Origin: a virus
Taxonomy: Duplodnaviria; Caudoviricetes
Reading direction: 5' to 3' (one strand)
IMG/VR virus record: IMGVR_UViG_2585428004_000001
Span: 1-64,000 of that record
DNA: 64,000 bases
Shown here: piece after piece, positions 1 through 64,000 of the stretch
How the letters are laid out: each line of letters begins with the position of its first letter
How positions within the stretch are numbered: the first letter of the stretch is position 1
Position numbers and translations under genes: made by a program
Notes under the pieces: generated by a model
What the model saw: the letters and a program-made list of their open reading frames with translations, nothing else
Told to the model about the DNA's origin: nothing
The model's database searches: none

Positions 1-141
1 TCTAAGCTTGCACACACATTTTGTACAAAATCGCTGAAAAAATAAAAAAGTTTTCGACAAAAATCGACAATCAAAATAATAAACATTTTAAAAACATTGT
101 AATACCAATGGTTCAACCCACTTTTAAACGTGGAATTTACC

Positions 142-291
142 TGTGGATAACATTTTTTTAAAATTTATGATTCGCTTGACAAATTCGAAATACTTGTTCT
201 CCCTTGTGGCTCTAAGGCTGAAGGCCTCAAATTTTTTTATAATTTTTTTTAAACTTTTTTTCGATGGTTTTATTTAAGTGAGTTATCCACA
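142..291. promoter_or_regulatory. Two perfect DnaA-box 9-mers in opposite orientation
   Basis: TGTGGATAA at 142-150 and TTATCCACA at 283-291 in the non-coding first 480 bp; function not established. Confidence 0.45.
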
Positions 292-363
292 GGCATTTTT
301 AGCAAATGTAAACGCTTACAATCATGGTCATTTTATAAAACACTTTGAAGCCTTGTGGCTCTA
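202..363 (+). repeat. 13-bp direct repeat CCTTGTGGCTCTA
   Basis: Copies at 202-214 and 351-363. Confidence 0.8.
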
Positions 364-529
364 GGGATGAGCGTACATTTCGAGTCGGAAAAATACACCA
401 CTTTCTCCTATAGAAATTACGTGTGTGTGCATAGCGTAGAATCCACCTAAAAAATCCACTAAAACAAAACCATTAGAATTTAATGATTACAGTTGTGTGT
501 TTTTTAGAAAGTATGGTTAGATATGAGTG

Positions 530-990
530 TGCCAAGCAACACGGCAACAACAAAACAAAGCAAGAACAAGTTATCTTGAATGCTCACTGGAGCGGATAAC
601 ACTTGCATACATACACCTTACATAAGTAAAGCAGGCTCTCAAAACCATTTTGAAAGTGTAGGGATTGAATAGGAGTGACAGTTCTATGAAGTTCTTTGAA
701 AATCGAATAAGGTTAACAAACACGATAGCAAGTGTATAAATTGGCAGAGTGGTACACGGTATGCACTCACAAGGCTGTAAGAGGCGAGCCAGTAAAGTAA
801 TATCTCGACAGAACGTGAGATAGTAAGAACGAATAAAGGAGCATAGCGACTCTTTTGTGTAGGCTAACTATTGGAAAAACGGAGATATGAAACACCAGTA
901 ACCGTTGAGAACTTGAGTCTCAAGCGTTTCCAAGACCAATAACCGTTTGGTTTTTGGTTCAAGTGTTCAAGTCTTGAGCGTTTGAATGAA
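530..990 (+). ncRNA. Long structured leader or ncRNA with a boxB/boxA-like antitermination element
   Basis: No credible ORF; stems at 570-600, 669-687 and 958-986; GTTCTTTGAAAA at 691-702 matches the Bacillus rrn boxA. Confidence 0.5.
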
Positions 991-1029
991 AAACTAAACA
1001 AATTAACTAATGAACTGGAGAGATTTATA

Positions 1030-1782
1030 ATGACTAAATTTAACAATGAAGTACAAGCAAAGGCTTTCGAAAAGGCTAACAAATGCAAGGTATCAATGAA
1101 AGATATTTCAATGGCACTAAGCGAAGGTAACAAGAAACTAAAAGATAACAAGGTAGTAGCATTCTATCAATGGAATATCACAAGCGTTGTAACATGTCCT
1201 TTCAGAACTGAATTGTGTGAGAAATCTTGCTACGCTCTTAAGGCTGAAAAGATGTATCCAACAGTTAACACTAGACGACAAATGAACCTTGAGTTCTCAA
1301 AATCTAACGAGTTTGTGAGCGCTATGATTGAACAAATCGAGTTCGAACTGGCTCGCAAAAAGAACAAAGGTAAAACAGTGTTCTTCAGAATTCACGAGGC
1401 AGGCGACTTTTATTCATACGAATACCTTGTAAAATGGCATGAAATCGCTCAACACTTCAAAGGTAACAGAGCGATTGTATTCATGGCATACACAAAATCA
1501 TTACCATTCGTGAAAACTCTGTACAAGAATGTAGGAAAAGAAAATGTAAACATCACATTCAAGTCAAGCGTATGGGAGGATACAAAGCCAAAATTTTTAC
1601 AGATGACAAAAGAATTGGGAATGAGTATCTTCACAGCAGAAAAGGCAGGCACACTAGAAGAAAAGGGAATGTTTGCTTGTCCATCTAGTGAAGCTTTCAA
1701 GAACACACCAAAAGAAAAGGATTGTGGAGAATGTAAAGTTTGCTATCTTGCAAATGTAGACGTAGCAATTGAAATCCACTAA
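1030..1782 (+). CDS. gp88-like (radical-SAM-like) protein
   Basis: TCP-x5-C-x3-CYA and FRIHEAGDFYS motifs; C-terminal CxxCxxC; RBS GGAGAG before ATG 1030. Confidence 0.65.
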   Translation: MTKFNNEVQAKAFEKANKCKVSMKDISMALSEGNKKLKDNKVVAFYQWNITSVVTCPFRTELCEKSCYALKAEKMYPTVNTRRQMNLEFSKSNEFVSAMIEQIEFELARKKNKGKTVFFRIHEAGDFYSYEYLVKWHEIAQHFKGNRAIVFMAYTKSLPFVKTLYKNVGKENVNITFKSSVWEDTKPKFLQMTKELGMSIFTAEKAGTLEEKGMFACPSSEAFKNTPKEKDCGECKVCYLANVDVAIEIH

Positions 1783-1882
1783 AACAAAACCATTGCAATA
1801 ACTGGCTAGTAGGCAGGGGAATTCTTGCCTGCAATCGAGTTATTGACTCGGCAAAAAAACTTATAAAGGCAGGTAATCAAGG

Positions 1883-2548
1883 ATGAAAAAATTATTGAAA
1901 GTATTAGTAGCAATTATGGTAATGGCAACAAGTGTGGGAATGTTTGCAAGCCCAACAAAAGAAGTACAGGCAGAAAACAATTACAAAGAACAAGCACAAA
2001 AAAATATTACAGTGGTACACACAATTGTAGACTACACAGAAAAAGGATTAGCGTACACTTTACCAATTGACGACAACGATGCAATTGATGGTTACATCTT
2101 AGTAGAGGCAAAAAATTATGAGCAGGGTGCAATTGTAACAGTGACGATGGATGGACTGGGAGAAATTGTGAACGATGAGTACACGCTGAACGAAGAACTA
2201 AGCACACTGTACGATAGATTTAGGGATGTTATCGACTCATACGAGGAATCGTTTGAGTACGAAGCATTCAAGTCTAATGACTTGGAAGATGAGAACAGAA
2301 ACAAAGAAGGATACGTGCAAGCTGAGGATGGTTCATGGGTTAAAGAAAGCTTCTACGATGAAGGAGCAGGAGTCGAAACGAAAACACTTAACATCGAACT
2401 TAATGATGGTGAATGGGCATATGGTCAAGATTCAGAAGGATATGAGTATGCAATAGCTAGTGACAGAGTAAAAGAAGGTCAAGTGGTAGAAGTAACAGTA
2501 AATGAATTTGGCGAAGTCTTCACGGTGGACGTGGTGCAAAGTATTTAA
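1883..2548 (+). CDS. Exported acidic hypothetical protein
   Basis: Signal-peptide-like N-terminus MKKLLKVLVAIMVMA. Confidence 0.7.
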   Translation: MKKLLKVLVAIMVMATSVGMFASPTKEVQAENNYKEQAQKNITVVHTIVDYTEKGLAYTLPIDDNDAIDGYILVEAKNYEQGAIVTVTMDGLGEIVNDEYTLNEELSTLYDRFRDVIDSYEESFEYEAFKSNDLEDENRNKEGYVQAEDGSWVKESFYDEGAGVETKTLNIELNDGEWAYGQDSEGYEYAIASDRVKEGQVVEVTVNEFGEVFTVDVVQSI

Positions 2549-2696
2549 AGGCGAAAAAAATTGTAGGAGTGATGGAGAATGGCAAAGGCAATTAAATGGG
2601 CAAAAAAATTCTTCACGAAGAAATCAAGCGTTGAGCAACAAATCAGCGCTTGGGATGAGTTCAACAAAAAATATGGAATGTAAGGGGAAATTACAC

Positions 2697-3038
2697 ATGA
2701 AAAAAATTATCAAGTCAATCACAAATGCATTAGCAAAGGCACAAGAAAAAAATAGAGGAGTCGCAACACTTCGCTACGATGTAGTAAAGCGAGCAATCGA
2801 GCGTGAAGAATTTGAAAAAATGATTTGTGCATATCACTACACTGACGACTATGTTTGGGATAGCGTGAACAACTTTGGTCAAGGGGAAGTAAGCAAGGAG
2901 TCATTGTTACAAAAGTTTGGTTGGTTGACTCCTTCATGTTGGGTTCAAGTGAAGGATATCGAAGGAAAAAAATATTACGAGGTTAGCGTATCGTTTCATA
3001 GTAATCTAGCGTATGATTTGTTTATACCAGTTGCCTAA
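2697..3038 (+). CDS. Hypothetical protein
   Basis: RBS AAGGGG before ATG 2697 within track ORF 2502..3038. Confidence 0.7.
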   Translation: MKKIIKSITNALAKAQEKNRGVATLRYDVVKRAIEREEFEKMICAYHYTDDYVWDSVNNFGQGEVSKESLLQKFGWLTPSCWVQVKDIEGKKYYEVSVSFHSNLAYDLFIPVA

Positions 3039-3080
3039 TTTAAAAGCGAAAAAATTCTAAACGAAAAGGGGAAATAAAAA

Positions 3081-3440
3081 ATGATGGAAATGATGAATAA
3101 AAAAGTTAATCGCTTAGAAAAAATTGTTGCAAGATACAATGATAGTTACAATCGTTTTGACTGGGAAACAGGCTTGTATGAAAATATGGAATGGAAAGCG
3201 TGTGCTGTACAAGGTAAAAAATTAATCATGCAACTTATTGGCGAGATGGACAGGAAGGAATTAGTAGCTGTAAATATATTCTCTCTATTTGTGAATAAAG
3301 AGAATTGGATTCCTCATCCAGAAAAGGATATAAGAGGCGATGGATTTGGGAATTTATTTCATGAGGCTGTAAACAAATTAGGCGTACCATTTAATCTTAG
3401 AGATAATGGTTATGGTGGCAAAACTTATACGTTAACTTAA
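3081..3440 (+). CDS. Hypothetical protein
   Basis: ORF with RBS, in a gene run. Confidence 0.7.
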   Translation: MMEMMNKKVNRLEKIVARYNDSYNRFDWETGLYENMEWKACAVQGKKLIMQLIGEMDRKELVAVNIFSLFVNKENWIPHPEKDIRGDGFGNLFHEAVNKLGVPFNLRDNGYGGKTYTLT

Positions 3441-3489
3441 TGAAAGTGTGTTATATAGCGAAAAAGAATTATTATAAGGGAGAAAAAAT

Positions 3490-3747
3490 ATGATGGTCAG
3501 CACACTAACAGACGTTAAAAAGGAAATAAAAACTTTAGATGTAACATTCATTGAGTTAACTATGGATGCGTTTGGCGAAGGATGCAACGTTCATGCAACA
3601 GTCTCACACAGCAAGAACAGACGTACAAAATACTTCACATTAAGTGAGGAAGAAAAAATTTACAAAGGTGAAGCAAGACGTAAGCGAGTAAAAGAATCCC
3701 TTGAGAAACAGGGGTATAAAGTTATAATTGGGAATATATACGAATAA
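3490..3747 (+). CDS. Hypothetical protein
   Basis: RBS AAGGGAG. Confidence 0.7.
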   Translation: MMVSTLTDVKKEIKTLDVTFIELTMDAFGEGCNVHATVSHSKNRRTKYFTLSEEEKIYKGEARRKRVKESLEKQGYKVIIGNIYE

Positions 3748-3767
3748 AAAAAATGGAGGTAACGGCA

Positions 3768-3971
3768 ATGAAATCAGATGTTTGTAAAATAGTCCCAATA
3801 ACGGTTAATGGTGAGGAAAAAATTTACATAACAGATGCACCTTATGAAATGATATCAAAATGTTTTCTATCATCATTTGACTTCTATGATTTTTTAAAAG
3901 AAATTAAAATTTCAAACTACAATATCCGTAAATACACACCATCTATGTCATTAAATTTTGACGAAAAATAA
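3768..3971 (+). CDS. Hypothetical protein
   Basis: RBS GGAGGT before ATG 3768. Confidence 0.65.
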   Translation: MKSDVCKIVPITVNGEEKIYITDAPYEMISKCFLSSFDFYDFLKEIKISNYNIRKYTPSMSLNFDEK

Positions 3972-3992
3972 ATTTAAAGGGGAGAAAAAATT

Positions 3993-4379
3993 ATGTTAAC
4001 AATTCAATGTACTGCATGTAATGGGGCTGGAGATAATAAATTTGTAGAAGGTAAAGGATGGACACAAGAATGTAAAGCCTGCTTTAATGGCTATGTAGAT
4101 GCTCCAGAGGATATGAAAGTATATGTGAGCGTGTACAAGGTTACTAGAGAATTTGGAGGACATGAAGAAGGCGGCTGGTGGTTTGACTGGTACAAATGCC
4201 TTGAAACAATTCCTTGCAAAAATAAATTTTCAGATGAAATTAAAGAAGATTTATTGAAAGAATATAATGATGTTAAACATGGAGATATTTCTTTTGTACT
4301 AGGTGGCGCTGATGTGCAAGTATTTATTGAGCGTAGACCTGCTGAGAATGAAACAAGAGAAAGACCTATGTATGAATAA
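3993..4379 (+). CDS. Hypothetical protein with a DnaJ-type CxxCxGxG zinc motif
   Basis: CTACNGAG...CKACFNG; RBS present. Confidence 0.7.
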   Translation: MLTIQCTACNGAGDNKFVEGKGWTQECKACFNGYVDAPEDMKVYVSVYKVTREFGGHEEGGWWFDWYKCLETIPCKNKFSDEIKEDLLKEYNDVKHGDISFVLGGADVQVFIERRPAENETRERPMYE

Positions 4380-4399
4380 GGAATGGAGGGAATAAAAAA

Positions 4400-4573
4400 A
4401 TGTACATGCTAGATGATGTAAGAGATAGTTATATAAAAAGATTATTGGAATTATGGGACAAAGATAATATGCTTGTATTCACGAAAGAAGCAAATGACAT
4501 GTATGAAAATTATGGCGAGACAACAGCGGATGAAGTTATGCTAATGTTTAAAAATAAGCTACAGAATAGGTGA
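4400..4573 (+). CDS. Small hypothetical protein (57 aa, below track cutoff)
   Basis: GGAGGG RBS; MYMLDDVRDSY...KLQNR. Confidence 0.6.
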   Translation: MYMLDDVRDSYIKRLLELWDKDNMLVFTKEANDMYENYGETTADEVMLMFKNKLQNR

Positions 4574-4583
4574 AAAATAATTC

Positions 4584-4612
4584 TTTACTGTAATACTGTT
4601 ACAGTGTATAAT
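4584..4612 (+). promoter_or_regulatory. SigA-type promoter with a 19-bp palindromic operator in the spacer
   Basis: TTTACT-17-TATAAT; ACTGTAATACTGTTACAGT at 4587-4605. Confidence 0.75.
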
Positions 4613-4644
4613 GAACTCAGAACAATAAAGGGAGAGATTTTAAA

Positions 4645-4962
4645 ATGGAATTAACTACAAAAGTATATGTGATTAAAGAAAATATGATTTACGTGATTAC
4701 AAGAATGCGACAAATAGCAGATAGCACTGGGTTAGGATTCACGTATGATTTAGATTTAGTTGCAGGGTATGACTATATAAATACTGATGAAAGCAATGTT
4801 CAAGGCTTTATACCTGCAAATAATTTCATTGATGAAGTACAGTGGGACATAATAAATGTATACCCACTTGAGGAATCATTAGGTGAGCGATTAAAAGAAG
4901 AAGGTTACACGGTTATCGATATCAGTAAATATAAAATTCATGAATCTAAATTAGAAGATTAA
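4645..4962 (+). CDS. Hypothetical protein
   Basis: RBS AAGGGAG. Confidence 0.7.
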   Translation: MELTTKVYVIKENMIYVITRMRQIADSTGLGFTYDLDLVAGYDYINTDESNVQGFIPANNFIDEVQWDIINVYPLEESLGERLKEEGYTVIDISKYKIHESKLED

Positions 4963-5059
4963 GCTGAAACAGGGAGGAAAAATTTCCCTGTCATCGCATG
5001 GTGATGCATGTGGTCTGATGATGGCAGTCACCGTTAATATATGAATGGGAGAGAATGAA

Positions 5060-5446
5060 ATGAAAAAGGAAAAATTAAAATTAAGACCATGGGTTAAGAT
5101 GACACTTGCATTCGTTGTTGGTGTGTCAATCATCTCGAATATCTTTTCTATCTTTGGTACATCTGCTTCTACAGATGATAACATGGAAGAAAAAATTATA
5201 GCGCATGGCATTATTGAAGTAAATGTAAATGGTGAATCATATCTTAAGATGATTGATAAGGTACACGGCTCTGATGTGGTAGTTAAAACAAAAGAGGAGT
5301 ATAACGCAGGTCAAATAATAACTGTGGAACTAGAAGGGAATAGGGTTGTTAGCGATAAAATAACAGAAGGCGAAGAACTGGAAAAGCTTTATCAAAGGTA
5401 TAATGATTTGATTGAAGAGTACAACGCATCAATTAAAAATAAATAA
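5060..5446 (+). CDS. Membrane-anchored hypothetical protein
   Basis: N-terminal TM segment after LKLRPWVK; resembles the 1883 ORF in places. Confidence 0.7.
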   Translation: MKKEKLKLRPWVKMTLAFVVGVSIISNIFSIFGTSASTDDNMEEKIIAHGIIEVNVNGESYLKMIDKVHGSDVVVKTKEEYNAGQIITVELEGNRVVSDKITEGEELEKLYQRYNDLIEEYNASIKNK

Positions 5447-5588
5447 GGCAAAAAATTTTTTGACATTCAACTGTAATGCTGTTATAGTATTACGTGAGGG
5501 GATAATAAATCCTCTCTTGAATGAATTAAGAATTTTTTAATTTAATAATAGATAAAATCATCATTTTATTATGAGAGGGGAAATAAAT

Positions 5589-5774
5589 ATGTATTATGAA
5601 ATCAACGTATCTTTAAAGGGAATGCACTTCTTCGCTACAGCAGAGAGAAGTATCAACACACCATGCAAGCTTGAAGCGGTGGTAAATGTATTTCGTGAAA
5701 AATTTCCAGAGAGCGAAGGTTTTAAAATTAGCGTTACTGAATGGCGTAAACAAGGTAAAATTATTGAAATTTAA
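5589..5774 (+). CDS. Hypothetical protein
   Basis: RBS GAGGGG; preceded by the site ATAAAATCATCATTTTAT. Confidence 0.7.
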   Translation: MYYEINVSLKGMHFFATAERSINTPCKLEAVVNVFREKFPESEGFKISVTEWRKQGKIIEI

Positions 5775-5867
5775 AAAAATTAAATTTAATGCTTGACTAT
5801 AACACTGTTACAGTGATAACATGTAATTAACTTAAAAAAAACCATTAAAAAAGGGAGTTTGGCGACT

Positions 5868-6965
5868 ATGAAAAAATCAAGTGTAAATTGGATGGTAAAA
5901 CAATTTATGGGTATGGTAAATAAAGGAACTATCAGTTTTGATTATCCTATTCAACGTGCAGGTGGTCAATGGGACTTAATGCAAAAATCATTATTAATTC
6001 ATTCATTAGCAGGAGATTATCCAGTACCTGCATTATATAGCCTTATCGAAAAACAAATGATGGAAGTTAAAGGTAAAGAAAAAGAAGTGTCGGTGTACTT
6101 AATTCTTGATGGAAAACAGCGTTTAACAAACATCTCTGGCTTCTTAAATGACGAGTACGCTTTACACGAAGAAACTCCAAGTGTTGAAATTGATGATGAA
6201 GAATATGTATTAGCAGGAAAACATTTCAGTGAGTTAGATGAAGAAGTTCAAGATAAAATCAATAGCTTCTCACTTCAGATTTATAAATTCGATGAAGTAA
6301 CTGATGAAGAAATTGAGGACATGTTCTATCGCTTAAATAATGGTACGCCATTAAGTAAACAACAAAAAGCTAAAGCTAAGATGGGTAATGCTTGGGCAGG
6401 TAAAATTAAAGAATTAGTAAACCATAACATGATGACTGAAAAAGCTTCATTCACAGAATTACAATTAAGAAAAGCTGATAATGAAACTGCACTTCTTCAA
6501 ACTATGATGTTAATTGATGACAACTATGAGTGGAAATCTATTTCATCTAACGATGTATTCGATTATGCTCAATCATTCAAGAATGATGATAGCAAGGATG
6601 CAATCATTGAAAAAATTGTAGCTACTATGGATTACTTAGACAAAGCATTCGATGGAAAAGAATCTGTACTGCTTAAGAAAGTACACTTCCCAATGACAAT
6701 GTTAACAGCTATGAAGGCTATGGAAATGGATATTCATCATTTACGCTTCTCTGATTGGAAAGAAGAATTCAAGAAAGCATTAAAGCATAAGAGTGAGATT
6801 CGCACGAACTACAAAAACTATGGTGGTGCAGGTAGCGTTAAGAAAGAGAAAACAAATGGTCGAATCAATGCAATGCAAGAACATTTAAATGCATACTTTG
6901 AAAAGTTCCAACCAACTAAAGCAGAGCAACTTAAAGAAGAACAGGCAGAGCAACCAATAGCGTAA
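5868..6965 (+). CDS. DUF262 (ParB/Srx-like, GmrS-type) domain protein
   Basis: IQR..W, LIHS...YPVP, ILDGKQRL and FYRLNNGTPL motifs. Confidence 0.85.
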   Translation: MKKSSVNWMVKQFMGMVNKGTISFDYPIQRAGGQWDLMQKSLLIHSLAGDYPVPALYSLIEKQMMEVKGKEKEVSVYLILDGKQRLTNISGFLNDEYALHEETPSVEIDDEEYVLAGKHFSELDEEVQDKINSFSLQIYKFDEVTDEEIEDMFYRLNNGTPLSKQQKAKAKMGNAWAGKIKELVNHNMMTEKASFTELQLRKADNETALLQTMMLIDDNYEWKSISSNDVFDYAQSFKNDDSKDAIIEKIVATMDYLDKAFDGKESVLLKKVHFPMTMLTAMKAMEMDIHHLRFSDWKEEFKKALKHKSEIRTNYKNYGGAGSVKKEKTNGRINAMQEHLNAYFEKFQPTKAEQLKEEQAEQPIA

Positions 6966-7084
6966 AATCTCAAGTGCCTTGGATAGTGTTCAAGGCGTTT
7001 GAAAAATAACGTAAAACAAATTCATTAAATTTTATTGACAGCATTTTAGATAATTGATAAACTATATAAGTGGGAGAGATTACC

Positions 7085-7621
7085 ATGAACAAATTAGAAC
7101 TGAAAGAACAAATCACAAAGCTTGCTGAATTAATTTATACAAACCTGCATAAGCTTGAATATTCAAATCAATTTTCTTCAAGGGCAAAAGAATTTTTAAA
7201 TAGCGATGAGTTAAAACAAATCCATCGAATCGCATATACTGCATCAGCTTATAAGGGAGAGAATAGAGAATCTCTTGAGCATATTTTAACAGTGGCAAAA
7301 AATTTAATGGAGTATAGTAACTCGGCTGTAGATTCATCAAAACATACATATGAAGCTTATGGTGTTGAATTCTTAGAGCATGAAAATGAATATGCAGGCA
7401 TTTGCTCTGTGAAGCCAGGATTGGATTGGAAGAAGGCTATGTTCGTTATCAGTCATCATTTTGGGAAAAAAATAGTATTCATGGTTCGAGAAACTAATAG
7501 CTTTGAAGTCGCTCTTATGAATCGTTGGAAGATGCCAGTAGAGGATTCAAATATAACAGGATATCATAAGTGCGTAATGTCGGTAGTGTGGCAAATGGCT
7601 AGAGCCTACAAAGGTAGATGA
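7085..7621 (+). CDS. Hypothetical protein
   Basis: ORF with RBS GGGAG and an upstream TTGACA promoter. Confidence 0.7.
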   Translation: MNKLELKEQITKLAELIYTNLHKLEYSNQFSSRAKEFLNSDELKQIHRIAYTASAYKGENRESLEHILTVAKNLMEYSNSAVDSSKHTYEAYGVEFLEHENEYAGICSVKPGLDWKKAMFVISHHFGKKIVFMVRETNSFEVALMNRWKMPVEDSNITGYHKCVMSVVWQMARAYKGR

Positions 7622-7655
7622 AATCTATAACCAGTGTGTAGAACGGGAGAAAAAA

Positions 7656-8006
7656 ATGTTAGCAGTGCAAAATGAATTAGCAAAACAATTAGCAGACCAT
7701 ATCATTCTGAATATCTGGAATGTTAGAGAAGCATTTATGAGTCTTAATGATGTATCAAATTTCCTAAAAGAAAAATTGGGAGATGAGTATACAAGCGAGT
7801 TATCAGTAGCAGTAAAAGAAATACTGAAGAATGATGATAGCCTCGATTTCTTCCGTGAGGGGACATATATCCATCAGCAAAAGTATTATCATAGCGCAGG
7901 GAACTGGATTGCACCAAAAGGAAAGTATCAAAATCCAGTCGAAGCTAAAGAAAAGCTGAAGTGGTATTCATGGCAGGAATCGGATGATATAGATGATTTA
8001 GATTAA
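7656..8006 (+). CDS. Hypothetical protein
   Basis: RBS GGGAG. Confidence 0.7.
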   Translation: MLAVQNELAKQLADHIILNIWNVREAFMSLNDVSNFLKEKLGDEYTSELSVAVKEILKNDDSLDFFREGTYIHQQKYYHSAGNWIAPKGKYQNPVEAKEKLKWYSWQESDDIDDLD

Positions 8007-8029
8007 TAGATAATGTGGGAGGCAGGACG

Positions 8030-8680
8030 ATGAGTATTTTAAAGGCAAAAAAATTATGGGTGTCAGTTGGTATAGTTGTTGGGTTGGTAGCATCTTTCAC
8101 TCTAGGTTCTAGCGGTGCAAAGGTTACAATTGGGGAAGAGAAAGTAAATTATAATCAGCTAGTATCTAAGATTGATAAGAAAGAAAAAGAACTGGATTAT
8201 ACGAAAGACAAAGTGAAAAAAGGAATCGCAGATGAGCAAAAGAAATTGGACGAAAAAAAGTCAGATGTAACTGAAACTCTGGCAATGGTTCAAAAGAAAA
8301 ATGAATTGTCTGCAGAGATTGAAAAGCTAGGCAAGGATACAGAGTCCAAGAAGGGCGAAGTAAGCAAGCTAGATGGCGATATTAATGGCAAGAAAGCTGA
8401 ATTAGAGAAGCTTACAGAAGGCGTTAAGACTAAGCAAGAAGAGCCTAAAACATTAATTGCAGGTGAGTACATTGTAGGAAAAGATATTCCTGCAGGTCGC
8501 TACAAAGCTACTGCAACAGGTCGAGGAAGTAACTTCTTCGTATACGATAAGAGTGGCAGAGCAGTCGTAAATACAATTCTGGGTAATAGTTCTGTTGGTC
8601 GAGGAGATTATGTATTCTTCTGTGAGGCAGGAAACATTATCAAAACAGGAGAGCAGGTAAAACTTATTCCAGTGGAATAG
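8030..8680 (+). CDS. Membrane-anchored coiled-coil protein with a C-terminal GxYxVGKDIPAGRY domain
   Basis: N-terminal TM, K/E-rich coiled coil and a recurrent Firmicute surface-domain motif. Confidence 0.75.
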   Translation: MSILKAKKLWVSVGIVVGLVASFTLGSSGAKVTIGEEKVNYNQLVSKIDKKEKELDYTKDKVKKGIADEQKKLDEKKSDVTETLAMVQKKNELSAEIEKLGKDTESKKGEVSKLDGDINGKKAELEKLTEGVKTKQEEPKTLIAGEYIVGKDIPAGRYKATATGRGSNFFVYDKSGRAVVNTILGNSSVGRGDYVFFCEAGNIIKTGEQVKLIPVE

Positions 8681-8728
8681 TTGATATAAAAGGGAGAAAA
8701 TTTTTTCTCCCCAAACAATTGACCAGTC

Positions 8729-8747
8729 ACTGTAATAGTGTTACAGT
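8729..8747. promoter_or_regulatory. 19-bp palindromic operator upstream of the XRE gene
   Basis: (TC)ACTGTAATAGTGTTACAGT(GA). Confidence 0.7.
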
Positions 8748-8813
8748 GAAAAGGATGGATTTTACATATTTTGTCGTACACATTGGGGAATCTAAATGTG
8801 GGGAATGATATAA

Positions 8814-9128
8814 ATGAAGTTGAGTGTAGGAGCAAAATTAAAACTACTAAGAAATCTGAAGCCTTGGGTTAGTCAAGCGGACGTTGCAAGAGAAATTGGC
8901 GTTTCTAGACAGTTATATAATGGATATGAAAATGGCAAGTTCGAACCAACGTTGCAAAATTTAAAGGCTCTGTCACAGTATCATGGTATTCCAATTGATG
9001 ACATTGTAGAGAATGACATTTCTAAAATAGATTGTGAGAAAGCCTTGATAATTAAGGCAGAAGCTAGTGATAATCTGTCACAGGAAGAAAAGGATAAGTT
9101 TATTAATTTGTTGAAAAAGATAGTGTGA
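8814..9128 (+). CDS. XRE-family HTH transcriptional regulator
   Basis: SQADVAREIGVSRQLYNGYENGKFEP. Confidence 0.9.
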   Translation: MKLSVGAKLKLLRNLKPWVSQADVAREIGVSRQLYNGYENGKFEPTLQNLKALSQYHGIPIDDIVENDISKIDCEKALIIKAEASDNLSQEEKDKFINLLKKIV

Positions 9129-9134
9129 GGGAGA

Positions 9135-9464
9135 TTGATGATGAGAAGTATCCCAGAAGAAAACTGGCTATATCAAGATGAGAATGGAGTTGTTACAGAT
9201 TACTATGGCAACGTACTTGTAGAATTAGGTCATGCTATGGTCTCAAGCAATATGTATGTATACGCTGAATTAAAGAACCCTAAGTGGTATCATAGATTGC
9301 TATTTAATCCTCGTAAAATTGAGTTGGAAGAATGTTATAAACTGCGCTATGTAACAGAAGGAATGCATGCTTACATGGTGTTGGATAGAATTCATACACT
9401 TTCAGATGCGATTAGAGTTTATAATCCCAAAAAAGGATATGAGTACAATATTGGATACAAATAA
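9135..9464 (+). CDS. Hypothetical protein
   Basis: RBS GAGGGAG. Confidence 0.65.
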   Translation: MMMRSIPEENWLYQDENGVVTDYYGNVLVELGHAMVSSNMYVYAELKNPKWYHRLLFNPRKIELEECYKLRYVTEGMHAYMVLDRIHTLSDAIRVYNPKKGYEYNIGYK

Positions 9465-9504
9465 TTAATTAATAATATCGGACTTTTATTAGGAGGTGTA
9501 ACAG

Positions 9505-9906
9505 GTGGGAGTAAGGCGAGCAGGAAGAAGAAGAGCAGGAGACCCATGGAGAAGCGTTAATAGCACGAAGGGCGCTCCTAGTGCGCATCAAACATACAGT
9601 TATGGTTCTCCTAAGATGACCTTAGAATGTGAAAAACTTTCTGAGGAAGAATTGAAAGAACTTAGTGGAGAGGTAGTAACTTACAAGTTAGAAGAATTGG
9701 AGGAAAATAAAATGGAACGCAAAGATTTTATGGACGACCATTTCTCAGATTGGACAGATGAAGAGAAAATGTATTTTGCAAAGTACAAGCTAGAACAAAT
9801 GAAGGTTCGTGAAAGTGAGCCTAATGGCGTTATACTTGTCTCTCAAGACCATATCAAGATTCATCAGTGGCTTATTGAACAGGCTCTGAAAAATATAAAA
9901 GAATGA
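9505..9906 (+). CDS. Hypothetical protein (possibly two fused small genes)
   Basis: RBS AGGAGG before GTG; internal GGAGG...ATG near 9711. Confidence 0.55.
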   Translation: MGVRRAGRRRAGDPWRSVNSTKGAPSAHQTYSYGSPKMTLECEKLSEEELKELSGEVVTYKLEELEENKMERKDFMDDHFSDWTDEEKMYFAKYKLEQMKVRESEPNGVILVSQDHIKIHQWLIEQALKNIKE

Positions 9907-9916
9907 GGTATTGATT

Positions 9917-10096
9917 ATGTAACAAGAGTTTGAAGTTATTTTTGTAGAGAAAGATAGGTCAAAGGTTTATATTAAAGCAGATAGCCCAGAGCATGCTCAG
10001 AAGTTGTTTGACGATGGCAACTATGAAGGTCACAAGGCAACAGAATTAGATTTGTGGGATGCAGAGGTTGAAACAATAAGTGAATTAGAAGGATAG
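9917..10096 (+). pseudogene. Small gene with a nonsense codon at position 2
   Basis: RBS GAGGT, then ATG TAA, then 57 open codons QEFEVIFVEKDRSKVYIKADSPEHA...ELEG. Confidence 0.6.
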
Positions 10097-10098
10097 TT

Positions 10099-10130
10099 AA
10101 GAGGTGCTAATTGAGTGCCTCTTTTTATTT
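10099..10130 (+). terminator. Intrinsic terminator
   Basis: AAGAGGTGCT-aattg-AGTGCCTCTT followed by a T tract. Confidence 0.7.
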
Positions 10131-10245
10131 TGAAAAATTAAAAGTTTCTAAATTTAACAAGAATAAGTTGACAGGAATTCGGTTAACTTTTACACTGTAA
10201 CCATACAACAGTATTACAGTATATAACCAAAAGAGGTGAGAACGT

Positions 10246-10473
10246 TTGAGAAGGAATAGATTCAAATTTAAAAGCAAAAGAAGCCATCATTCTCTTTATC
10301 GTAGCGGTGTACCAGTTCGAAACCTATTTATGGGATTTGCGCTTGTGCTTCGTATCGCAGTTATACTAGGCGTCCCATTTGTCATATTTGCATTTCAAGA
10401 ATCTATTACAGGATATCTCAAGGTTCTTGTCTTATGGTACATTAACGAACGAATCATAAAAGCAATTGATTGA
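10246..10473 (+). CDS. Small membrane protein
   Basis: Two hydrophobic segments; RBS GAGGTG. Confidence 0.65.
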   Translation: MRRNRFKFKSKRSHHSLYRSGVPVRNLFMGFALVLRIAVILGVPFVIFAFQESITGYLKVLVLWYINERIIKAID

Positions 10474-10487
10474 GAGGAGATATGAAA

Positions 10488-10808
10488 ATGTTAAATATTG
10501 TTACTTGGGATGAGAATGATACAAAGAAGAATATGAATTTTGATGATTCTGTTGATGTGTCAGAGTTGATAGTCGATTATCGTAACGATAAATTGCCAGG
10601 AGAGATTCAAACAAAGCATGCTATTGCTCTGATTATGATGAATCTAATAGGAGACTACCATGCAATCGTAGTGAAGCGCTCAGAAGAACTTCTGGAGGAT
10701 TCAGAGATATATCTGCTTACTTGGAATGAAGTTGTTGAAGGTGGAGATATGAAAAAGATAGACACCTTCTTGCTACGAGATTTAGTTAACGACAATCTTT
10801 TTAAATAA
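10488..10808 (+). CDS. Hypothetical protein
   Basis: RBS GAGGAG. Confidence 0.65.
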   Translation: MLNIVTWDENDTKKNMNFDDSVDVSELIVDYRNDKLPGEIQTKHAIALIMMNLIGDYHAIVVKRSEELLEDSEIYLLTWNEVVEGGDMKKIDTFLLRDLVNDNLFK

Positions 10809-10885
10809 CATTCAAAAAAGTTCTTGACTGTAATACTGTTACAGTGATACAGTATGTAATAGATAAACCGAAGGGAATGATACAA

Positions 10886-11929
10886 ATGTCAGCAGTTAAA
10901 TCTTATGATAGTTTGGAAGTCGCAGAGGTTCTTCCATTACATAACATGGATGTTCAAGAAGTTTATGAAGCTTTCTTGAGCGAGCATTATCGCAACTCTG
11001 AGAGAACAGCAGGGGAATACAAGTCTCGTGTCGAGGAATTCTTCATGCTAACTCTTGGTAAAGAGATGAAATTTGTTACAGTTGATGATATTAAATCAGT
11101 CAAGAACAAGGATGTTCAAACTAAATTCGTTGATGTTCTAATTGAAAGAGGGAACACAGCAGGAACGATTAAGACCAAGCTACATAGTGTCTCAAGCTTC
11201 TACAATGCTCTTCTTAAGAATGAAGTTTCAGTTAATCCAAGAGCATTAGATATTAAGCTTAAGAAGAGTACGAAGCATCATGAGGCACTTTCCTTGCAAG
11301 AGTATCTGAATTTACTGGAGTTTATGAAAGAAGAGTCTGATGGGTTGGAGAAGTATCTATATTCAAAGACTCTCTTTCATACTGGTGGTCGTAAAACAGC
11401 TACACTATACTTCTCATGGGACAAGATTACCCAGAAGAAAGATATTGGTACTGGTCAAATGGTCTGGGTTATTGATTTCGTAGGTAAAGGTAGCAAGGAT
11501 ACAGAGAGACCAATCTCTGACGAATTCTACAATGAATTGAAACAGTTAGATAATGGACAGGAGAATGTGTTCTCAATGCTGTCTAGTAGTGAAGGTGCTT
11601 ATAAGCGCTATGAAAGAAGCTTGAAGAAGTATGCGAAGATGATTGGCAAGAATATATCTATCCATACTATGAAAGCTACTGCAATTACAATTGGATACCA
11701 GTTAACAAAGGATATAAACCTGTGCAAGCAATTAGGCGCTCATAGTTCCATGGCTACTACAGAGATTTATATCAAGGAAGAGAAGTCCTATGTTAACCAA
11801 CTAAGCTACAATATGAGTAGGGATATTGACGAGTCTATTCTAGATGAACTGTCTCATGAGGAGCTATTGTCATTCATTAAAGACAATGAAGATATTAAGA
11901 TGAGTATCTTGATGCGGTTGGGAAGATAG
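10886..11929 (+). CDS. Tyrosine-recombinase-family protein (SPbeta YopP/SroD-like)
   Basis: TGGRK, GKG.K, HTMK (HxxR variant), LGAHSS...TEIY; 19-bp operator at 10827-10845 in its promoter. Confidence 0.8.
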   Translation: MSAVKSYDSLEVAEVLPLHNMDVQEVYEAFLSEHYRNSERTAGEYKSRVEEFFMLTLGKEMKFVTVDDIKSVKNKDVQTKFVDVLIERGNTAGTIKTKLHSVSSFYNALLKNEVSVNPRALDIKLKKSTKHHEALSLQEYLNLLEFMKEESDGLEKYLYSKTLFHTGGRKTATLYFSWDKITQKKDIGTGQMVWVIDFVGKGSKDTERPISDEFYNELKQLDNGQENVFSMLSSSEGAYKRYERSLKKYAKMIGKNISIHTMKATAITIGYQLTKDINLCKQLGAHSSMATTEIYIKEEKSYVNQLSYNMSRDIDESILDELSHEELLSFIKDNEDIKMSILMRLGR

Positions 11930-12135
11930 CGCTCAATCGCATCGTATCGAAATGTTAAACAAAATCATTAAAATATGTTGACTTATGATGGTAATGCATT
12001 TATAATCTTAATTAAGAGTTAAGCAAAACCATTAATAAAAATAAGGATTCCGTGTTGGGGAATGCGGAATCTTAAATAATGGAGGTAATTTAATGAACTG
12101 CAATGGTGCATTACGTACAGGGAGAGTAAAAGAAT

Positions 12136-12588
12136 ATGAGAGATATGTTAAATCTACAGGCTTTAAAACATAGTAAGAAAACTAAGCATCAAACTATTTA
12201 CGAAAAAGCACATCGAATGATGTCACAAGGTTGGGAAACTAAGGAACTAACAGAAGAGGAGATTCTAGAGATTGCTTCTAAATATCCTACACTGAAGGTC
12301 AAGGTTCTTGTGGGAGGAACTACGATAGTAAGAAGTAAGAAGGATACTTGGGTAATTAGAGACGAGGCTCGCTTCTATACTTTATACCATCAAGGTTTAT
12401 CATTCGTAAAAGGTAAAACAAGAGAGAGATACCATGTGCAAGATGTCTTCTACGATATGGAGTTTATCTTTGCCAGTATCATTAGCCACGATGACTATGC
12501 TTTGGGGATTGCATCAAGAACCACGGCAGAGATACTGGAGATAATTGAACAGAGTAATGTTAATCAAAGTTCAGTTGTTAGCGTTTGA
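12136..12588 (+). CDS. Hypothetical protein
   Basis: 150-aa ORF downstream of a TTGACT..TATAAT promoter. Confidence 0.7.
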   Translation: MRDMLNLQALKHSKKTKHQTIYEKAHRMMSQGWETKELTEEEILEIASKYPTLKVKVLVGGTTIVRSKKDTWVIRDEARFYTLYHQGLSFVKGKTRERYHVQDVFYDMEFIFASIISHDDYALGIASRTTAEILEIIEQSNVNQSSVVSV

Positions 12589-12799
12589 TTATTAAATAAA
12601 ACAATTGCAATTTAATGTAAAAGCCGTCAAAGCCTTTAGTATCAAGCTTTGGCGGTGATTAAAAAAATATTAAACAAAAGTATTGAAAAATACTTGCAAT
12701 CGTTAAACAAATGCATTAAGATAGGCTTATAGATAGGAAGTACATACATAGAGATAGGTAAAATAGTAAATAGTATTTAAAACCAAGTTATGAAGGAGA

Positions 12800-14029
12800 T
12801 TGTGTGAGATGAGACGTATGGACGTGAATGTAAAGAGGGAGTTAGGTCAAGTATTAACGGCTTTGAATATGGGTGTTTTAGTAGGCACTAAGGAAGAGAT
12901 TGCTGAAGGTCTTGTAAGAACTATTGGAAGACAATCTGTTGTAGAAATCTTTGATAATCAGAATATCGATGAATTAGAAAATCTAGAAATCAGAAAGCAA
13001 AAAGCTGTTTTCAATAAACTATATGCTTTCTCTAAGAAGGAAACATTGAATCCATTCAGAATCTTCTTATGGGAAATTACAGAAGGATTTTATAACGAAT
13101 CATTTAAAGTAACTTTCATCGAATCGATGATTAACGAATATACGGAAGAATCAATAAAGAACATTGCTATTATCTTTGATAGAACAGCTTCTGTAGAAGA
13201 GAAGCTAGGTAAAGACCTGTATGACTTTGATACAGATGAATTAACAGAAGCTTTCGTAGCTTTAAAATCTAAAACCGTAAGAAGCTTACAGAACTATGTG
13301 TCTAAGATTAAACAATACGTTGATTTCGCTCTTAAACAAGGAGTGACAGCATATAACTTTAACCATGCAACATCTTATAATACGCAGAAGAAAATCGAGA
13401 AGTACGTTGATGAAGAGGCGAACATGATTTTCGATATGGAAGAGATTATGGATATGGCAGAGTATTCAGATAATGCTCAAGATGGCGTAATACTCGCTCT
13501 AACATTTGATGGCGTAAGCTTTAAGGATAACTACACTGAATTAGTTGAGTTAACGGAAAAGCAAGTTGACTTCGAGAATAGCGTAATCAATCTTCCAGAA
13601 AGAACTGAGGGAGATAGGAAAGTTGAAGCAAGAACTGTTCCAATGAGTGCGAAAACAAGAATGCTTGTGAAACGTGCTATTGAAGATGGGGAGTATGTAA
13701 GTATCACAGGAGAGAAGTCTCGTACATATAAATTAGCTGAATCTAACCATATCCTTCGTGGAGTGCGTAAGGGTAGAGAGAAGATTAACTGGAGAAATAT
13801 TAACCAACGTATCCTTCGTATTGCAGATGTTGAGGCTAAAGAAAATCTAAATGCAACAACAATTTCTTATAGTGGACAAGTATACTACGCATACCAATTA
13901 ATCAGAAATGGAATGAATACTGATAAAGCTGTAGATATGATTCTAAATAGATTTGGATTAGCAGTTAATACATCTTCTAGATTTTACTTAAAAAATAGAA
14001 TTGAACAATATATAAATAATTTAGCATAA
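12800..14029 (+). CDS. MrpR/YopR-like lytic-cycle repressor (degenerate tyrosine-recombinase fold)
   Basis: KDLYDF..EL...F, S.I.QY..FA and NAQD.VIL.L.F.G blocks; no canonical R/HxxR/Y set; start may be 12809. Confidence 0.65.
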   Translation: MCEMRRMDVNVKRELGQVLTALNMGVLVGTKEEIAEGLVRTIGRQSVVEIFDNQNIDELENLEIRKQKAVFNKLYAFSKKETLNPFRIFLWEITEGFYNESFKVTFIESMINEYTEESIKNIAIIFDRTASVEEKLGKDLYDFDTDELTEAFVALKSKTVRSLQNYVSKIKQYVDFALKQGVTAYNFNHATSYNTQKKIEKYVDEEANMIFDMEEIMDMAEYSDNAQDGVILALTFDGVSFKDNYTELVELTEKQVDFENSVINLPERTEGDRKVEARTVPMSAKTRMLVKRAIEDGEYVSITGEKSRTYKLAESNHILRGVRKGREKINWRNINQRILRIADVEAKENLNATTISYSGQVYYAYQLIRNGMNTDKAVDMILNRFGLAVNTSSRFYLKNRIEQYINNLA

Positions 14030-14161
14030 CATAACTTAATTTAGTCTAACTTAACTTTATAGATAATCTAAAAATAATACGCTTGACATATATTGTGATT
14101 AATAAATAAAGAACTCAATCAACTTGCAAGAACAAGGTTGATTGAGAATAAAGATTCTATG

Positions 14162-14632
14162 CTACCAGACGAACCATCCCTTAAGACGATTAAATATGTT
14201 AACGTCTATAGCAAGGGCAGATAAGACAAGCATTATTCCAGATAGTGCAAAAAGGACAATAAGAACCACTATGCATATAGTTATAGCTCTTACTCTCCTT
14301 TGACTATGTTTTTCGATAAACTTATCTTTACCTCTGTCGAAAAAACATAGGACTATAATATCAAAAAATTGCATGGTGGTAACAGGTCTAACAATAAACC
14401 ATTTTTTATCGCCATGTATAAATCTCATGATTGTTCCTTTTGGAATATCGTAATCAAATTTAATCTTACGCTTGAGTAAATATATGAAAAGCCAAGCGGA
14501 AAATAATATACCTAATCCAAAGAAAGCGAAGGCGATTATCATATGGTCTGTAAAATGTTCCCAAAATTCATTATTTTCGAGCATGAGGTTTAGTTCACGT
14601 ATACAGCGTTCCAACTGTTCCGATTCGTTCAT
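14162..14632 (-). CDS. Membrane protein co-transcribed with the XRE gene
   Basis: Two or three TM segments; RBS AAGGGAGG. Confidence 0.7.
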   Translation of the reverse strand: MNESEQLERCIRELNLMLENNEFWEHFTDHMIIAFAFFGLGILFSAWLFIYLLKRKIKFDYDIPKGTIMRFIHGDKKWFIVRPVTTMQFFDIIVLCFFDRGKDKFIEKHSQRRVRAITICIVVLIVLFALSGIMLVLSALAIDVNIFNRLKGWFVW

Positions 14633-14658
14633 ATGAATCCTCCCTTATATATTTGAGC

Positions 14659-15027
14659 TTATTCTTCTTCAAGTAATTTCTTATACCAGTAAACAGTCTT
14701 TTTCAAGAACTCTTCTTTCTTTTCTTCACTGAGTTCTTTGTTACTGGTAATCTGAGAAATTGACTTAGATAGTATAGGATGAGATTCTAATGCTTGTCTA
14801 GTGGATAAAGGTATTTTTCCAAAACATTCAAATAAGCGGTCTTCATTCAGCCCTAGAACTTTTGCGAGATTGACAATGATATCATCAGAGGGATTTGAAT
14901 TTTCTCCCTTCTCTAACTTAGATATATAATTAATAGAAACGCCGACCATTTTAGAAGTTGTTTCCAGTGTGTACTTCTTCTCTAATCTTTTTAATCTGAG
15001 TAGGTCTCCAGTATTGTTGTTTTCCAT
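14659..15027 (-). CDS. XRE-family repressor
   Basis: TLETTSKMVGVSINYISKLEKGENSNPS. Confidence 0.9.
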   Translation of the reverse strand: MENNNTGDLLRLKRLEKKYTLETTSKMVGVSINYISKLEKGENSNPSDDIIVNLAKVLGLNEDRLFECFGKIPLSTRQALESHPILSKSISQITSNKELSEEKKEEFLKKTVYWYKKLLEEE

Positions 15028-15114
15028 ACAACCACCTTCGTATAATTAGTTTAGTTGATTAAGTACCAAGTTAAGCACCAATTATCATGATAACACAATG
15101 TTTAGACTACTTAC

Positions 15115-15178
15115 ACTCTGACTTGAAATTTTAAAGTCAGAGTTGAAAAAAGTCTTGATTTCAACTCTAAGTTGAAAT
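15115..15178. promoter_or_regulatory. Inverted repeats between divergent units (candidate XRE operators)
   Basis: ACTCTGACTT..AAGTCAGAGT (15115-15143); ATTTCAAC-tctaa-GTTGAAAT (15158-15178). Confidence 0.5.
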
Positions 15179-15480
15179 ACAATAATAAAGTCGTAACATT
15201 TGTAACATAATTGAAAAACAGGAAATACATACAAGATGAATCCGCACTGTGCCAACATTGACACGGAGGGCAGATGGTAAAACATCAAGAGGTAAATGGC
15301 AAAAAATTCTTGAAGTAAAGAGAAAAATAATATACTTCGAATTCGAGATTTTTTTTGGTCGAGAAATCGAACGTATGTACTCTTAAAGTATAAAATGGCA
15401 AAAAAATTATGAAGTACAGCCTTGTCAATAGATATGGCGAAAACATAAAAAACTTAATAAGTAGGGGGAAGTTAGTTACT

Positions 15481-15966
15481 ATGCGTAAATTTACTATCAA
15501 CCAAGTGTCAAACATGAGAGGATTCGATGCGTTAACGCAGGGAGAAGCTTCTATTGAAGAGATGCTCCTGCATAATTGCAATGAATTAAAAAACACTCGT
15601 AGAGGATTTAATGTAACAAGAATTGATGTGCTTGCTTCAACAGAAGATTCGCTTATTACAAAGTGGGTTGAAATGTGCTTGAAGTTAACACCAGAAGAAC
15701 TGAAGGACGACTACGTTAAAAAGGCTTTACGTTTTATGGCAGAAAAAATTCTACGTGACCATTGCACCGAACAAATGGCTGACACGTTTAGAGAGAATAT
15801 AGTTAATCGATATAATATTCTTGGACAAGATATTCAAAAGGTTGTTCATTCTATTTCGAAGTATTTAAAATGTGGAAGAGTAGTTCCTGTTGCACAATCA
15901 TATAGAGAAGCGCTTGAAGAACTATCGGAAGGAGTTGTTATTTACGATGAGCCAAAAAATCACTAA
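15481..15966 (+). CDS. Hypothetical protein
   Basis: RBS GGGGG before ATG 15481. Confidence 0.65.
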   Translation: MRKFTINQVSNMRGFDALTQGEASIEEMLLHNCNELKNTRRGFNVTRIDVLASTEDSLITKWVEMCLKLTPEELKDDYVKKALRFMAEKILRDHCTEQMADTFRENIVNRYNILGQDIQKVVHSISKYLKCGRVVPVAQSYREALEELSEGVVIYDEPKNH

Positions 15967-16216
15967 TCACGAAGATATGCAATCTTTGGAAAAAATTGAA
16001 GAGGTCATCATATCATTAGAACTTTCAACGCAAAAGTCTCTTTCTCTCATCGCCCTTAGCGTTGATAGAAAAGAAGCGTTTGCAGAATCGTTTAATCTTA
16101 TTGATGAGACTGAACAGATTCTCTCTGGTATTAAAGATTCATTAATCAGAACCATTGCAAAAGAGAAGATTCTTGATGCTACAGAAAGTTTTCAGTCAAA
16201 GATGCATCAAGTATAG
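15947..16216 (+). CDS. Hypothetical protein
   Basis: RBS AAGGAG before ATG 15947. Confidence 0.6.
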   Translation: MSQKITNHEDMQSLEKIEEVIISLELSTQKSLSLIALSVDRKEAFAESFNLIDETEQILSGIKDSLIRTIAKEKILDATESFQSKMHQV

Positions 16217-16365
16217 TACAAATGCGGTAAGCGTATACAATTCTGTCTACTTGAGTATATCACAGTATTGCTAAATTGGGTAATTATTCCTAGATGAATA
16301 TTATGATTTAACGATTTTGTTATATTTGTAATGATTCTGTAATATTAAAAAAATGGAGGTTTATT

Positions 16366-17697
16366 ATGACTACAATAGTTGAAGTTGCAAAAATTATTGA
16401 AAGTATTGGAGCAACCAGTGGTAAGAAAGCTAAGAAAGAGATTCTAACAAATCACAAGGATAATGAGATGCTGTGCAAAGTTTTAAATCACCTCTATAAC
16501 CCTTATGTGAAAACTAATATAGCCCAGAAGAAACTAGCGAAAGAGGTTGTAGTCGCCACAAGTCAGCGTCCTTTATTGGATGTGTATGACTACATGGACT
16601 ACTTGAGTAGCTCTACTGGAAAAGATGAGAACATTGCTGTAGTTCAAGCATTTATAACATCGCAACCAGAAGAGGTTCGTTGGTTGCTAGAAGCAATGGC
16701 GATTAAAAAGCTTACGATTGGCGCTACAGGTAGTTCAATTAATGAAGCATTTGGATATGCATTCATACCAAGTTTTGAATTAATGCTTGCTGAGAAATAC
16801 ATTGAAGTCAAGCGTGTAAAAGGTGAGTTCAAGGTTTATGAACACTGGAAGAAGTATATTGGAAAACGTGTTATTGCAACGAAGAAATTAGATGGAAACA
16901 GAGCATGTATATTTGTTCGTGATAATGGAGTAATTGAAATATTCTCTCGTGAAGGTCACTTGCTAGAAGGATATGTTGAAATTAAAGAGGCGTTCGCACA
17001 GTTCCCTAAAGGACAGGTTTATGACGGAGAACTTCTTGCAACAAATGAAGAAGGTTTAAATTCAAAAGACTTGTACAAGAAGACATCTAGTATCATGAGA
17101 AAGAAAGGTGTCAAGAAAGGATTGGAGTTCCACGCATTCGATTTACTGCCTATTGAGAAGTTTGAACAAGGTGGATTTGAAGTAAGCTGTGAGAAGCGTA
17201 AAGAAGCGCTTGGATTAGTTGTTGGCACACAGAATCACGAGTTGGTCAAGTATGTAGAACCATTGTACATTGGCGAGTTCGATAAAGAGATTATTGATGG
17301 TCTTGCTGATGTTGCTAAAGCTAATGGCGAAGAAGGTATCATGGTTCAATTAGCAGACGTAGGATATGCTTGTAAGCGTACATTTGATATCCTTAAGGTT
17401 AAATCATTTGAATCTGCTGACTTACGATGCTTGGGCATCTACGAAGGTAAGAGTGGTAGAAATATCGGTAGTCTTGGTGGCTTTGTATTAGACTTCCATG
17501 GCAATCGTGTAAACGTGGGTAGCGGTATTCCACATGAAATACGAGATGCTATTTGGAAGAATCCAGATTTAGCATTAAACAAAATCATCGAAATACAATA
17601 CTTCGAAGCGTTTGAAGAGGAAGATGGTACGCTTGACCTGCGATTCGCATCTTTCAAAACAATCCGTGAAGACAAGACAGAGCCAAGTTACTATTGA
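16366..17697 (+). CDS. lig: ATP-dependent DNA ligase
   Basis: KKLDGNR, YDGEL, FDLL, EGIM and LKVK motifs; OB domain VGSG. Confidence 0.93.
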   Translation: MTTIVEVAKIIESIGATSGKKAKKEILTNHKDNEMLCKVLNHLYNPYVKTNIAQKKLAKEVVVATSQRPLLDVYDYMDYLSSSTGKDENIAVVQAFITSQPEEVRWLLEAMAIKKLTIGATGSSINEAFGYAFIPSFELMLAEKYIEVKRVKGEFKVYEHWKKYIGKRVIATKKLDGNRACIFVRDNGVIEIFSREGHLLEGYVEIKEAFAQFPKGQVYDGELLATNEEGLNSKDLYKKTSSIMRKKGVKKGLEFHAFDLLPIEKFEQGGFEVSCEKRKEALGLVVGTQNHELVKYVEPLYIGEFDKEIIDGLADVAKANGEEGIMVQLADVGYACKRTFDILKVKSFESADLRCLGIYEGKSGRNIGSLGGFVLDFHGNRVNVGSGIPHEIRDAIWKNPDLALNKIIEIQYFEAFEEEDGTLDLRFASFKTIREDKTEPSYY

Positions 17698-17807
17698 TGT
17701 TCGCACTTGGGAGGAGTGTAATATTCTCTTCCCAAGACTGTAACACAACTGTAAAACAAAACCATTGCAATTTATGTTACAATGAATTGAGCATCACAAG
17801 AAAGGAA

Positions 17808-18584
17808 ATGATATTAGTGAAGAATTTAACATCAAAGGAGAGTGTTGGGAGGATAGTTCTAACTGCCAGTGTTGGTTTAACTATTGCGTGTAGTGCATTT
17901 CTATACGATAGCTACAGCATGTTAGAAGAGAGTAATAGGCAGTTAGACAAGGCGAGAATACAGATTAAAGCACAACAAACCAATTACAAGGAATTAGAGG
18001 CAAAGTTTCTTAACGTTGAATCTGAAAGCCAAAAACTATCACAGAAGCAAGAAGAGTTGCAGTCTACTATATCTAATCTAGAAGCTGAGAAGAGCAATCT
18101 AGAGACTGAGAATGGCAACTTAAAGGGCGAGGTAGAACAGCTAAAAAAGATGAAAGCTGATGCAAAAGCAAAGGCAGAGCGAGAGCGAATACAGCAAGAG
18201 CAGAAGCAGAAGAAGCAACCGAAGCCACAGCAAACGCAACAATCGCAGGAGCAAAAGCCACAGTCCAGTAATGTTGTATCAGCAGGTTATGAGAACTGGC
18301 AAAAAGTTACTGTTGAAGCTACAGGATATTCTAACGTGGCAGATGAACTTGGTGGTGGCGACATCACAGCAAAAGGTACAGGTGTCAGATGGGGAATCAT
18401 CGCTGTAGACCCACGAGTTATTCCACTTGGCTCTAAAGTATATATCCCTGCGTTTGGTCAAACATTCGTAGCTGAAGATACTGGTGGGGCAATTAAAGGG
18501 AATCGCATAGATATCTTCTTTGACCATGGAGACAAGGCTAGGTCATGGGGAAGACGTTCTATCGAAATCTATGTTCAAAAATAA
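17808..18584 (+). CDS. 3D-domain (MltA-like) cell-wall protein with TM and coiled coil
   Basis: EATGY, IAVDPRVIPLGS, AEDTGGAIKGNRIDIF. Confidence 0.92.
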   Translation: MILVKNLTSKESVGRIVLTASVGLTIACSAFLYDSYSMLEESNRQLDKARIQIKAQQTNYKELEAKFLNVESESQKLSQKQEELQSTISNLEAEKSNLETENGNLKGEVEQLKKMKADAKAKAERERIQQEQKQKKQPKPQQTQQSQEQKPQSSNVVSAGYENWQKVTVEATGYSNVADELGGGDITAKGTGVRWGIIAVDPRVIPLGSKVYIPAFGQTFVAEDTGGAIKGNRIDIFFDHGDKARSWGRRSIEIYVQK

Positions 18585-18663
18585 AATAAAAAGAGAGTCA
18601 TTTTTCACTTGACTCTTTTAAACAAAACCATTAAAATAGAAAATGTAAGGGAGACAACATCAT

Positions 18664-19206
18664 ATGTTAAAGATAGCATTTAACAATTGGATAGCAGGCT
18701 CTGGTAAAGATGCTTGCGCAGATTATCTTGTAGAAAAACACGGATTTAAGAAGTATGCTCTAGCAGAAGACATTCATGGTATTGCCCACAGTATCTACGG
18801 TGTTCCAGAAGGTGAACGACCAGAAAGAGAACTGTTGTGGCACATCGGAGAATCACTTCGTGAGTATGACATCATGGTCTGGATTAACCATACGCTACGA
18901 AAAATTAAAGCTGATGGTCACGACAGAGTGATTATCACAGATGTTAGAAAGGTTCTAGAACACGCTTATCTTAGTGAATTAGGTTGGAAAAACGTCATGA
19001 TATACTGCGACCCTAAAGTAGCAATTGAACGTCTTAAACAGCGTGATGGGAAGGTTAAAGAAGAGGCTGTTATGAACAACTCTTTAGAAAACCAGTTGCG
19101 CCCATTAAAGGATTACATGAAGGTGTTCGATAACACTGATGATTTTGCAGAAACTGCCAAAGAATTGGACGCATATGTAAGATTCTTGATTGAATCTTCT
19201 AATTAA
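18664..19206 (+). CDS. Deoxynucleoside monophosphate kinase-like P-loop kinase
   Basis: AGSGKD, IGE.LR, IITDVR. Confidence 0.75.
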   Translation: MLKIAFNNWIAGSGKDACADYLVEKHGFKKYALAEDIHGIAHSIYGVPEGERPERELLWHIGESLREYDIMVWINHTLRKIKADGHDRVIITDVRKVLEHAYLSELGWKNVMIYCDPKVAIERLKQRDGKVKEEAVMNNSLENQLRPLKDYMKVFDNTDDFAETAKELDAYVRFLIESSN

Positions 19207-19246
19207 TCAACTTTAAACAAATTCATTAAAAAGTTTCTAAAAGGTA

Positions 19247-19304
19247 TTGCAAACGAACATCCGTTCTGATATGATTAGTTCATGGAAAAACGAACCAATG
19301 TTCG
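19247..19304 (+). promoter_or_regulatory. SigA promoter with two LexA/DinR (Cheo) boxes
   Basis: TTGCAA-17-TATGAT; CGAACATCCGTTCT at 19254-19267 and CGAACCAATGTTCG at 19291-19304. Confidence 0.8.
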
Positions 19305-19334
19305 GTAAATAATAACAAGTGGAGGCAACAGATT

Positions 19335-19580
19335 ATGCTTATCAAGAAATATGAAAATATCAAACAAGGGTATTATACAAAAGCATTAAGATTCATCAAG
19401 GAAAAGGAAAAGAAAGTAAAATTGGTGTTAAGCTATTCTGTTGCCACAAATGGCAAGCGATGGATTGATGATAAAGGTAAAGGTCGCTTGTTCGCACTGC
19501 TTGGAAATAAGAACGACATGTTTAATGTGAAAGCACTTGTGCTTGGCAAGCTTAAGTTGAGTGTAATGATTGGTCGATAG
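19335..19580 (+). CDS. Basic hypothetical protein, putatively SOS-induced
   Basis: RBS GGAGG; directly after the LexA boxes. Confidence 0.7.
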   Translation: MLIKKYENIKQGYYTKALRFIKEKEKKVKLVLSYSVATNGKRWIDDKGKGRLFALLGNKNDMFNVKALVLGKLKLSVMIGR

Positions 19581-19592
19581 GAGGATTACAAA

Positions 19593-19850
19593 ATGGTTAA
19601 ATACAAGAAAGGTAATGTTGTAGTTGAAGCCATAGAGTTCACTGACAGCAGTAAAGATATGATTTTCCATTGGATTACTCACACTCGTGAACCGATTTTT
19701 ATCGATGGCGAACCTGCTTTAAAAATGAGAACTTTGGAAGGCTATGTGGTTGTTAGATTTGGAGACTATGTTGTAAAAGGTGTAAATGGAGAGTTTTATT
19801 CGTGTAAGGCTGATGCCTTCCATGATACCTATAAACCAATTAATTTATAA
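19593..19850 (+). CDS. Conserved phage protein
   Basis: TLEG...GDYVVKGVNGEFYSCK.D.F..TY motif. Confidence 0.75.
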   Translation: MVKYKKGNVVVEAIEFTDSSKDMIFHWITHTREPIFIDGEPALKMRTLEGYVVVRFGDYVVKGVNGEFYSCKADAFHDTYKPINL

Positions 19851-19885
19851 AATGCGTATTTTAATAACTTTGAGGAGGAATTAAA

Positions 19886-20131
19886 TTGAAAAAACGTAAC
19901 ATGGTTTACCTAGCAAAGAAAGCAGAAAGTAAGAGGGAGTCAAAACTTCTTGCAGGCTTACTAGAAGGACAGGGAGTTATCATTGGCAATACCAAAGATA
20001 TTCACTGCTACAATATTAATGACGTTGTAAATGTTGAAGTGGAATCAAATGGCACATGGGCTTGGTGCGAACGTGTAAGAGATAAATTTAATCAAACTGT
20101 TCGTGTTGAAGATATCTTAATCAAGAAGTAA
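19886..20131 (+). CDS. Hypothetical protein
   Basis: RBS GAGGAGG. Confidence 0.7.
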   Translation: MKKRNMVYLAKKAESKRESKLLAGLLEGQGVIIGNTKDIHCYNINDVVNVEVESNGTWAWCERVRDKFNQTVRVEDILIKK

Positions 20132-20177
20132 TTAGTATCAAATCAAAACTAAAACAAAACTTGGAGGCAAAATTATT

Positions 20178-20714
20178 ATGACAAACTCAACTAAATTATA
20201 TGCAGATGGTATTTTCGTAAGTGAGGATAAAGCGTTAATTCAAGATATTAAGATAGTTCTAGAAGCTAAGAAACACCTTTCAGAAGAACAATTCAATGAA
20301 CTTCACAAACAGTTCTGCGATAAGGTTCGTGAGTCACTAGGCGTTGAAAATGTTATTGGCACTGTATTAAGCGATGATGAAAAAGAAGTATATGTTCCAT
20401 TCTTCTCTATCAAAGCATCAGATAATAATCGCTACACGTTAGGATATAATTTCGAAACAGGTCGATTCTATATGGAGTTAGAACAACCTCTTCCTTTAGA
20501 AGTGATTGACTTAGAAATCAAAGAAGTTAAAGAGTACGTCGAGTGTGCAATTGATTTTGATGATGCAAAAGAACATGTTGAAAACCTTAACAACCTGCAT
20601 GAGTTAAGAAAGGATATGGTGTCATACCTTGAGATGTTGGAAGAGGTAGAGGAACTTGCTAAGACAATGCTTGGAGCAATTCCAGTTGGATTTGGCGTAG
20701 CGGTGAGAGCATAG
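20178..20714 (+). CDS. Hypothetical protein
   Basis: RBS GGAGG. Confidence 0.75.
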   Translation: MTNSTKLYADGIFVSEDKALIQDIKIVLEAKKHLSEEQFNELHKQFCDKVRESLGVENVIGTVLSDDEKEVYVPFFSIKASDNNRYTLGYNFETGRFYMELEQPLPLEVIDLEIKEVKEYVECAIDFDDAKEHVENLNNLHELRKDMVSYLEMLEEVEELAKTMLGAIPVGFGVAVRA

Positions 20715-20727
20715 GAGTTGAAATTCG

Positions 20728-20916
20728 ATGAAGATTATCTGTGTAGACAATTTTGACAGAGACACACATGACGATAAGTTAGTATGTGAGAGCATTGATA
20801 AATACTATGGTGAAGTCGTTGTAAATTCTCTTAACGATAAACTATCTGGCGAGCATAGCGACTCTTACTTTAAGCTAGTTGAAGATGATTATAAGTTATA
20901 CAAATATGAGTGGTAA
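20728..20916 (+). CDS. Hypothetical protein
   Basis: RBS AGGAG. Confidence 0.7.
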   Translation: MKIICVDNFDRDTHDDKLVCESIDKYYGEVVVNSLNDKLSGEHSDSYFKLVEDDYKLYKYEW

Positions 20917-20951
20917 TTAAACTAAACTAAATCGAAAAGAGGACAACTATT

Positions 20952-22358
20952 ATGTTAAAAGATATTCGTACAAATCCAGTAATGCTAACTGATGTTTATA
21001 ACCTTTCGCACCAACGTCTTAAAGTGAATACAGATTGGGAAGTGTCTCATATCTACAATCGTAAGGCAGGCATGATTCTTTATGGATTCGCTGAAATGGT
21101 AAACAGTATCTTAGAAACTCAAATCACAAATGCAATGATTCAACAGGCTAAAGAGGCGTCTAAGTTAATGGGCGTTATCTTCCCAACAGAATTGTTTGAA
21201 CGTGTAGTAAATGAATGTAATGGTTATGCTCCAATTCAAGTACAATCTCTTGCGGAAGGAACTTGGTGTCCAACAGGAACTCCATTCGCACAAGTTAGCA
21301 ATACAGTTGAAGGCTTTGGTGAATTAGTAACATGGTTCGAAGGTGTATTCTTACACGCATCATTCCCTTGTGGAACAGCTACAGAAGCATTCCATATGCG
21401 TAGATATCTTGAGGAAATGAAAGCAGAGTATGGCTTCGATGATAGCTTCTTAATTCGACTACATTCATTTGGATTCCGTGGTCATCGTGGATTAGAAGAT
21501 GCATATTGGGCAGGCACTTCATGGAACTTATTTATGCATGGTACAGATGATTTCCATACAATGATTCACACTCCAAACGCTAAGATGGGTTCTATCAGCG
21601 CACTGGCTCATAAGGTTACACAGCAATATGATGTAGAGTACGATGGATATGTTCATACAATCGATAAGACAGCAGAAGCAGGGGAAACAATTGTTGCGAT
21701 TGTAATTGACACATACGATGCAAATCGATTTATCGATAACTACCTAGTGCCACTTGCTCATTATGCAAAAGAGAAAGGTGTTCACTTAGTTATTCGTCCA
21801 GACTCTGGAGACGTTAATCAGCAAGTAGTTGAAGTTTATCATAAGGTTCAAGCATATGGTATTACAAACGTTACAGCAATTATTGGAGAAGGTATGAGTT
21901 TCAAGAATATTATGCGAACAGACTTCTTCTTTAAGATGCGACAAGTTCCATTGACATTCGTAAGCTATGGTGTAGGCGGTGGGTTCTACAATCACATTGA
22001 CCGTGATACTTTAGGGTTCGCAATGAAGACAGCATTCTCTAATGGCGCACCACGCATGAAGTTTGGTATGAATCCATTGAAGCGTTCTATTCCAGATGCA
22101 GTAAATCTTTTAATGGCTGATGATGGCAAGACAATGTATGCGAAACGTCAAAGCGTAGACGCTATAAACGACTGTCTGTACACAGTGGTTTATTATCATG
22201 ACAATCAAATGGATGAGCCAATTGTTAAGTATGCAGATTGGGAAGAAACGCAGAAACGAGCAATGTCTTATATTAATGAGAAAGACCTGCAAGAGCATAT
22301 CTTATTACACGATGATATTAAAGAACTTGTAACAGAGTTCGAAAAGATTTATGGATAA
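20952..22358 (+). CDS. nadV: Nicotinamide phosphoribosyltransferase (Nampt/NadV family)
   Basis: LTDVYNLSH, LHSFGFRG, GTD, VIDTYD, IRPDSGD, GVGG, FAMK. Confidence 0.85.
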   Translation: MLKDIRTNPVMLTDVYNLSHQRLKVNTDWEVSHIYNRKAGMILYGFAEMVNSILETQITNAMIQQAKEASKLMGVIFPTELFERVVNECNGYAPIQVQSLAEGTWCPTGTPFAQVSNTVEGFGELVTWFEGVFLHASFPCGTATEAFHMRRYLEEMKAEYGFDDSFLIRLHSFGFRGHRGLEDAYWAGTSWNLFMHGTDDFHTMIHTPNAKMGSISALAHKVTQQYDVEYDGYVHTIDKTAEAGETIVAIVIDTYDANRFIDNYLVPLAHYAKEKGVHLVIRPDSGDVNQQVVEVYHKVQAYGITNVTAIIGEGMSFKNIMRTDFFFKMRQVPLTFVSYGVGGGFYNHIDRDTLGFAMKTAFSNGAPRMKFGMNPLKRSIPDAVNLLMADDGKTMYAKRQSVDAINDCLYTVVYYHDNQMDEPIVKYADWEETQKRAMSYINEKDLQEHILLHDDIKELVTEFEKIYG

Positions 22359-22389
22359 AACAAAACCATTAAAATAGCAGGAGGCAATC

Positions 22390-22983
22390 ATGAAAACTTT
22401 TAAACTAGGATTCGTTATAGGTAGGTTTCAACACATCCATTCAAGTCACGAGAAAATGATTAACACTGCTCTACAATCTTGTGAGAGAGTCATCCTCATG
22501 GTTGGCTCTTCTCAAGAAAGTGGAAGTATTAGAAATCCATTCAATCTATATACTCGCATGAATCTTATTCGAGAAGTATTTGGAAAAGAGATTGAAGAGG
22601 GGAAGCTGTTATTAGCACATACAGATGACATGAGTCATGAAGATGACCATAGTACAGCATGGGGAGATTTCCTTATTCAAAAGATTGAAATGTGGAAAGG
22701 TCACTATGGTGTCTATGACGATGTAGATTGCTTTATCTATGGCAATGACGAAGAGAGAACATCTTGGTTCAAGCCAAAGGATATTGAGAAGATAAGCCAC
22801 GTCATTCTATCTAGAAAGGCTGATAATCTGAGCGCCACAAACGTTAGAAGATTATTAGTTTCAAATGATATACGAGCATGGAAGGAAAGTGTCCCTGTTA
22901 AAATTAGACACTTGTATAGCGAATTACGAGCAGAATTATTACTAGTTCCATATTACAAAGAGGCACTGGAGGAAAACAAATAA
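22390..22983 (+). CDS. NMN adenylyltransferase (NadM-like)
   Basis: IGRFQHIHSSH, GSSQES..RNPF, SAT.VR. Confidence 0.85.
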   Translation: MKTFKLGFVIGRFQHIHSSHEKMINTALQSCERVILMVGSSQESGSIRNPFNLYTRMNLIREVFGKEIEEGKLLLAHTDDMSHEDDHSTAWGDFLIQKIEMWKGHYGVYDDVDCFIYGNDEERTSWFKPKDIEKISHVILSRKADNLSATNVRRLLVSNDIRAWKESVPVKIRHLYSELRAELLLVPYYKEALEENK

Positions 22984-23534
22984 TGGTGAAGATTACTAAG
23001 TTGTATGAAAACAAGTGGAATACAGTTGTGGAAAAAGAATTAGACAATGGATGCAAGTATGTCTATAACAAAGCAGAATGGTGTAATAGCGCAGGAGTTG
23101 CAATTCTCCCATTCAGAAATATAGTAGTTAACAATTGGGGATTCACTGAGCGAGAGTACCTAGGAAGATTTGAAGTATGTCCTGCTCATTCAGAAGAGAT
23201 TGAACTATGCTCAATTACTGGTGGATGCGATAAAGAGGGTGAAGAGCCAATCGTTACAGCATATCGTGAACTAATTGAAGAAGGTGGATATAAAGTACCA
23301 GTTGAGAACATTATTCCACTTGGAACTATTCGACCAAGTAAAGCATCTGATACAACTACTTATCTATTCGCAGTAGATTTAGGGGATGGATATGAGGAAG
23401 TAGAAGCTACTGGAGACGGTACAATTGGCGAAGAGGGAGCATACTGTGATTGGATTACTGGCAAACAGCTTGTAGATGCTAAAGACCCATTATTACATTC
23501 TATGGTAATGCGACTGCTTACAACTAACAAATAA
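22983..23534 (+). CDS. Nudix hydrolase (ADP-ribose pyrophosphatase-like)
   Basis: GG-x5-E..TAYRELIEEGGY Nudix box. Confidence 0.85.
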   Translation: MVKITKLYENKWNTVVEKELDNGCKYVYNKAEWCNSAGVAILPFRNIVVNNWGFTEREYLGRFEVCPAHSEEIELCSITGGCDKEGEEPIVTAYRELIEEGGYKVPVENIIPLGTIRPSKASDTTTYLFAVDLGDGYEEVEATGDGTIGEEGAYCDWITGKQLVDAKDPLLHSMVMRLLTTNK

Positions 23535-23549
23535 TATTAAACAAAACCA

Positions 23550-23578
23550 TTGCAAAATAAAACGAAATAAGTTATACT
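23550..23578 (+). promoter_or_regulatory. SigA promoter overlapped by the 13-bp box
   Basis: TTGCAA-17-TATACT. Confidence 0.75.
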
Positions 23579-23606
23579 GATAATACATCAGAGAGAGGGG
23601 TTAACC

Positions 23607-24227
23607 ATGATAGGAGTTATTCAATTAGTGGTTGAAATCAATTATGATGAAATGCTTAAGGAAGAGAATCTAAAAGCCATTCATGGCTATACAGGGATTC
23701 AAACACCAGATGAGATGATGAAAAGTCATCTGAATAACATTGGCAACAAGCTTGCTAATACAGTAGATGGTCTACCATACGTCAAATATAATGTTGATGG
23801 TCAATTCTATCCAATGCCAGAACAACCGCAATCAGAAGCCGTTGAAGAGAAGGTAGAGGATGAAGAAACAGCATCACCATATATGGGTGAAGATGAGGTA
23901 GAAGAAATCGTGGCAGAAAAGCTAGACACAAGCGAATCTATTAAAGAGAACGATGTTCTAGCGAGACTGAATAAAGACTTGGATGCTGTATCTGTTGAGC
24001 ATGGTATCCCACAGGCTATTAAAGTAAATGGTGAATTTATTGAATGTCTAAAGAAGGAAGTCGCTTCAATTTCTGACGTAGAATCGCCAGATGAAGTTCC
24101 TTCACACTACATGGGATTTGAACTTCGTGTCGAAGGCATGGAAGAGCCGTATGAGATTGAGTTTAAGCCTTATGATGGCACTGATTTAAGAACATTCTCT
24201 TATAAAATTGAACCAAAAAATCCTTGA
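23607..24227 (+). CDS. Acidic hypothetical protein
   Basis: 206-aa ORF with RBS. Confidence 0.75.
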   Translation: MIGVIQLVVEINYDEMLKEENLKAIHGYTGIQTPDEMMKSHLNNIGNKLANTVDGLPYVKYNVDGQFYPMPEQPQSEAVEEKVEDEETASPYMGEDEVEEIVAEKLDTSESIKENDVLARLNKDLDAVSVEHGIPQAIKVNGEFIECLKKEVASISDVESPDEVPSHYMGFELRVEGMEEPYEIEFKPYDGTDLRTFSYKIEPKNP

Positions 24228-24431
24228 CTTTATAAAGCAAAACCATTAAAATAATAAGAGTGGACAGGGCGAGGGATTGATTATCTAATCCTTAGCCCAC
24301 ACCTCTTGATTTAATTAATAGATTACTTAAGTCAATAATGATTTTAACTTAAACAAAACCATTAAAACTTATTGGCTTAAAAGAAGATGTTAATTCAATC
24401 AAACTCAAATAACAGAAAGAGGTAATTGTTC

Positions 24432-25637
24432 ATGACAAACTTACAAAAAGACAACAAAAAAGAAGGCTTACAAAAGGAAAAAGGTTTCAACACTTTGATT
24501 GGGAAAGTTAAAGTAAATGACAAAACATTCAGTGGCATTCAAGTTTCTGAGAAAACTGGCTACAACTATGTTCGAATTAACTTTGGTGTTGAAACAGAAG
24601 AAGGTAACACTGTTTATTGCGAAATGATGGGTGGATACTTCCCAAGCAAGCCAGTAATTATTGCATCTTCTAAAGATGACAATTCACGATTAGAAATCAA
24701 TTGGGCTGACCGCTTAAACGAGATGATTGTTGATTCTGTATCAGATTTCCGCTTGCACAAGATTGGTCTTGACCGCAACGAAAAAGGCGAACTGAACATT
24801 AAGAAGTTCTTATCTCCAGTAGATGTTCATGAGTATTTAAAAGAAAACTTAAAAGATGGTATGGAAATCAGTGTTCGTGGTAAATTTGGATTCAGCGAAT
24901 ATAACCAAGAAACACAACGTAAGTTCCAAATCCAAAACATCTTCTTACCTTTCCAGAAGAAAGACGAGGAAAGTGGAGAGTTATTACCTGTCGAATACAA
25001 AGCTGAATTCGTTCAAACTATCTTGCTAGATGAAGAGTCATTCAAACGAGTTACAAAGCAAGACAGAGAAGCAGGGGAAGTTGTGGTATCAGCATACGTT
25101 GTTGACTATGTTAACAAGAAAGATAATAAAGAAATTAAGAAGAACTTACCATTCTCACAGCCAATCGTAGTTCCAATTAACAAAGAAAACCCAGAGATGA
25201 CTGAGAAAATCTTGGATGCTCTATTCAAAGTTAAAAAGGGAAAAGTTCGCAGATTGACAATCGAAGGTAAAATCGTTGAAGGCTTCGAGAAGCAAGAAGT
25301 ATCTGAGGCAGATATTGAAATCTCACCAGAGATTCAAGAGTTAATTGCTATGGGACTTTACAGCGAAGAGGAAGCTAAGAAGAAGATGACTGTTCGTGGT
25401 AACAAAGTTAGCAAGCTTGTATTCACACGTCCTCATATCATGAAAGACAAAGATGATGCAACGAAAATCATGATGGATAAGAGCGATGATATCTATACGC
25501 CAGAAGATTTAGTAATTCCAGAGCCAGAAGAAATGGAATCTGAAAGCTACGAAAGTACTGGTGAGACAGCAGGTGGAGATGCTCCAAGCGATGCTTCTTG
25601 GATGACTGCTTTAGGTATCACTGGAGAACAAGCTTAA
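24432..25637 (+). CDS. Putative ssDNA-binding or replication protein
   Basis: Beta-rich, with an acidic C-terminal tail; sits just upstream of the Sak4-like ATPase. Confidence 0.45.
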   Translation: MTNLQKDNKKEGLQKEKGFNTLIGKVKVNDKTFSGIQVSEKTGYNYVRINFGVETEEGNTVYCEMMGGYFPSKPVIIASSKDDNSRLEINWADRLNEMIVDSVSDFRLHKIGLDRNEKGELNIKKFLSPVDVHEYLKENLKDGMEISVRGKFGFSEYNQETQRKFQIQNIFLPFQKKDEESGELLPVEYKAEFVQTILLDEESFKRVTKQDREAGEVVVSAYVVDYVNKKDNKEIKKNLPFSQPIVVPINKENPEMTEKILDALFKVKKGKVRRLTIEGKIVEGFEKQEVSEADIEISPEIQELIAMGLYSEEEAKKKMTVRGNKVSKLVFTRPHIMKDKDDATKIMMDKSDDIYTPEDLVIPEPEEMESESYESTGETAGGDAPSDASWMTALGITGEQA

Positions 25638-25750
25638 ACAAAACCATTAAACAAAACCATCGAAATGAAGTGAGATGATAGGGAGAACATCTTTAAAAAT
25701 CTCCCTAAAACAAAATCATTAAAATAACAAACAGAAAGAGGTAATTTATA

Positions 25751-26716
25751 GTGAGTATGTTCCGTAAACCATCAACAAAACAATTAGGTCTTAAAGTTCT
25801 AGCAATGGGTCAAAAAGGTTCTGGTAAATCAGTATTTGCACTTTCATTCCCACGAGTATTTGCAATCGATGCAGAAACTGGTATGGCATTTTATGAAGAC
25901 CATCCACAATTTGGTCAGAATTTAGAAGGTGTACTAAATACTCAAAACTTCAATGAAGTACAAGAGGCGATTGACGAAGTAATGGATATGGGTGTAGAGG
26001 AAGTTGGTTCTCTTGTAATTGATTCTGAAACAAAGATTTATCAAAACTTAACTGATGCAAGCTTACAGGTTGAAGAGAAGCGAGCTAGAAAGAATGGTAA
26101 AGATGTCAATGATTCAAGCGTATCTATGCGTGGATATGGTCGCATTAAGCTTGTAGCAACTCGTTTGCAAAATTTGAAAATCGACTTATCTGCAAAAGGT
26201 GTTAACATTATCTCTATTTCACAAATTGATGATATTAAGCAAAAGGTTGGCGAGAACTTCGTTAAAATTGGAGAGAAACCAGTGATGCAAAAGAACTCTG
26301 AATACGATTACGATATTGTTATCAAGCAGTTCACAGAGAAGACGCCAACTGGAGAAGAGATTTATAAAGGTGAAATCTTAAAAGACCGAACAGGCGTTAC
26401 AAAAGTTGGACAAATTGTTGACAATCCTTCTTATGACATTTGGAAAAAATTCATTGAATCACGCAAAGGCGCAGATAAAATCAAGTCTAACCTTGCTCAA
26501 GATTCTGATAAGGCTAAAAAGGCTCTTGAAGAAGAGGATGCAGAGGCTGAGAAAACTGTTGTAGACAAGTTCCGTGAAGTTATGCAAAAAGACGAAGCTA
26601 AGAAGAAAGCACCAGAGTTAATCAAGCAATACGGTATTAAAAATCCTCTTGCACCTGCTAATGCAAAAGAACTGCAAGATTTAAGTAAAATCGTAGAAGA
26701 ATTAGAGAAGCTGTAA
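25751..26716 (+). CDS. AAA_24/Sak4-like ATPase (SPbeta YorG-like)
   Basis: GQKGSGKS Walker A, IDAETG, LVIDSET. Confidence 0.8.
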   Translation: MSMFRKPSTKQLGLKVLAMGQKGSGKSVFALSFPRVFAIDAETGMAFYEDHPQFGQNLEGVLNTQNFNEVQEAIDEVMDMGVEEVGSLVIDSETKIYQNLTDASLQVEEKRARKNGKDVNDSSVSMRGYGRIKLVATRLQNLKIDLSAKGVNIISISQIDDIKQKVGENFVKIGEKPVMQKNSEYDYDIVIKQFTEKTPTGEEIYKGEILKDRTGVTKVGQIVDNPSYDIWKKFIESRKGADKIKSNLAQDSDKAKKALEEEDAEAEKTVVDKFREVMQKDEAKKKAPELIKQYGIKNPLAPANAKELQDLSKIVEELEKL

Positions 26717-26826
26717 GGAAAATAGAAGGGGAGTTAATTTTTTAACTTCCCTTTAAACAAAACCATTGCATTTTAATGAATAATCATTTATAATAAAAAA
26801 CAGATAGGAAACAGGTGGGAAATGAA

Positions 26827-27525
26827 ATGACTAAATCAAAAGGCAAAATGACTAAGCCAAGAAAAGTAGATACCGAGAAAGTACAATTGTGTTATTACTG
26901 CACAAACGTTATTGAAGACTTGGGAGACTTGGTTTTCAGAAAAGTTCCTTTAGCAACTCCAAAAGGAATATTCCAGAAGAACAGACAGTTTCATTTGAAA
27001 TGTCTTATCGAATACAACGATAAACTGGAAAACTTGGAGTTGAGACAGGAAGAGAATTCTGATTGGGATTTAGTTTATAGATATTTCCAAGTAGATATTC
27101 TGGGGCTTAGTAAGACACAGAATTTAGATAAACATGCTGTTTCAAGATTATTAGGGCTTAGAGTTGGTAAGTATATTCCAAATGGAACAAACACTCGAAC
27201 GTTACCAAGGGGATATGACTTCAAAATCATATTAACAACATTAAAGGTTGTTAAGCCAAAAGTGAAAGCTTATATGGCTACAGCTACCCTTGCAAATGAT
27301 AAGCATCGAATTGATGGCATTATGAGATTTGTTACCAGTGAAATCAATGACGTTGCAAAGCGTATGGAAACACAACGTAAGTCAAATGAGAAGCTTGTAA
27401 AAGAAGAAGTGAAAGAGGAATTCGATTACATGAAGCTACTCGCTGAAAGAAAGCAGGCAGAGGTCGAAGTGGAAGAGGATGAAGACCTAGACACAACGAT
27501 TGAAGCATTACTTGGAGGTAACTGA
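26827..27525 (+). CDS. Replication-associated hypothetical protein (YorH-like position)
   Basis: CxxC...HxxC; directly upstream of the helicase. Confidence 0.55.
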   Translation: MTKSKGKMTKPRKVDTEKVQLCYYCTNVIEDLGDLVFRKVPLATPKGIFQKNRQFHLKCLIEYNDKLENLELRQEENSDWDLVYRYFQVDILGLSKTQNLDKHAVSRLLGLRVGKYIPNGTNTRTLPRGYDFKIILTTLKVVKPKVKAYMATATLANDKHRIDGIMRFVTSEINDVAKRMETQRKSNEKLVKEEVKEEFDYMKLLAERKQAEVEVEEDEDLDTTIEALLGGN

Positions 27526-28985
27526 TGAGCGAAAAGACAGATAAGCAACGAAGAGAAGAGTTTAGAGAAATGCTCACAAAGCAGAAGAACAATGCTGAAT
27601 CATATGTTGTTCTTAGTATCTATAAGAACCCAGAGTTAATGCACGACAGTAACCTTACAGCAGATGATTTCCACAACCTTGAATGGAAATATTACTTTGC
27701 TGTTGCTAAGAAGCTAATTGAAAAAGAAGTTAAAGCATTCGATGATATTGTTATTGGCGTTGCTGTATCAGAGAATGAACAGCTACAGAAAATGTACGAT
27801 GACTTTGGTGGATGGGCGACAATTCAAAATGGTATGACGTTTGTTCAAGAAGAGAACTTCGATAGCTATCTGGCAGACATCAAGAAGACAAATGTAATGC
27901 TTAGGCTTCATGACCTTAACTTCCCTGTAATGGAGAAGTTTGATAACTACAAGGTTATGAGTATTGAAAAGCTTCAGAGTTCATTAGAGAAAGTATTGGC
28001 AAGTGTATTCGCTGATGTGGACATCGAAGAGACTGTAGAAGATTTAAGTATCGGTCTTTGGGATGTGGTACTGGAAGCACACGAAGGAAAGATGGCAGGT
28101 TTCCCTTATGCATCATCAATGTTAACAGAAGCTGTCAATGGAATGGCACTTGGGAATATCACAATGATGTCAGCTAACTCTGGTATGGGTAAAACATTCC
28201 TTACATTATCTCAGATTCTACCAAACATGATTGCGTTTGATGAGAAGCTATTAATCTTAGCAAACGAGGAAGACCGAAAGAAATGGCAACGTGAAATCAT
28301 AGTTTGGGTTATTAATAACGTTAAAAAGGGAAGCTTCGAGAAGAAGAGATTCCAACAAGGTAAATTCAATACAGATGAGATGACCACTCTTAAAGAAGCT
28401 ACAGATTGGCTGAAAGAGAAGATGAAGAAGGGTATTATCTCATTCGTAAACTTCACATCATTTAACATGAATAAGGCTATTCGTATGATTAAGAAGCAGG
28501 CATCTGTTCATGGTACTAAATACTTCATTCTAGACACGTTAAAGCTAGATAGTGATTCAGTGAATGAGAATGCTCAAGCTTGGTTAAGCCTTCAGCAGAA
28601 TATGGTTAAACTCTATGATGTCATTAAACCATCAAATCGCAACCTCCATGTGTGGGTAACCTATCAATTAGGTAAATCTGCTATGATGAGTAGATACTTG
28701 AGTCAAAATTCACTTGGGGTCAGTAAAAATGTCGTTGACGTAGTGTCTACGTTGATGTTAGTCAGAAAGGCTCTGGATTCTGAGAAAAAGGGTGGTACTA
28801 ACGAAGTAAAGGTAAAGACCAAAGATGGTAAAATCATCGAGATGGACAAGGAAAAAGAGTATTTCATTATGTTCCTTGGGAAGAACAGGATGGGTGAGAC
28901 TCATCGACAACTAGTATTTGAAGTGGATATGGGTAGAAATATTGTAAATGGAATCGGCACTTGCCGAATTGAACAAGACTTCTAA
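27525..28985 (+). CDS. DnaB-like replicative helicase
   Basis: ANSGMGKT, ILANEE, ILDTLK, KNRMG. Confidence 0.85.
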   Translation: MSEKTDKQRREEFREMLTKQKNNAESYVVLSIYKNPELMHDSNLTADDFHNLEWKYYFAVAKKLIEKEVKAFDDIVIGVAVSENEQLQKMYDDFGGWATIQNGMTFVQEENFDSYLADIKKTNVMLRLHDLNFPVMEKFDNYKVMSIEKLQSSLEKVLASVFADVDIEETVEDLSIGLWDVVLEAHEGKMAGFPYASSMLTEAVNGMALGNITMMSANSGMGKTFLTLSQILPNMIAFDEKLLILANEEDRKKWQREIIVWVINNVKKGSFEKKRFQQGKFNTDEMTTLKEATDWLKEKMKKGIISFVNFTSFNMNKAIRMIKKQASVHGTKYFILDTLKLDSDSVNENAQAWLSLQQNMVKLYDVIKPSNRNLHVWVTYQLGKSAMMSRYLSQNSLGVSKNVVDVVSTLMLVRKALDSEKKGGTNEVKVKTKDGKIIEMDKEKEYFIMFLGKNRMGETHRQLVFEVDMGRNIVNGIGTCRIEQDF

Positions 28986-29012
28986 AACAAAACCATTAAA
29001 ATGGAGGTAGGC

Positions 29013-29396
29013 ATGGAACAGATTCAATCACATCCAATTAAAGATATCTATCGAATCAGAGAAGGGGTTCTCATAGAGGTTCATAAATATGAATCTCTTG
29101 GGTACTGGATTGGGAGACAAAAGCTTGCAAAAACAGTGAGAGGCTGTAAAGGGCTACAGGTGTTAACTGCACCTTATCTAAGAAAATATTCATATAAATC
29201 AACAGAACACTATCCAGAAGGTACATTACTTTTAGATGGTGAGCCAGTAAAACCAATCACAGATTATAGAGACTTTCGAATTGAAGTGAAGTCGAGTGGT
29301 GGTTCAGTGCTTGACTCGTTTGATGAAATTATGAAGTTTACAAATCAAGTTCAAGAAATCATTGATTCATATAAAAATGCAGAGGAGATTAATTAA
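29013..29396 (+). CDS. Hypothetical protein
   Basis: RBS GGAGG. Confidence 0.7.
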   Translation: MEQIQSHPIKDIYRIREGVLIEVHKYESLGYWIGRQKLAKTVRGCKGLQVLTAPYLRKYSYKSTEHYPEGTLLLDGEPVKPITDYRDFRIEVKSSGGSVLDSFDEIMKFTNQVQEIIDSYKNAEEIN

Positions 29397-29398
29397 CT

Positions 29399-30055
29399 AT
29401 GACTATGGAATTAACAATGGCTTTATTATCAATTATTTTAATCGACATCGTACTAAGTGGGGATAATGCAGTGGTAATTGCTCTAGCATGTCGCAATCTA
29501 CCAGAGAAATTACGTAAGAAGGCAGTAATTATTGGATGTGCAGGAGCGATTGGACTACGAGTCTTACTCACATTCTTAGCGGTTTACCTATTAGAAATCC
29601 CTTACGTTCAATTCATTGGCGGTCTAATGCTTGTATGGATTGCAGTTAAGCTTCTAAAAGGCGAAGAAGAGCATCAACTTGAAGGTGGTAGCACAATCTG
29701 GTCAGCAATTAAAACAATCATTGTAGCAGACTTTGTAATGAGTTTAGACAACGTAGTAGCTGTAGCAGGAGTAGCAAATGGTCACACAGGTTTATTAGTA
29801 ATTGGATTATTAGTAAGTATCCCATTAATTATCTGGGGTAGCCAAATCTTAATCAAGCTTATGGAACGATTCCCAATCATTGTAGCATTTGGTTCAGCTT
29901 TACTTGGATACACAGCAGGAACAATGATGATGCACGACAAGATTATTGGCAAATTCATCACAGAACACTTCCAAGCAGGACAATATGTCGTTCCTATTGG
30001 ACTAGCAGTATTAGTTGTTGTTATTGGTAAATTGGCAAGCAAGCGCTCTAAATAA
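29399..30055 (+). CDS. terC: TerC/YjbE-family membrane protein
   Basis: LSGDNAVVIAL, D.VMSLDNV, multiple TMs. Confidence 0.92.
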   Translation: MTMELTMALLSIILIDIVLSGDNAVVIALACRNLPEKLRKKAVIIGCAGAIGLRVLLTFLAVYLLEIPYVQFIGGLMLVWIAVKLLKGEEEHQLEGGSTIWSAIKTIIVADFVMSLDNVVAVAGVANGHTGLLVIGLLVSIPLIIWGSQILIKLMERFPIIVAFGSALLGYTAGTMMMHDKIIGKFITEHFQAGQYVVPIGLAVLVVVIGKLASKRSK

Positions 30056-30077
30056 GAGCCTTGCCTGCTTCATACAT

Positions 30078-30243
30078 AAAGAAAGAAGCCGACCAGTGTG
30101 AGCTAATCGACTTCCTCGCAGACCCCAGACAAGGTCATTGACGAAACAACGACGACAATCGTTGAATCGCTTATAGAGAACCAACCCAACGACAATTGGT
30201 AAAACGTTGGAACTCAAGCTTATATGCTTAGGCATTGCATATA
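30078..30243 (-). ncRNA. Candidate ~165-nt small RNA
   Basis: Minus-strand TTGAAA..TGaTATAAT promoter (30249-30276), four hairpins and a G-U-containing terminator (30078-30116). Confidence 0.55.
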
Positions 30244-30278
30244 AGACCATTATATCAGATAGAGGAGAGATTTCAAAT

Positions 30279-30665
30279 ATGTTTAGCTTATTTAAAAAGA
30301 AAGTAGATAAAGTTGTATGTAGTCACAAATGGCATCACTTGCAAGATACTTATATATCCGCCAATCATATGTGCGATGTTGACGATGCATGTTATATCTT
30401 CTGCTCAAAATGTGAAATGCAGAAACTTGTAATAGATTCAGAATGGGAAAGAATCAAGAAGATGCAAGAGATAATTGATGATGAAAAGCCTCGATATAAG
30501 TTTGTCTTAAAGATTACTGATTCCAAAACTGGCAATGGTAGCATCGTGATTGTAAAGGGTAATGATATAAAGAAAGTTAATAAGTCTACGGTCATCATTG
30601 ATGAAGTGGAGATGGCGTTTGGAGTCTTTGAATATATCGCAGAAATCAACGCTTATTCAATTTAG
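30279..30665 (+). CDS. Hypothetical protein (CxH..CxxC zinc motif)
   Basis: RBS GAGGAG before ATG 30279. Confidence 0.65.
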   Translation: MFSLFKKKVDKVVCSHKWHHLQDTYISANHMCDVDDACYIFCSKCEMQKLVIDSEWERIKKMQEIIDDEKPRYKFVLKITDSKTGNGSIVIVKGNDIKKVNKSTVIIDEVEMAFGVFEYIAEINAYSI

Positions 30666-30677
30666 GAGGAGATTATA

Positions 30678-30836
30678 TTGTTCACTAAAATATTAGTATT
30701 CTTAATTATTTATCTAGTAATAGGGTTCGGTTGGAATTATGCCGAGAAGATTTTTTATGGGAAAGCAACTCCGAAGCTTATAGACGATGTCATAGCCATC
30801 ATTCTAACCATATCGATTTACAACAATATCTATTAA
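30678..30836 (+). CDS. Small membrane protein (52 aa)
   Basis: RBS AGGAG; MFTKILVFLIIYLVIGFGW... Confidence 0.6.
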   Translation: MFTKILVFLIIYLVIGFGWNYAEKIFYGKATPKLIDDVIAIILTISIYNNIY

Positions 30837-30876
30837 TAAAACCACTCTTTTAATAACTATTAGGAGGAAGTCCAAG

Positions 30877-31092
30877 ATGAGAAAACGACAAATAAAGAAG
30901 AGAGATAATAAGCTGTTTATCGCTATAAGGGAGCTTAACGATGATTTATCAAGAGACTTTGGTTTATCGACAATACCAGATGATGAGGTCTTGAAGATTC
31001 GTGACAAAATCAAGAAAAGTCCAGATAAAGTGAATGGTACTTTTAGGGATTATGGGAAACTTAGGAGGTTTAACCGTGGGTGTAATTGGTGA
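30877..31092 (+). CDS. Hypothetical protein
   Basis: RBS AGGAGG. Confidence 0.65.
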   Translation: MRKRQIKKRDNKLFIAIRELNDDLSRDFGLSTIPDDEVLKIRDKIKKSPDKVNGTFRDYGKLRRFNRGCNW

Positions 31093-31351
31093 GATTTTCG
31101 AAATACTAGGAACAAATGCTAACAACATTTCTTTGGCAATTGGAGTAACAAGGCATACTGTATATGACTGGATGAAGGGAAGAAGAAAGATACCTTCTGA
31201 AAGAGTTAAGCAACTTAGTGAATTACTTAAAGTGCCTCATTATCTATTTGAAAAAGAAGGAGAACTGGATAGGTCTGAAAAGCTACTCCTTCTGGAAGTC
31301 TATGCAACATCAATACTAGGAGAAGAAGCATCTGTTAGATTAAAACGTTAG
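31076..31351 (+). CDS. Cro/XRE-like HTH protein
   Basis: ISLAIGVTRHTVYDWMKGRRKIP; RBS AGGAGG before GTG. Confidence 0.8.
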   Translation: MGVIGEIFEILGTNANNISLAIGVTRHTVYDWMKGRRKIPSERVKQLSELLKVPHYLFEKEGELDRSEKLLLLEVYATSILGEEASVRLKR

Positions 31352-31362
31352 GAGGAATAACC

Positions 31363-31557
31363 GTGAGCAAAGATACTAAGATATTAATCAAATTATTCAT
31401 AGGATACACAGTGTTCACTGCACTAATCTCTTATGGAGACCTGTACTTCAATGAGTCACACAAATTCAATTACTACAATCTAGGAATACCATTCTGGTGT
31501 ACGCCATGGATGTTTATCATAGGCAAGAAGTTTAATATGTTCGAAGGAGATGAGTGA
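31363..31557 (+). CDS. Small membrane protein
   Basis: Two hydrophobic segments; RBS present. Confidence 0.65.
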   Translation: MSKDTKILIKLFIGYTVFTALISYGDLYFNESHKFNYYNLGIPFWCTPWMFIIGKKFNMFEGDE

Positions 31558-31808
31558 GCATGAAGAAGTTATTAATCATACTGTCTCTTATGTTAGTTAC
31601 AGTAGGATGTGAAAGCAAAGATACTCCACAAGATATAAAGAAAACAGATAGTAGCAACGATGAGGATATCAAAGTGTTCATCGACAAGGAGACTGGTTGC
31701 GAGTATTTATATCGAAATAAAACACATGGATATGCAGGAACTGGTGGAATGACAGTTCGTTTAGATGGAAACAAACAGCCTAAAGGTTGTAAGAACTTAA
31801 ATCAATAG
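31554..31808 (+). CDS. Lipoprotein (DUF6440-like)
   Basis: Lipobox TVGC; DKETGCEYL...GGMT.RLD. Confidence 0.75.
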   Translation: MSMKKLLIILSLMLVTVGCESKDTPQDIKKTDSSNDEDIKVFIDKETGCEYLYRNKTHGYAGTGGMTVRLDGNKQPKGCKNLNQ

Positions 31809-31816
31809 GAGGAATT

Positions 31817-32152
31817 ATGATGATTTATTGTAATCTTTATAACACTAAATGCCATGTTGAAGAAACAAATGCAGATGAATATCCAACCCCATGCCACTGG
31901 TGCAACAGTGGTAAAGGAAAATCATATAAAGAGCATTTTGTAGAATCTGAAAAACTATTAAAAGAGAAAGCAGATTTAGAGAATGAATGTTTATTGCTAG
32001 GTAAGTACATTGGCTTTTTAAAAAGTGTTATTAAAAGTGGTGAATATTTTGATGAACATAAACATCATTTCGAATGGTTCTGTAGAAAATATCAAGAATC
32101 TACATCGGCAGGAAACGATGTGTTAGTAAATAATAAAAACTACATTTTATGA
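31817..32152 (+). CDS. Hypothetical protein
   Basis: RBS AGGAGG; C-terminus reads through the cassette-like site. Confidence 0.65.
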   Translation: MMIYCNLYNTKCHVEETNADEYPTPCHWCNSGKGKSYKEHFVESEKLLKEKADLENECLLLGKYIGFLKSVIKSGEYFDEHKHHFEWFCRKYQESTSAGNDVLVNNKNYIL

Positions 32153-32166
32153 AGAGGTGAATCGAA

Positions 32167-32313
32167 ATGCCTTATTTGAATGATAAAGGGTATTGTAGGA
32201 AATGCAAAAGAATAACATCTCACAGATTTAGTTTAAAAGTAAAATGTCTTAACTGCAAAACTGAATCTACACAAGAGGAATATCGAAAAGGATTAGAAGA
32301 AAAGAAAGATTGA
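32167..32313 (+). CDS. Small zinc-ribbon protein (48 aa)
   Basis: CRKC...CLNC; RBS GAGGTG. Confidence 0.65.
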   Translation: MPYLNDKGYCRKCKRITSHRFSLKVKCLNCKTESTQEEYRKGLEEKKD

Positions 32314-32345
32314 TAAAATGATTATTTTATGAAGAGGTGAGAAAC

Positions 32346-32492
32346 GTGTACAAAATGATGTTTCATTGGGAGAGACAAGATAAAAAAGGTAAATTCACTG
32401 TCGAAGCTTTGACTGTGGAAGATTGTATTGAAAGTGCAGAAAAAGAGATTCAAGCATTTGAAGCAGAGATGGTAGATTGGTATGTTGTCTAG
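32346..32492 (+). CDS. Small hypothetical protein (48 aa)
   Basis: RBS GAGGTG; GTG start. Confidence 0.6.
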   Translation: MYKMMFHWERQDKKGKFTVEALTVEDCIESAEKEIQAFEAEMVDWYVV

Positions 32493-32526
32493 TTGAATAA
32501 AATAACATTTTATGAGGAGCGATAGC

Positions 32527-32727
32527 GTGGAGACATACGAGTATGCAGGGATATATTTATATCACTATGAATGGTTTCTTATAACCGATGAAAGAAAAGA
32601 TATTGAGAGACTAGGAGGCAAATCGGAGTTTATGGGTGTTTTAAATAAGTTGGGTAGAGAAGGATGGAGGCTCTCTATAAAGGTATCTGATGAGCATTAT
32701 GTATTGATTAGAAAGGTAATGAAATAA
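32527..32727 (+). CDS. Small hypothetical protein
   Basis: LNKLGREGW motif; RBS GAGGAG. Confidence 0.65.
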   Translation: METYEYAGIYLYHYEWFLITDERKDIERLGGKSEFMGVLNKLGREGWRLSIKVSDEHYVLIRKVMK

Positions 32728-32747
32728 CATTCTTACAAGGTGATAAC

Positions 32748-32936
32748 ATGGAAGATATCGAGCGAAAGATATTACAGAAAACAGCAGATATATGGAATAT
32801 GTTTTTAGAGTTAGAGCAAACACATCCTTCTGATATTAATGACTTAGGAAATGCAATTCATGACATTCAGAAGATTATTTCAATAAGAATGGCAAGAAGA
32901 ACAGATTCAGATTTATTTGTGACAATTAAAAAATAA
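32748..32936 (+). CDS. Small hypothetical protein
   Basis: HPSDI..AIH..Q motif; RBS AAGGTG. Confidence 0.65.
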   Translation: MEDIERKILQKTADIWNMFLELEQTHPSDINDLGNAIHDIQKIISIRMARRTDSDLFVTIKK

Positions 32937-32963
32937 TAAATATATATTTTATGAGGTGATAGT

Positions 32964-33157
32964 ATGGCAAAGACAGTAGAGATTATTGGTTTGAAATTTC
33001 ATCATGGCACTTATACAGAGGGAGTAACAAAGGTAAACGATTGACACATCTGCGTTGCGTAGCGAACAAAATGATAATCATGCACGATAAAGAAGGGTAT
33101 GTAATTCGTGAGATATTTCTATCAGAAGGATTTATGGCTTCTGTAACACATTGTTGA
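32964..33157 (+). pseudogene. Decayed small gene between two cassette-like sites
   Basis: RBS and ATG; frame stops after 26 codons; coding-like tail MIIMHDKEGYVIRE...THC ends at the next site. Confidence 0.5.
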
Positions 33158-33184
33158 AACTACATTTTATGAAGGAGCAATATT

Positions 33185-33757
33185 ATGAAAACATTTTTTA
33201 CGAGTGACACACATTTTTGGCATAAGAACATCTTAAACTTCGAAAACAGACCATATTCGTCTGTAGAAGAAATGACAAAAGATATGATTAAGAAATGGAA
33301 CGAGCAAGTTGACGATGAAGATATTATCTATCATTTAGGTGACTTGTGTCTAGGAAACTTTGACCAAACAGTTGATGTTCTAAAGCAACTTAAAGGTAAA
33401 ATCATTTTGATAAAAGGCAACCATGATTATTCAAAGCATTATAAGAAAATCAATGAAATGGGATTATTGCATGAATATCATGAGATTGGAATTACTTTAA
33501 ATTATAACAAACAGCAGATGTGGTTAACTCACTATCCATTTGAGATTGGATTGCGACAACGGAAATGGTCTATTCATGGACACATTCATGGAATGGAGTC
33601 AACTTGGGATAATCAGATTAACGTTGGAGTAGATAGCCCACACTTCAAGCATAAGAAGTTTGGAGAACTAATAGCAATTGAAGAACTGTATGAGTTAATG
33701 GAGGGTCGTTTACCTTCAATAGAAGAAAGATACATGAATCAAAAATGGGATAGATAA
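33185..33757 (+). CDS. Calcineurin-like metallophosphoesterase
   Basis: SDTH, LGD, GNHD, HYP, HGHIH. Confidence 0.92.
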   Translation: MKTFFTSDTHFWHKNILNFENRPYSSVEEMTKDMIKKWNEQVDDEDIIYHLGDLCLGNFDQTVDVLKQLKGKIILIKGNHDYSKHYKKINEMGLLHEYHEIGITLNYNKQQMWLTHYPFEIGLRQRKWSIHGHIHGMESTWDNQINVGVDSPHFKHKKFGELIAIEELYELMEGRLPSIEERYMNQKWDR

Positions 33758-33771
33758 GAGGAGGAATTACT

Positions 33772-34107
33772 GTGTTACAAGTTAATCATCAATACTACTG
33801 TTTAGAAAGTGGATACAATCATGAATCATTTGATTCTTGGCAAGACTTTATCGACACATGGGGAAGCGATGTGGACATGGATTACAACCTATTATTCAGA
33901 TGGGATTGGAAGCCTACTGATGAAATTCAGCCAGAACTTTACCCAGAGCGAGTAGAATTATTCTTCATGCATCAACGAAGAGGAGATTACTCATCTGTAT
34001 TCGTCAAAGTCAGCAAAGCTGATGAAGAGGCTATTCGTAAGTTTATAGCGCCACGATGGGAGCATATGAAGAAGTTGTGGACACCATTTGCAGAGGAGGG
34101 GAAATAA
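33772..34107 (+). CDS. Hypothetical phage protein
   Basis: RBS GAGGAGG; DMDYNLLFRWDW. Confidence 0.7.
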   Translation: MLQVNHQYYCLESGYNHESFDSWQDFIDTWGSDVDMDYNLLFRWDWKPTDEIQPELYPERVELFFMHQRRGDYSSVFVKVSKADEEAIRKFIAPRWEHMKKLWTPFAEEGK

Positions 34108-34109
34108 CG

Positions 34110-34460
34110 ATGGGAGTAGACTACTATTCTTGCGAAGTTTGTAATGATGCATTTTCAGATGCAGGACATTATGGGCATTGCAGTAAATGTGAAGAGAATT
34201 TATGTGGACATTGTTATGATGAGATGCGTAAAAAGTATGGTGAGATTGGTGAGAATCATGAGAAGTCTGGTTTCTTCAGTGAATGTTCACCAAAGTGCTG
34301 TGATGCGTGTAATGGATTAGAAGAAAGAAATAAAAAGATAGATGATGTAAGAGTATTTGTAAGGTGGGTAGCGGAGGATTTACGTGAAAGTAGTCTATCT
34401 ATCGATGATATAGAAGAAATGGCAAAGGATACTCTAACTATTATTGACGAATTAAAGTGA
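34110..34460 (+). CDS. Cys-rich hypothetical protein
   Basis: Four CxxC motifs; RBS GAGGGG. Confidence 0.7.
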   Translation: MGVDYYSCEVCNDAFSDAGHYGHCSKCEENLCGHCYDEMRKKYGEIGENHEKSGFFSECSPKCCDACNGLEERNKKIDDVRVFVRWVAEDLRESSLSIDDIEEMAKDTLTIIDELK

Positions 34461-34545
34461 CAGAGATTGTTATAAACGATAGTCTTCGTACAAATATTGA
34501 AAGGAATTCAGAGGACTATACACTATTACAAGGGAGATACTGTTG

Positions 34546-35259
34546 ATGAGCAAATTAATCGATTTAACTAAAAAGGCAAAGGTTGTCTTAGAGAAGAAAG
34601 AGATTTTTGGTGAGAAAGCGCAAGTTGTATATATTACTGACATTTCAGTTTCTATGAGTAGTCTTTATAGCAACGGAACAGTGCAAGAACTAACTGATAG
34701 ATTACTTGGAATCGGCATGAATTTAGACGTTGATAAGAGTATTGATGTGTTCGCATTTGGAAGGAATGCACATGAGGTTGGCTCTGTGACAGAAGGTAAT
34801 CATCAAGGATTCGTAAACAATGTCTTATTACAGAAAGTGTCTTTAGAAGGCTCAACGAACTATGCAGGAGTAATGGATATGGTTGTTAATAAGTATGGGC
34901 AACCTGTTAAGAAGGGATTGCTATCACGAATTATGGGAAGCAAGCACTCTGAAAAGCCAACTGTACCTACACTAGTATTCTTCATTACAGATGGCGATAA
35001 CTTTGATAAGAGAGAAGCAGAAGAGATTATTCGTAAGTCATCTAATCAAGCAATCTTTTGGCAGTTTGTCGGTATCGGTAGAGCAAGCTTTGACTTCTTA
35101 CAGAAACTCGATGATATGTCTGGGAGATTTTTAGATAATGCTGATTTCTTTAATGTTAATGACCTGCGAAGAATTAGCGATGAGGAGTTCATGGATAGAA
35201 TATTAAATGAGTTCCCAGAGTGGATTAACCAAGTAAGAAACAAAGGCATATTAGAATAG
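34546..35259 (+). CDS. vWA domain protein (Ter-cluster TerF-associated type)
   Basis: DISVSM MIDAS, FITDGD, FWQFVGIG, LDD...R..DNADFF. Confidence 0.85.
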   Translation: MSKLIDLTKKAKVVLEKKEIFGEKAQVVYITDISVSMSSLYSNGTVQELTDRLLGIGMNLDVDKSIDVFAFGRNAHEVGSVTEGNHQGFVNNVLLQKVSLEGSTNYAGVMDMVVNKYGQPVKKGLLSRIMGSKHSEKPTVPTLVFFITDGDNFDKREAEEIIRKSSNQAIFWQFVGIGRASFDFLQKLDDMSGRFLDNADFFNVNDLRRISDEEFMDRILNEFPEWINQVRNKGILE

Positions 35260-35269
35260 GAGGATTAGT

Positions 35270-35428
35270 ATGAATAAAGAGACTTTCAAACAAATATTTA
35301 AAGAATTATTAGAAGATGGAGATATCGCTTTATACGTTGAAAGAGAGGTCGACTACGATTCAATCTCTATAAAAACAGAAGTTCACATCGATGGAGAAAA
35401 GGTTTACGAAAGCAAACAACGTTTATGA
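35270..35428 (+). CDS. Small hypothetical protein
   Basis: RBS AGGAGG; 52 aa. Confidence 0.55.
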   Translation: MNKETFKQIFKELLEDGDIALYVEREVDYDSISIKTEVHIDGEKVYESKQRL

Positions 35429-35437
35429 GGTGATAAT

Positions 35438-35605
35438 ATGCAGTGGGGCGACAAGAATAAACCTAAATACCTAAGTCTTATCTTTGGGAAAGATTGGGAT
35501 AAAGATGATTTCAAATTCTTCTCATTTAGAAAAACACCATTAGGATGGTCAATGAATATTTGGAGATTTGCAATCGACTATGATAATTATAAAAACGTTA
35601 AGTAA
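35438..35605 (+). CDS. Small hypothetical protein
   Basis: RBS GAGGTG; 55 aa. Confidence 0.55.
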   Translation: MQWGDKNKPKYLSLIFGKDWDKDDFKFFSFRKTPLGWSMNIWRFAIDYDNYKNVK

Positions 35606-35615
35606 GAGGTAGCAT

Positions 35616-35770
35616 ATGAAAAAGGAGACAAAGTAGTTTTTAATCTAGGAGGAAACGATACGACAGTATGGACTGTATCCAGTGATGAGTTTGTTATGGA
35701 TTCAGTAATATATGTCTATCTAGATGGTTATAGAGGGGAAGTTAATATTAAATTCTTAAAGAAAGTTTAA
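35616..35770 (+). pseudogene. Small gene frameshifted in an A-run after the ATG
   Basis: One extra A in ATGAAAAAGG restores MKKGDKVVFNLGG...FLKKV. Confidence 0.5.
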
Positions 35771-35779
35771 GGTGGTTAT

Positions 35780-35908
35780 ATGGCACTTAGTATCTATTGT
35801 TCAGAGTGTGATAGACAAGTAGAAATAACAAAGTTCACCGTTTACAAAGAGGGTAGAGACATCTATGTAGAATGTGACTATTGTAACGATAAGGAGGAAG
35901 TAGACTGA
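35780..35908 (+). CDS. Small zinc-ribbon protein
   Basis: CSEC...CDYC; RBS AAGGTGG. Confidence 0.55.
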   Translation: MALSIYCSECDRQVEITKFTVYKEGRDIYVECDYCNDKEEVD

Positions 35909-36129
35909 TGTGTGCATGTGGAGTAGATAAGAGAGTAGGATGGCGACAGTGCTGTAAGTCCCTAAAGCTGAAGCCAGTTGGATATATTCCGAATCTTCCA
36001 TCAAAGAGAAAGAGGTTGATTCAATTAGAGAAATTGATAAAGTCACATATTGACCTAGATGTCCCTGTTCATAAAGCAATAATGGACGAATACAACAGTC
36101 TATGTAGTCAATTGAAAGAGAGGTGCTAA
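35908..36129 (+). CDS. Hypothetical protein
   Basis: RBS AAGGAGG. Confidence 0.6.
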   Translation: MCACGVDKRVGWRQCCKSLKLKPVGYIPNLPSKRKRLIQLEKLIKSHIDLDVPVHKAIMDEYNSLCSQLKERC

Positions 36130-36457
36130 CATGTGGAAATTTGCTGAAGAACATCCAATAATGTTTTTTGTTCTTGCGGTCATTGCAATCAATGGAATAT
36201 GCAGTATCATTCAAAGTTTTTGCAGAATTTTCTATTACTAGAAAGGTGGATTTAGTTGAAACAGATATTTAAAGTAGGGTGCATGGCACTATTCACAGTA
36301 TTAATCGTAAACCTAATCCTACTATGTGGAGTAGCATGGTTTGTAATTTGGTGCTTACAACAAATTGGATTCTAATCATTAAACAAAACCATTGCAATGT
36401 TGCTGATAGTGTGCTAAAATGATACTATCAGCAATTTGTTTATGTAGGTGAAAATAT

Positions 36458-37504
36458 ATGAATGCAGAACAGTTAAAAGCGTATCTTGTAGAAGATGTAG
36501 AAAGAATTGAAAAGTTATTAGAAGCCGTTGGTTGTCATCGTATCTGGCGTAGTGGGGACGAGATTCGTTCAGCACCACCAGAAGGTAATAACCACACTGC
36601 AGTATCTGTAAATGTGGATAGTCTCTATTGTAAGTATTACAGAGAAAGAGAGACATTTCGTGGAGACATATTCAAATTGATTGGATTGTTTCGTAACGAA
36701 GGGTTTAAAGAGTCGTTTAGGTTTACACGTAATCTCTTCAACTTAAGTGGCAAGTTCACCAAGGAGAAAGAGAAGCGTGACCCATTGCAAGCCTTTAAGT
36801 CTATAAGGAAGCAGAGTAAGATAATCACTGACTTCGATGATGTTGAACTAACTAAATATGGGAAAGAGGTATTAGATGGATTCATAATGTTGCCTCATAT
36901 GTCTTTGTTCCACGAAGGGATAACGTTGCAGTCTCAAGAGTTCTACGACGTTTGCTATCATCCACAGGATGGCAGAGTTTGCTTCCCTCATTACCATCCT
37001 TTAGACAAGGAAGCTATTGTCGGCATCACTGGAAGGACTTTGAAGAGCAAGGCAGAGATGGAGGCTTTTAATATCCCTAAATACTTCAACTTCATTAGAA
37101 ACTATAAAAAGTCCTACTCGTTATATGGGTTTAGCCATGCAATCGAAGAGATTGAGAAGGCTAAGATGATTGTAGTTGTAGAAGGAGAGAAGAGTGTTCT
37201 TAAACTGCATTCAATGAAGCAGGGATATGCAGTGTCAGTTGGTTCTCATGAGATATCTCCAGTGCAGGTTAATTTAATCTTAAAGTACACATCCATGGAT
37301 ACTGAGGTAGTCGTCGCTTTTGATAGTGATGTTATGAAGGATGAACAGTATCTTATTAACTGCTGTAAGAAGTTCTCTAAATACAGAAAAACTAGCTACA
37401 TCATGGACAATCCTAACTTCCCAATATTAGGTGAAAAGGATGCGCCTGTCGATGGCGGTGTTAAGAAATGGAATCATCTATTGAAATATCGAAAGGAGGT
37501 TTAA
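36458..37504 (+). CDS. DNA primase (TOPRIM; SPbeta YorJ-like)
   Basis: IVGITGR, PKY, LYG, VVEGEKS, AFDSD. Confidence 0.85.
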   Translation: MNAEQLKAYLVEDVERIEKLLEAVGCHRIWRSGDEIRSAPPEGNNHTAVSVNVDSLYCKYYRERETFRGDIFKLIGLFRNEGFKESFRFTRNLFNLSGKFTKEKEKRDPLQAFKSIRKQSKIITDFDDVELTKYGKEVLDGFIMLPHMSLFHEGITLQSQEFYDVCYHPQDGRVCFPHYHPLDKEAIVGITGRTLKSKAEMEAFNIPKYFNFIRNYKKSYSLYGFSHAIEEIEKAKMIVVVEGEKSVLKLHSMKQGYAVSVGSHEISPVQVNLILKYTSMDTEVVVAFDSDVMKDEQYLINCCKKFSKYRKTSYIMDNPNFPILGEKDAPVDGGVKKWNHLLKYRKEV

Positions 37505-37509
37505 ATAGA

Positions 37510-38364
37510 TTGTTAGAACACACTTTCAAAACTGGCAGAAGATACTTTACAGATGAACAAGGGGAAGTAGTCTTGATTGAATGTGGAAACTGTAAGGATG
37601 TCAAGGGTTTAAACGAGTTTCCCAGACAGTCTACCTGTAAAAAGACAGGTAGAAGGTCGTTTTGTGAAACTTGTCATAAAAATAGGAAAAAGGCTTATTA
37701 TCAAGAAAACAAAGATACTCTCAGATATTACCATGAAAGAAAAGATGATAAAGAGTATATGGACAAGCGAGCGAAGTGGAGAGAGGACAACAAGGAGCAT
37801 CTTTCAAATTACAACAAGCAATATCATAAAGAAAAGAAGGATAAAGTGTCCAAGAGGAAAAGGGATTATTGTAGCAGGGAAGAGGTAAAATCTCATAGAA
37901 CAGAGTATATGAAGCTGTATCGTAAAACAGAAGATGGTAAAGAAGCTTTTAAACGAGGTATGAGTAATAGGAGGATGGCTAAAAACAATACACCTGTAAC
38001 AATTGACTGCATAGTTGCTATTAAGGACTTTAAGAGTTTATTCGGAAATGTATGTTGTTTTACAGGATTAAAGATACTAGAGGAAAGCACTGAGCATATG
38101 CTACCTGTTACTCGTGGAGGTGGCAACACCGAATACAATATTGCTCCATCTGAATTATCTTTGAACAGGTCGAAGAACAATAGAAATATATTCGACTGGA
38201 TAGAGTTACTTGAAGAGGATATTGATTTTTCATTCTTCTATGAAAGTACTATCCCATATCTCGCAGAGAAGATGGGAGTAAGTATAGAGGAGTATGTATT
38301 ATGGTATGAAGAAAGCTATGAAGAGAAATTGGATGTATATCATATGAGCTTGGTAGAGTCGTAA
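37510..38364 (+). CDS. HNH endonuclease (homing type)
   Basis: N-terminal CxxC/CxxC; EHMLPVTRGGGN...N..KNN; RBS AAGGAGG before TTG 37510. Confidence 0.8.
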   Translation: MLEHTFKTGRRYFTDEQGEVVLIECGNCKDVKGLNEFPRQSTCKKTGRRSFCETCHKNRKKAYYQENKDTLRYYHERKDDKEYMDKRAKWREDNKEHLSNYNKQYHKEKKDKVSKRKRDYCSREEVKSHRTEYMKLYRKTEDGKEAFKRGMSNRRMAKNNTPVTIDCIVAIKDFKSLFGNVCCFTGLKILEESTEHMLPVTRGGGNTEYNIAPSELSLNRSKNNRNIFDWIELLEEDIDFSFFYESTIPYLAEKMGVSIEEYVLWYEESYEEKLDVYHMSLVES

Positions 38365-38414
38365 TCTTCTGCCAACAATTATTGTAAAACAAAACCATTA
38401 AAACGAGGTGCGAG

Positions 38415-38621
38415 ATGAACAAAGTTTATATTATTAAATTCCAAATGATATTACCAAATGGGAGCATTGACAAGGAAACCAAAACTAAGTATTTCGAAGA
38501 TAAAGGGGAGTTTATCAAGGAGTACCTTAAATTAAAGAAAGCTTGGTATACCTTGGATTTAACAGTGTACAAGGTAGATAAGGTTACAGAATTTGATATC
38601 GATTCAATTTTAGACTTCTAG
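38415..38621 (+). CDS. Hypothetical protein
   Basis: RBS GAGGTG. Confidence 0.65.
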   Translation: MNKVYIIKFQMILPNGSIDKETKTKYFEDKGEFIKEYLKLKKAWYTLDLTVYKVDKVTEFDIDSILDF

Positions 38622-38785
38622 GAGGATAGGGCATTGACTGAGGACGAGGCATGGGTAAGAAGAACTGAGATTAACAAAAGGTTTAAGAGATATGGAGTAT
38701 CTTTTCAACCAAGAAAACAGATAGACAAGCTTGTGGAGAAGCTTCACAAAGAAGAAGTGCTTGTCAAAAGAAAGAGGTTAGCAAA

Positions 38786-39412
38786 GTGACAAAAGTTTAT
38801 TGGCGTTTTGGCTGTATGGATTCTTCCAAGACAGCACGATTATTAATGGATGCACATGAATATAAACAGCGTGGAGAATTCCCATTGCTATTAAAGCCTG
38901 TGGAGGACACACGTTCATCTAAAGGCACAATTGAAAGTCGAGTAGGGTTGTCTGCTCCATGTATGGATATCGATAAGAGTTTCAACATTCAAGGATATGT
39001 ACATGGGCTATTAAATATGAGAGAGATGATTGCTTGTATCTTCGTTGACGAAGCGCAATTCTTAGCACCATTGCAGGTTGTACAACTTCGTATGATAGCT
39101 GACTTATTCCATATTCCAGTTATCTGTTATGGTCTTAAAACTGATTTCAAAGGGATTATGTTTGAAGGTTCTAAGGCATTGTTTGAACATGCGAATCGAT
39201 TCGAAGAAATTAAGACCATCTGCAGAGAAGAGAACTGTAAGAGTAAAGCGATGTACAACGTTCGATTCTTAGATGGTAAGCCGATGTTTGAAGGTGAAAC
39301 AGTTGTAATTGGTGATACGAAGGAAGAGAAGAACAAGTATTACTATGTACCAAAGTGTTCTAAGCATTTCTTTGAAGACTATATGAAGTTCCATAAATCG
39401 AAGGGAGAATAA
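38786..39412 (+). CDS. tdk: Thymidine kinase
   Basis: GCMDSSKT, IESRVG, FVDEAQF, YGLKTDF. Confidence 0.92.
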   Translation: MTKVYWRFGCMDSSKTARLLMDAHEYKQRGEFPLLLKPVEDTRSSKGTIESRVGLSAPCMDIDKSFNIQGYVHGLLNMREMIACIFVDEAQFLAPLQVVQLRMIADLFHIPVICYGLKTDFKGIMFEGSKALFEHANRFEEIKTICREENCKSKAMYNVRFLDGKPMFEGETVVIGDTKEEKNKYYYVPKCSKHFFEDYMKFHKSKGE

Positions 39413-39413
39413 C

Positions 39414-40682
39414 ATGGCACGTTTAACATATCAGCAGTTAGAGTTAATAAAGGAAAAGATGAACGTTAAGCAAATTTGGAGTTTTAGTAAGATGAGTACA
39501 TTCTCACAGTGTACTTGGGCGTACTTTTTACGTTATATCCAAAAGATTCGTGTGAAAGGTGACAACTGCTATACAGTATGGGGAACAAACTCCCATGATA
39601 TCATACAGGGATTCTATGAAGATGAGTTTACTTATGAAGGCATGCTAGTTGAATTGGAGCAGAGAATCCTTGATTATCTAATGGCAGATGATAAGAAGCT
39701 TAAGTTCCCAAATGATAGTGAATGGGAATCATATATTGCTAACATTCGACATTACTTCACTAATACAGAAGTAATTCCATACAAGGTTGTAAATGAGAAG
39801 CCAGTATTAGCAGAATTCAAAGGTATTGAGAAGTATATCTTCCAAGGCTACATAGACTCCGAATATTATGACGAACAGAATAACTTTGTAATCCTTGATT
39901 ATAAAACATCTTCTATGAGCGGATTTACAGGCAAGAAGTTAATTGAGAAGGCTCAACAGCTTATCATCTATGCATTTGGTGTTAGTAAGTTCCGTAAGAT
40001 TCCTATGGAGAAGATTCGAATCAGATACGATATGATGAAATACTGCAATGTAACATTCATGCAGAAGAATGGAAAAGAGAAGACTTCAAAAGCTGAACGT
40101 AGACTTTGGGTTGCTCATATGGCTAATCAAATTCGAAAAGACCTTCAAGATGTTCCAAAAGAGATTGAGAAGGTTAATAAGGAGATTGCCAAGCTTGAGA
40201 GAAAACTTAATCTAAAGAAGACTACAGAAGAAGAGAAGCCTGCTATCAATGCACTAATTGAAGTAGAGAAGCAGAAGATTGTAGAGATAGAGAAGGATTT
40301 ATTCGATGTAGTTACTATTGATGATATGATTACAACGGCTATCAATGAGAATAACTTAGATAACATGCCTCCATTTGTTAAGAATAAGTATAAAGTTGGC
40401 AATTGCTATATTGATGTTGAATTAACACCAGAGGTTCTTGAAGAGGTGGAATCTCAAATTGTTGATACATTAAACAAAATCATTAAAAAAACTGAAGCGG
40501 AGAATCATGAAGAGGCGTTTACCAGAGGTAAAATCGAGAACAGTGATTCATACTACTGTGTGAATCTTTGTGATATGAGAGACCACTGTAAGTTCTATAA
40601 AGAGTTCAAAGAGCATAATGCTATGTTCTTAGAGAAGGAAGCGCCAAGTGACGAGCAAATCCTTGCTATGCTAGGTTTATAG
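39414..40682 (+). CDS. PD-(D/E)XK (RecB/Cas4-like) nuclease
   Basis: WSFS...C, GYID...ILDYKT, QL..Y, C-terminal C..LC...C. Confidence 0.8.
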   Translation: MARLTYQQLELIKEKMNVKQIWSFSKMSTFSQCTWAYFLRYIQKIRVKGDNCYTVWGTNSHDIIQGFYEDEFTYEGMLVELEQRILDYLMADDKKLKFPNDSEWESYIANIRHYFTNTEVIPYKVVNEKPVLAEFKGIEKYIFQGYIDSEYYDEQNNFVILDYKTSSMSGFTGKKLIEKAQQLIIYAFGVSKFRKIPMEKIRIRYDMMKYCNVTFMQKNGKEKTSKAERRLWVAHMANQIRKDLQDVPKEIEKVNKEIAKLERKLNLKKTTEEEKPAINALIEVEKQKIVEIEKDLFDVVTIDDMITTAINENNLDNMPPFVKNKYKVGNCYIDVELTPEVLEEVESQIVDTLNKIIKKTEAENHEEAFTRGKIENSDSYYCVNLCDMRDHCKFYKEFKEHNAMFLEKEAPSDEQILAMLGL

Positions 40683-40689
40683 TGAGATT

Positions 40690-40717
40690 AAGACGTAGAT
40701 TTTTCTACGTCTTTTTG
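40690..40717 (+). terminator. Intrinsic terminator
   Basis: AAGACGTAGA-ttt-TCTACGTCTT-TTT. Confidence 0.75.
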
Positions 40718-40759
40718 CTATAATATAAGGCAACAGGATAGTCTTGAGGAGTTGGAGTC

Positions 40760-40840
40760 ATGAAGAGATGGCAAAGGGTTTTGTTTATCACTGCGATGCT
40801 AGTTGTAGGGATGATACTAGGCGCATCTGGTACGGTCTAA
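40760..40840 (+). CDS. 26-aa hydrophobic peptide in its own transcription unit
   Basis: TGcTATAAT upstream, GAGGAG/GGAG RBS, MKRWQRVLFITAMLVVGMILGASGTV, then a TACGG..CCGTA stem and T tract. Confidence 0.5.
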   Translation: MKRWQRVLFITAMLVVGMILGASGTV

Positions 40841-40937
40841 ACAGCCGTATATTTTTTAAAAAAGATTAAACAAAACCATTGCAATCTAATGGACTCCATG
40901 TTAAGATTACTTATGTAGTAAAGAGGAGGTAATAAAC

Positions 40938-41420
40938 ATGGCAGTAGATAAATTGGAACGTGTGAAAGAGGAAGCGTATCATACTAAAAGTAATCCATTA
41001 GGATATGAAACGTCTCTTATGGATAAAAAGGATTTTGATTATCTTGTAGAGCAGGCTGAGAAGGTCGCTAAGTTAGAATCAGAGATTCAACAGTTGAAAA
41101 CAACGGTTAAAGGCTCTGAGGATGCTTCTCGTCTCGATGATTTAGCGAAGGAGAATGAGCATTTAAGAAATTCTCTTCGAAGAATAAAGGGTAGGAGTAG
41201 TCTTATTGGTAAAGAGATTAAGAACTTCTATTGCAATGGCTATTTTGGAAGGCGATACGACCTAGAATGCAGTATTATTATGGAGGTTGGCATTGACCAT
41301 ATCAAAATCAGAACAACAAGTGGTGAATTTCTCGTCACAAGTTTTGATGGTGATTGGGATGAATATACCGATAAGATGATTGCAGAATGGATAGGGGAGG
41401 TAGAAGATGAAGGTCTGTGA
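40938..41420 (+). CDS. Hypothetical protein
   Basis: RBS GAGGAGG; boxed promoter TTGCAA-17-TAAGAT. Confidence 0.75.
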   Translation: MAVDKLERVKEEAYHTKSNPLGYETSLMDKKDFDYLVEQAEKVAKLESEIQQLKTTVKGSEDASRLDDLAKENEHLRNSLRRIKGRSSLIGKEIKNFYCNGYFGRRYDLECSIIMEVGIDHIKIRTTSGEFLVTSFDGDWDEYTDKMIAEWIGEVEDEGL

Positions 41421-42237
41421 AGTCTGCGGTGCAACTAGTGAAGAGAAAGTGATTGTAAGCGGAAGAAAGTACAGCCATTCTTTTCTTTGTAAAAGACACT
41501 ATAATCAGTACAGTAATTATGGAAAAATAACTGATGTAAACAAAGATAAGTTAAGAGAAGCGAGACAGTGTAGTGTCTGTGGAAAAGACGAGAGTGCAAG
41601 TAAAGTGTTCAAGGGAGATAAGTTTGGATACAAGTATCTTTGCAAGAAGCATTACGACCAGATGAGTGTTTACGGTAAGATACTAGAACGCACCTCTGAC
41701 TCACAATATACCAACAGTGAAATTAAAACTGACGAAGATACAGTCTATATAACATTGAAGAACAGAAGGTATGAAAAGATTGGCACAGCGATGGTAGACA
41801 TTAAAGACCTAAGTGCCGTTAAAGATAAAAGATGGTCTATGAATAAGGACGGATATGTTGTAACTAGGGTAAGCGGTGAATTAAAATTTCTTCACCATAT
41901 AATCGCAAATCCTAGCTCTATAAAAAACATTGTAGTTGACCATGAGGATAGAAATAAATTAAACAACAAGCGAAGTAACCTTAGGGTTATTGAGAAACAG
42001 AAGAATCACATGAATCATAGTGGTTATAAAAATAACAAGTCTGGATTCACTGGAGTAAGTCAGAATAAGAAAAATGGAAAGTGGATTGCTAGAATTCACA
42101 TCAATAAAAAACCAACTCAGATTGGGACGTTTGATAAAATTGATGATGCAATAGAAGCTAGGTTAAAAGCAGAACTAGAGCATTATGGAAAAGAATTCGC
42201 TCCTCAAAGACATCTATTTGAGAAGTATGGTATATAA
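41407..42237 (+). CDS. HNH-AP2 homing endonuclease
   Basis: VDHEDRNKLNNKRSNLR; SGFTGV..KWIARI AP2 domain; tandem C..C/C..HY repeats. Confidence 0.88.
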   Translation: MKVCEVCGATSEEKVIVSGRKYSHSFLCKRHYNQYSNYGKITDVNKDKLREARQCSVCGKDESASKVFKGDKFGYKYLCKKHYDQMSVYGKILERTSDSQYTNSEIKTDEDTVYITLKNRRYEKIGTAMVDIKDLSAVKDKRWSMNKDGYVVTRVSGELKFLHHIIANPSSIKNIVVDHEDRNKLNNKRSNLRVIEKQKNHMNHSGYKNNKSGFTGVSQNKKNGKWIARIHINKKPTQIGTFDKIDDAIEARLKAELEHYGKEFAPQRHLFEKYGI

Positions 42238-42247
42238 GGAGGAAGTT

Positions 42248-45200
42248 ATGAGCGTATATACAGCTATACATTTACATACAGACCTTAGTAATCAGTCGAT
42301 GGTTGAGGTTGTAAATAATTATAAACAGTATATCGATAAGGCAGTGGACATGGGTATGCACTCCATCGCCTTTACGGAACACGGCAATGTTTTATCACAT
42401 TATAACAAGAAGATGTATGCTGAAAAGAATGGACTTAAATATCTTCATGGTTGTGAAATTTACGTCACTATGACGTTAGAAGAAAAGGTTCGTGACAACT
42501 TCCATATGGTGTTACTTGCTCGTAATTTCGAAGGTTTTAAAGAGTTGAATAAGATGGTTTCTACCGCCTTTAATAGAAAGGGTAATTCTTATTACTATAG
42601 TCCTCGTATCTCTTGGGAAGATATCAAGAATACATCTGACAACATCATTATTTCGACAGCATGTCTTGGTGGAGTTATCTGGCAGTTACATAAGAATCGA
42701 ACAGGTAGCGCTAATTCACAAGTGATGCTTGCAGAAGTGGTTCAATGGATGACAGAGAATAAGCATAGAGTGTTCCTTGAAGTCCAACCACATTACCATG
42801 TTGAGCAGATTCAATACAATAAGATGCTACTGAATATCTCTGAGAGAACAGGTATTAGACTAGTAGCAGGTTCTGATACACATGCTTTAAATCCAGAGTA
42901 TGACAAGGCTCGTAAAGTCTTACAGAAGGCTAAGCGAATCAAGTTTACAGATGAAGATAGTTTTGATTTAAGCTTCCATTCATATGATAGAATGGTAGAG
43001 ATGTTCAAACGACAAAGTATCTTTACAGAGGCTCAGATTCATGAAGCATTACAGAACACAAATGTTATTGCTGATATGGTAGAGCCATGGGAGATAGATT
43101 ACAGCAAGAAGTATCCTAAGTTATACGACAATCCAGAGGAAGTGTTCCAGAAGAAGATTTCAGAAGGTATTGTTAAACGAGGAATCGACAAGCTACCCAA
43201 TCATGAGAAGATTGTTTATGCAGAGCGAATTCAGCATGAACTGGAAGTATACAAAGCCAATGAAGCGATAAATTATATGCTTCTTGAAGATGACGTTAAG
43301 TCATATGCTCGTAGTAAAGGCGTTCGTTATGGATTTGGTCGTGGCTCAGTAAGTGGAAGTATCATTGCTTATCTAATGGAAATTACTCATATGAACTCAA
43401 TTGACCGAAAGTTAAACTTTGCACGATTCATGAGTAAAGAGCGTATCTCTCTAGCAGATATCGACACTGACTTTCCACCATCACAAAGACCAATTGTACA
43501 GGATTACTTGTTAAACCATCCTAAGTTGCACTGTGCGAAGATTATCACTTATAACAAAATTGAGTTACTTGGTGCAATTCGAGATGTTGGTCGAGGACTT
43601 GATATGTCGTTAAATGAAGTAGATGATATTGCAAAAGGTATAGAAGAAAGCGAACAGTATTATCGTGACAAATACCCAGAGTTATTCTACTATGTAGACT
43701 TAATCCAAGGTACAATTGTGAGTATAGGAGCGCATGCCTGTGGTATTGCTGTATCTCCAATTCCTCTAGATGAGAACATGGGGTTAATCACAGTAATCGA
43801 TAATAAAACAAAAGAGCCTGTTACACTTACTCAAATCAATATGAAGGAAATCGATGCTCAGAACTTCGTAAAGCTTGATATCCTTGGTCTTGATACAGTA
43901 GAGACAATCAGTAACACAGTTGATTTAGCAGGGTTAAAATGGGAAGATATCCTTCCAGAGAACATCGATACAGAAGATGAAAAGGTTTGGAACAGCGTTA
44001 TTGACGATAACATTGGTATCTTCCAGTGGGAGTCAGACTTTGCTCATCAAATCTATAAAGATTTGTTCTCAAACGAAACCATTGCAAAAATCAAAGCGGT
44101 GCATCCTAAGTTCTCATACATGGACTTATTCTCACTAGGGAATGCAATCCTTCGTCCTGCAGGCGCTTCGTATCGTGATTCTGTGGTACAAGGTGAGTTC
44201 TATGACAATGGTCATGAAGCATTGAATAAATTCCTTGCTCCAACACTAGGGCGACTTGCATATCAAGAGCAAATCATCGACTTCTTAGTTCAGTTCTGTG
44301 GCTATAGCGGTGGTGAGGCTGACTTAGTAAGACGTGGTATTGGTAAGAAGGACAAGGCATTGCTAGACACATTGATTCCAGAAATCAAGGCAAGATTCAT
44401 ATCTAGTATGATTAAGAGATATCAGACTCGTAATGTGGTAGCTGAACAAATCTCTGAGCCATTCATTCAAGTAATCTTAGATGCTTCCAACTATGGATTC
44501 TCTATCAATCACTCAGATGCTTACTCAGCAATGGGATATGTTATGGCATGGTTACGATACTACTATCCATTAGAGTTCATCACAGCAAACCTAAATGTAA
44601 ACATTGGTAAGCAAGATAAGACTACTAAGCTAGTAGAGTTTGCGAAGTCAAAAGGTATAGCATTGAATGGTATCAAGTTCAGATACTCTCGTTCTGGATA
44701 CATGTTTGATAAAGATACAAACTCAATCTACCAAGGTATTGAGCCGATTAAGTACCTCAACTCTGCTATGGCTGATGGGCTATATGAGTTAAGAGACAGA
44801 GAGTATGAAAGCTTCATTGACCTGCTTATTGATATCAAGGATGGTACAAGAACTGTAGACTTGGCATCTTTAACAGAAGAAGAAGTTACTGCAGATGATT
44901 GGGATGTTTATGCAACAGGTGAAGAGCCTCCAACTATAACAGTACATCATGTAGACTTTGGCAATGCTAAATCAATTGGCTACAAAGAGTTTCTTTTACA
45001 AGACTTGTCCAAGGAAGAACTGAAGGAATTGAACAAGTTAGAGAAGCATGGTGGAGTTAGATATGTTGGAACACCAGTAGCAATCAACTCACGTCAAATG
45101 CAAATCTTAATAGCACTTAACTTCTTTAGTGAGTTTGGTGGCAATAGAAAACTTCTTAAGATATTTGAATTCTTTGAGAAGACTTATAGCCCTAAACATA

Positions 45201-45625
45201 AGCTAAAGACTAAGAGAGAGCGTTATACAAAAACATTGCAATTTGAGCAAGATACGATTGATGAAAGCTTATCACTGGTAGAACAGTGTACATCAGAATT
45301 AGAGTTCCTTGGTCATATTGAGACAATCAATGCAGAGATGCCTGCGAATATCTTAATCATGACAGAGGTATTGAAGCATAAGACATATACTCGTGCCAAG
45401 GCGTACCAGTTCTCAACAGGGGAGACAAGAGAGTTTAAAATGGGTAGCAGAATCTATGCTCAAGTACCATTTGAAGAGCGTGATGTTATCCAGATTGTAA
45501 ATGCCGATGTCAAACCAAAGAATAAGAAAATCAATGGTCACTGGCAACCATCTCCTACAGAGAAGGAAGTATGGCTCAAGGAAATCACGTTTATCAGAAA
45601 GGGAGTAGATAGTAGTGGCGAGTAA
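42248..45625 (+). CDS. dnaE: DNA polymerase III alpha subunit (DnaE; SPbeta YorL-like)
   Basis: PHP domain HLHT/TEHG, GRGS, DIDTD, KLDILGL, YQEQ, YGFS..H. Confidence 0.95.
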   Translation: MSVYTAIHLHTDLSNQSMVEVVNNYKQYIDKAVDMGMHSIAFTEHGNVLSHYNKKMYAEKNGLKYLHGCEIYVTMTLEEKVRDNFHMVLLARNFEGFKELNKMVSTAFNRKGNSYYYSPRISWEDIKNTSDNIIISTACLGGVIWQLHKNRTGSANSQVMLAEVVQWMTENKHRVFLEVQPHYHVEQIQYNKMLLNISERTGIRLVAGSDTHALNPEYDKARKVLQKAKRIKFTDEDSFDLSFHSYDRMVEMFKRQSIFTEAQIHEALQNTNVIADMVEPWEIDYSKKYPKLYDNPEEVFQKKISEGIVKRGIDKLPNHEKIVYAERIQHELEVYKANEAINYMLLEDDVKSYARSKGVRYGFGRGSVSGSIIAYLMEITHMNSIDRKLNFARFMSKERISLADIDTDFPPSQRPIVQDYLLNHPKLHCAKIITYNKIELLGAIRDVGRGLDMSLNEVDDIAKGIEESEQYYRDKYPELFYYVDLIQGTIVSIGAHACGIAVSPIPLDENMGLITVIDNKTKEPVTLTQINMKEIDAQNFVKLDILGLDTVETISNTVDLAGLKWEDILPENIDTEDEKVWNSVIDDNIGIFQWESDFAHQIYKDLFSNETIAKIKAVHPKFSYMDLFSLGNAILRPAGASYRDSVVQGEFYDNGHEALNKFLAPTLGRLAYQEQIIDFLVQFCGYSGGEADLVRRGIGKKDKALLDTLIPEIKARFISSMIKRYQTRNVVAEQISEPFIQVILDASNYGFSINHSDAYSAMGYVMAWLRYYYPLEFITANLNVNIGKQDKTTKLVEFAKSKGIALNGIKFRYSRSGYMFDKDTNSIYQGIEPIKYLNSAMADGLYELRDREYESFIDLLIDIKDGTRTVDLASLTEEEVTADDWDVYATGEEPPTITVHHVDFGNAKSIGYKEFLLQDLSKEELKELNKLEKHGGVRYVGTPVAINSRQMQILIALNFFSEFGGNRKLLKIFEFFEKTYSPKHKLKTKRERYTKTLQFEQDTIDESLSLVEQCTSELEFLGHIETINAEMPANILIMTEVLKHKTYTRAKAYQFSTGETREFKMGSRIYAQVPFEERDVIQIVNADVKPKNKKINGHWQPSPTEKEVWLKEITFIRKGVDSSGE

Positions 45626-45866
45626 AAAGAGACCTGTTATGTTTATCCCATCTAACTTTACAGTTGCAGAGAAAGTTAGAATTAGCTTTGAAGACTGCAA
45701 TATCAAAATGCACGATGGCATTGAAATGCTATATGCAAACATGTACAAAGACCATTTTGAAGGTGACCTTTACTATAAAGGTTGGGATATCTATACCGAA
45801 GATAACCCAGTAGTATTTTTAGACAAAATTGAATCAGTTATTTTACAGGAGGAACGATTAGTATGA
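45615..45866 (+). CDS. Hypothetical protein
   Basis: Coupled to the end of dnaE. Confidence 0.65.
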   Translation: MASKKRPVMFIPSNFTVAEKVRISFEDCNIKMHDGIEMLYANMYKDHFEGDLYYKGWDIYTEDNPVVFLDKIESVILQEERLV

Positions 45867-46198
45867 CAACTAAAACAATTACATTATCAGAGAAGAGATT
45901 TGAAGAAATCAAAAAAGGCACAGTATTAAAGTTTGAAAATGACTTGTTTATCGTAGCAGAAATTGAAGGTGCTAAAAACGTAGACCCTGTCAACGATGCT
46001 TTATTTAGTCCAAGTTCTATTAGAAGCACACCATATTTCAGACAAGAGCGAGTGGAGGCTAAGTACAACTTAGTAAGCTTTATGAGTGGTTCTCGATTCT
46101 ATGGTGAAAACACTTCTTTACAAGAACTTATTCGAAAAATCACCAATCGTACTCGTAAGTTTCAAGTAGTAGATAAAATTGAATTTATCGAAGGTTAA
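45863..46198 (+). CDS. Hypothetical protein
   Basis: RBS AGGAGG. Confidence 0.7.
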   Translation: MTTKTITLSEKRFEEIKKGTVLKFENDLFIVAEIEGAKNVDPVNDALFSPSSIRSTPYFRQERVEAKYNLVSFMSGSRFYGENTSLQELIRKITNRTRKFQVVDKIEFIEG

Positions 46199-46250
46199 AC
46201 AAATCCATTAAGATATAATATTAAACAAAACCATTGCAAAGGGGATAGTT

Positions 46251-47171
46251 ATGAATACAGCAGACCTGCAGTACAACGGCATTATTAAAGAGATTATAGA
46301 GAATGGCAAATGGGATAAGGATGTGAGAGCAAAGTGGGCTGACGGCTCACCTGCTCCCACTAAGTCCATTCTGAATGTATCAATGACATTTGATAATGGT
46401 TCAGATATTCCATTAATTACTTCAAAGAGAGTCGCTGTTAAATCAGCACTGGTTGAAATGTTTTGGATTTGGCTTAAGAAGTCCAATGTTGTCCAATATC
46501 TTCGTGATATGGGTTCAACGATTTGGGATGAATGGGAGAAGCCAGATGGCACAATCGGACGTGCGTACGGATGGCAATTAGCCAATAAGCGCAGAAAGGT
46601 TAAGGCAGATGAACTATTCTTTGAAATGTGGAATAATGGCGAAATATCAAGTGCTATTCCTATCTTTGAAAAAGACGATAAACCATTTACTCATGTAATG
46701 CTAGACCAAGTAGACTATCTTCTTTACATCCTTAAGAAGAATCCTTATTCACGAAGAATTAAGACTACTCTATGGTGTGTAGAAGACTTAGATGACATGG
46801 CTTTAGAGCCTTGTGTGTATGAAACTCACTGGCAATTATGGGATGATAAGTTACATCTTACAGTCAATATTCGCAGTAATGATATGGCTCTAGGCAATCC
46901 ATTTAATATCTATCAATATGCAATTCTACATCGAATGATTGCACAAGTAACTGGTTATAAGGTTGGTACAATCCACTTCAATATTGACAATGCTCATATC
47001 TATGACAGACACCTTGAAGCGTTAGAAGGGCAATTAGAGATGCCTACATTTGAAGTCCCAGATATCTGGATTAACCCAGAGGTTACAAGCTTCTATAAAT
47101 TCACTGTAGATGATGTGAAGGTAATAGATTACAAGCATGGTGAGACAATCAGAATGGAGGTAGCTATCTGA
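46251..47171 (+). CDS. thyA: Thymidylate synthase
   Basis: IWDEW, YGWQ, MALEPC, RSND..LG.PFN, HIYD.H. Confidence 0.96.
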   Translation: MNTADLQYNGIIKEIIENGKWDKDVRAKWADGSPAPTKSILNVSMTFDNGSDIPLITSKRVAVKSALVEMFWIWLKKSNVVQYLRDMGSTIWDEWEKPDGTIGRAYGWQLANKRRKVKADELFFEMWNNGEISSAIPIFEKDDKPFTHVMLDQVDYLLYILKKNPYSRRIKTTLWCVEDLDDMALEPCVYETHWQLWDDKLHLTVNIRSNDMALGNPFNIYQYAILHRMIAQVTGYKVGTIHFNIDNAHIYDRHLEALEGQLEMPTFEVPDIWINPEVTSFYKFTVDDVKVIDYKHGETIRMEVAI

Positions 47172-48211
47172 TGATTAAGATGATAGCTTGTGTAGACAGC
47201 AATATGGGAATTGGCAAGGATAATGAACTCCTTGTCCATCTCCCAGAAGACCTAAAGCATTTCAAAGAAACAACTACTGGAAGAGTATGTATCTTTGGTA
47301 GAACAACATTTGAATCACTGCCTATCAAGCCACTTCCAAATAGAAAGAACGTTGTACTAACAAGAGACAAGGACTTCTCTCATATAGGATGCAAGACAGT
47401 TCACAGCGTTGAAGAAGTAATTCAATTATCAAAGACTACTGATGTGTTTATATGTGGTGGAGCAAATGTATATAAGCAATTTATGCCACATGTTGATGAA
47501 TTAATTATCTCTCATATGAAAGCTAGTTTTGATGCTGATACATTCTTTCCAGATATAGATAAATCTATATGGGAAGATTACGATTCTGAAAGCATAGTCG
47601 ATAAAGTAGAATTTGAGATTGTTAAATACCGTAGAAAATCAAATAACCCAGAAAGAGGTAAGTCTATGACAATTACAACAGCAGATATTAAAGGAAAATC
47701 AATTAAGGAGTTAGTTATGGAACACGGAGAGAAAGCAGTATTAGAGGCAGTGTCACAGAAGATTCGTGGATTTGAAGTAGTGAAAGATGAGCATCGTAAG
47801 AATAAAGGCGTAGAGATTCAAAAGCCAAAAAGAGGAACTAGTCGCAGTGCAGGATATGACTTCTTCTCACCTATAGATGTTACGATTGGGGTCGGAGAAC
47901 AGAAGATGATTTGGTTAGATGTAAAGGCTTATATGCAGTCGAATGAGGTTCTTTTAATAGATGTTCGTTCTTCTCAAGGTAAACCAAGAATTCGTCTGGC
48001 AAATACGATTGGAGTTATCGATTCTGACTACTACGGAAATGTAAAGAACGATGGTAACATTGGTATCATGTTAGAGAATCATGGCTCTCAACCATATGTA
48101 ATTAAAACTGGCGATAGAATCGCCCAAGGCATCTTCACTGTCTATCTAGTTGCAGATGAAGACGAGTGCATCAACGAGACACGAAAGGGTGGCTACGGCT
48201 CTACTAACTAG
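47171..48211 (+). CDS. Dihydrofolate reductase-dUTPase in-frame fusion (internal dUTPase start at 47666)
   Basis: DHFR: IGKDN.L..HLPEDL..F, GRTTFES, GGA, DTFFP. dUTPase: SAGYD, RSS, GVIDSDY, GDRIAQ, RKGGYGST. Confidence 0.88.
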   Translation: MIKMIACVDSNMGIGKDNELLVHLPEDLKHFKETTTGRVCIFGRTTFESLPIKPLPNRKNVVLTRDKDFSHIGCKTVHSVEEVIQLSKTTDVFICGGANVYKQFMPHVDELIISHMKASFDADTFFPDIDKSIWEDYDSESIVDKVEFEIVKYRRKSNNPERGKSMTITTADIKGKSIKELVMEHGEKAVLEAVSQKIRGFEVVKDEHRKNKGVEIQKPKRGTSRSAGYDFFSPIDVTIGVGEQKMIWLDVKAYMQSNEVLLIDVRSSQGKPRIRLANTIGVIDSDYYGNVKNDGNIGIMLENHGSQPYVIKTGDRIAQGIFTVYLVADEDECINETRKGGYGSTN

Positions 48212-48220
48212 TATTAACTT

Positions 48221-48252
48221 CAAAGACTATGTCGAAATGGCATAGTCTTTTT
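48221..48252 (+). terminator. Intrinsic terminator
   Basis: AAAGACTATGTC-gaaat-GGCATAGTCTTT-TT. Confidence 0.75.
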
Positions 48253-48463
48253 CAATATATTTGTTGACTTATCAAATCTACTGTATTACTATATAAGTGT
48301 TACAGTAAATGGATAAAAGAGGGAAGTTATGAAGGTTAAAAGGTGCTAAAAGGATAGCAGTAGAATATGCTTTCATGTTTGATGGCACAAATGCTACACT
48401 AAGCAATCTAAGAATGAGCGTTGATGAAGCAATGGATATTATGAGAGATAAGGGGTGTCGTTA

Positions 48464-48850
48464 ATGTACTGGTATGAATACAGATTAAGAGGATTTAGCC
48501 TTGGCTGTCAGCCAAAGGACTTTGTAGATGTTAATCATGAGCATGGTAGATTTGGAGCAGTAGCTTACAATCGTGAATTAACAGATGAAGAAGTTGAAAG
48601 ATATGAGTTGACTAAGATTGAGCCAAAGGAGAACAAGTTGAAGGTTCTTGCAAAAGAGATGGTCTGGGTTAACGATGAACTAGATAAAGAGAACCTTTAT
48701 GAATGGGATAGAGATGAGTTTAAAAAGAAAGCCGATGAAATTCAAATGAAGGTTATCTCTGGTAATTATAGCATTGATTTATTTATTCAATACATGAATG
48801 AGTATCGAAATTTGAGCCTTGGAGAATACAATGAATGGATTAAAAGCTAA
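48464..48850 (+). CDS. Protein with an N-terminal DarA_C-like domain
   Basis: YWYEYRLRGFSLGCQPK...G.VAY.RELT.EE...YEL. Confidence 0.55.
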   Translation: MYWYEYRLRGFSLGCQPKDFVDVNHEHGRFGAVAYNRELTDEEVERYELTKIEPKENKLKVLAKEMVWVNDELDKENLYEWDRDEFKKKADEIQMKVISGNYSIDLFIQYMNEYRNLSLGEYNEWIKS

Positions 48851-48900
48851 TAAAACTCAGATTTTAATAACTATTAAGCTAAAGGGCAGGAGATGAAATT

Positions 48901-49254
48901 ATGGGAATTTACTATCATGGAACAACTCTTAAAAATAAAGATAATATCATAAGACAAGGGTTTATAATCGGAGAACTCAAATCATCTCACTCAATCGGAA
49001 ATGGCATTTACCTCACAGACTTAAAAGATATGGCGTTAAAGTACGGAGAGGATATTGTAACGGTGGAGATAGATGATAGCAAAATTATTGAGTTTGAAAA
49101 TTATGGTCAGATTCAAAACTATATTTATGAAAAAACAGGGAATATTGAAGTTAAATACTTGAAAAACTGTTTGTTGTCTGACGACAAAATAGGAGTTAAG
49201 CATGAAGATATGGTTGTAATATATGATACACACGAGATTAATATCATTGGATAA
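48901..49254 (+). CDS. Putative ADP-ribosyltransferase-fold protein
   Basis: YYHGT...I...GF...GNGIYLT...A..YG. Confidence 0.5.
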   Translation: MGIYYHGTTLKNKDNIIRQGFIIGELKSSHSIGNGIYLTDLKDMALKYGEDIVTVEIDDSKIIEFENYGQIQNYIYEKTGNIEVKYLKNCLLSDDKIGVKHEDMVVIYDTHEINIIG

Positions 49255-49277
49255 AATATATAAGGAGGACGACACGG

Positions 49278-49454
49278 ATGTATAAGCTGATTGTAACTTA
49301 TAATTCACCAAAGCTAGAAAAGGAAGTTGTAGAAGAATTTACCTTTAAAACAAAAGATGAATTTAATGAAGGTTATAAGGATATTGTGATTCAAAATTAT
49401 AAATTAGGCGTGGAGTATGTGAAATATGATTTTGAGTTCACATTGAAAGTGTGA
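49278..49454 (+). CDS. Small hypothetical protein
   Basis: RBS AAGGAGG; 58 aa. Confidence 0.6.
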   Translation: MYKLIVTYNSPKLEKEVVEEFTFKTKDEFNEGYKDIVIQNYKLGVEYVKYDFEFTLKV

Positions 49455-49526
49455 TTGACATAGTGTGGCTATGATGCTACACTATTGATATTACTTAAAC
49501 AAAACCATTAAAATAGGAGGAGCAAG

Positions 49527-51761
49527 ATGACTACAATTAAAGGTACAGCTAAATTACAAAGAGTAACGTTTTCAAAAGGAGATTTTGTGATTGGAGGATT
49601 CAAACCAATCGATGTAGAAGGGGATGTTGAGGTTAATCCCAAGTATGGCACTTTCTCTATGAAAGGCAACATGCCTGCCATGATTGAAGATGCAGAGTAT
49701 TACTTTGAGGCGGAAGCAGGACAACGTCATCCTCAGTATGGATTAGGATATGATTTAATCTTCATCAGACAGAATGTAAATCTTGATGTAAATAGCCCAG
49801 AATCAGTAAAGGAGTTCTTGGAAATTGTCTTAACCAAGAGACAGGTAAATGCCCTGTATGAAGCATTTGACAACCCTATCGAGGTCATTGAAAGAAAGGA
49901 TGTTCAAGAGCTTACTAAAGCAAAGGGGATTGGTCTTGCTTATGCTAGAAAAATCATTGAGCATTATGAATCACAAAAGGATTACTCACATGCATACATT
50001 GAACTAGGAAAGCATGGACTGAAGCCTAAGACAATTAAGAAGATTGTTGACCACTATGGCTCACCAGAACTGGCTGTAGAGAAGATTTCAGAGAATCCAT
50101 ATTCATTAATTGAAATTGATGGCTTTGCATTTAAGAAGTGTGATGAGATATTCATTAATATGGGCGGAGATAAGAACTCTGAGGTTCGAATCAAGGAATT
50201 CTTAATATATGTACTGAAAGAAGAGGCTAGTAAAGGTCACACATGGATGACTCCAATGAACCTAATCATTGCAACAAATGAGTATATCCCTACTGTAGAC
50301 AAGGCTCTTGTTGGAAGAATGATGTTGGCAGACAAAGAAACATTTTACTTTTCAGAGGATAAGGGTAAAATTTCACTTACCGCATTTGTTTTACTTGAGA
50401 AATTAGTAGCAGGGCAGTTAGGGAGAATTCTTTCTGCAGAAAACACCTTTGATTACAAGGGTTGGGAAGATGTTGTAGATACGATAGAAGATACTCAAGG
50501 ATGGAAATTCACAGAGCAACAACGTGATGAAGCCATGGTTATGATGCTTGAGAATAACATCTCTATCCTGCAAGGTTATGGTGGTACTGGTAAAACAACC
50601 ACTCTAAAAGCAGTAGCTGATGTTCTTGAACAGAAAGGGTACTTGTATGCCCAATGTGCCTTAAGTGGTAAAGCTTCTTCGAATCTAGCGCTGGTAACAG
50701 GGAAGGATGGTAGTACAATTCATAGATTGTTAAACTATATCCCATTCAAAGGATTCTACTATAATCAGAACAACCCTTTACCATATGACATCATCATTCT
50801 GGACGAGGTCTCCATGGTAGATGCCAAGCTATTTGCTAGTTTACTATTAGCAATTCGCACAGGAGCAAAGCTAATCATGCTAGGGGATAGTCAGCAGTTA
50901 GAGTCAATTGGCGTTCCAGTTATGATGCCTATGATTCAATCTGGTGTCATTCCTACAATGACTCTTACACAAATCCACAGACAGGCTCAAAAGTCTGCCG
51001 TTGTAACAGACAGTATTGCCATTCGACAAGGTGTACAAGTTGTTAAAGAGCGACTTGGTCGTGTCACTCATGGTGAACTGCAGGATTTAGAGTATGAGTT
51101 AGTATTAGATGATGACAAAATCTTCTTAGAAGTAATGAAAGAGTTTCATAAACATATTCAGAATAATGACATCATGGATGTACAAATACTTACTCAACAA
51201 AGAGAGAAGGGTAAGACATCTTGTTTACTTCTTAATAAGTCATGTCAGAAGATATATAACCCAGAAGCACAAGGTAAGAAGTATGTTCAGATTGGTAAAG
51301 AGGACACTGGATACATTCTGCGTAAAGGCGACAAGGTTATCAATGTTAGAAACAACTATCAAGCTGTAGATGAGAATGATAGAGAGTGTCCTGTATTCAA
51401 TGGAAACGTTGGTATGCTAATAGACTTTGATATCGATGAGAACGATGATGAGTACATGTTAATAGACTTTGAGGGAATTGGTCTTGTAAAAGTATACGAG
51501 GAATTCTACAACTCTATTGAATTAGCATATGCAATCACAGTCCATAAATCACAGGGTTCTTCAAGCAAGATTATTATTGTGGCTCTACCATACCATTACA
51601 CTCTTAATAGTCGTCAGTTATTCTATACTGCTATTACTCGTACAAGAGAGCATTGTGTTGTTGTGGCAACTAAGAAAACAATCTCTAGTGCAATTTCTAA
51701 GGACGTAGTATCGAAGAAACGAACATATCTGGCAGGTTATTTAAAGGAAATGGTAGCCTAA
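49527..51761 (+). CDS. recD2: RecD2-like SF1B helicase
   Basis: GYGGTGKT, TIHRLL, DEVSMVD, GD..QL, YAITVHKSQGS, YTAITR. Confidence 0.92.
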   Translation: MTTIKGTAKLQRVTFSKGDFVIGGFKPIDVEGDVEVNPKYGTFSMKGNMPAMIEDAEYYFEAEAGQRHPQYGLGYDLIFIRQNVNLDVNSPESVKEFLEIVLTKRQVNALYEAFDNPIEVIERKDVQELTKAKGIGLAYARKIIEHYESQKDYSHAYIELGKHGLKPKTIKKIVDHYGSPELAVEKISENPYSLIEIDGFAFKKCDEIFINMGGDKNSEVRIKEFLIYVLKEEASKGHTWMTPMNLIIATNEYIPTVDKALVGRMMLADKETFYFSEDKGKISLTAFVLLEKLVAGQLGRILSAENTFDYKGWEDVVDTIEDTQGWKFTEQQRDEAMVMMLENNISILQGYGGTGKTTTLKAVADVLEQKGYLYAQCALSGKASSNLALVTGKDGSTIHRLLNYIPFKGFYYNQNNPLPYDIIILDEVSMVDAKLFASLLLAIRTGAKLIMLGDSQQLESIGVPVMMPMIQSGVIPTMTLTQIHRQAQKSAVVTDSIAIRQGVQVVKERLGRVTHGELQDLEYELVLDDDKIFLEVMKEFHKHIQNNDIMDVQILTQQREKGKTSCLLLNKSCQKIYNPEAQGKKYVQIGKEDTGYILRKGDKVINVRNNYQAVDENDRECPVFNGNVGMLIDFDIDENDDEYMLIDFEGIGLVKVYEEFYNSIELAYAITVHKSQGSSSKIIIVALPYHYTLNSRQLFYTAITRTREHCVVVATKKTISSAISKDVVSKKRTYLAGYLKEMVA

Positions 51762-51874
51762 AAATATATTAAACAAAACCATTGCAACGGATTTCTGTTT
51801 ATGGTATAATAGTTCTTGTTGGTAGATAATTTCTTTTATACCATTAAACAAAACCATTGAAAAAGAGGTGTGAA

Positions 51875-52243
51875 ATGAGAGTAGTTTATGCATCAATGAC
51901 AGGAAATGTACAGCGCTTTGTAGCTAATCTGGACTTTCCTAAGGCACAGATTGTAAAAGGGCAAGACTTAATAGTAGATGAACCTTTCGTTCTCATTACT
52001 TACACAACTGGCTTTGGTCAAGTTCCTGTGGAGGTAAAAGAGTTTCTACAACATAACAGCAAGAATATGGTTGCTGTAGTGGGCAGTGGCAACAGAAATT
52101 GGGGCAAGATGTTCTGTAAAGGCGCTGTCGATATAGCAACTAACTATAACATTCCACTACTTCATAAGTTTGAAATAAGTGGATTGCCAGAAGATGTAGA
52201 AACAGTCACATCAAAGATAAGAAACATACGAAAGGATGATTGA
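51875..52243 (+). CDS. nrdI: Class Ib RNR flavodoxin NrdI
   Basis: YASMTGNVQRF, GSGNRNWG, KFE.SG. Confidence 0.95.
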   Translation: MRVVYASMTGNVQRFVANLDFPKAQIVKGQDLIVDEPFVLITYTTGFGQVPVEVKEFLQHNSKNMVAVVGSGNRNWGKMFCKGAVDIATNYNIPLLHKFEISGLPEDVETVTSKIRNIRKDD

Positions 52244-52246
52244 GTT

Positions 52247-54343
52247 TTGGCAAGATGGATAGAACTTAATAATGAAGTTACAGTCAAAGATGAAGATGGT
52301 CAATTTCAATACCACAAAGATAAGGAAGCTGTTCGCTCATACTTTGTTGACCATATCAACAAGAACATGCAGTATTTCCACGACCTAGAAGAGCAGTTAG
52401 AGTATTTAGTGGAGAATGATTACTACGACAAGTCTATTCTTGATAAGTACAAGATGCGACAAATCAGAGAAGTCTATAAGCTTGTATATGGTGAGAAGTT
52501 CCGATTCAAATCATTTATGAGTGCATTCAAGTTCTACAATGATTATGCACTGAAAACAAACGATGGTGAGAACATTTTAGAGCGATATGAGGACAGAATT
52601 GCTATCACAGCATTGTTCCTAGCAGATGGAGATTACCAGTTAGCTAAGCGAATTGCTAGACAGCTAATTAAACAAAACTATCAACCTGCAACACCTACAT
52701 TCTTGAATGCAGGACGAAGTAGAGCAGGGCGATTAGTATCATGCTTCCTATTACAAATGCCAGATAGCACAGAAGGTATTATGTATATCACTGAAGCTTG
52801 CGCACAGTTATCACGATTTGGTGGTGGCGTAGCAATTAACTTGTCTCTATTACGAGCAGGGGATGAATCAATTAAAGGCATTGACGGAGCATCAACATCA
52901 ATTGTTGGTATCGCTAAGATTCTAGAAGGCATATTCTCAAAATTCAATCAGCTTGGACAACGAAGTGGTGCAGGGGCTGTTTACTTAAATGTATTCCACA
53001 GCGATATCTTAGACCTGTTAAATACGAAGAAAATCAATGCTGACGAGAAAGAACGTTTAAAAACACTATCTATTGGTGTCATTGTTCCTAGTAAGCTATA
53101 TGAATTAGCTGAAAGAGATGAAGAGTGGTTTAGCTTCTATCCTCATAGTGTTTATAAAGAGTATGGTAAACATTTAGATGACATGAAGATGGATGAAATG
53201 TACGATGAGTTACTAAACAATCCTAATGTTCGTAAGAAGCCTATGGGTTCTGCTCGTGCATTCTTTGAAGAAATTGGTCGTACACAAATTGAATCTGGTT
53301 ATCCATACCTTCTAAATCGTGATGTAGCTAACAAAGTACACATGTTAAAGGATATTGGCGACATCAAAATGTCGAATTTATGTGTGGAAATACTACAATT
53401 GCAGACCGAGTCAGACATTCAATCTTACAAGGGTACTGATACATTCGGAAATGATATCTCATGTAACTTAGGTTCTTTAAACATCGTTAATGTAATGGAG
53501 AACAAAGATATCAAAGAATCTGTAAAGGTTGCTATGGATGCTTTAACGACAGTTGCTCGTAAGACAGCTATTGATGAAGTCCCTACAGTCAAGAAAGCAA
53601 ACGATGAGTTCCACAGTGTTGGATTAGGTGCAATGAACCTTCATGGATACTTAGCTAAGAATCATATTCCTTATGAAAGTAAAGAGGCTAGAGACTTTGC
53701 AAATGTATTCTTCATGATGATGCGATTCTATGCATTAGAGCGTTCAAATGAGATTGCTATGGAACATGGAGCATTCAAGCACTTTGAGAAGTCAGAGTAT
53801 GAAAAAGGTACAGCATTGCAAATGTATGTAGATAAATCATTTGCTCCTAAAACAGAAAAAGTTAAAGAGTTATTCAGTGGTATTTATATACCTACACAAG
53901 AAGACTGGAAGCGACTAAACGAGTCTATCATGGAACATGGTATCTATTCAGCTTACCAATTAGCAATCGCTCCTACTGGTTCAATCTCATATGTTCAAGG
54001 GGCTACACCAAGTGTAATGCCAATCACACAGCGTATTGAGAAAAGAACATATGGTAACTCGACAACTATTTATCCAATGCCATATCTATCTAACCAGACT
54101 TACTGGTTCTTGAAAGAGGCTTACAACATGGATATGTTTAAGCTAATCGACCTTATGGCTGTAATTCAGCGCCACGTTGACCAATCAATTTCAACAACTC
54201 TATTTGTAGACGGAGAGGAAATCACTGACGGTGACTTGGCTCGTTACTACATTTATGCCCATAAAAAAGGCTTAAAGACACTTTACTACACAAGAACTAA
54301 GAAGGCTTCAACTGATGACTTCTGTACGTCTTGTACAGTTTAA
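52247..54343 (+). CDS. nrdE: Class Ib ribonucleotide reductase alpha subunit
   Basis: PATPTFLNAG, SCFL, SNLCVE, APTGSIS, C-terminal CTSC; no intron or intein. Confidence 0.96.
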   Translation: MARWIELNNEVTVKDEDGQFQYHKDKEAVRSYFVDHINKNMQYFHDLEEQLEYLVENDYYDKSILDKYKMRQIREVYKLVYGEKFRFKSFMSAFKFYNDYALKTNDGENILERYEDRIAITALFLADGDYQLAKRIARQLIKQNYQPATPTFLNAGRSRAGRLVSCFLLQMPDSTEGIMYITEACAQLSRFGGGVAINLSLLRAGDESIKGIDGASTSIVGIAKILEGIFSKFNQLGQRSGAGAVYLNVFHSDILDLLNTKKINADEKERLKTLSIGVIVPSKLYELAERDEEWFSFYPHSVYKEYGKHLDDMKMDEMYDELLNNPNVRKKPMGSARAFFEEIGRTQIESGYPYLLNRDVANKVHMLKDIGDIKMSNLCVEILQLQTESDIQSYKGTDTFGNDISCNLGSLNIVNVMENKDIKESVKVAMDALTTVARKTAIDEVPTVKKANDEFHSVGLGAMNLHGYLAKNHIPYESKEARDFANVFFMMMRFYALERSNEIAMEHGAFKHFEKSEYEKGTALQMYVDKSFAPKTEKVKELFSGIYIPTQEDWKRLNESIMEHGIYSAYQLAIAPTGSISYVQGATPSVMPITQRIEKRTYGNSTTIYPMPYLSNQTYWFLKEAYNMDMFKLIDLMAVIQRHVDQSISTTLFVDGEEITDGDLARYYIYAHKKGLKTLYYTRTKKASTDDFCTSCTV

Positions 54344-54451
54344 AAAGATTAAACAAAATCATTGCAATAATTTAGATGGTATGTTACTATAAGAGAGGGT
54401 TGTTTCATTGCTCAACCCTCTTAAACAAAACCATTAAGAGGAGGATATCCA

Positions 54452-55036
54452 TTGAATCATAATAAAAAAGGTCAATCTTATGTCATTGACAGCAGATTTA
54501 GATTAACGGAAGCAGAAGGGGTAGTTGAGTATTGTCGAGTACGATTCTTACAGACAGGTAACACTCAAGTAATTCCTCACAAGATTGTAGAAACAGGTGA
54601 GTTTGAAGACTTGTCACTTGTAAAAGTATTGAAGGCAGAACTTTCTCAAGAAGAATCAGACACTTTTAGAGAACTTTTAAAGGATGCACCAATGATAACT
54701 CTACCGATTATAGAGAAGTCAAATGCTCAAGTTATTGGCTCATCTACAACGCATATAGAACCTGTTACTACTACACTAGTGCATAAAGGTGAACCTTCAA
54801 AACCTGTGACATTAGAACTGAAAACTGATAACCTTTCAAACTCTGTAACATTAGTTGACAATGTTATTAAGCCAAAAGAGTTCGTTGCTATTGCTACAAG
54901 CCCAAAGGGTAAAGAGATTAAAGTAACAGACCTTGAAGCCTTCTGCAAAGTGAATAAGCTTGATTTAGAAGCTGTACAATCAGTTCTTGAAGGCAAACAG
55001 AAGACACATCGTAAATGGAGGTTCACTCAAGCATGA
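54452..55036 (+). CDS. Hypothetical protein with a NUMOD1-like C-terminal DNA-binding motif
   Basis: DL..FCK.N.L....V..VL.GKQKTHRKWRF. Confidence 0.55.
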   Translation: MNHNKKGQSYVIDSRFRLTEAEGVVEYCRVRFLQTGNTQVIPHKIVETGEFEDLSLVKVLKAELSQEESDTFRELLKDAPMITLPIIEKSNAQVIGSSTTHIEPVTTTLVHKGEPSKPVTLELKTDNLSNSVTLVDNVIKPKEFVAIATSPKGKEIKVTDLEAFCKVNKLDLEAVQSVLEGKQKTHRKWRFTQA

Positions 55037-56031
55037 CAATGACACCACGAATTCATCGAGCAGTAAACTGGAATAAGCAAATTGATGGTTATACACTGGC
55101 GTTCTGGAATCAAAATATACAGCAGATGTGGACAGATACAGAATTTGTACCATCAAAAGACCGCAACGATTGGAACAAGTTGGCGCCTAAAGTACAGGAT
55201 GCTTATAAGTTTGTACTATCTGGATTAACAACATTAGATACGAAGCAATATGAAACAGGTATCCCTGCTATCAAGGCTCATATCCCAGACTTACAACGTA
55301 GAGCAGTGCTTTCATTTATGGAGTTTATGGAATCCATGCATGCGAAAAGTTATAGTACAATCTTTACAACACTGCTTCCAGAAACAGAAGTTGATTATCT
55401 ATTGGATGTATGGGTAGAAGAGAATCCTTATCTACAGTATAAAGCAGAACATATCTCTTATTACTATGAGAACATCACTGACAATAAGAGCCTATATCTT
55501 GCTCTAGTAGCATCTGTATTCTTAGAAAGCTTCTTATTCTACAGTGGATTCTTCTTACCACTATGGTTAGCAGGGCAAGGTAAAATGGTTGCTTCTGGTG
55601 AGATTATCAACAAAATCATCCAAGATGAATCAATCCATGGGGTATACATTGGATTACTTGCTCAAGAAGCATATGAAGCATTAACACCTCAAGAGAAAGA
55701 AGAAGCTGACTACGAAGCTGATATGCTTTTAGAAGAACTTATGGAAAATGAGTTCAAGTATACAGAAAGCATTTATACTGAGATTGGTCTTGCTCATGAG
55801 GTTAAAGCCTTCTTGCACTATAATGCAAACAAAGCATTAATGAACTTAGGCAAGTCACCTAAATACGAAGATAAGAAGATTAACCCTATCGTATTAAATG
55901 GCTTGAATACTGAATCTGGAACACACGATTTCTTCTCTACAAAAGGTAGTGGTTATCAGAAGGCGAAACACCGCCCATTAACAGATGATGACTTTGCATT
56001 CCCTTGGTTAGATGAAGAGGACGACATTTAA
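55033..56031 (+). CDS. nrdF: Class Ib ribonucleotide reductase beta subunit
   Basis: GLT.LDT, ES.HAKSYS, LESFLFYSGF, DESIHG, HDFFS. Confidence 0.96.
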   Translation: MTMTPRIHRAVNWNKQIDGYTLAFWNQNIQQMWTDTEFVPSKDRNDWNKLAPKVQDAYKFVLSGLTTLDTKQYETGIPAIKAHIPDLQRRAVLSFMEFMESMHAKSYSTIFTTLLPETEVDYLLDVWVEENPYLQYKAEHISYYYENITDNKSLYLALVASVFLESFLFYSGFFLPLWLAGQGKMVASGEIINKIIQDESIHGVYIGLLAQEAYEALTPQEKEEADYEADMLLEELMENEFKYTESIYTEIGLAHEVKAFLHYNANKALMNLGKSPKYEDKKINPIVLNGLNTESGTHDFFSTKGSGYQKAKHRPLTDDDFAFPWLDEEDDI

Positions 56032-56046
56032 AACTAAACAAACAGA

Positions 56047-56325
56047 ATGGAGAATACGATGAAATTAATTAAATTTGAACAATCAGACTGCACACCTTGT
56101 AAGATGTTAAAAGAGTTTATGGAAGGATTAGGAGTTGAGGCTGACAAAGTAGTTAACCTTACAACTGCTACAGAAATGGAAGACTTCATGTTGGCAAGTA
56201 AGCATGGTATTGAGAAGACTCCAGTTCTTCTAATTGAAGACGACAATGGTAAAGAGATTGCTCGCTATAAAGGTGTAGGTCAAACTGGAGTTAAAGCAAT
56301 CCTTGTTCAACGTGGCTTAATATAA
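56047..56325 (+). CDS. NrdH/thioredoxin-like redoxin
   Basis: CTPC motif after nrdF. Confidence 0.85.
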   Translation: MENTMKLIKFEQSDCTPCKMLKEFMEGLGVEADKVVNLTTATEMEDFMLASKHGIEKTPVLLIEDDNGKEIARYKGVGQTGVKAILVQRGLI

Positions 56326-56392
56326 AACAAAACCATTAAAATAGGGGAGCTTATCTCCCCTTGTACATAACAAACAAGGAGGATTACCAATC

Positions 56393-56689
56393 ATGGCAAG
56401 AAGAACAATTCGACAAAACGTAGAGTCAATTTTAAGCAGGAATGAACGTGCAAGAGGGGATGACAAAGCCCTATTAGTAGCTTATTGGAAAGAAATCGAT
56501 GGCATTAACTTCAATAACTTTGAAGCAGAGTTTGTCCAAAAGGGAACTATGGCAGAGTCTATTCGTAGACAACGTCAATTAATTCAAGAGGATGGTCGCT
56601 TCTTGCCAAGTGAGGAAATCATCGAGAAGCGCAAGGGAAGAGAGTTTGCCATGAGAGCATCCATTCTTCATAAAAGAGAAGCAATCTAA
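56393..56689 (+). CDS. Hypothetical phage protein
   Basis: RBS GGAGG; ESIRR.RQ.IQ. Confidence 0.75.
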   Translation: MARRTIRQNVESILSRNERARGDDKALLVAYWKEIDGINFNNFEAEFVQKGTMAESIRRQRQLIQEDGRFLPSEEIIEKRKGREFAMRASILHKREAI

Positions 56690-56702
56690 AGGAGGATTTA
56701 CA

Positions 56703-56957
56703 TTGATTAAATTAATGAAGTGTAGATGCATAGAGGGTATCCGTGTAAGAAAGAATGGCACTTTTACCTTTGGCAAGGCTTATTGGGGAAGAGTTGCAAA
56801 AGATGGAAGTGTAATGATGTTAAGCGATGAGAAGCAGTGGATTAGAGTATTTGAGCCTAAGATGAATACAGCTTTCCAACCTGTTCTTAACTTTAGACTT
56901 CTATACAATAAGTTCCCAAAGAACAAAAAAGAACTAAAAGAATTAATCAGAAACTAA
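56703..56957 (+). CDS. Hypothetical protein
   Basis: RBS AAGGAGG. Confidence 0.65.
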   Translation: MIKLMKCRCIEGIRVRKNGTFTFGKAYWGRVAKDGSVMMLSDEKQWIRVFEPKMNTAFQPVLNFRLLYNKFPKNKKELKELIRN

Positions 56958-56984
56958 AACATACAAATCAGGAGGCAATTTATT

Positions 56985-58016
56985 ATGACAAACAGAACAG
57001 TTAAGGTATTAGATTCAATTAAGGTAAAGTTATTCACTCACACAGATTTAGATGGTATTGGTTGTGAAGTAGTAGGTCGTTTAGCATTTAAGCAAATTGA
57101 TGTAGAGCATTGTGACTATCATAACGTAGATGACAAGGTTAAGAACTTCTTAACAACTGGTGAGCATAAACGTTACGATATGGTTATTATCACTGATATC
57201 TCAGTTAAAGAGCCAGTTGCAGATATGATTCAATCTACAATTGCTGAGAAGGTTGTTCTTCTAGACCATCATGAGACAGCTAAATGGATGAATCACAAGT
57301 ATGAGTGGGCTAACGTTAGAGTAGAGGGTCGTAAAGGCAAGGATTCTGGAACAAACCTATTATTCGAACATCTATCAATGCACTATGGTATGTTCCGCAA
57401 TGAGAAGTATTACGATGCTCTATCAATCTTCGTTGAAAAGGTTCGTAGATACGATTGTTGGGAATGGAAGACAGCCTACAATGACACAGATGCATTGTTA
57501 TTAAACAATCTGTTGTATCTAATTGGTAGAAAGTCATTTGCAAATAAGTTCTATAATAAGTTCATGTACTCATCTCGATTTGTTTACATGAGTGGTGATT
57601 GGACTGAGATGTTCGATAGTGCTGATAAAGCTGTTCTTGAAGTGGATAGAGAGAAAGCTAAAGCATACTTCGATAAGAAAGAGAAGCAAATGTTTACTGC
57701 TAATCTATTAGGACATAAAGTAGGGGTAGTATTCGCAGAGCAATATATCTCTGAATTAGGCAACATCTTAAATGAGCGACATAAGGACTTAGACCTTATT
57801 GCAATCGTTGATATGGGTAGTAAGAAGGTCTCTTACAGAACAATTCACGACCATGTAAATGTATCTGCACTAGCTAAGACATTTGGTGGAGGCGGTCATG
57901 TAAAAGCCTCTGGTAGCGAGTTTGAAGTATCTCTTCAGAAACATATGTTTAAGTTAATCTTCGGCATTGGAGCGCTTTCAAAAGTTCGAAAATTGGTTGA
58001 CATGTTCACTAAATAA
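56985..58016 (+). CDS. DHH/DHHA1 phosphoesterase (NrnB-like)
   Basis: HTDLDG, ITD, LDHH, GGGGH. Confidence 0.9.
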   Translation: MTNRTVKVLDSIKVKLFTHTDLDGIGCEVVGRLAFKQIDVEHCDYHNVDDKVKNFLTTGEHKRYDMVIITDISVKEPVADMIQSTIAEKVVLLDHHETAKWMNHKYEWANVRVEGRKGKDSGTNLLFEHLSMHYGMFRNEKYYDALSIFVEKVRRYDCWEWKTAYNDTDALLLNNLLYLIGRKSFANKFYNKFMYSSRFVYMSGDWTEMFDSADKAVLEVDREKAKAYFDKKEKQMFTANLLGHKVGVVFAEQYISELGNILNERHKDLDLIAIVDMGSKKVSYRTIHDHVNVSALAKTFGGGGHVKASGSEFEVSLQKHMFKLIFGIGALSKVRKLVDMFTK

Positions 58017-58389
58017 TGGTATCATTTAGAGTGAGGTAGGAATCTTTTTACTTCACTCTAAAACAAAACCATTGAAATTTTGAGTGAGGAGGATGATGTG
58101 TAAATAACAAAAGGAGAATGAAGATGAACGTAACTAAAGAATGGACAACTACAGAGTTGATGGAGTTTTTAAACACATACAATAGAGTTCTTAAAACAAA
58201 CCCACAGAATGCAATGCGATTGAAGTCACTGTATGTGAGCGCATTTGATGAGTTATCTAAACGTAGCAAGCTTTTAGCTATGCTGTACTAAGGAGTGGGT
58301 TACTGATTATGAAATTTATTGTTATGACTATTATAGGAATGCTGTTATTTATATCAAGTTGGTGTGTTAGAGACTAAGGAGGGCTAAAG

Positions 58390-58671
58390 ATGAAAGTAGC
58401 GATTTGTGAGGCGAAGAGTAATTATACGATTGAAGCAGGTGATTTAATTATTGCAAAGCATATCAAAGGACATATTCTAAACTATTTAGTTATCAAGGAG
58501 AGAGATGAGTTAATGCCTAAGTATAGACTTCTAAATGTAGACTCATCTTTTATAATGGCTACCTTTTCTTCTGGGAGAACGAGTGACGTTGTAACATATG
58601 TTACTAAGAGTCTTAAATGCGAAATCTTGAGTGTCATTCCTGCAAGCAAACTACAATTAGGATTAAAGTGA
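58390..58671 (+). CDS. Hypothetical protein
   Basis: RBS AAGGAGG. Confidence 0.7.
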   Translation: MKVAICEAKSNYTIEAGDLIIAKHIKGHILNYLVIKERDELMPKYRLLNVDSSFIMATFSSGRTSDVVTYVTKSLKCEILSVIPASKLQLGLK

Positions 58672-58719
58672 CAACTAATAAAAGTTAAGTTTTAATAACT
58701 ATTACAGAAGGGTAGGAGT

Positions 58720-58995
58720 ATGACGATGGGGAGTCCAATAGACGATATGCTTGCTAAGCAAAGAGAGATTGATGAAAAGCTATCTCCAAGCAAATATGAA
58801 ATGCGTTATATTACTGACTATGCAAGAGTGATTTATGACAAGGCTCAACTTGTAAACAATGCTTCTGAAATGGCTCACCAAGGATTGATTGATTTTGAAC
58901 TTGCTCAAAAAATCATGGATACGCAAAAGGAAAACATTAAAAGTGATATTAAGTATCTGCAAATTTACTTAGGAATTGACGAAAAGGATAATTAA
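58720..58995 (+). CDS. Hypothetical protein
   Basis: RBS present; preceded by a cassette-like site at 58678. Confidence 0.65.
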   Translation: MTMGSPIDDMLAKQREIDEKLSPSKYEMRYITDYARVIYDKAQLVNNASEMAHQGLIDFELAQKIMDTQKENIKSDIKYLQIYLGIDEKDN

Positions 58996-59022
58996 ACAAA
59001 TCCATTAAAAGGAGGTGATACG

Positions 59023-59271
59023 TTGAAACTACAAGACCTTAATAAAGTATTTGAAGAGGCTAGAAAGGTTAATGCAAGTTACGCTGGAATAATAGTATTG
59101 CCAACAGAAGAGGCTATTATCTTCAGTAGCAAAGTATTCGATTACAAACAAGAATACATTAATGACGTTTACAATGAAAACCTGCAATTAAAGCATGCTA
59201 AGCATGTTCAGATTGTTGATTGTGCTTATGGTAAGACTTATCACGATATTCAAGTTAAATTGAAACGATAG
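59023..59271 (+). CDS. Hypothetical phage protein
   Basis: RBS AAGGAGGTG. Confidence 0.7.
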   Translation: MKLQDLNKVFEEARKVNASYAGIIVLPTEEAIIFSSKVFDYKQEYINDVYNENLQLKHAKHVQIVDCAYGKTYHDIQVKLKR

Positions 59272-59342
59272 GAGATGCCTATGAGAAAGAGAAGAATGAA
59301 AGCACGAAAGAGAGATTTTATCCTAGGAATGTTCGAAGGAGT

Positions 59343-59534
59343 ATGGGACTTCTTATTCATAGTGATATTTGGGTGGTGGATGGGTTGAAAACAGAATTTA
59401 CTAGAGAAGAGTTAACATCTATGTTCAATGCTCTTATTAAACAAAGCGCTTCAAATATGGCGGTTGACAAGAACTTAGAGAGCGCTACTAAGAAAGTAAT
59501 GAATCTAATAACAATTATGGATTCAACAAAATAA
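59343..59534 (+). CDS. Hypothetical protein (start uncertain)
   Basis: Short ORF in a gene run. Confidence 0.5.
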   Translation: MGLLIHSDIWVVDGLKTEFTREELTSMFNALIKQSASNMAVDKNLESATKKVMNLITIMDSTK

Positions 59535-59551
59535 GAAAGGATGGGTAGTTC

Positions 59552-60121
59552 GTGAGTCGATTCTTAATCAACTATGATGAATTACCCATTTCAGTAAATA
59601 ACTATATTAAACCGAGTGCAAGTGTTATAGGCGGTAAGGCAATCGTGCATATGTACGAAACAAGAGAGAGCAAGGATTGGAAAAAGAGATTCCAAGCTTA
59701 TTTAAAGCGAGAAGTAGTTAAGCAGAAATGGGATAAGGATTCAACATCAAAAGGACATTGGTATCTAGACTGCGTATTCTATCAAGCTAGAACCAATCAA
59801 GATAATAATAACTATTATAAAATTCTATGTGATGCTCTTAGTGGCATTGCAATAGAAGATGACAAGAATATCTTGGTTCGAACACAACGAATATTCTACG
59901 ATTCGAAACAGCCAAAATTCGTTGCTGTATTGAGGCAAGTTGACTATAGAGGCGTATGGAAAGATGAGGAACACTATTCTAAATTCTTTGCAGATAACTG
60001 TATGCAATGTAAGAAGAATCATGAGAAGTGTACGATTCTAAAGAAGGCAAAGGAAGGTCGTATACAGACTGAATTGAAACAAGAGAATATGTTCCAGACT
60101 TGTGAGAAAAGGAAGGTATAG
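59552..60121 (+). CDS. rusA: RusA-like Holliday junction resolvase
   Basis: P.SVN.Y, D.NN..K...DAL.G....DD. Confidence 0.8.
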   Translation: MSRFLINYDELPISVNNYIKPSASVIGGKAIVHMYETRESKDWKKRFQAYLKREVVKQKWDKDSTSKGHWYLDCVFYQARTNQDNNNYYKILCDALSGIAIEDDKNILVRTQRIFYDSKQPKFVAVLRQVDYRGVWKDEEHYSKFFADNCMQCKKNHEKCTILKKAKEGRIQTELKQENMFQTCEKRKV

Positions 60122-60212
60122 TTCGTCTATAGCTTCCTTTTTATTATTTACTTATTTACTGTAACACTGTATAATGGTTACATAAGACTTATACCATACA
60201 CGGAGGATATAT

Positions 60213-60710
60213 ATGAAGAAAAAGATACTGATAGGGATTTTAATTGTAATCGCTGTCATAGGGGTTACCCTTGGGTTCTTAGTGAACAAAGCAAGCAATA
60301 TGAAGAATGAATTTACAAGCTTTAGAGAAGAGTTGGATAAGGACTTCTTTCCATTAATAGAGGATACTCATACGTACTTTGAAATTGTAATCAAAAAAGG
60401 CGAGTCTCATGGATTGGAGAGTTGGTATATTACAGGGGATGGAATGACTGAAAACCTCAAATACAATACGAGAATAAAAGAGATAAGAGATAAAATTATA
60501 AACAAAGATATTGAGAATAAAGATGCACTTGAATTGAAGAAGAATGTTCTAAACACACTGTCCTTAACAGAGTCAGCTTTAAAGGATGTAAACACCTTCT
60601 ACAAAAATGAAAACTCTCATTTATTATGGGATAAATTAAACGAAGATTTGGATAAGTTAACCAAGAACATAGATGAACAGAACAAGATATTAGGAAAATA
60701 TTACAAATAG
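60213..60710 (+). CDS. Membrane-anchored hypothetical protein
   Basis: N-terminal TM and helical body; own promoter. Confidence 0.75.
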   Translation: MKKKILIGILIVIAVIGVTLGFLVNKASNMKNEFTSFREELDKDFFPLIEDTHTYFEIVIKKGESHGLESWYITGDGMTENLKYNTRIKEIRDKIINKDIENKDALELKKNVLNTLSLTESALKDVNTFYKNENSHLLWDKLNEDLDKLTKNIDEQNKILGKYYK

Positions 60711-60731
60711 AAGTTAGTAAAGGAGCAAGTC

Positions 60732-61157
60732 ATGATAACTGAACACAAAATAAACATTGAACTAACAGAAGAAGTATATGAGACTTGTTCCCATGCGATA
60801 CAGACTAAGATGTGTTACAACAATGTGTTCAATGTCATGGGTTATTTCATGGATAAGTTTAGAAGTGGTGAGTGGAAAGTAGCATATGGTTATTACACTG
60901 TAATTGAAAACATCATGGCAAGACATGCTTTCATTGTGGTGACTGAAACTGGAGATGCTATTGACCCAACTGCTCCAACACTGTCATCTGGATATGAAGA
61001 TAGGAAGTATATCTCATTTGCATTACTAGATGTAGATGAGTATCTAGACCTTATAGGAAAAGAAGATAGAGAGCCTGCGCTTTACATGTCTCTAAGAGAG
61101 AAAGACAAGGAAGCACAAGAATGGGGTAGAGGACAAAACCTATTCATGTGTTCTTAA
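60732..61157 (+). CDS. Hypothetical protein with a transglutaminase-like C-H-D pattern
   Basis: CYNN...HAF...IDPT. Confidence 0.55.
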   Translation: MITEHKINIELTEEVYETCSHAIQTKMCYNNVFNVMGYFMDKFRSGEWKVAYGYYTVIENIMARHAFIVVTETGDAIDPTAPTLSSGYEDRKYISFALLDVDEYLDLIGKEDREPALYMSLREKDKEAQEWGRGQNLFMCS

Positions 61158-61164
61158 TATAAAA

Positions 61165-61282
61165 ATAAAAAGAAGAGGAGTCATTAAGACTTCTCTTTTT
61201 TGGCATTCGTACAATCGAAGTTTCCGCATCGATTGTACCCAATAGATTGTGTGTTTAGTGACACCGATTACCAGTATCTCTG
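61165..61282 (-). ncRNA. Candidate ~118-nt small RNA
   Basis: Minus-strand TTTACA-18-TACAAT promoter, two hairpins, bidirectional terminator at 61167-61200. Confidence 0.45.
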
Positions 61283-61849
61283 ATAAGGATTGTAACATTT
61301 AACTATTACCAATGTAAATATGTTTTTCATATTTGTGAACTTTTTTCAATCGTTATAGAAAATGCGTTCACAATTAATGTGATTTTAGTCACACATCATT
61401 GACAACATTTTCCATCACATCTCAAAAGACAAGAATACTTTTCATAAAGAGACATGATACTTGAAGCATTCAAGCTCAACAACATTTATAAAAATCCATT
61501 TCATCTCATAATTATGAGTAATGTTAAGTAATTGAGATGGGATTTTCTTACATTTTACAACTGCCGATAATAAAGCTTATGTAAACTAATTAAAAGTAAG
61601 TTCTAAAACAAAGTAAAAGCCTCCTGCGTTAACAGGAGACTGTTTTTATAATATGCATATTCTATTAATTGTTCAATTATCTAACTATCCCTAACCTTGC
61701 GCAACCAGAGCGTCCTCTGGTGAATCGATTCCCAAACATTATATCATTTATGAGAGGAGTATACAATCCCCTTTTTACTGTATTAATCTTCCAGTGGTGG
61801 AGTGTGATATTTCTTGCAATGTTCAGAATAGACATGTTACAATTAGCAT

Positions 61850-61986
61850 ATAATAAAAAGAACTCGATGCGCTAACATCGAGCCTTCTTACAACTAATCA
61901 TAGCAGAGTGGTTAGTTCATCTAATAATTATTTGGAATCAGAAGAAGAACCATCGGCTTGGTCGGCAGAGTGGTTCTTTTTCTTTT
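61850..61986 (+). ncRNA. Antisense antitoxin RNA of a type I TA-like locus
   Basis: TTGCAA..TGtTACAAT promoter; CTCGATGCGCTAACATCGAG hairpin; terminator overlapping the 3' end of the toxin-like ORF. Confidence 0.6.
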
Positions 61987-62068
61987 CCTGTTTTTCTAGG
62001 AACTTCACTGTGATGAATTGTGTCACACCTCTAGTTATTCCTTCGATAATCCAGTTAAAGAAATCCAT
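61928..62068 (-). CDS. Type I toxin-like peptide (46 aa)
   Basis: RBS GGGAGGTGA; MDFFNWIIEGITRGVTQFITVKFLEKQEKKKNHSADQADGSSSDSK. Confidence 0.6.
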   Translation of the reverse strand: MDFFNWIIEGITRGVTQFITVKFLEKQEKKKNHSADQADGSSSDSK

Positions 62069-62376
62069 ATAGGTCACCTCCCTTCTCTTAAATTACAAGA
62101 AAAGGTAGATAATCCTTCCACCCTGCCAAAAGTTGTTAATTAATTATACCATAATATACTAAGACGTACTAGATATTCCAAGACATTTAAGCGTATGGTA
62201 CAATAGTAACGATTCGTCATTTAGATTTAGTTCTACACAAGAGCATCCTTTTGAGTCAAGGATGCTCTTGAATTTACATAATATTCAGAAATATCTTGAA
62301 AAATAAAACTCCTCCTCTTCATATCTAAATTCTATTATATAATTGAAGAAAAACATATATGGATGAGGAGGATACT

Positions 62377-63471
62377 ATGAACGTTTCAGTCAAAGGGAAT
62401 GAACAGATTACTAATTTGTTAAACGACTGGTATGTAGAAATTCGTTCAAGGAATATTAACAGTGCTCACCGCTTAAAGTTAGAAATCGACAAAAAGATTG
62501 ATGATGTAGAAAATGACCAGTATCTACTATTATATTACTCTTTATTAGATTTTAGATATCAATATGTAATTGACAACCTAGGTGTCTCTGAAAATAGCTT
62601 TGATAAAATTGAATCCTTTGAAATTCCTACAGATAGCTTTCTATCCTATTATTATCATTTCTTTAAAGCAATTCATGCTAGTGGAATTGGCAACTACATG
62701 ATTGCGAGAGAGCATTTTGATAAGGCTGAGTTACTTTTAGAAACTATACCAGATGAAGTAGAAAAAGCTGAGTTTTATTATAAATTAGGAGCGTTTCATT
62801 TTGACATCTGCGAATCTCTTCAATCATTTAAGTACACAACTAAAGCGAAAGAGATGTTCTTACAACAAGGAAACTATGAGCGTAATATTGGTTTCTGCGA
62901 GAATCTTTTAGGAATGTCATGCGTTAGATTGAATGAATGGGCGTTGGCAGAGGAACATCTTGTTAAAGCAATGGATATATTCCAGAAGCTTAAAGAGGAT
63001 ACGTATATCTTGATGGTTCGCCACAACCTAGGATTTATGTATTCAAGTCAAAACCTTTCGGAATTAGCTATTAGATATTTGTCTGAGGTAACAAGTCAAA
63101 ATCCTAGACATATTAAAGCCCTGTACCTTGAATCCAAAGAACGCTACAAATTAAATGAATTAAACATTGCAGAAGAACTTGCCAATAAAGGGCATAGTAT
63201 TTGTTGTGAATTAGGAAACATAGAGTATAGACATCATTTCTCTATTCTCAGAAATCTTATTAAAGATACATCTGCAGAAGAGTTAGAGACTGTAGTTTTG
63301 GAAGGAGTTTCTTATTTCAAAGACGAAGAATTATATGATTATATCCAAGAAAACCAAGAATATTTAGCTACTAAGTTTTACAAGGAAGATAATCACCTTA
63401 AAGCAAGCAAATACTTCTACCTAAGTTCACAGGCACGGCACAAGTCTAAGGAAAGGGAGGCTTTAAAATGA
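62377..63471 (+). CDS. rap: Rap-family RRNPP TPR regulator (response regulator aspartate phosphatase-like)
   Basis: LNDWY..IR, LLLYYSLLDFRY, YYYHFFK, EKAEFYYK, HNLG. Confidence 0.92.
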   Translation: MNVSVKGNEQITNLLNDWYVEIRSRNINSAHRLKLEIDKKIDDVENDQYLLLYYSLLDFRYQYVIDNLGVSENSFDKIESFEIPTDSFLSYYYHFFKAIHASGIGNYMIAREHFDKAELLLETIPDEVEKAEFYYKLGAFHFDICESLQSFKYTTKAKEMFLQQGNYERNIGFCENLLGMSCVRLNEWALAEEHLVKAMDIFQKLKEDTYILMVRHNLGFMYSSQNLSELAIRYLSEVTSQNPRHIKALYLESKERYKLNELNIAEELANKGHSICCELGNIEYRHHFSILRNLIKDTSAEELETVVLEGVSYFKDEELYDYIQENQEYLATKFYKEDNHLKASKYFYLSSQARHKSKEREALK

Positions 63472-63602
63472 AGAAAATAGCATTAGGCTTAATGGGCATT
63501 CTAACAGTTTTAACTATCACAGTTAGCGCTTATAGCTCAACAGATGGCACTCAGAACATAACTACTGTTATGAGAATGGAACACGGAGACCATGGCGGTT
63601 GA
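63468..63602 (+). CDS. phr: Phr-like secreted signalling peptide (44 aa; C-terminal EHGDHGG)
   Basis: Overlaps the rap stop; signal peptide MKKIALGLMGILTVLTITVSA; followed by a terminator. Confidence 0.88.
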   Translation: MKKIALGLMGILTVLTITVSAYSSTDGTQNITTVMRMEHGDHGG

Positions 63603-63607
63603 TAGCC

Positions 63608-63643
63608 CTAAAGCCACTCTTAATACTAAGAGTGGCTTTATTT
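63608..63643. terminator. Bidirectional terminator
   Basis: TAAAGCCACTCTTA..TAAGAGTGGCTTTA. Confidence 0.8.
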
Positions 63644-63669
63644 GTCTCGTGTCGTAAATTTTCAGAGGT

Positions 63670-64000
63670 CTATTTGGAAGATATATACTTTAGGAGATCA
63701 TACAATTGGTTAGGAGTCATATCGATTCCATAAGAACCACCTTTGATACATAACTCTTCTAGAACTCCTGCTTCTTCCAGAACAGCAAAGACCAGTTCAG
63801 AGCATATATAGTTATTAGGATTATTAAATCTATTCTTCCCTTTCAATCTCAATAACTTGCTAATCATGTACCAGATGATTTGCATGTAATCATACTTCTT
63901 ACCTACCATCTTTGAACCCATAGCAACTACCTTGCTTCTCTCTTCCTTATTGAGACCTAAGTCAATTACTTCTATTATATTAAACTGAGTCTTATCAAAT
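63670..64000 (-). CDS. Permuted papain-like (YiiX/YaeF, NlpC/P60) protein, 3' part
   Basis: YDY...YICSELV...TP..L; frame stays open to the window edge. Confidence 0.75.
   Translation of the reverse strand, partial: FDKTQFNIIEVIDLGLNKEERSKVVAMGSKMVGKKYDYMQIIWYMISKLLRLKGKNRFNNPNNYICSELVFAVLEEAGVLEELCIKGGSYGIDMTPNQLYDLLKYISSK

Follow-up and report, generated by a model that had tools for sequence, protein, structure and literature searches.

Integron attC sites consist of long, imperfect inverted repeats and fold in single-stranded form. An integron-like system that captures and shuffles gene cassettes was the original prediction for an array of small genes at 32133-33170 of the window, i.e., the whole stretch of 64,000 nucleotides analyzed here, which is the initial 64 kb of a phage related to SPbeta and 120 kb in size. 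Circular Bacillus plasmids are found among its relatives, and its source is a Bacillus phage-plasmid of the SPbeta-related lineage. This prediction is supported in part. The array resembles an integron in its co-oriented, promoterless, and unrelated small genes, in being punctuated by inverted-repeat boundaries that are real and enriched, and in a gene content that varies between relatives. However, it has no adjoining integrase, attI, or Pc, the nearest Phage_integrase-fold genes being located 18-21 kb upstream, and its sites of 16-28 nt have a negligible fold, unlike attC. Each site lies on the 5' side of a gene, together with the ribosome-binding site, and the same site is reused genome-wide at conserved junctions. 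The predicted geometry of a tyrosine-recombinase core site holds for the inverted arms and the 6-bp center, which are shared with the sites of Cre, Xer, and Int as presented in PMC10516654, but the spacing is fixed at N6 instead of varying between 6 and 8 bp, the arms are much shorter, the spacer changes between neighboring sites, and nothing ties a recombinase to them.

The array also resembles the promoter-early stem-loop (PeSL) cassettes of T4-type phages (Arbiol et al., 2010, PMC2839356; Comeau et al., 2014, PMC4122927). As these reports describe them, PeSLs are short conserved intergenic cassettes that lead from the upstream stop in AT-rich DNA to the Shine-Dalgarno sequence and the next start, that occur mainly among small orphan genes of hyperplastic regions and only sparsely in conserved modules, and whose flanking repeats suggest exchange via circles, and all these traits have a parallel here. 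Both elements bound insertions, deletions, and replacements between related phages, with a size-controlled p=0.08 in our case. In contrast, a PeSL spans ~100 bp and contains a strong sigma-70-type promoter and a terminator stem-loop, whereas the array units have neither an internal sigma-A-type promoter nor a stable GC stem-loop, the core is a 16-bp AT palindrome with a fixed 6-bp spacing, and the carriers are temperate phages of Gram-positive hosts, of the phage-plasmid or SPbeta lineage.

Two other families of repeats are comparable. The ESAS of Cluster K mycobacteriophages (Pope et al., 2011, PMC3203893) are also inverted repeats with a variable spacer that directly precede the translation-start region of many genes and are kept with particular gene families across genomes, but according to that account their arms are 17 bp long and imperfect, their spacer measures 4-13 bp, and they are tied to a 13-bp start-associated sequence, whereas the palindrome described here has arms of 5-9 bp and a strict 6-bp spacer, differs in sequence, and is phased on the upstream stop codon. 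The stoperators of Cluster A mycobacteriophages (PMC9283540) and the SPBRE sites of MrpR (PMC10516654) are likewise short sites that a temperate phage carries in many intergenic copies, frequently located at a stop or start codon, and the reader of SPBRE is a tyrosine-recombinase-fold protein with a counterpart encoded in the window. Nevertheless, these published sites are asymmetric and oriented, whereas the palindrome is symmetric and its spacer is found both with and against the direction of transcription. The genome contains an SPBRE-like motif, AAACAAAACCATT, with ~70 copies, which differs from the palindrome and itself fits the repressor-network family.

The original proposal knew of no description of such a system but left room for one, and our literature search found none. 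Term searches likewise turned up no account of the element in the papers on Tsamsa (PMC3903500) and Kirov (PMC10454425), in an SPbeta review (PMC8270828), or in a preprint on SPbeta relatives (10.1101/2021.11.22.469490). A full-text search with six written forms of the motif returned no phage paper; its scope did not extend to the original SPbeta genome paper, which may describe the element.

Structure of the array

The array consists of six junction repeats of ~28 nt between unrelated genes of 48-66 codons. As had been proposed, the sites start at 32133, 32313, 32497, 32719, 32936, and 33153, with spacings of 180, 184, 222, 217, and 217 bp, and each has a stop codon at or adjoining it and the next ribosome-binding site directly after. 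The pattern ATAAAA-N5/6-TTTTAT attributed to all six is exact at the first two (N6) and at the third (N5), but it is degenerate at the remaining three, which align with the others as a ~28-nt junction repeat (repeat families D1, D2, and D7; alignment A1) with the consensus AATAAAACTACATTTTATGAGGAGGT. The conserved unit of this alignment reaches through the ribosome-binding site. The first palindrome (32133..32150; spacer ACTACA) overlaps the TGA stop of a 111-codon gene located upstream of the array (31817..32152, + strand), of which only the first 46 codons are conserved in the related genomes G001 and G002. The second (32313..32330; spacer TGATTA) is immediately preceded by a stop codon. The third (32497..32513) has exact arms, but N5 spacing is at background level genome-wide, and thus this palindrome is not separable from background and the site counts as a member only through its place in the array and the junction-repeat alignment. 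The degenerate repeats at 32719..32736 and 32936..32952 belong to family D7. The last one (33153..33170; family D1) has a degenerate left arm, while its spacer and right arm match those of the first site over an 18-nt identical core. Therefore, 32133 and 33153 are direct repeats bracketing a five-cassette block, and they have ACTACA in common; the spacers of neighboring sites in the array differ (ACTACA, TGATTA, and others).

The first cassette (32167..32313; 48 codons) encodes a protein with cysteine pairs (C-x2-C twice) that yielded a sub-threshold Pfam match only, to CEBP_ZZ (E=0.009), and that has no relative among the six related genomes. The second (32346..32492; 48 codons) and the third (32527..32727; 66 codons) are orphans, and the sole match of the third among 5.8 billion proteins is its own cluster. 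This cluster also includes a second contig, of 120,096 bases. The fourth (32748..32936; 62 codons) is a member of phrog_13916, with distant relatives in phages of Vibrio, Enterocloster, and Clostridioides. The fifth (32955..33157) is broken across two frames of 29 and 38 codons and is probably decayed, in line with the original mention of one decayed unit. The conserved right-hand neighbor of the array is a calcineurin-like phosphoesterase gene (33185..33757, + strand).

All the cassettes are on the + strand, and promoter-like matches amount to 53 vs 52.4 expected, in agreement with a run of co-oriented promoterless genes. Sigma-A-like promoters are not enriched across the array stretch, there is no -35/-10 pair in the array junctions, and the promoter-associated motif of this genome has no copy in 28986-36382. 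The cassette proteins are unrelated to one another, as expected, since the best pair among the five never reached E<0.1, and this rules out that the array originated by tandem duplication of a single ancestral gene. Direct repeats with the common spacer ACTACA bracket the five-gene block 32167-33157, which therefore has the appearance of one or more insertions into a single ancestral site. A phage collection gave no near match to 30000-36000. The region 30500-34500 is covered by one identical piece in the contigs of one DNA sequencing run, the only listed run that contains the stretch and possibly its source, and these contigs list no joints, a result that does not bear on the existence of circles. 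None of the listed runs containing the stretch is of RNA.

Anatomy and distribution of the palindrome

The enrichment over shuffled DNA that had been anticipated was confirmed. The window contains four matches to ATAAAA-N4-8-TTTTAT vs 0.30 expected, and none of 100 shuffles reached four; pooling the non-coding DNA genome-wide gave 10 matches vs 1.3 expected, and none of 300 Markov-1 simulations exceeded 5. Across four related genomes, 34 of the 35 exact N6 sites are non-coding or at gene edges, i.e., in ~20% of the sequence. A scan of spacings from k=0 to 15 gave a sole peak at k=6, with 10 sites in this genome vs 0-4 at any other spacing (4 at k=15), and the k=6 counts of 34 in SPbeta and 23 in PBC2 also stand against 0-4 at all other spacings. 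TAAAA-N6-TTTTA forms the 16-bp palindromic core, which in many cases extends to TAATAAAA-N6-TTTTATTA, and its arms do not vary among Bacillus, Clostridioides, and Vagococcus phages.

ComK boxes are made of AT-boxes AAAA-N5-TTTT in pairs. A ComK box was ruled out here, since N5 is at background, N6 is the sole peak, and the sites are single rather than paired. The AAAA-N5-TTTT box appears as a term in PMC3536758.

In the annotated records, the left-arm TAA itself serves as the stop codon at 12 of the 16 stop-associated sites of SPbeta, and PBC2 has 8 of 16 at stop offset 0 and 5 at offset -3. Many other sites have a second TAA in frame ahead of the left-arm one. The next start codon is mostly found 14-35 nt past the site, a distance that narrows to 14-18 nt in 11 of 17 PBC2 sites.

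Outside the array, six further junctions of the window had been assigned the same site, and five of them are exact, namely 5552, 19847, 30836, 48850, and 58678, but that at 9472..9489 has a variant left arm (TAATA); its 16-mer is identical in G003 and in the plasmid W01. The right flank TTTTAATAACT is common to 19847, 30836, 48850, and 58678, as had been noticed. The 16-mer of the palindrome at 5552..5569 (spacer TCATCA) is exact in all seven closely related genomes and plasmids examined, in at least four unrelated contexts. The site at 19847..19864 overlaps a stop codon, with the next start 23 nt on, and is conserved with its downstream gene in G001. The palindrome at 30836..30853 follows a gene for a 52-codon membrane protein, which in W01 is followed by a site with another spacer and by another downstream gene. 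The one at 48850..48867 follows a conserved 70-codon gene, and the downstream genes are different in each relative. Finally, G001 and W01 contain the 16-mer of the site at 58678..58695 (spacer GTTAAG) in inverted orientation at a junction of the late region.

The palindrome is not special to the array but a feature of the whole lineage. G001, G002, and G003 have 12, 7, and 17 N5-7 matches vs 2, 2, and 1 for the reversed control, three Bacillus plasmids have 6 each vs 1-2, and PBC2, vB_BcoS-136, Kirov, pCD1602_4, and a Vagococcus plasmid have 21-25 vs 1-6. SPbeta contains 34 vs 2 in the control, PBC2 23, and Kirov 25, and SPO1 has no palindromes. Scanning viral contigs with a loose pattern gave scattered single matches only, and a specific 19-nt scan recovered three already-known relatives plus two further contigs. 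At orthologous late junctions (83269 here, 102439 in G001, 123394 in G002, and 28043 in G003), the arms are kept but the spacer has changed. The late-region palindromes adjoin separate promoters, just upstream of the next promoter, and some sites lie after terminators and before promoters, or follow a tRNA gene, where no upstream ORF ends.

Mosaic joints at the sites

Gene-content differences among relatives do fall at the sites, as had been predicted. The 24 nt at 32132-32155 are identical in G001 while both flanks are unrelated, and G001 has one cassette where five are found here. At another junction, the order [gene A]-CCACTC-[gene B] of this genome becomes [gene A]-TCATCA-[gene C] in W01 and [gene D]-TCATCA-[gene C] in G001, which places the crossover in the left arm, and a three-way comparison of the junction after the 70-codon gene gives the same result. 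The check originally proposed was for breakpoints within the spacer, and the three-way comparisons place the crossover in the arm adjoining it. Homology stops exactly at the site edges in several three-way comparisons.

Among the 39 cross-genome pairs of identical 16-mers, 25 have neither flank homologous vs 1.7 expected (maximum 10 in 5000 draws). Spacer classes recur across seven genomes in unrelated contexts, with TCATCA in all seven and TCCATA in five. Junctions with a site were never conserved in 18 cases and conserved in 2, compared with 187 and 144 for the other junctions (Fisher p=0.004). When only junctions adjoining small genes are considered, the figures are 17 to 1 vs 163 to 54, which is a trend (p=0.08). 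These figures derive from gene calls by a crude script covering 77-83% of each genome and from same-strand neighbors with gaps of -20 to 150 nt only, a restriction that excludes the conserved sites of the late region; part of the comparisons omits G002 because it has near-identical stretches in common with G001.

Many variable junctions have no site, an exact one being present in only 18 of the 205 never-conserved junctions. Blocks of at least 90% identity between G001 and W01 have 26 ends, of which 1 is at the palindrome, 3 are at the other conserved motif, and most others are at stop codons or ribosome-binding sites. Homology blocks of close relatives also end at plain microhomology, and one deletion between close relatives is flanked by 12-nt repeats inside genes. 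In laboratory phi3Ts-SPbeta hybrids, homology was described at 15 of the 16 junctions (bioRxiv 10.1101/2020.05.06.055103). The one non-homologous junction is given there as "following yosA", a region that adjoins the palindrome at 116415 of NC_001884.

Candidate readers and competing explanations

The window encodes two tyrosine-recombinase-fold proteins on the + strand, and the yopP and yopR pair is present throughout the close family and in SPbeta. The first is the counterpart of SPbeta YopP (10844..11929), in which the catalytic tyrosine is kept and the HxxR box reads HTMK. It is only a candidate reader of the palindrome. The second (12800..14029) is an MrpR-like protein with a repressor-type fold, the counterpart of SPbeta mrpR/yopR, and it is probably the reader of AAACAAAACCATT and not of the palindrome. 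According to PMC10516654, MrpR/YopR is a catalytically dead recombinase used as a repressor, and yopP is a core gene of SPbeta-like phages with a likely role during lysogeny. MrpR was ruled out as the palindrome reader, since the ChAP-seq reported there has 10 peaks, at SPBRE promoters and not at the 34 palindromes. An AAA_24 ATPase (25751..26716, + strand; Pfam match), which we take to belong to the Sak4-type recombination family, is a candidate agent of recombination at short homology, and a PD-(D/E)XK nuclease (39414..40682, + strand) is a candidate recombination exonuclease.

Other readers were discarded. The genome has no match to Sigma70_r2, and the only Sigma70_r4 match is the helix-turn-helix of a repressor-like gene (E=0.007), which argues against use of the site as a promoter by a recognizable phage sigma factor. 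Nor did tblastn with SPbeta ORFs of 120 codons or more (E<1e-5) recover a YonO-type polymerase. The putative operators of a cI-like switch (~15040-15220) are different palindromes, as judged by eye.

In our preferred reading, whose chance of being right we would put at about even, the array is a tightly packed series of copies of an intercistronic boundary element that is found lineage-wide and additionally serves as a recombination linker. The left arm supplies or abuts the TAA stop of the upstream gene, and the right arm precedes the next start codon by 15-35 nt. From the anatomy, enrichment, conservation, and mosaic joints observed, we infer protein binding, a recombination pathway, and a direction of events as follows. 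The palindrome would be read as double-stranded DNA by a conserved dimeric protein, phage-encoded or from the host, as suggested by the stop phasing, the strict 6 bp, the invariant arms, and the negligible hairpin, and the element may mark or tune the boundaries of expression units. Recombination between co-resident relatives, homologous or microhomology-mediated, would repeatedly resolve inside the element, because it is often the sole sequence common to otherwise unrelated neighboring genes; the enzymes involved could be host RecA or the AAA_24 and PD-(D/E)XK proteins of the phage. Since the upstream stop and the downstream ribosome-binding site would stay intact after the crossover, recombinants would survive, and the outcome would be cassette-like gain, loss, and replacement of small genes, as has been proposed for PeSL cassettes. 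The block ends of G001 and W01 and the phi3Ts-SPbeta hybrids support a general rather than a dedicated exchange pathway. The common left arm at the three-way joints amounts to ~9 nt, which is short for RecA-type homologous recombination. Variants of 16 to 29 nt recur in unrelated contexts, yet orthologous late sites change their spacer; drift plus homologous recombination is not obviously sufficient for the recurring variants, and spacer-matched exchange fits them at least as well. The tight stop-codon phasing could in turn reflect a translational rather than a DNA-level role.

In a possible, though rather unlikely, explanation, the site is a pure expression signal, with a strong tandem stop and an AT-rich unstructured stretch before the Shine-Dalgarno sequence that would serve termination, re-initiation, and ribosome loading, and no role in recombination. 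Joints would then lie at the palindrome because selection keeps recombinants with intergenic breakpoints. The stop phasing in SPbeta and PBC2, the second in-frame TAA, the narrow distance to the start, the ribosome-binding site within the conserved array unit, and the many variable junctions that lack a site all suit such a signal, but it needs neither a strict 6-bp spacing nor two-fold symmetry, and it does not account for the sites between terminators and promoters or after the tRNA gene, for identical 16- to 29-nt variants in unrelated contexts far above chance, or for homology ending exactly at site edges. An RNA-level element, i.e., a small AU hairpin between cistrons that works as an attenuator, is cleaved by an RNase, or protects 3' ends, appears very unlikely. 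It would agree with the intercistronic location, with the proximity of late-region sites to canonical terminator hairpins, and with the annotated stem_loop 116406-116431 of NC_001884, inside which the site 116415 lies. However, the predicted folding energies are only -0.1 to -2.8 kcal/mol (z-scores -2.6 to +0.8), no better than those of shuffled sequence, there is no consistent U-tract after the sites, the spacer shows no co-variation, the arms never switch to other base pairs, and RNA should be scarce at the several sites located between a terminator and the following promoter. The negligible folding energy and the lack of any Rfam match in 29000-37000 at E up to 1 led us to discard a hairpin, terminator, or processing site.

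The remaining explanation, which we regard as improbable, is a refined form of the original idea, namely a dedicated site-specific exchange in which the YopP counterpart (10844-11929) would bind the arms and exchange strands at the 6-bp spacer; same-spacer sites of different genomes would be compatible partners, each spacer variant representing an exchange class. The inverted arms with their strict spacer, the persistence of identical spacer classes in seven genomes, the crossovers in the arm adjoining the spacer, and the core status of yopP (PMC10516654) are consistent with it, as are the five-cassette block and the single cassette of G001, both bracketed by same-spacer direct repeats as in the footprint of a circle insertion. 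Recombinase-fold genes are present in all 12 motif-enriched records, and five distant relatives have 2-3 Phage_integrase matches each, but this co-occurrence is confounded by common ancestry and temperate lifestyle. Adjacent array sites have different spacers, and for this reason a classical tyrosine recombinase would not be expected to excise single cassettes. The arms of just 5-9 bp, the HTMK box of the candidate enzyme, its sister protein MrpR being a dead recombinase that acts as a repressor (PMC10516654), the conserved late junctions that have sites without gene turnover, and the block ends that are commoner at the other motif and at plain gene boundaries also argue against a dedicated exchange. 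There is a similarly small chance that the palindrome is the target of a YopP-type protein and a frame-safe exchange point, where sites with matching spacers in co-resident phages, prophages, or phage-plasmids undergo site-specific recombination. If this were true, single genes or modules such as a tail-fiber block would be moved, and the system would be a genome-wide phage analogue of the integron.

It has long been asked how tailed phages can reshuffle their genes and keep them intact, and the idea of linker sequences has been clearly supported mainly by the PeSLs of T4-type phages. The same signature, i.e., unrelated genes joined at an identical sequence, is found here with a much shorter and sharply defined element. 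Since the lineage includes the genetically tractable SPbeta, the function of the sites and the exchange pathway are directly testable, and the same lineage carries the core recombinase-fold gene yopP. Even if the palindrome were only an expression signal, it would still be an unannotated feature of a model phage, useful for annotating gene ends and starts in the group. The signature of linker-type exchange extends with this element to a large lineage of Gram-positive temperate phages and phage-plasmids.

The phage group and its array of small genes

The virus record is 119,986 bp long, with direct terminal repeats, and the window, its first 64 kb, has a G+C content of about 35% and carries nearly all of its genes on the + strand. 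It contains the replication and nucleotide-metabolism arm: a DnaE-type polymerase, a DnaB-like helicase, a primase and a RecD2-like helicase on the one hand, and ribonucleotide reductase, ThyA and a DHFR-dUTPase on the other, together with an AAA_24 ATPase and a PD-(D/E)XK nuclease. Two genes encode proteins of the tyrosine-recombinase fold. One (10844-11929) has a Phage_integrase match and is the counterpart of SPbeta yopP (27% identity); the other (12800-14029) has the N- and C-domains of MrpR and is the counterpart of SPbeta yopR/mrpR (24% identity). A cI-like helix-turn-helix gene (14659-15027) lies on the minus strand, opposite to its neighbours, and the divergent region between it and the + strand genes (15040-15220) has palindromes of its own, built on GTTGAAA/TTTCAAC, that may be switch operators.

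No near match to 30000-36000 was found in the phage collection. Three IMG/VR relatives (G001, G002 and G003; 127-137 kb) are syntenic with this genome (G000), with protein identities of 40-88%. Circular plasmids of 130-148 kb from Bacillus wiedmannii and B. velezensis are as closely related, their RecD2-like helicase being 67-68% identical. The matches to SPbeta comprise the terminase, polymerase, helicase and primase and the yopP and yopR (mrpR) pair, and by sequence similarity the group is placed as a distant relative of SPbeta. In our reading the virus is a temperate phage with relatives that persist as plasmids. A TerC-family membrane protein and a vWA/TerF-like protein are also encoded, at 29399-30055 and 34543-35259, and the order of these genes relative to a phosphoesterase gene varies among the relatives.

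The original prediction placed six palindromic sites between tiny genes at 32133-33170, and all six were confirmed at their positions (32133, 32313, 32497, 32719, 32936 and 33153). The proposed form ATAAAA-N5/6-TTTTAT holds for three of them, two exact with a 6-bp spacer and one with 5 bp, and fails for the other three, which are degenerate. Nevertheless, the six can be aligned with one another over about 28 nt, a junction repeat extending from the stop codon of the upstream gene through the ribosome-binding site. The genes were said to be unrelated, promoterless and in one case decayed. Protein comparison bore out the first point, and the last unit of the array is indeed split across two frames. 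As to promoters, 53 sigma-A-like sequences were found in the array stretch against 52.4 expected, and the abundant promoter-associated motif of this genome has no copy between 28986 and 36382; the array genes are thus probably transcribed from an upstream promoter. Cassette 3 is an orphan among 5.8 billion proteins, and cassette 4 (32748-32936) belongs to phrog_13916, a small family in Vibrio, Enterocloster and Clostridioides phages. Some Vibrio phage records label members of this family as DNA ligase, a label that is probably wrong for proteins of only some 60 residues. G003 has an array of its own, in which the same junction repeat precedes other genes.

Spacing and distribution of the palindrome

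The pattern as first written occurs 4 times in the window where 0.30 occurrences are expected, which upholds its enrichment. The core TAAAA-N5-7-TTTTA has 11 copies in the whole genome; ten lie in DNA left non-coding by the gene calls, and the eleventh (32134) shares sequence with the final codons of a gene. When the non-coding DNA of the whole genome is pooled, it has 10 core sites against 1.3 expected. Of the 35 exact N6 sites in four genomes, 34 fall in non-coding DNA or at the edge of a gene. When the spacing was scanned from 0 to 15, a single sharp peak appeared at 6 bp (10 copies in this genome, 34 in SPbeta and 23 in PBC2), with 0-4 copies at each other spacing; the same scan of the inverse arm arrangement gave no peak. 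Plasmid NZ_CP069392.1 (W02) has extra peaks, absent from the other genomes, at TAAAA-N9-TTTTA (11 copies) and TAAAA-N12-TTTTA (9 copies).

The element recurs across the lineage. Counts of TAAAA-N6-TTTTA per record, against a reversed control, were 34 against 2 in SPbeta, 25 against 1 in Kirov, 25 against 3 in a Vagococcus plasmid, 23 against 1 in PBC2, 23 against 6 in vB_BcoS-136, 21 against 4 in Clostridioides phage pCD1602_4, and 6 against 1-2 in each of three Bacillus plasmids; SPO1 had none of either. In the annotated record of PBC2, five sites at 17300-19800 separate small hypothetical genes, beginning 1 nt past the stop codon or overlapping it; in four of them the distance from the end of the site to the next annotated start is 16-17 nt. 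SPbeta has the same geometry at the yoqC/yoqD, mtbP/yorV, yosC/yosD and yosF/yosG junctions, and one of its palindromes falls within an annotated stem_loop feature. A scripted count showed that 12 of 16 stop-associated sites of SPbeta take their stop codon from the TAA of the left arm; in PBC2, 8 sites have this TAA at offset 0 and 5 have it at -3. Because the same element and geometry recur throughout the lineage, the array is a place where copies of a general element are crowded together, and no special locus.

Evidence on recombination at the palindromes

That gene-content breakpoints would coincide with the sites was supported by three-way comparisons, which locate crossovers at sites where the left arm is the common sequence. 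A 52-codon gene has the same ending here (30836) and in the related plasmid W01, followed here by spacer CCACTC and one gene (gene B), and in W01 by TCATCA and another (gene C). In G001, gene C stands behind the same TCATCA site with an unrelated gene upstream (gene D), and the left arm, about 9 nt, is the only sequence common to all three. The junction after a conserved 70-codon gene (48850) behaves similarly in four genomes. At the array, nucleotide homology between the window and G001 ends within a 111-codon gene and resumes at the phosphoesterase gene, being limited in between to the 24 nt of the site at 32132-32155. The window has five cassettes at this locus and G001 has one, unrelated, and each insert is bracketed by repeats with ACTACATTT in common.

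Across genomes, 39 pairs of identical 16-mers were found, and 25 of these lack homology in both 40-nt flanks, where 1.7 such pairs are expected; the pairs are interdependent and collapse to four spacer classes, each in 2-4 contexts. Junctions with a site were never conserved in 18 cases and conserved in 2, against 187 and 144 for other junctions (p=0.004). Among junctions adjoining small genes only, the proportion is 17 to 1 with a site and 163 to 54 without, only a trend (p=0.08).

Several results, like this weak trend, speak against a dedicated system, and most breakpoints lie elsewhere. Just 18 of the 205 never-conserved junctions have a site, and sites have stayed with the gene upstream (33 of 63 comparisons) about as often as with the one downstream (12 of 32). 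Between G001 and W01, 26 ends of blocks at least 90% identical include one at a palindrome and three at a different, oriented motif, most others lying at stop codons or ribosome-binding sites. According to the available part of one report on evolved phi3Ts-SPbeta hybrids, 15 of 16 junctions lie in homologous regions and the single non-homologous one is "following yosA" (bioRxiv 10.1101/2020.05.06.055103), a region which, so described, adjoins a palindrome in SPbeta. A 2.7-kb deletion in G002, with a 12-nt repeat at either end and both repeat copies within genes (G002 69938-69949; G001 45791-48486), truncates the vWA/TerF-like gene, and shows a microhomology-mediated event unrelated to the palindromes.

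Candidate reading proteins and the nature of the element

MrpR of SPbeta is a tyrosine-recombinase-fold repressor without recombinase activity, and in the accessible part of its description ten ChAP-seq peaks lie at promoters with the 15-bp SPBRE, its operator (PMC10516654). As far as that part goes, these peaks rule out the palindrome as SPBRE. The oriented motif AAACAAAACCATT, which relatives replace by AACAAAAGTATT, has roughly 70 copies in this genome, always pointing with transcription (about 35 on the + strand at 463-58995 of the window, and minus-strand copies beyond 64 kb). It forms the -35 region of TTGCAA-N17-TATAAT-type promoters or stands directly before a ribosome-binding site. 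This motif, and not the palindrome, is probably the SPBRE counterpart, and the MrpR-like protein (12800-14029) is its likely candidate reader. A domain search of the genome found no sigma-factor domain.

In the early arm the palindrome comes after a stop codon and before the ribosome-binding site of the following gene. In the late arm it follows a terminator-like hairpin and closely precedes the oriented motif or a promoter, for example at 83269 and 91543 of this genome, 102439 and 109867 of G001 and 36093 of G003. A further copy, at corresponding positions of G000, G001, G002 and G003, separates a tRNA gene from an HU-like gene; the two genes were identified from sequence in G000 (106400-106900), where the gene for the HU-like DNA-binding protein is directly downstream of the tRNA gene. 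At orthologous late positions the arms are conserved and the spacer varies between genomes. The late sites of this genome and G001, and 28043 and 36093 in G003, bracket at two corresponding junctions a block from a 122-codon gene (83289) through a long tail-fibre-like gene. G002 has an exact site at the first junction (123394) and a one-mismatch variant alone at the second (132419). G000 and G001 share 85% identity in the tail-fibre-like gene, more than in most neighbouring genes.

The tight phasing on stop codons would also suit a translational role, the rival to a site in double-stranded DNA. As RNA, the palindromes barely fold, at -0.1 to -2.8 kcal/mol, energies that do not improve on shuffled sequence, and 29000-37000 matches no Rfam family. 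We favour the reading that the palindrome would be bound as double-stranded DNA by a conserved dimeric protein, because of its symmetry, its fixed spacing and its arms, invariant across host genera, and because copies occur outside transcribed intercistronic positions. It is unlikely that a dedicated site-specific exchange system acts at this DNA site, with the YopP-type protein as candidate enzyme. The site geometry, the spacer classes that persist from genome to genome, the site duplications that flank inserts and the presence of yopP as a core recombinase-fold gene would suit such a system. However, adjacent sites differ in spacer, the arms are short, breakpoints are mostly elsewhere, and the YopP-like protein, which retains the catalytic Tyr, reads HTMK where the HxxR box is expected, its sister MrpR being a dead enzyme. 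The integron-like system originally proposed is supported only in part: the array lacks the integrase, attI, Pc and attC structure of an integron.

The data fit a conserved boundary element that doubles as a recombination linker, as in the model of the promoter-early stem-loop cassettes (PeSLs) of T4-type phages. Unlike PeSLs, as the available part of their description presents them (PMC2839356), the palindrome unit has neither promoter nor stable stem-loop, and its core is a strict 16-bp palindrome. No description of it was found in the surveyed papers on these phages or in a full-text search of its written forms. On the present comparisons, we would class the palindrome with the known intergenic cassettes, conserved in sequence, through which modules are shuffled, and SPbeta offers a convenient system in which to test which protein reads it.
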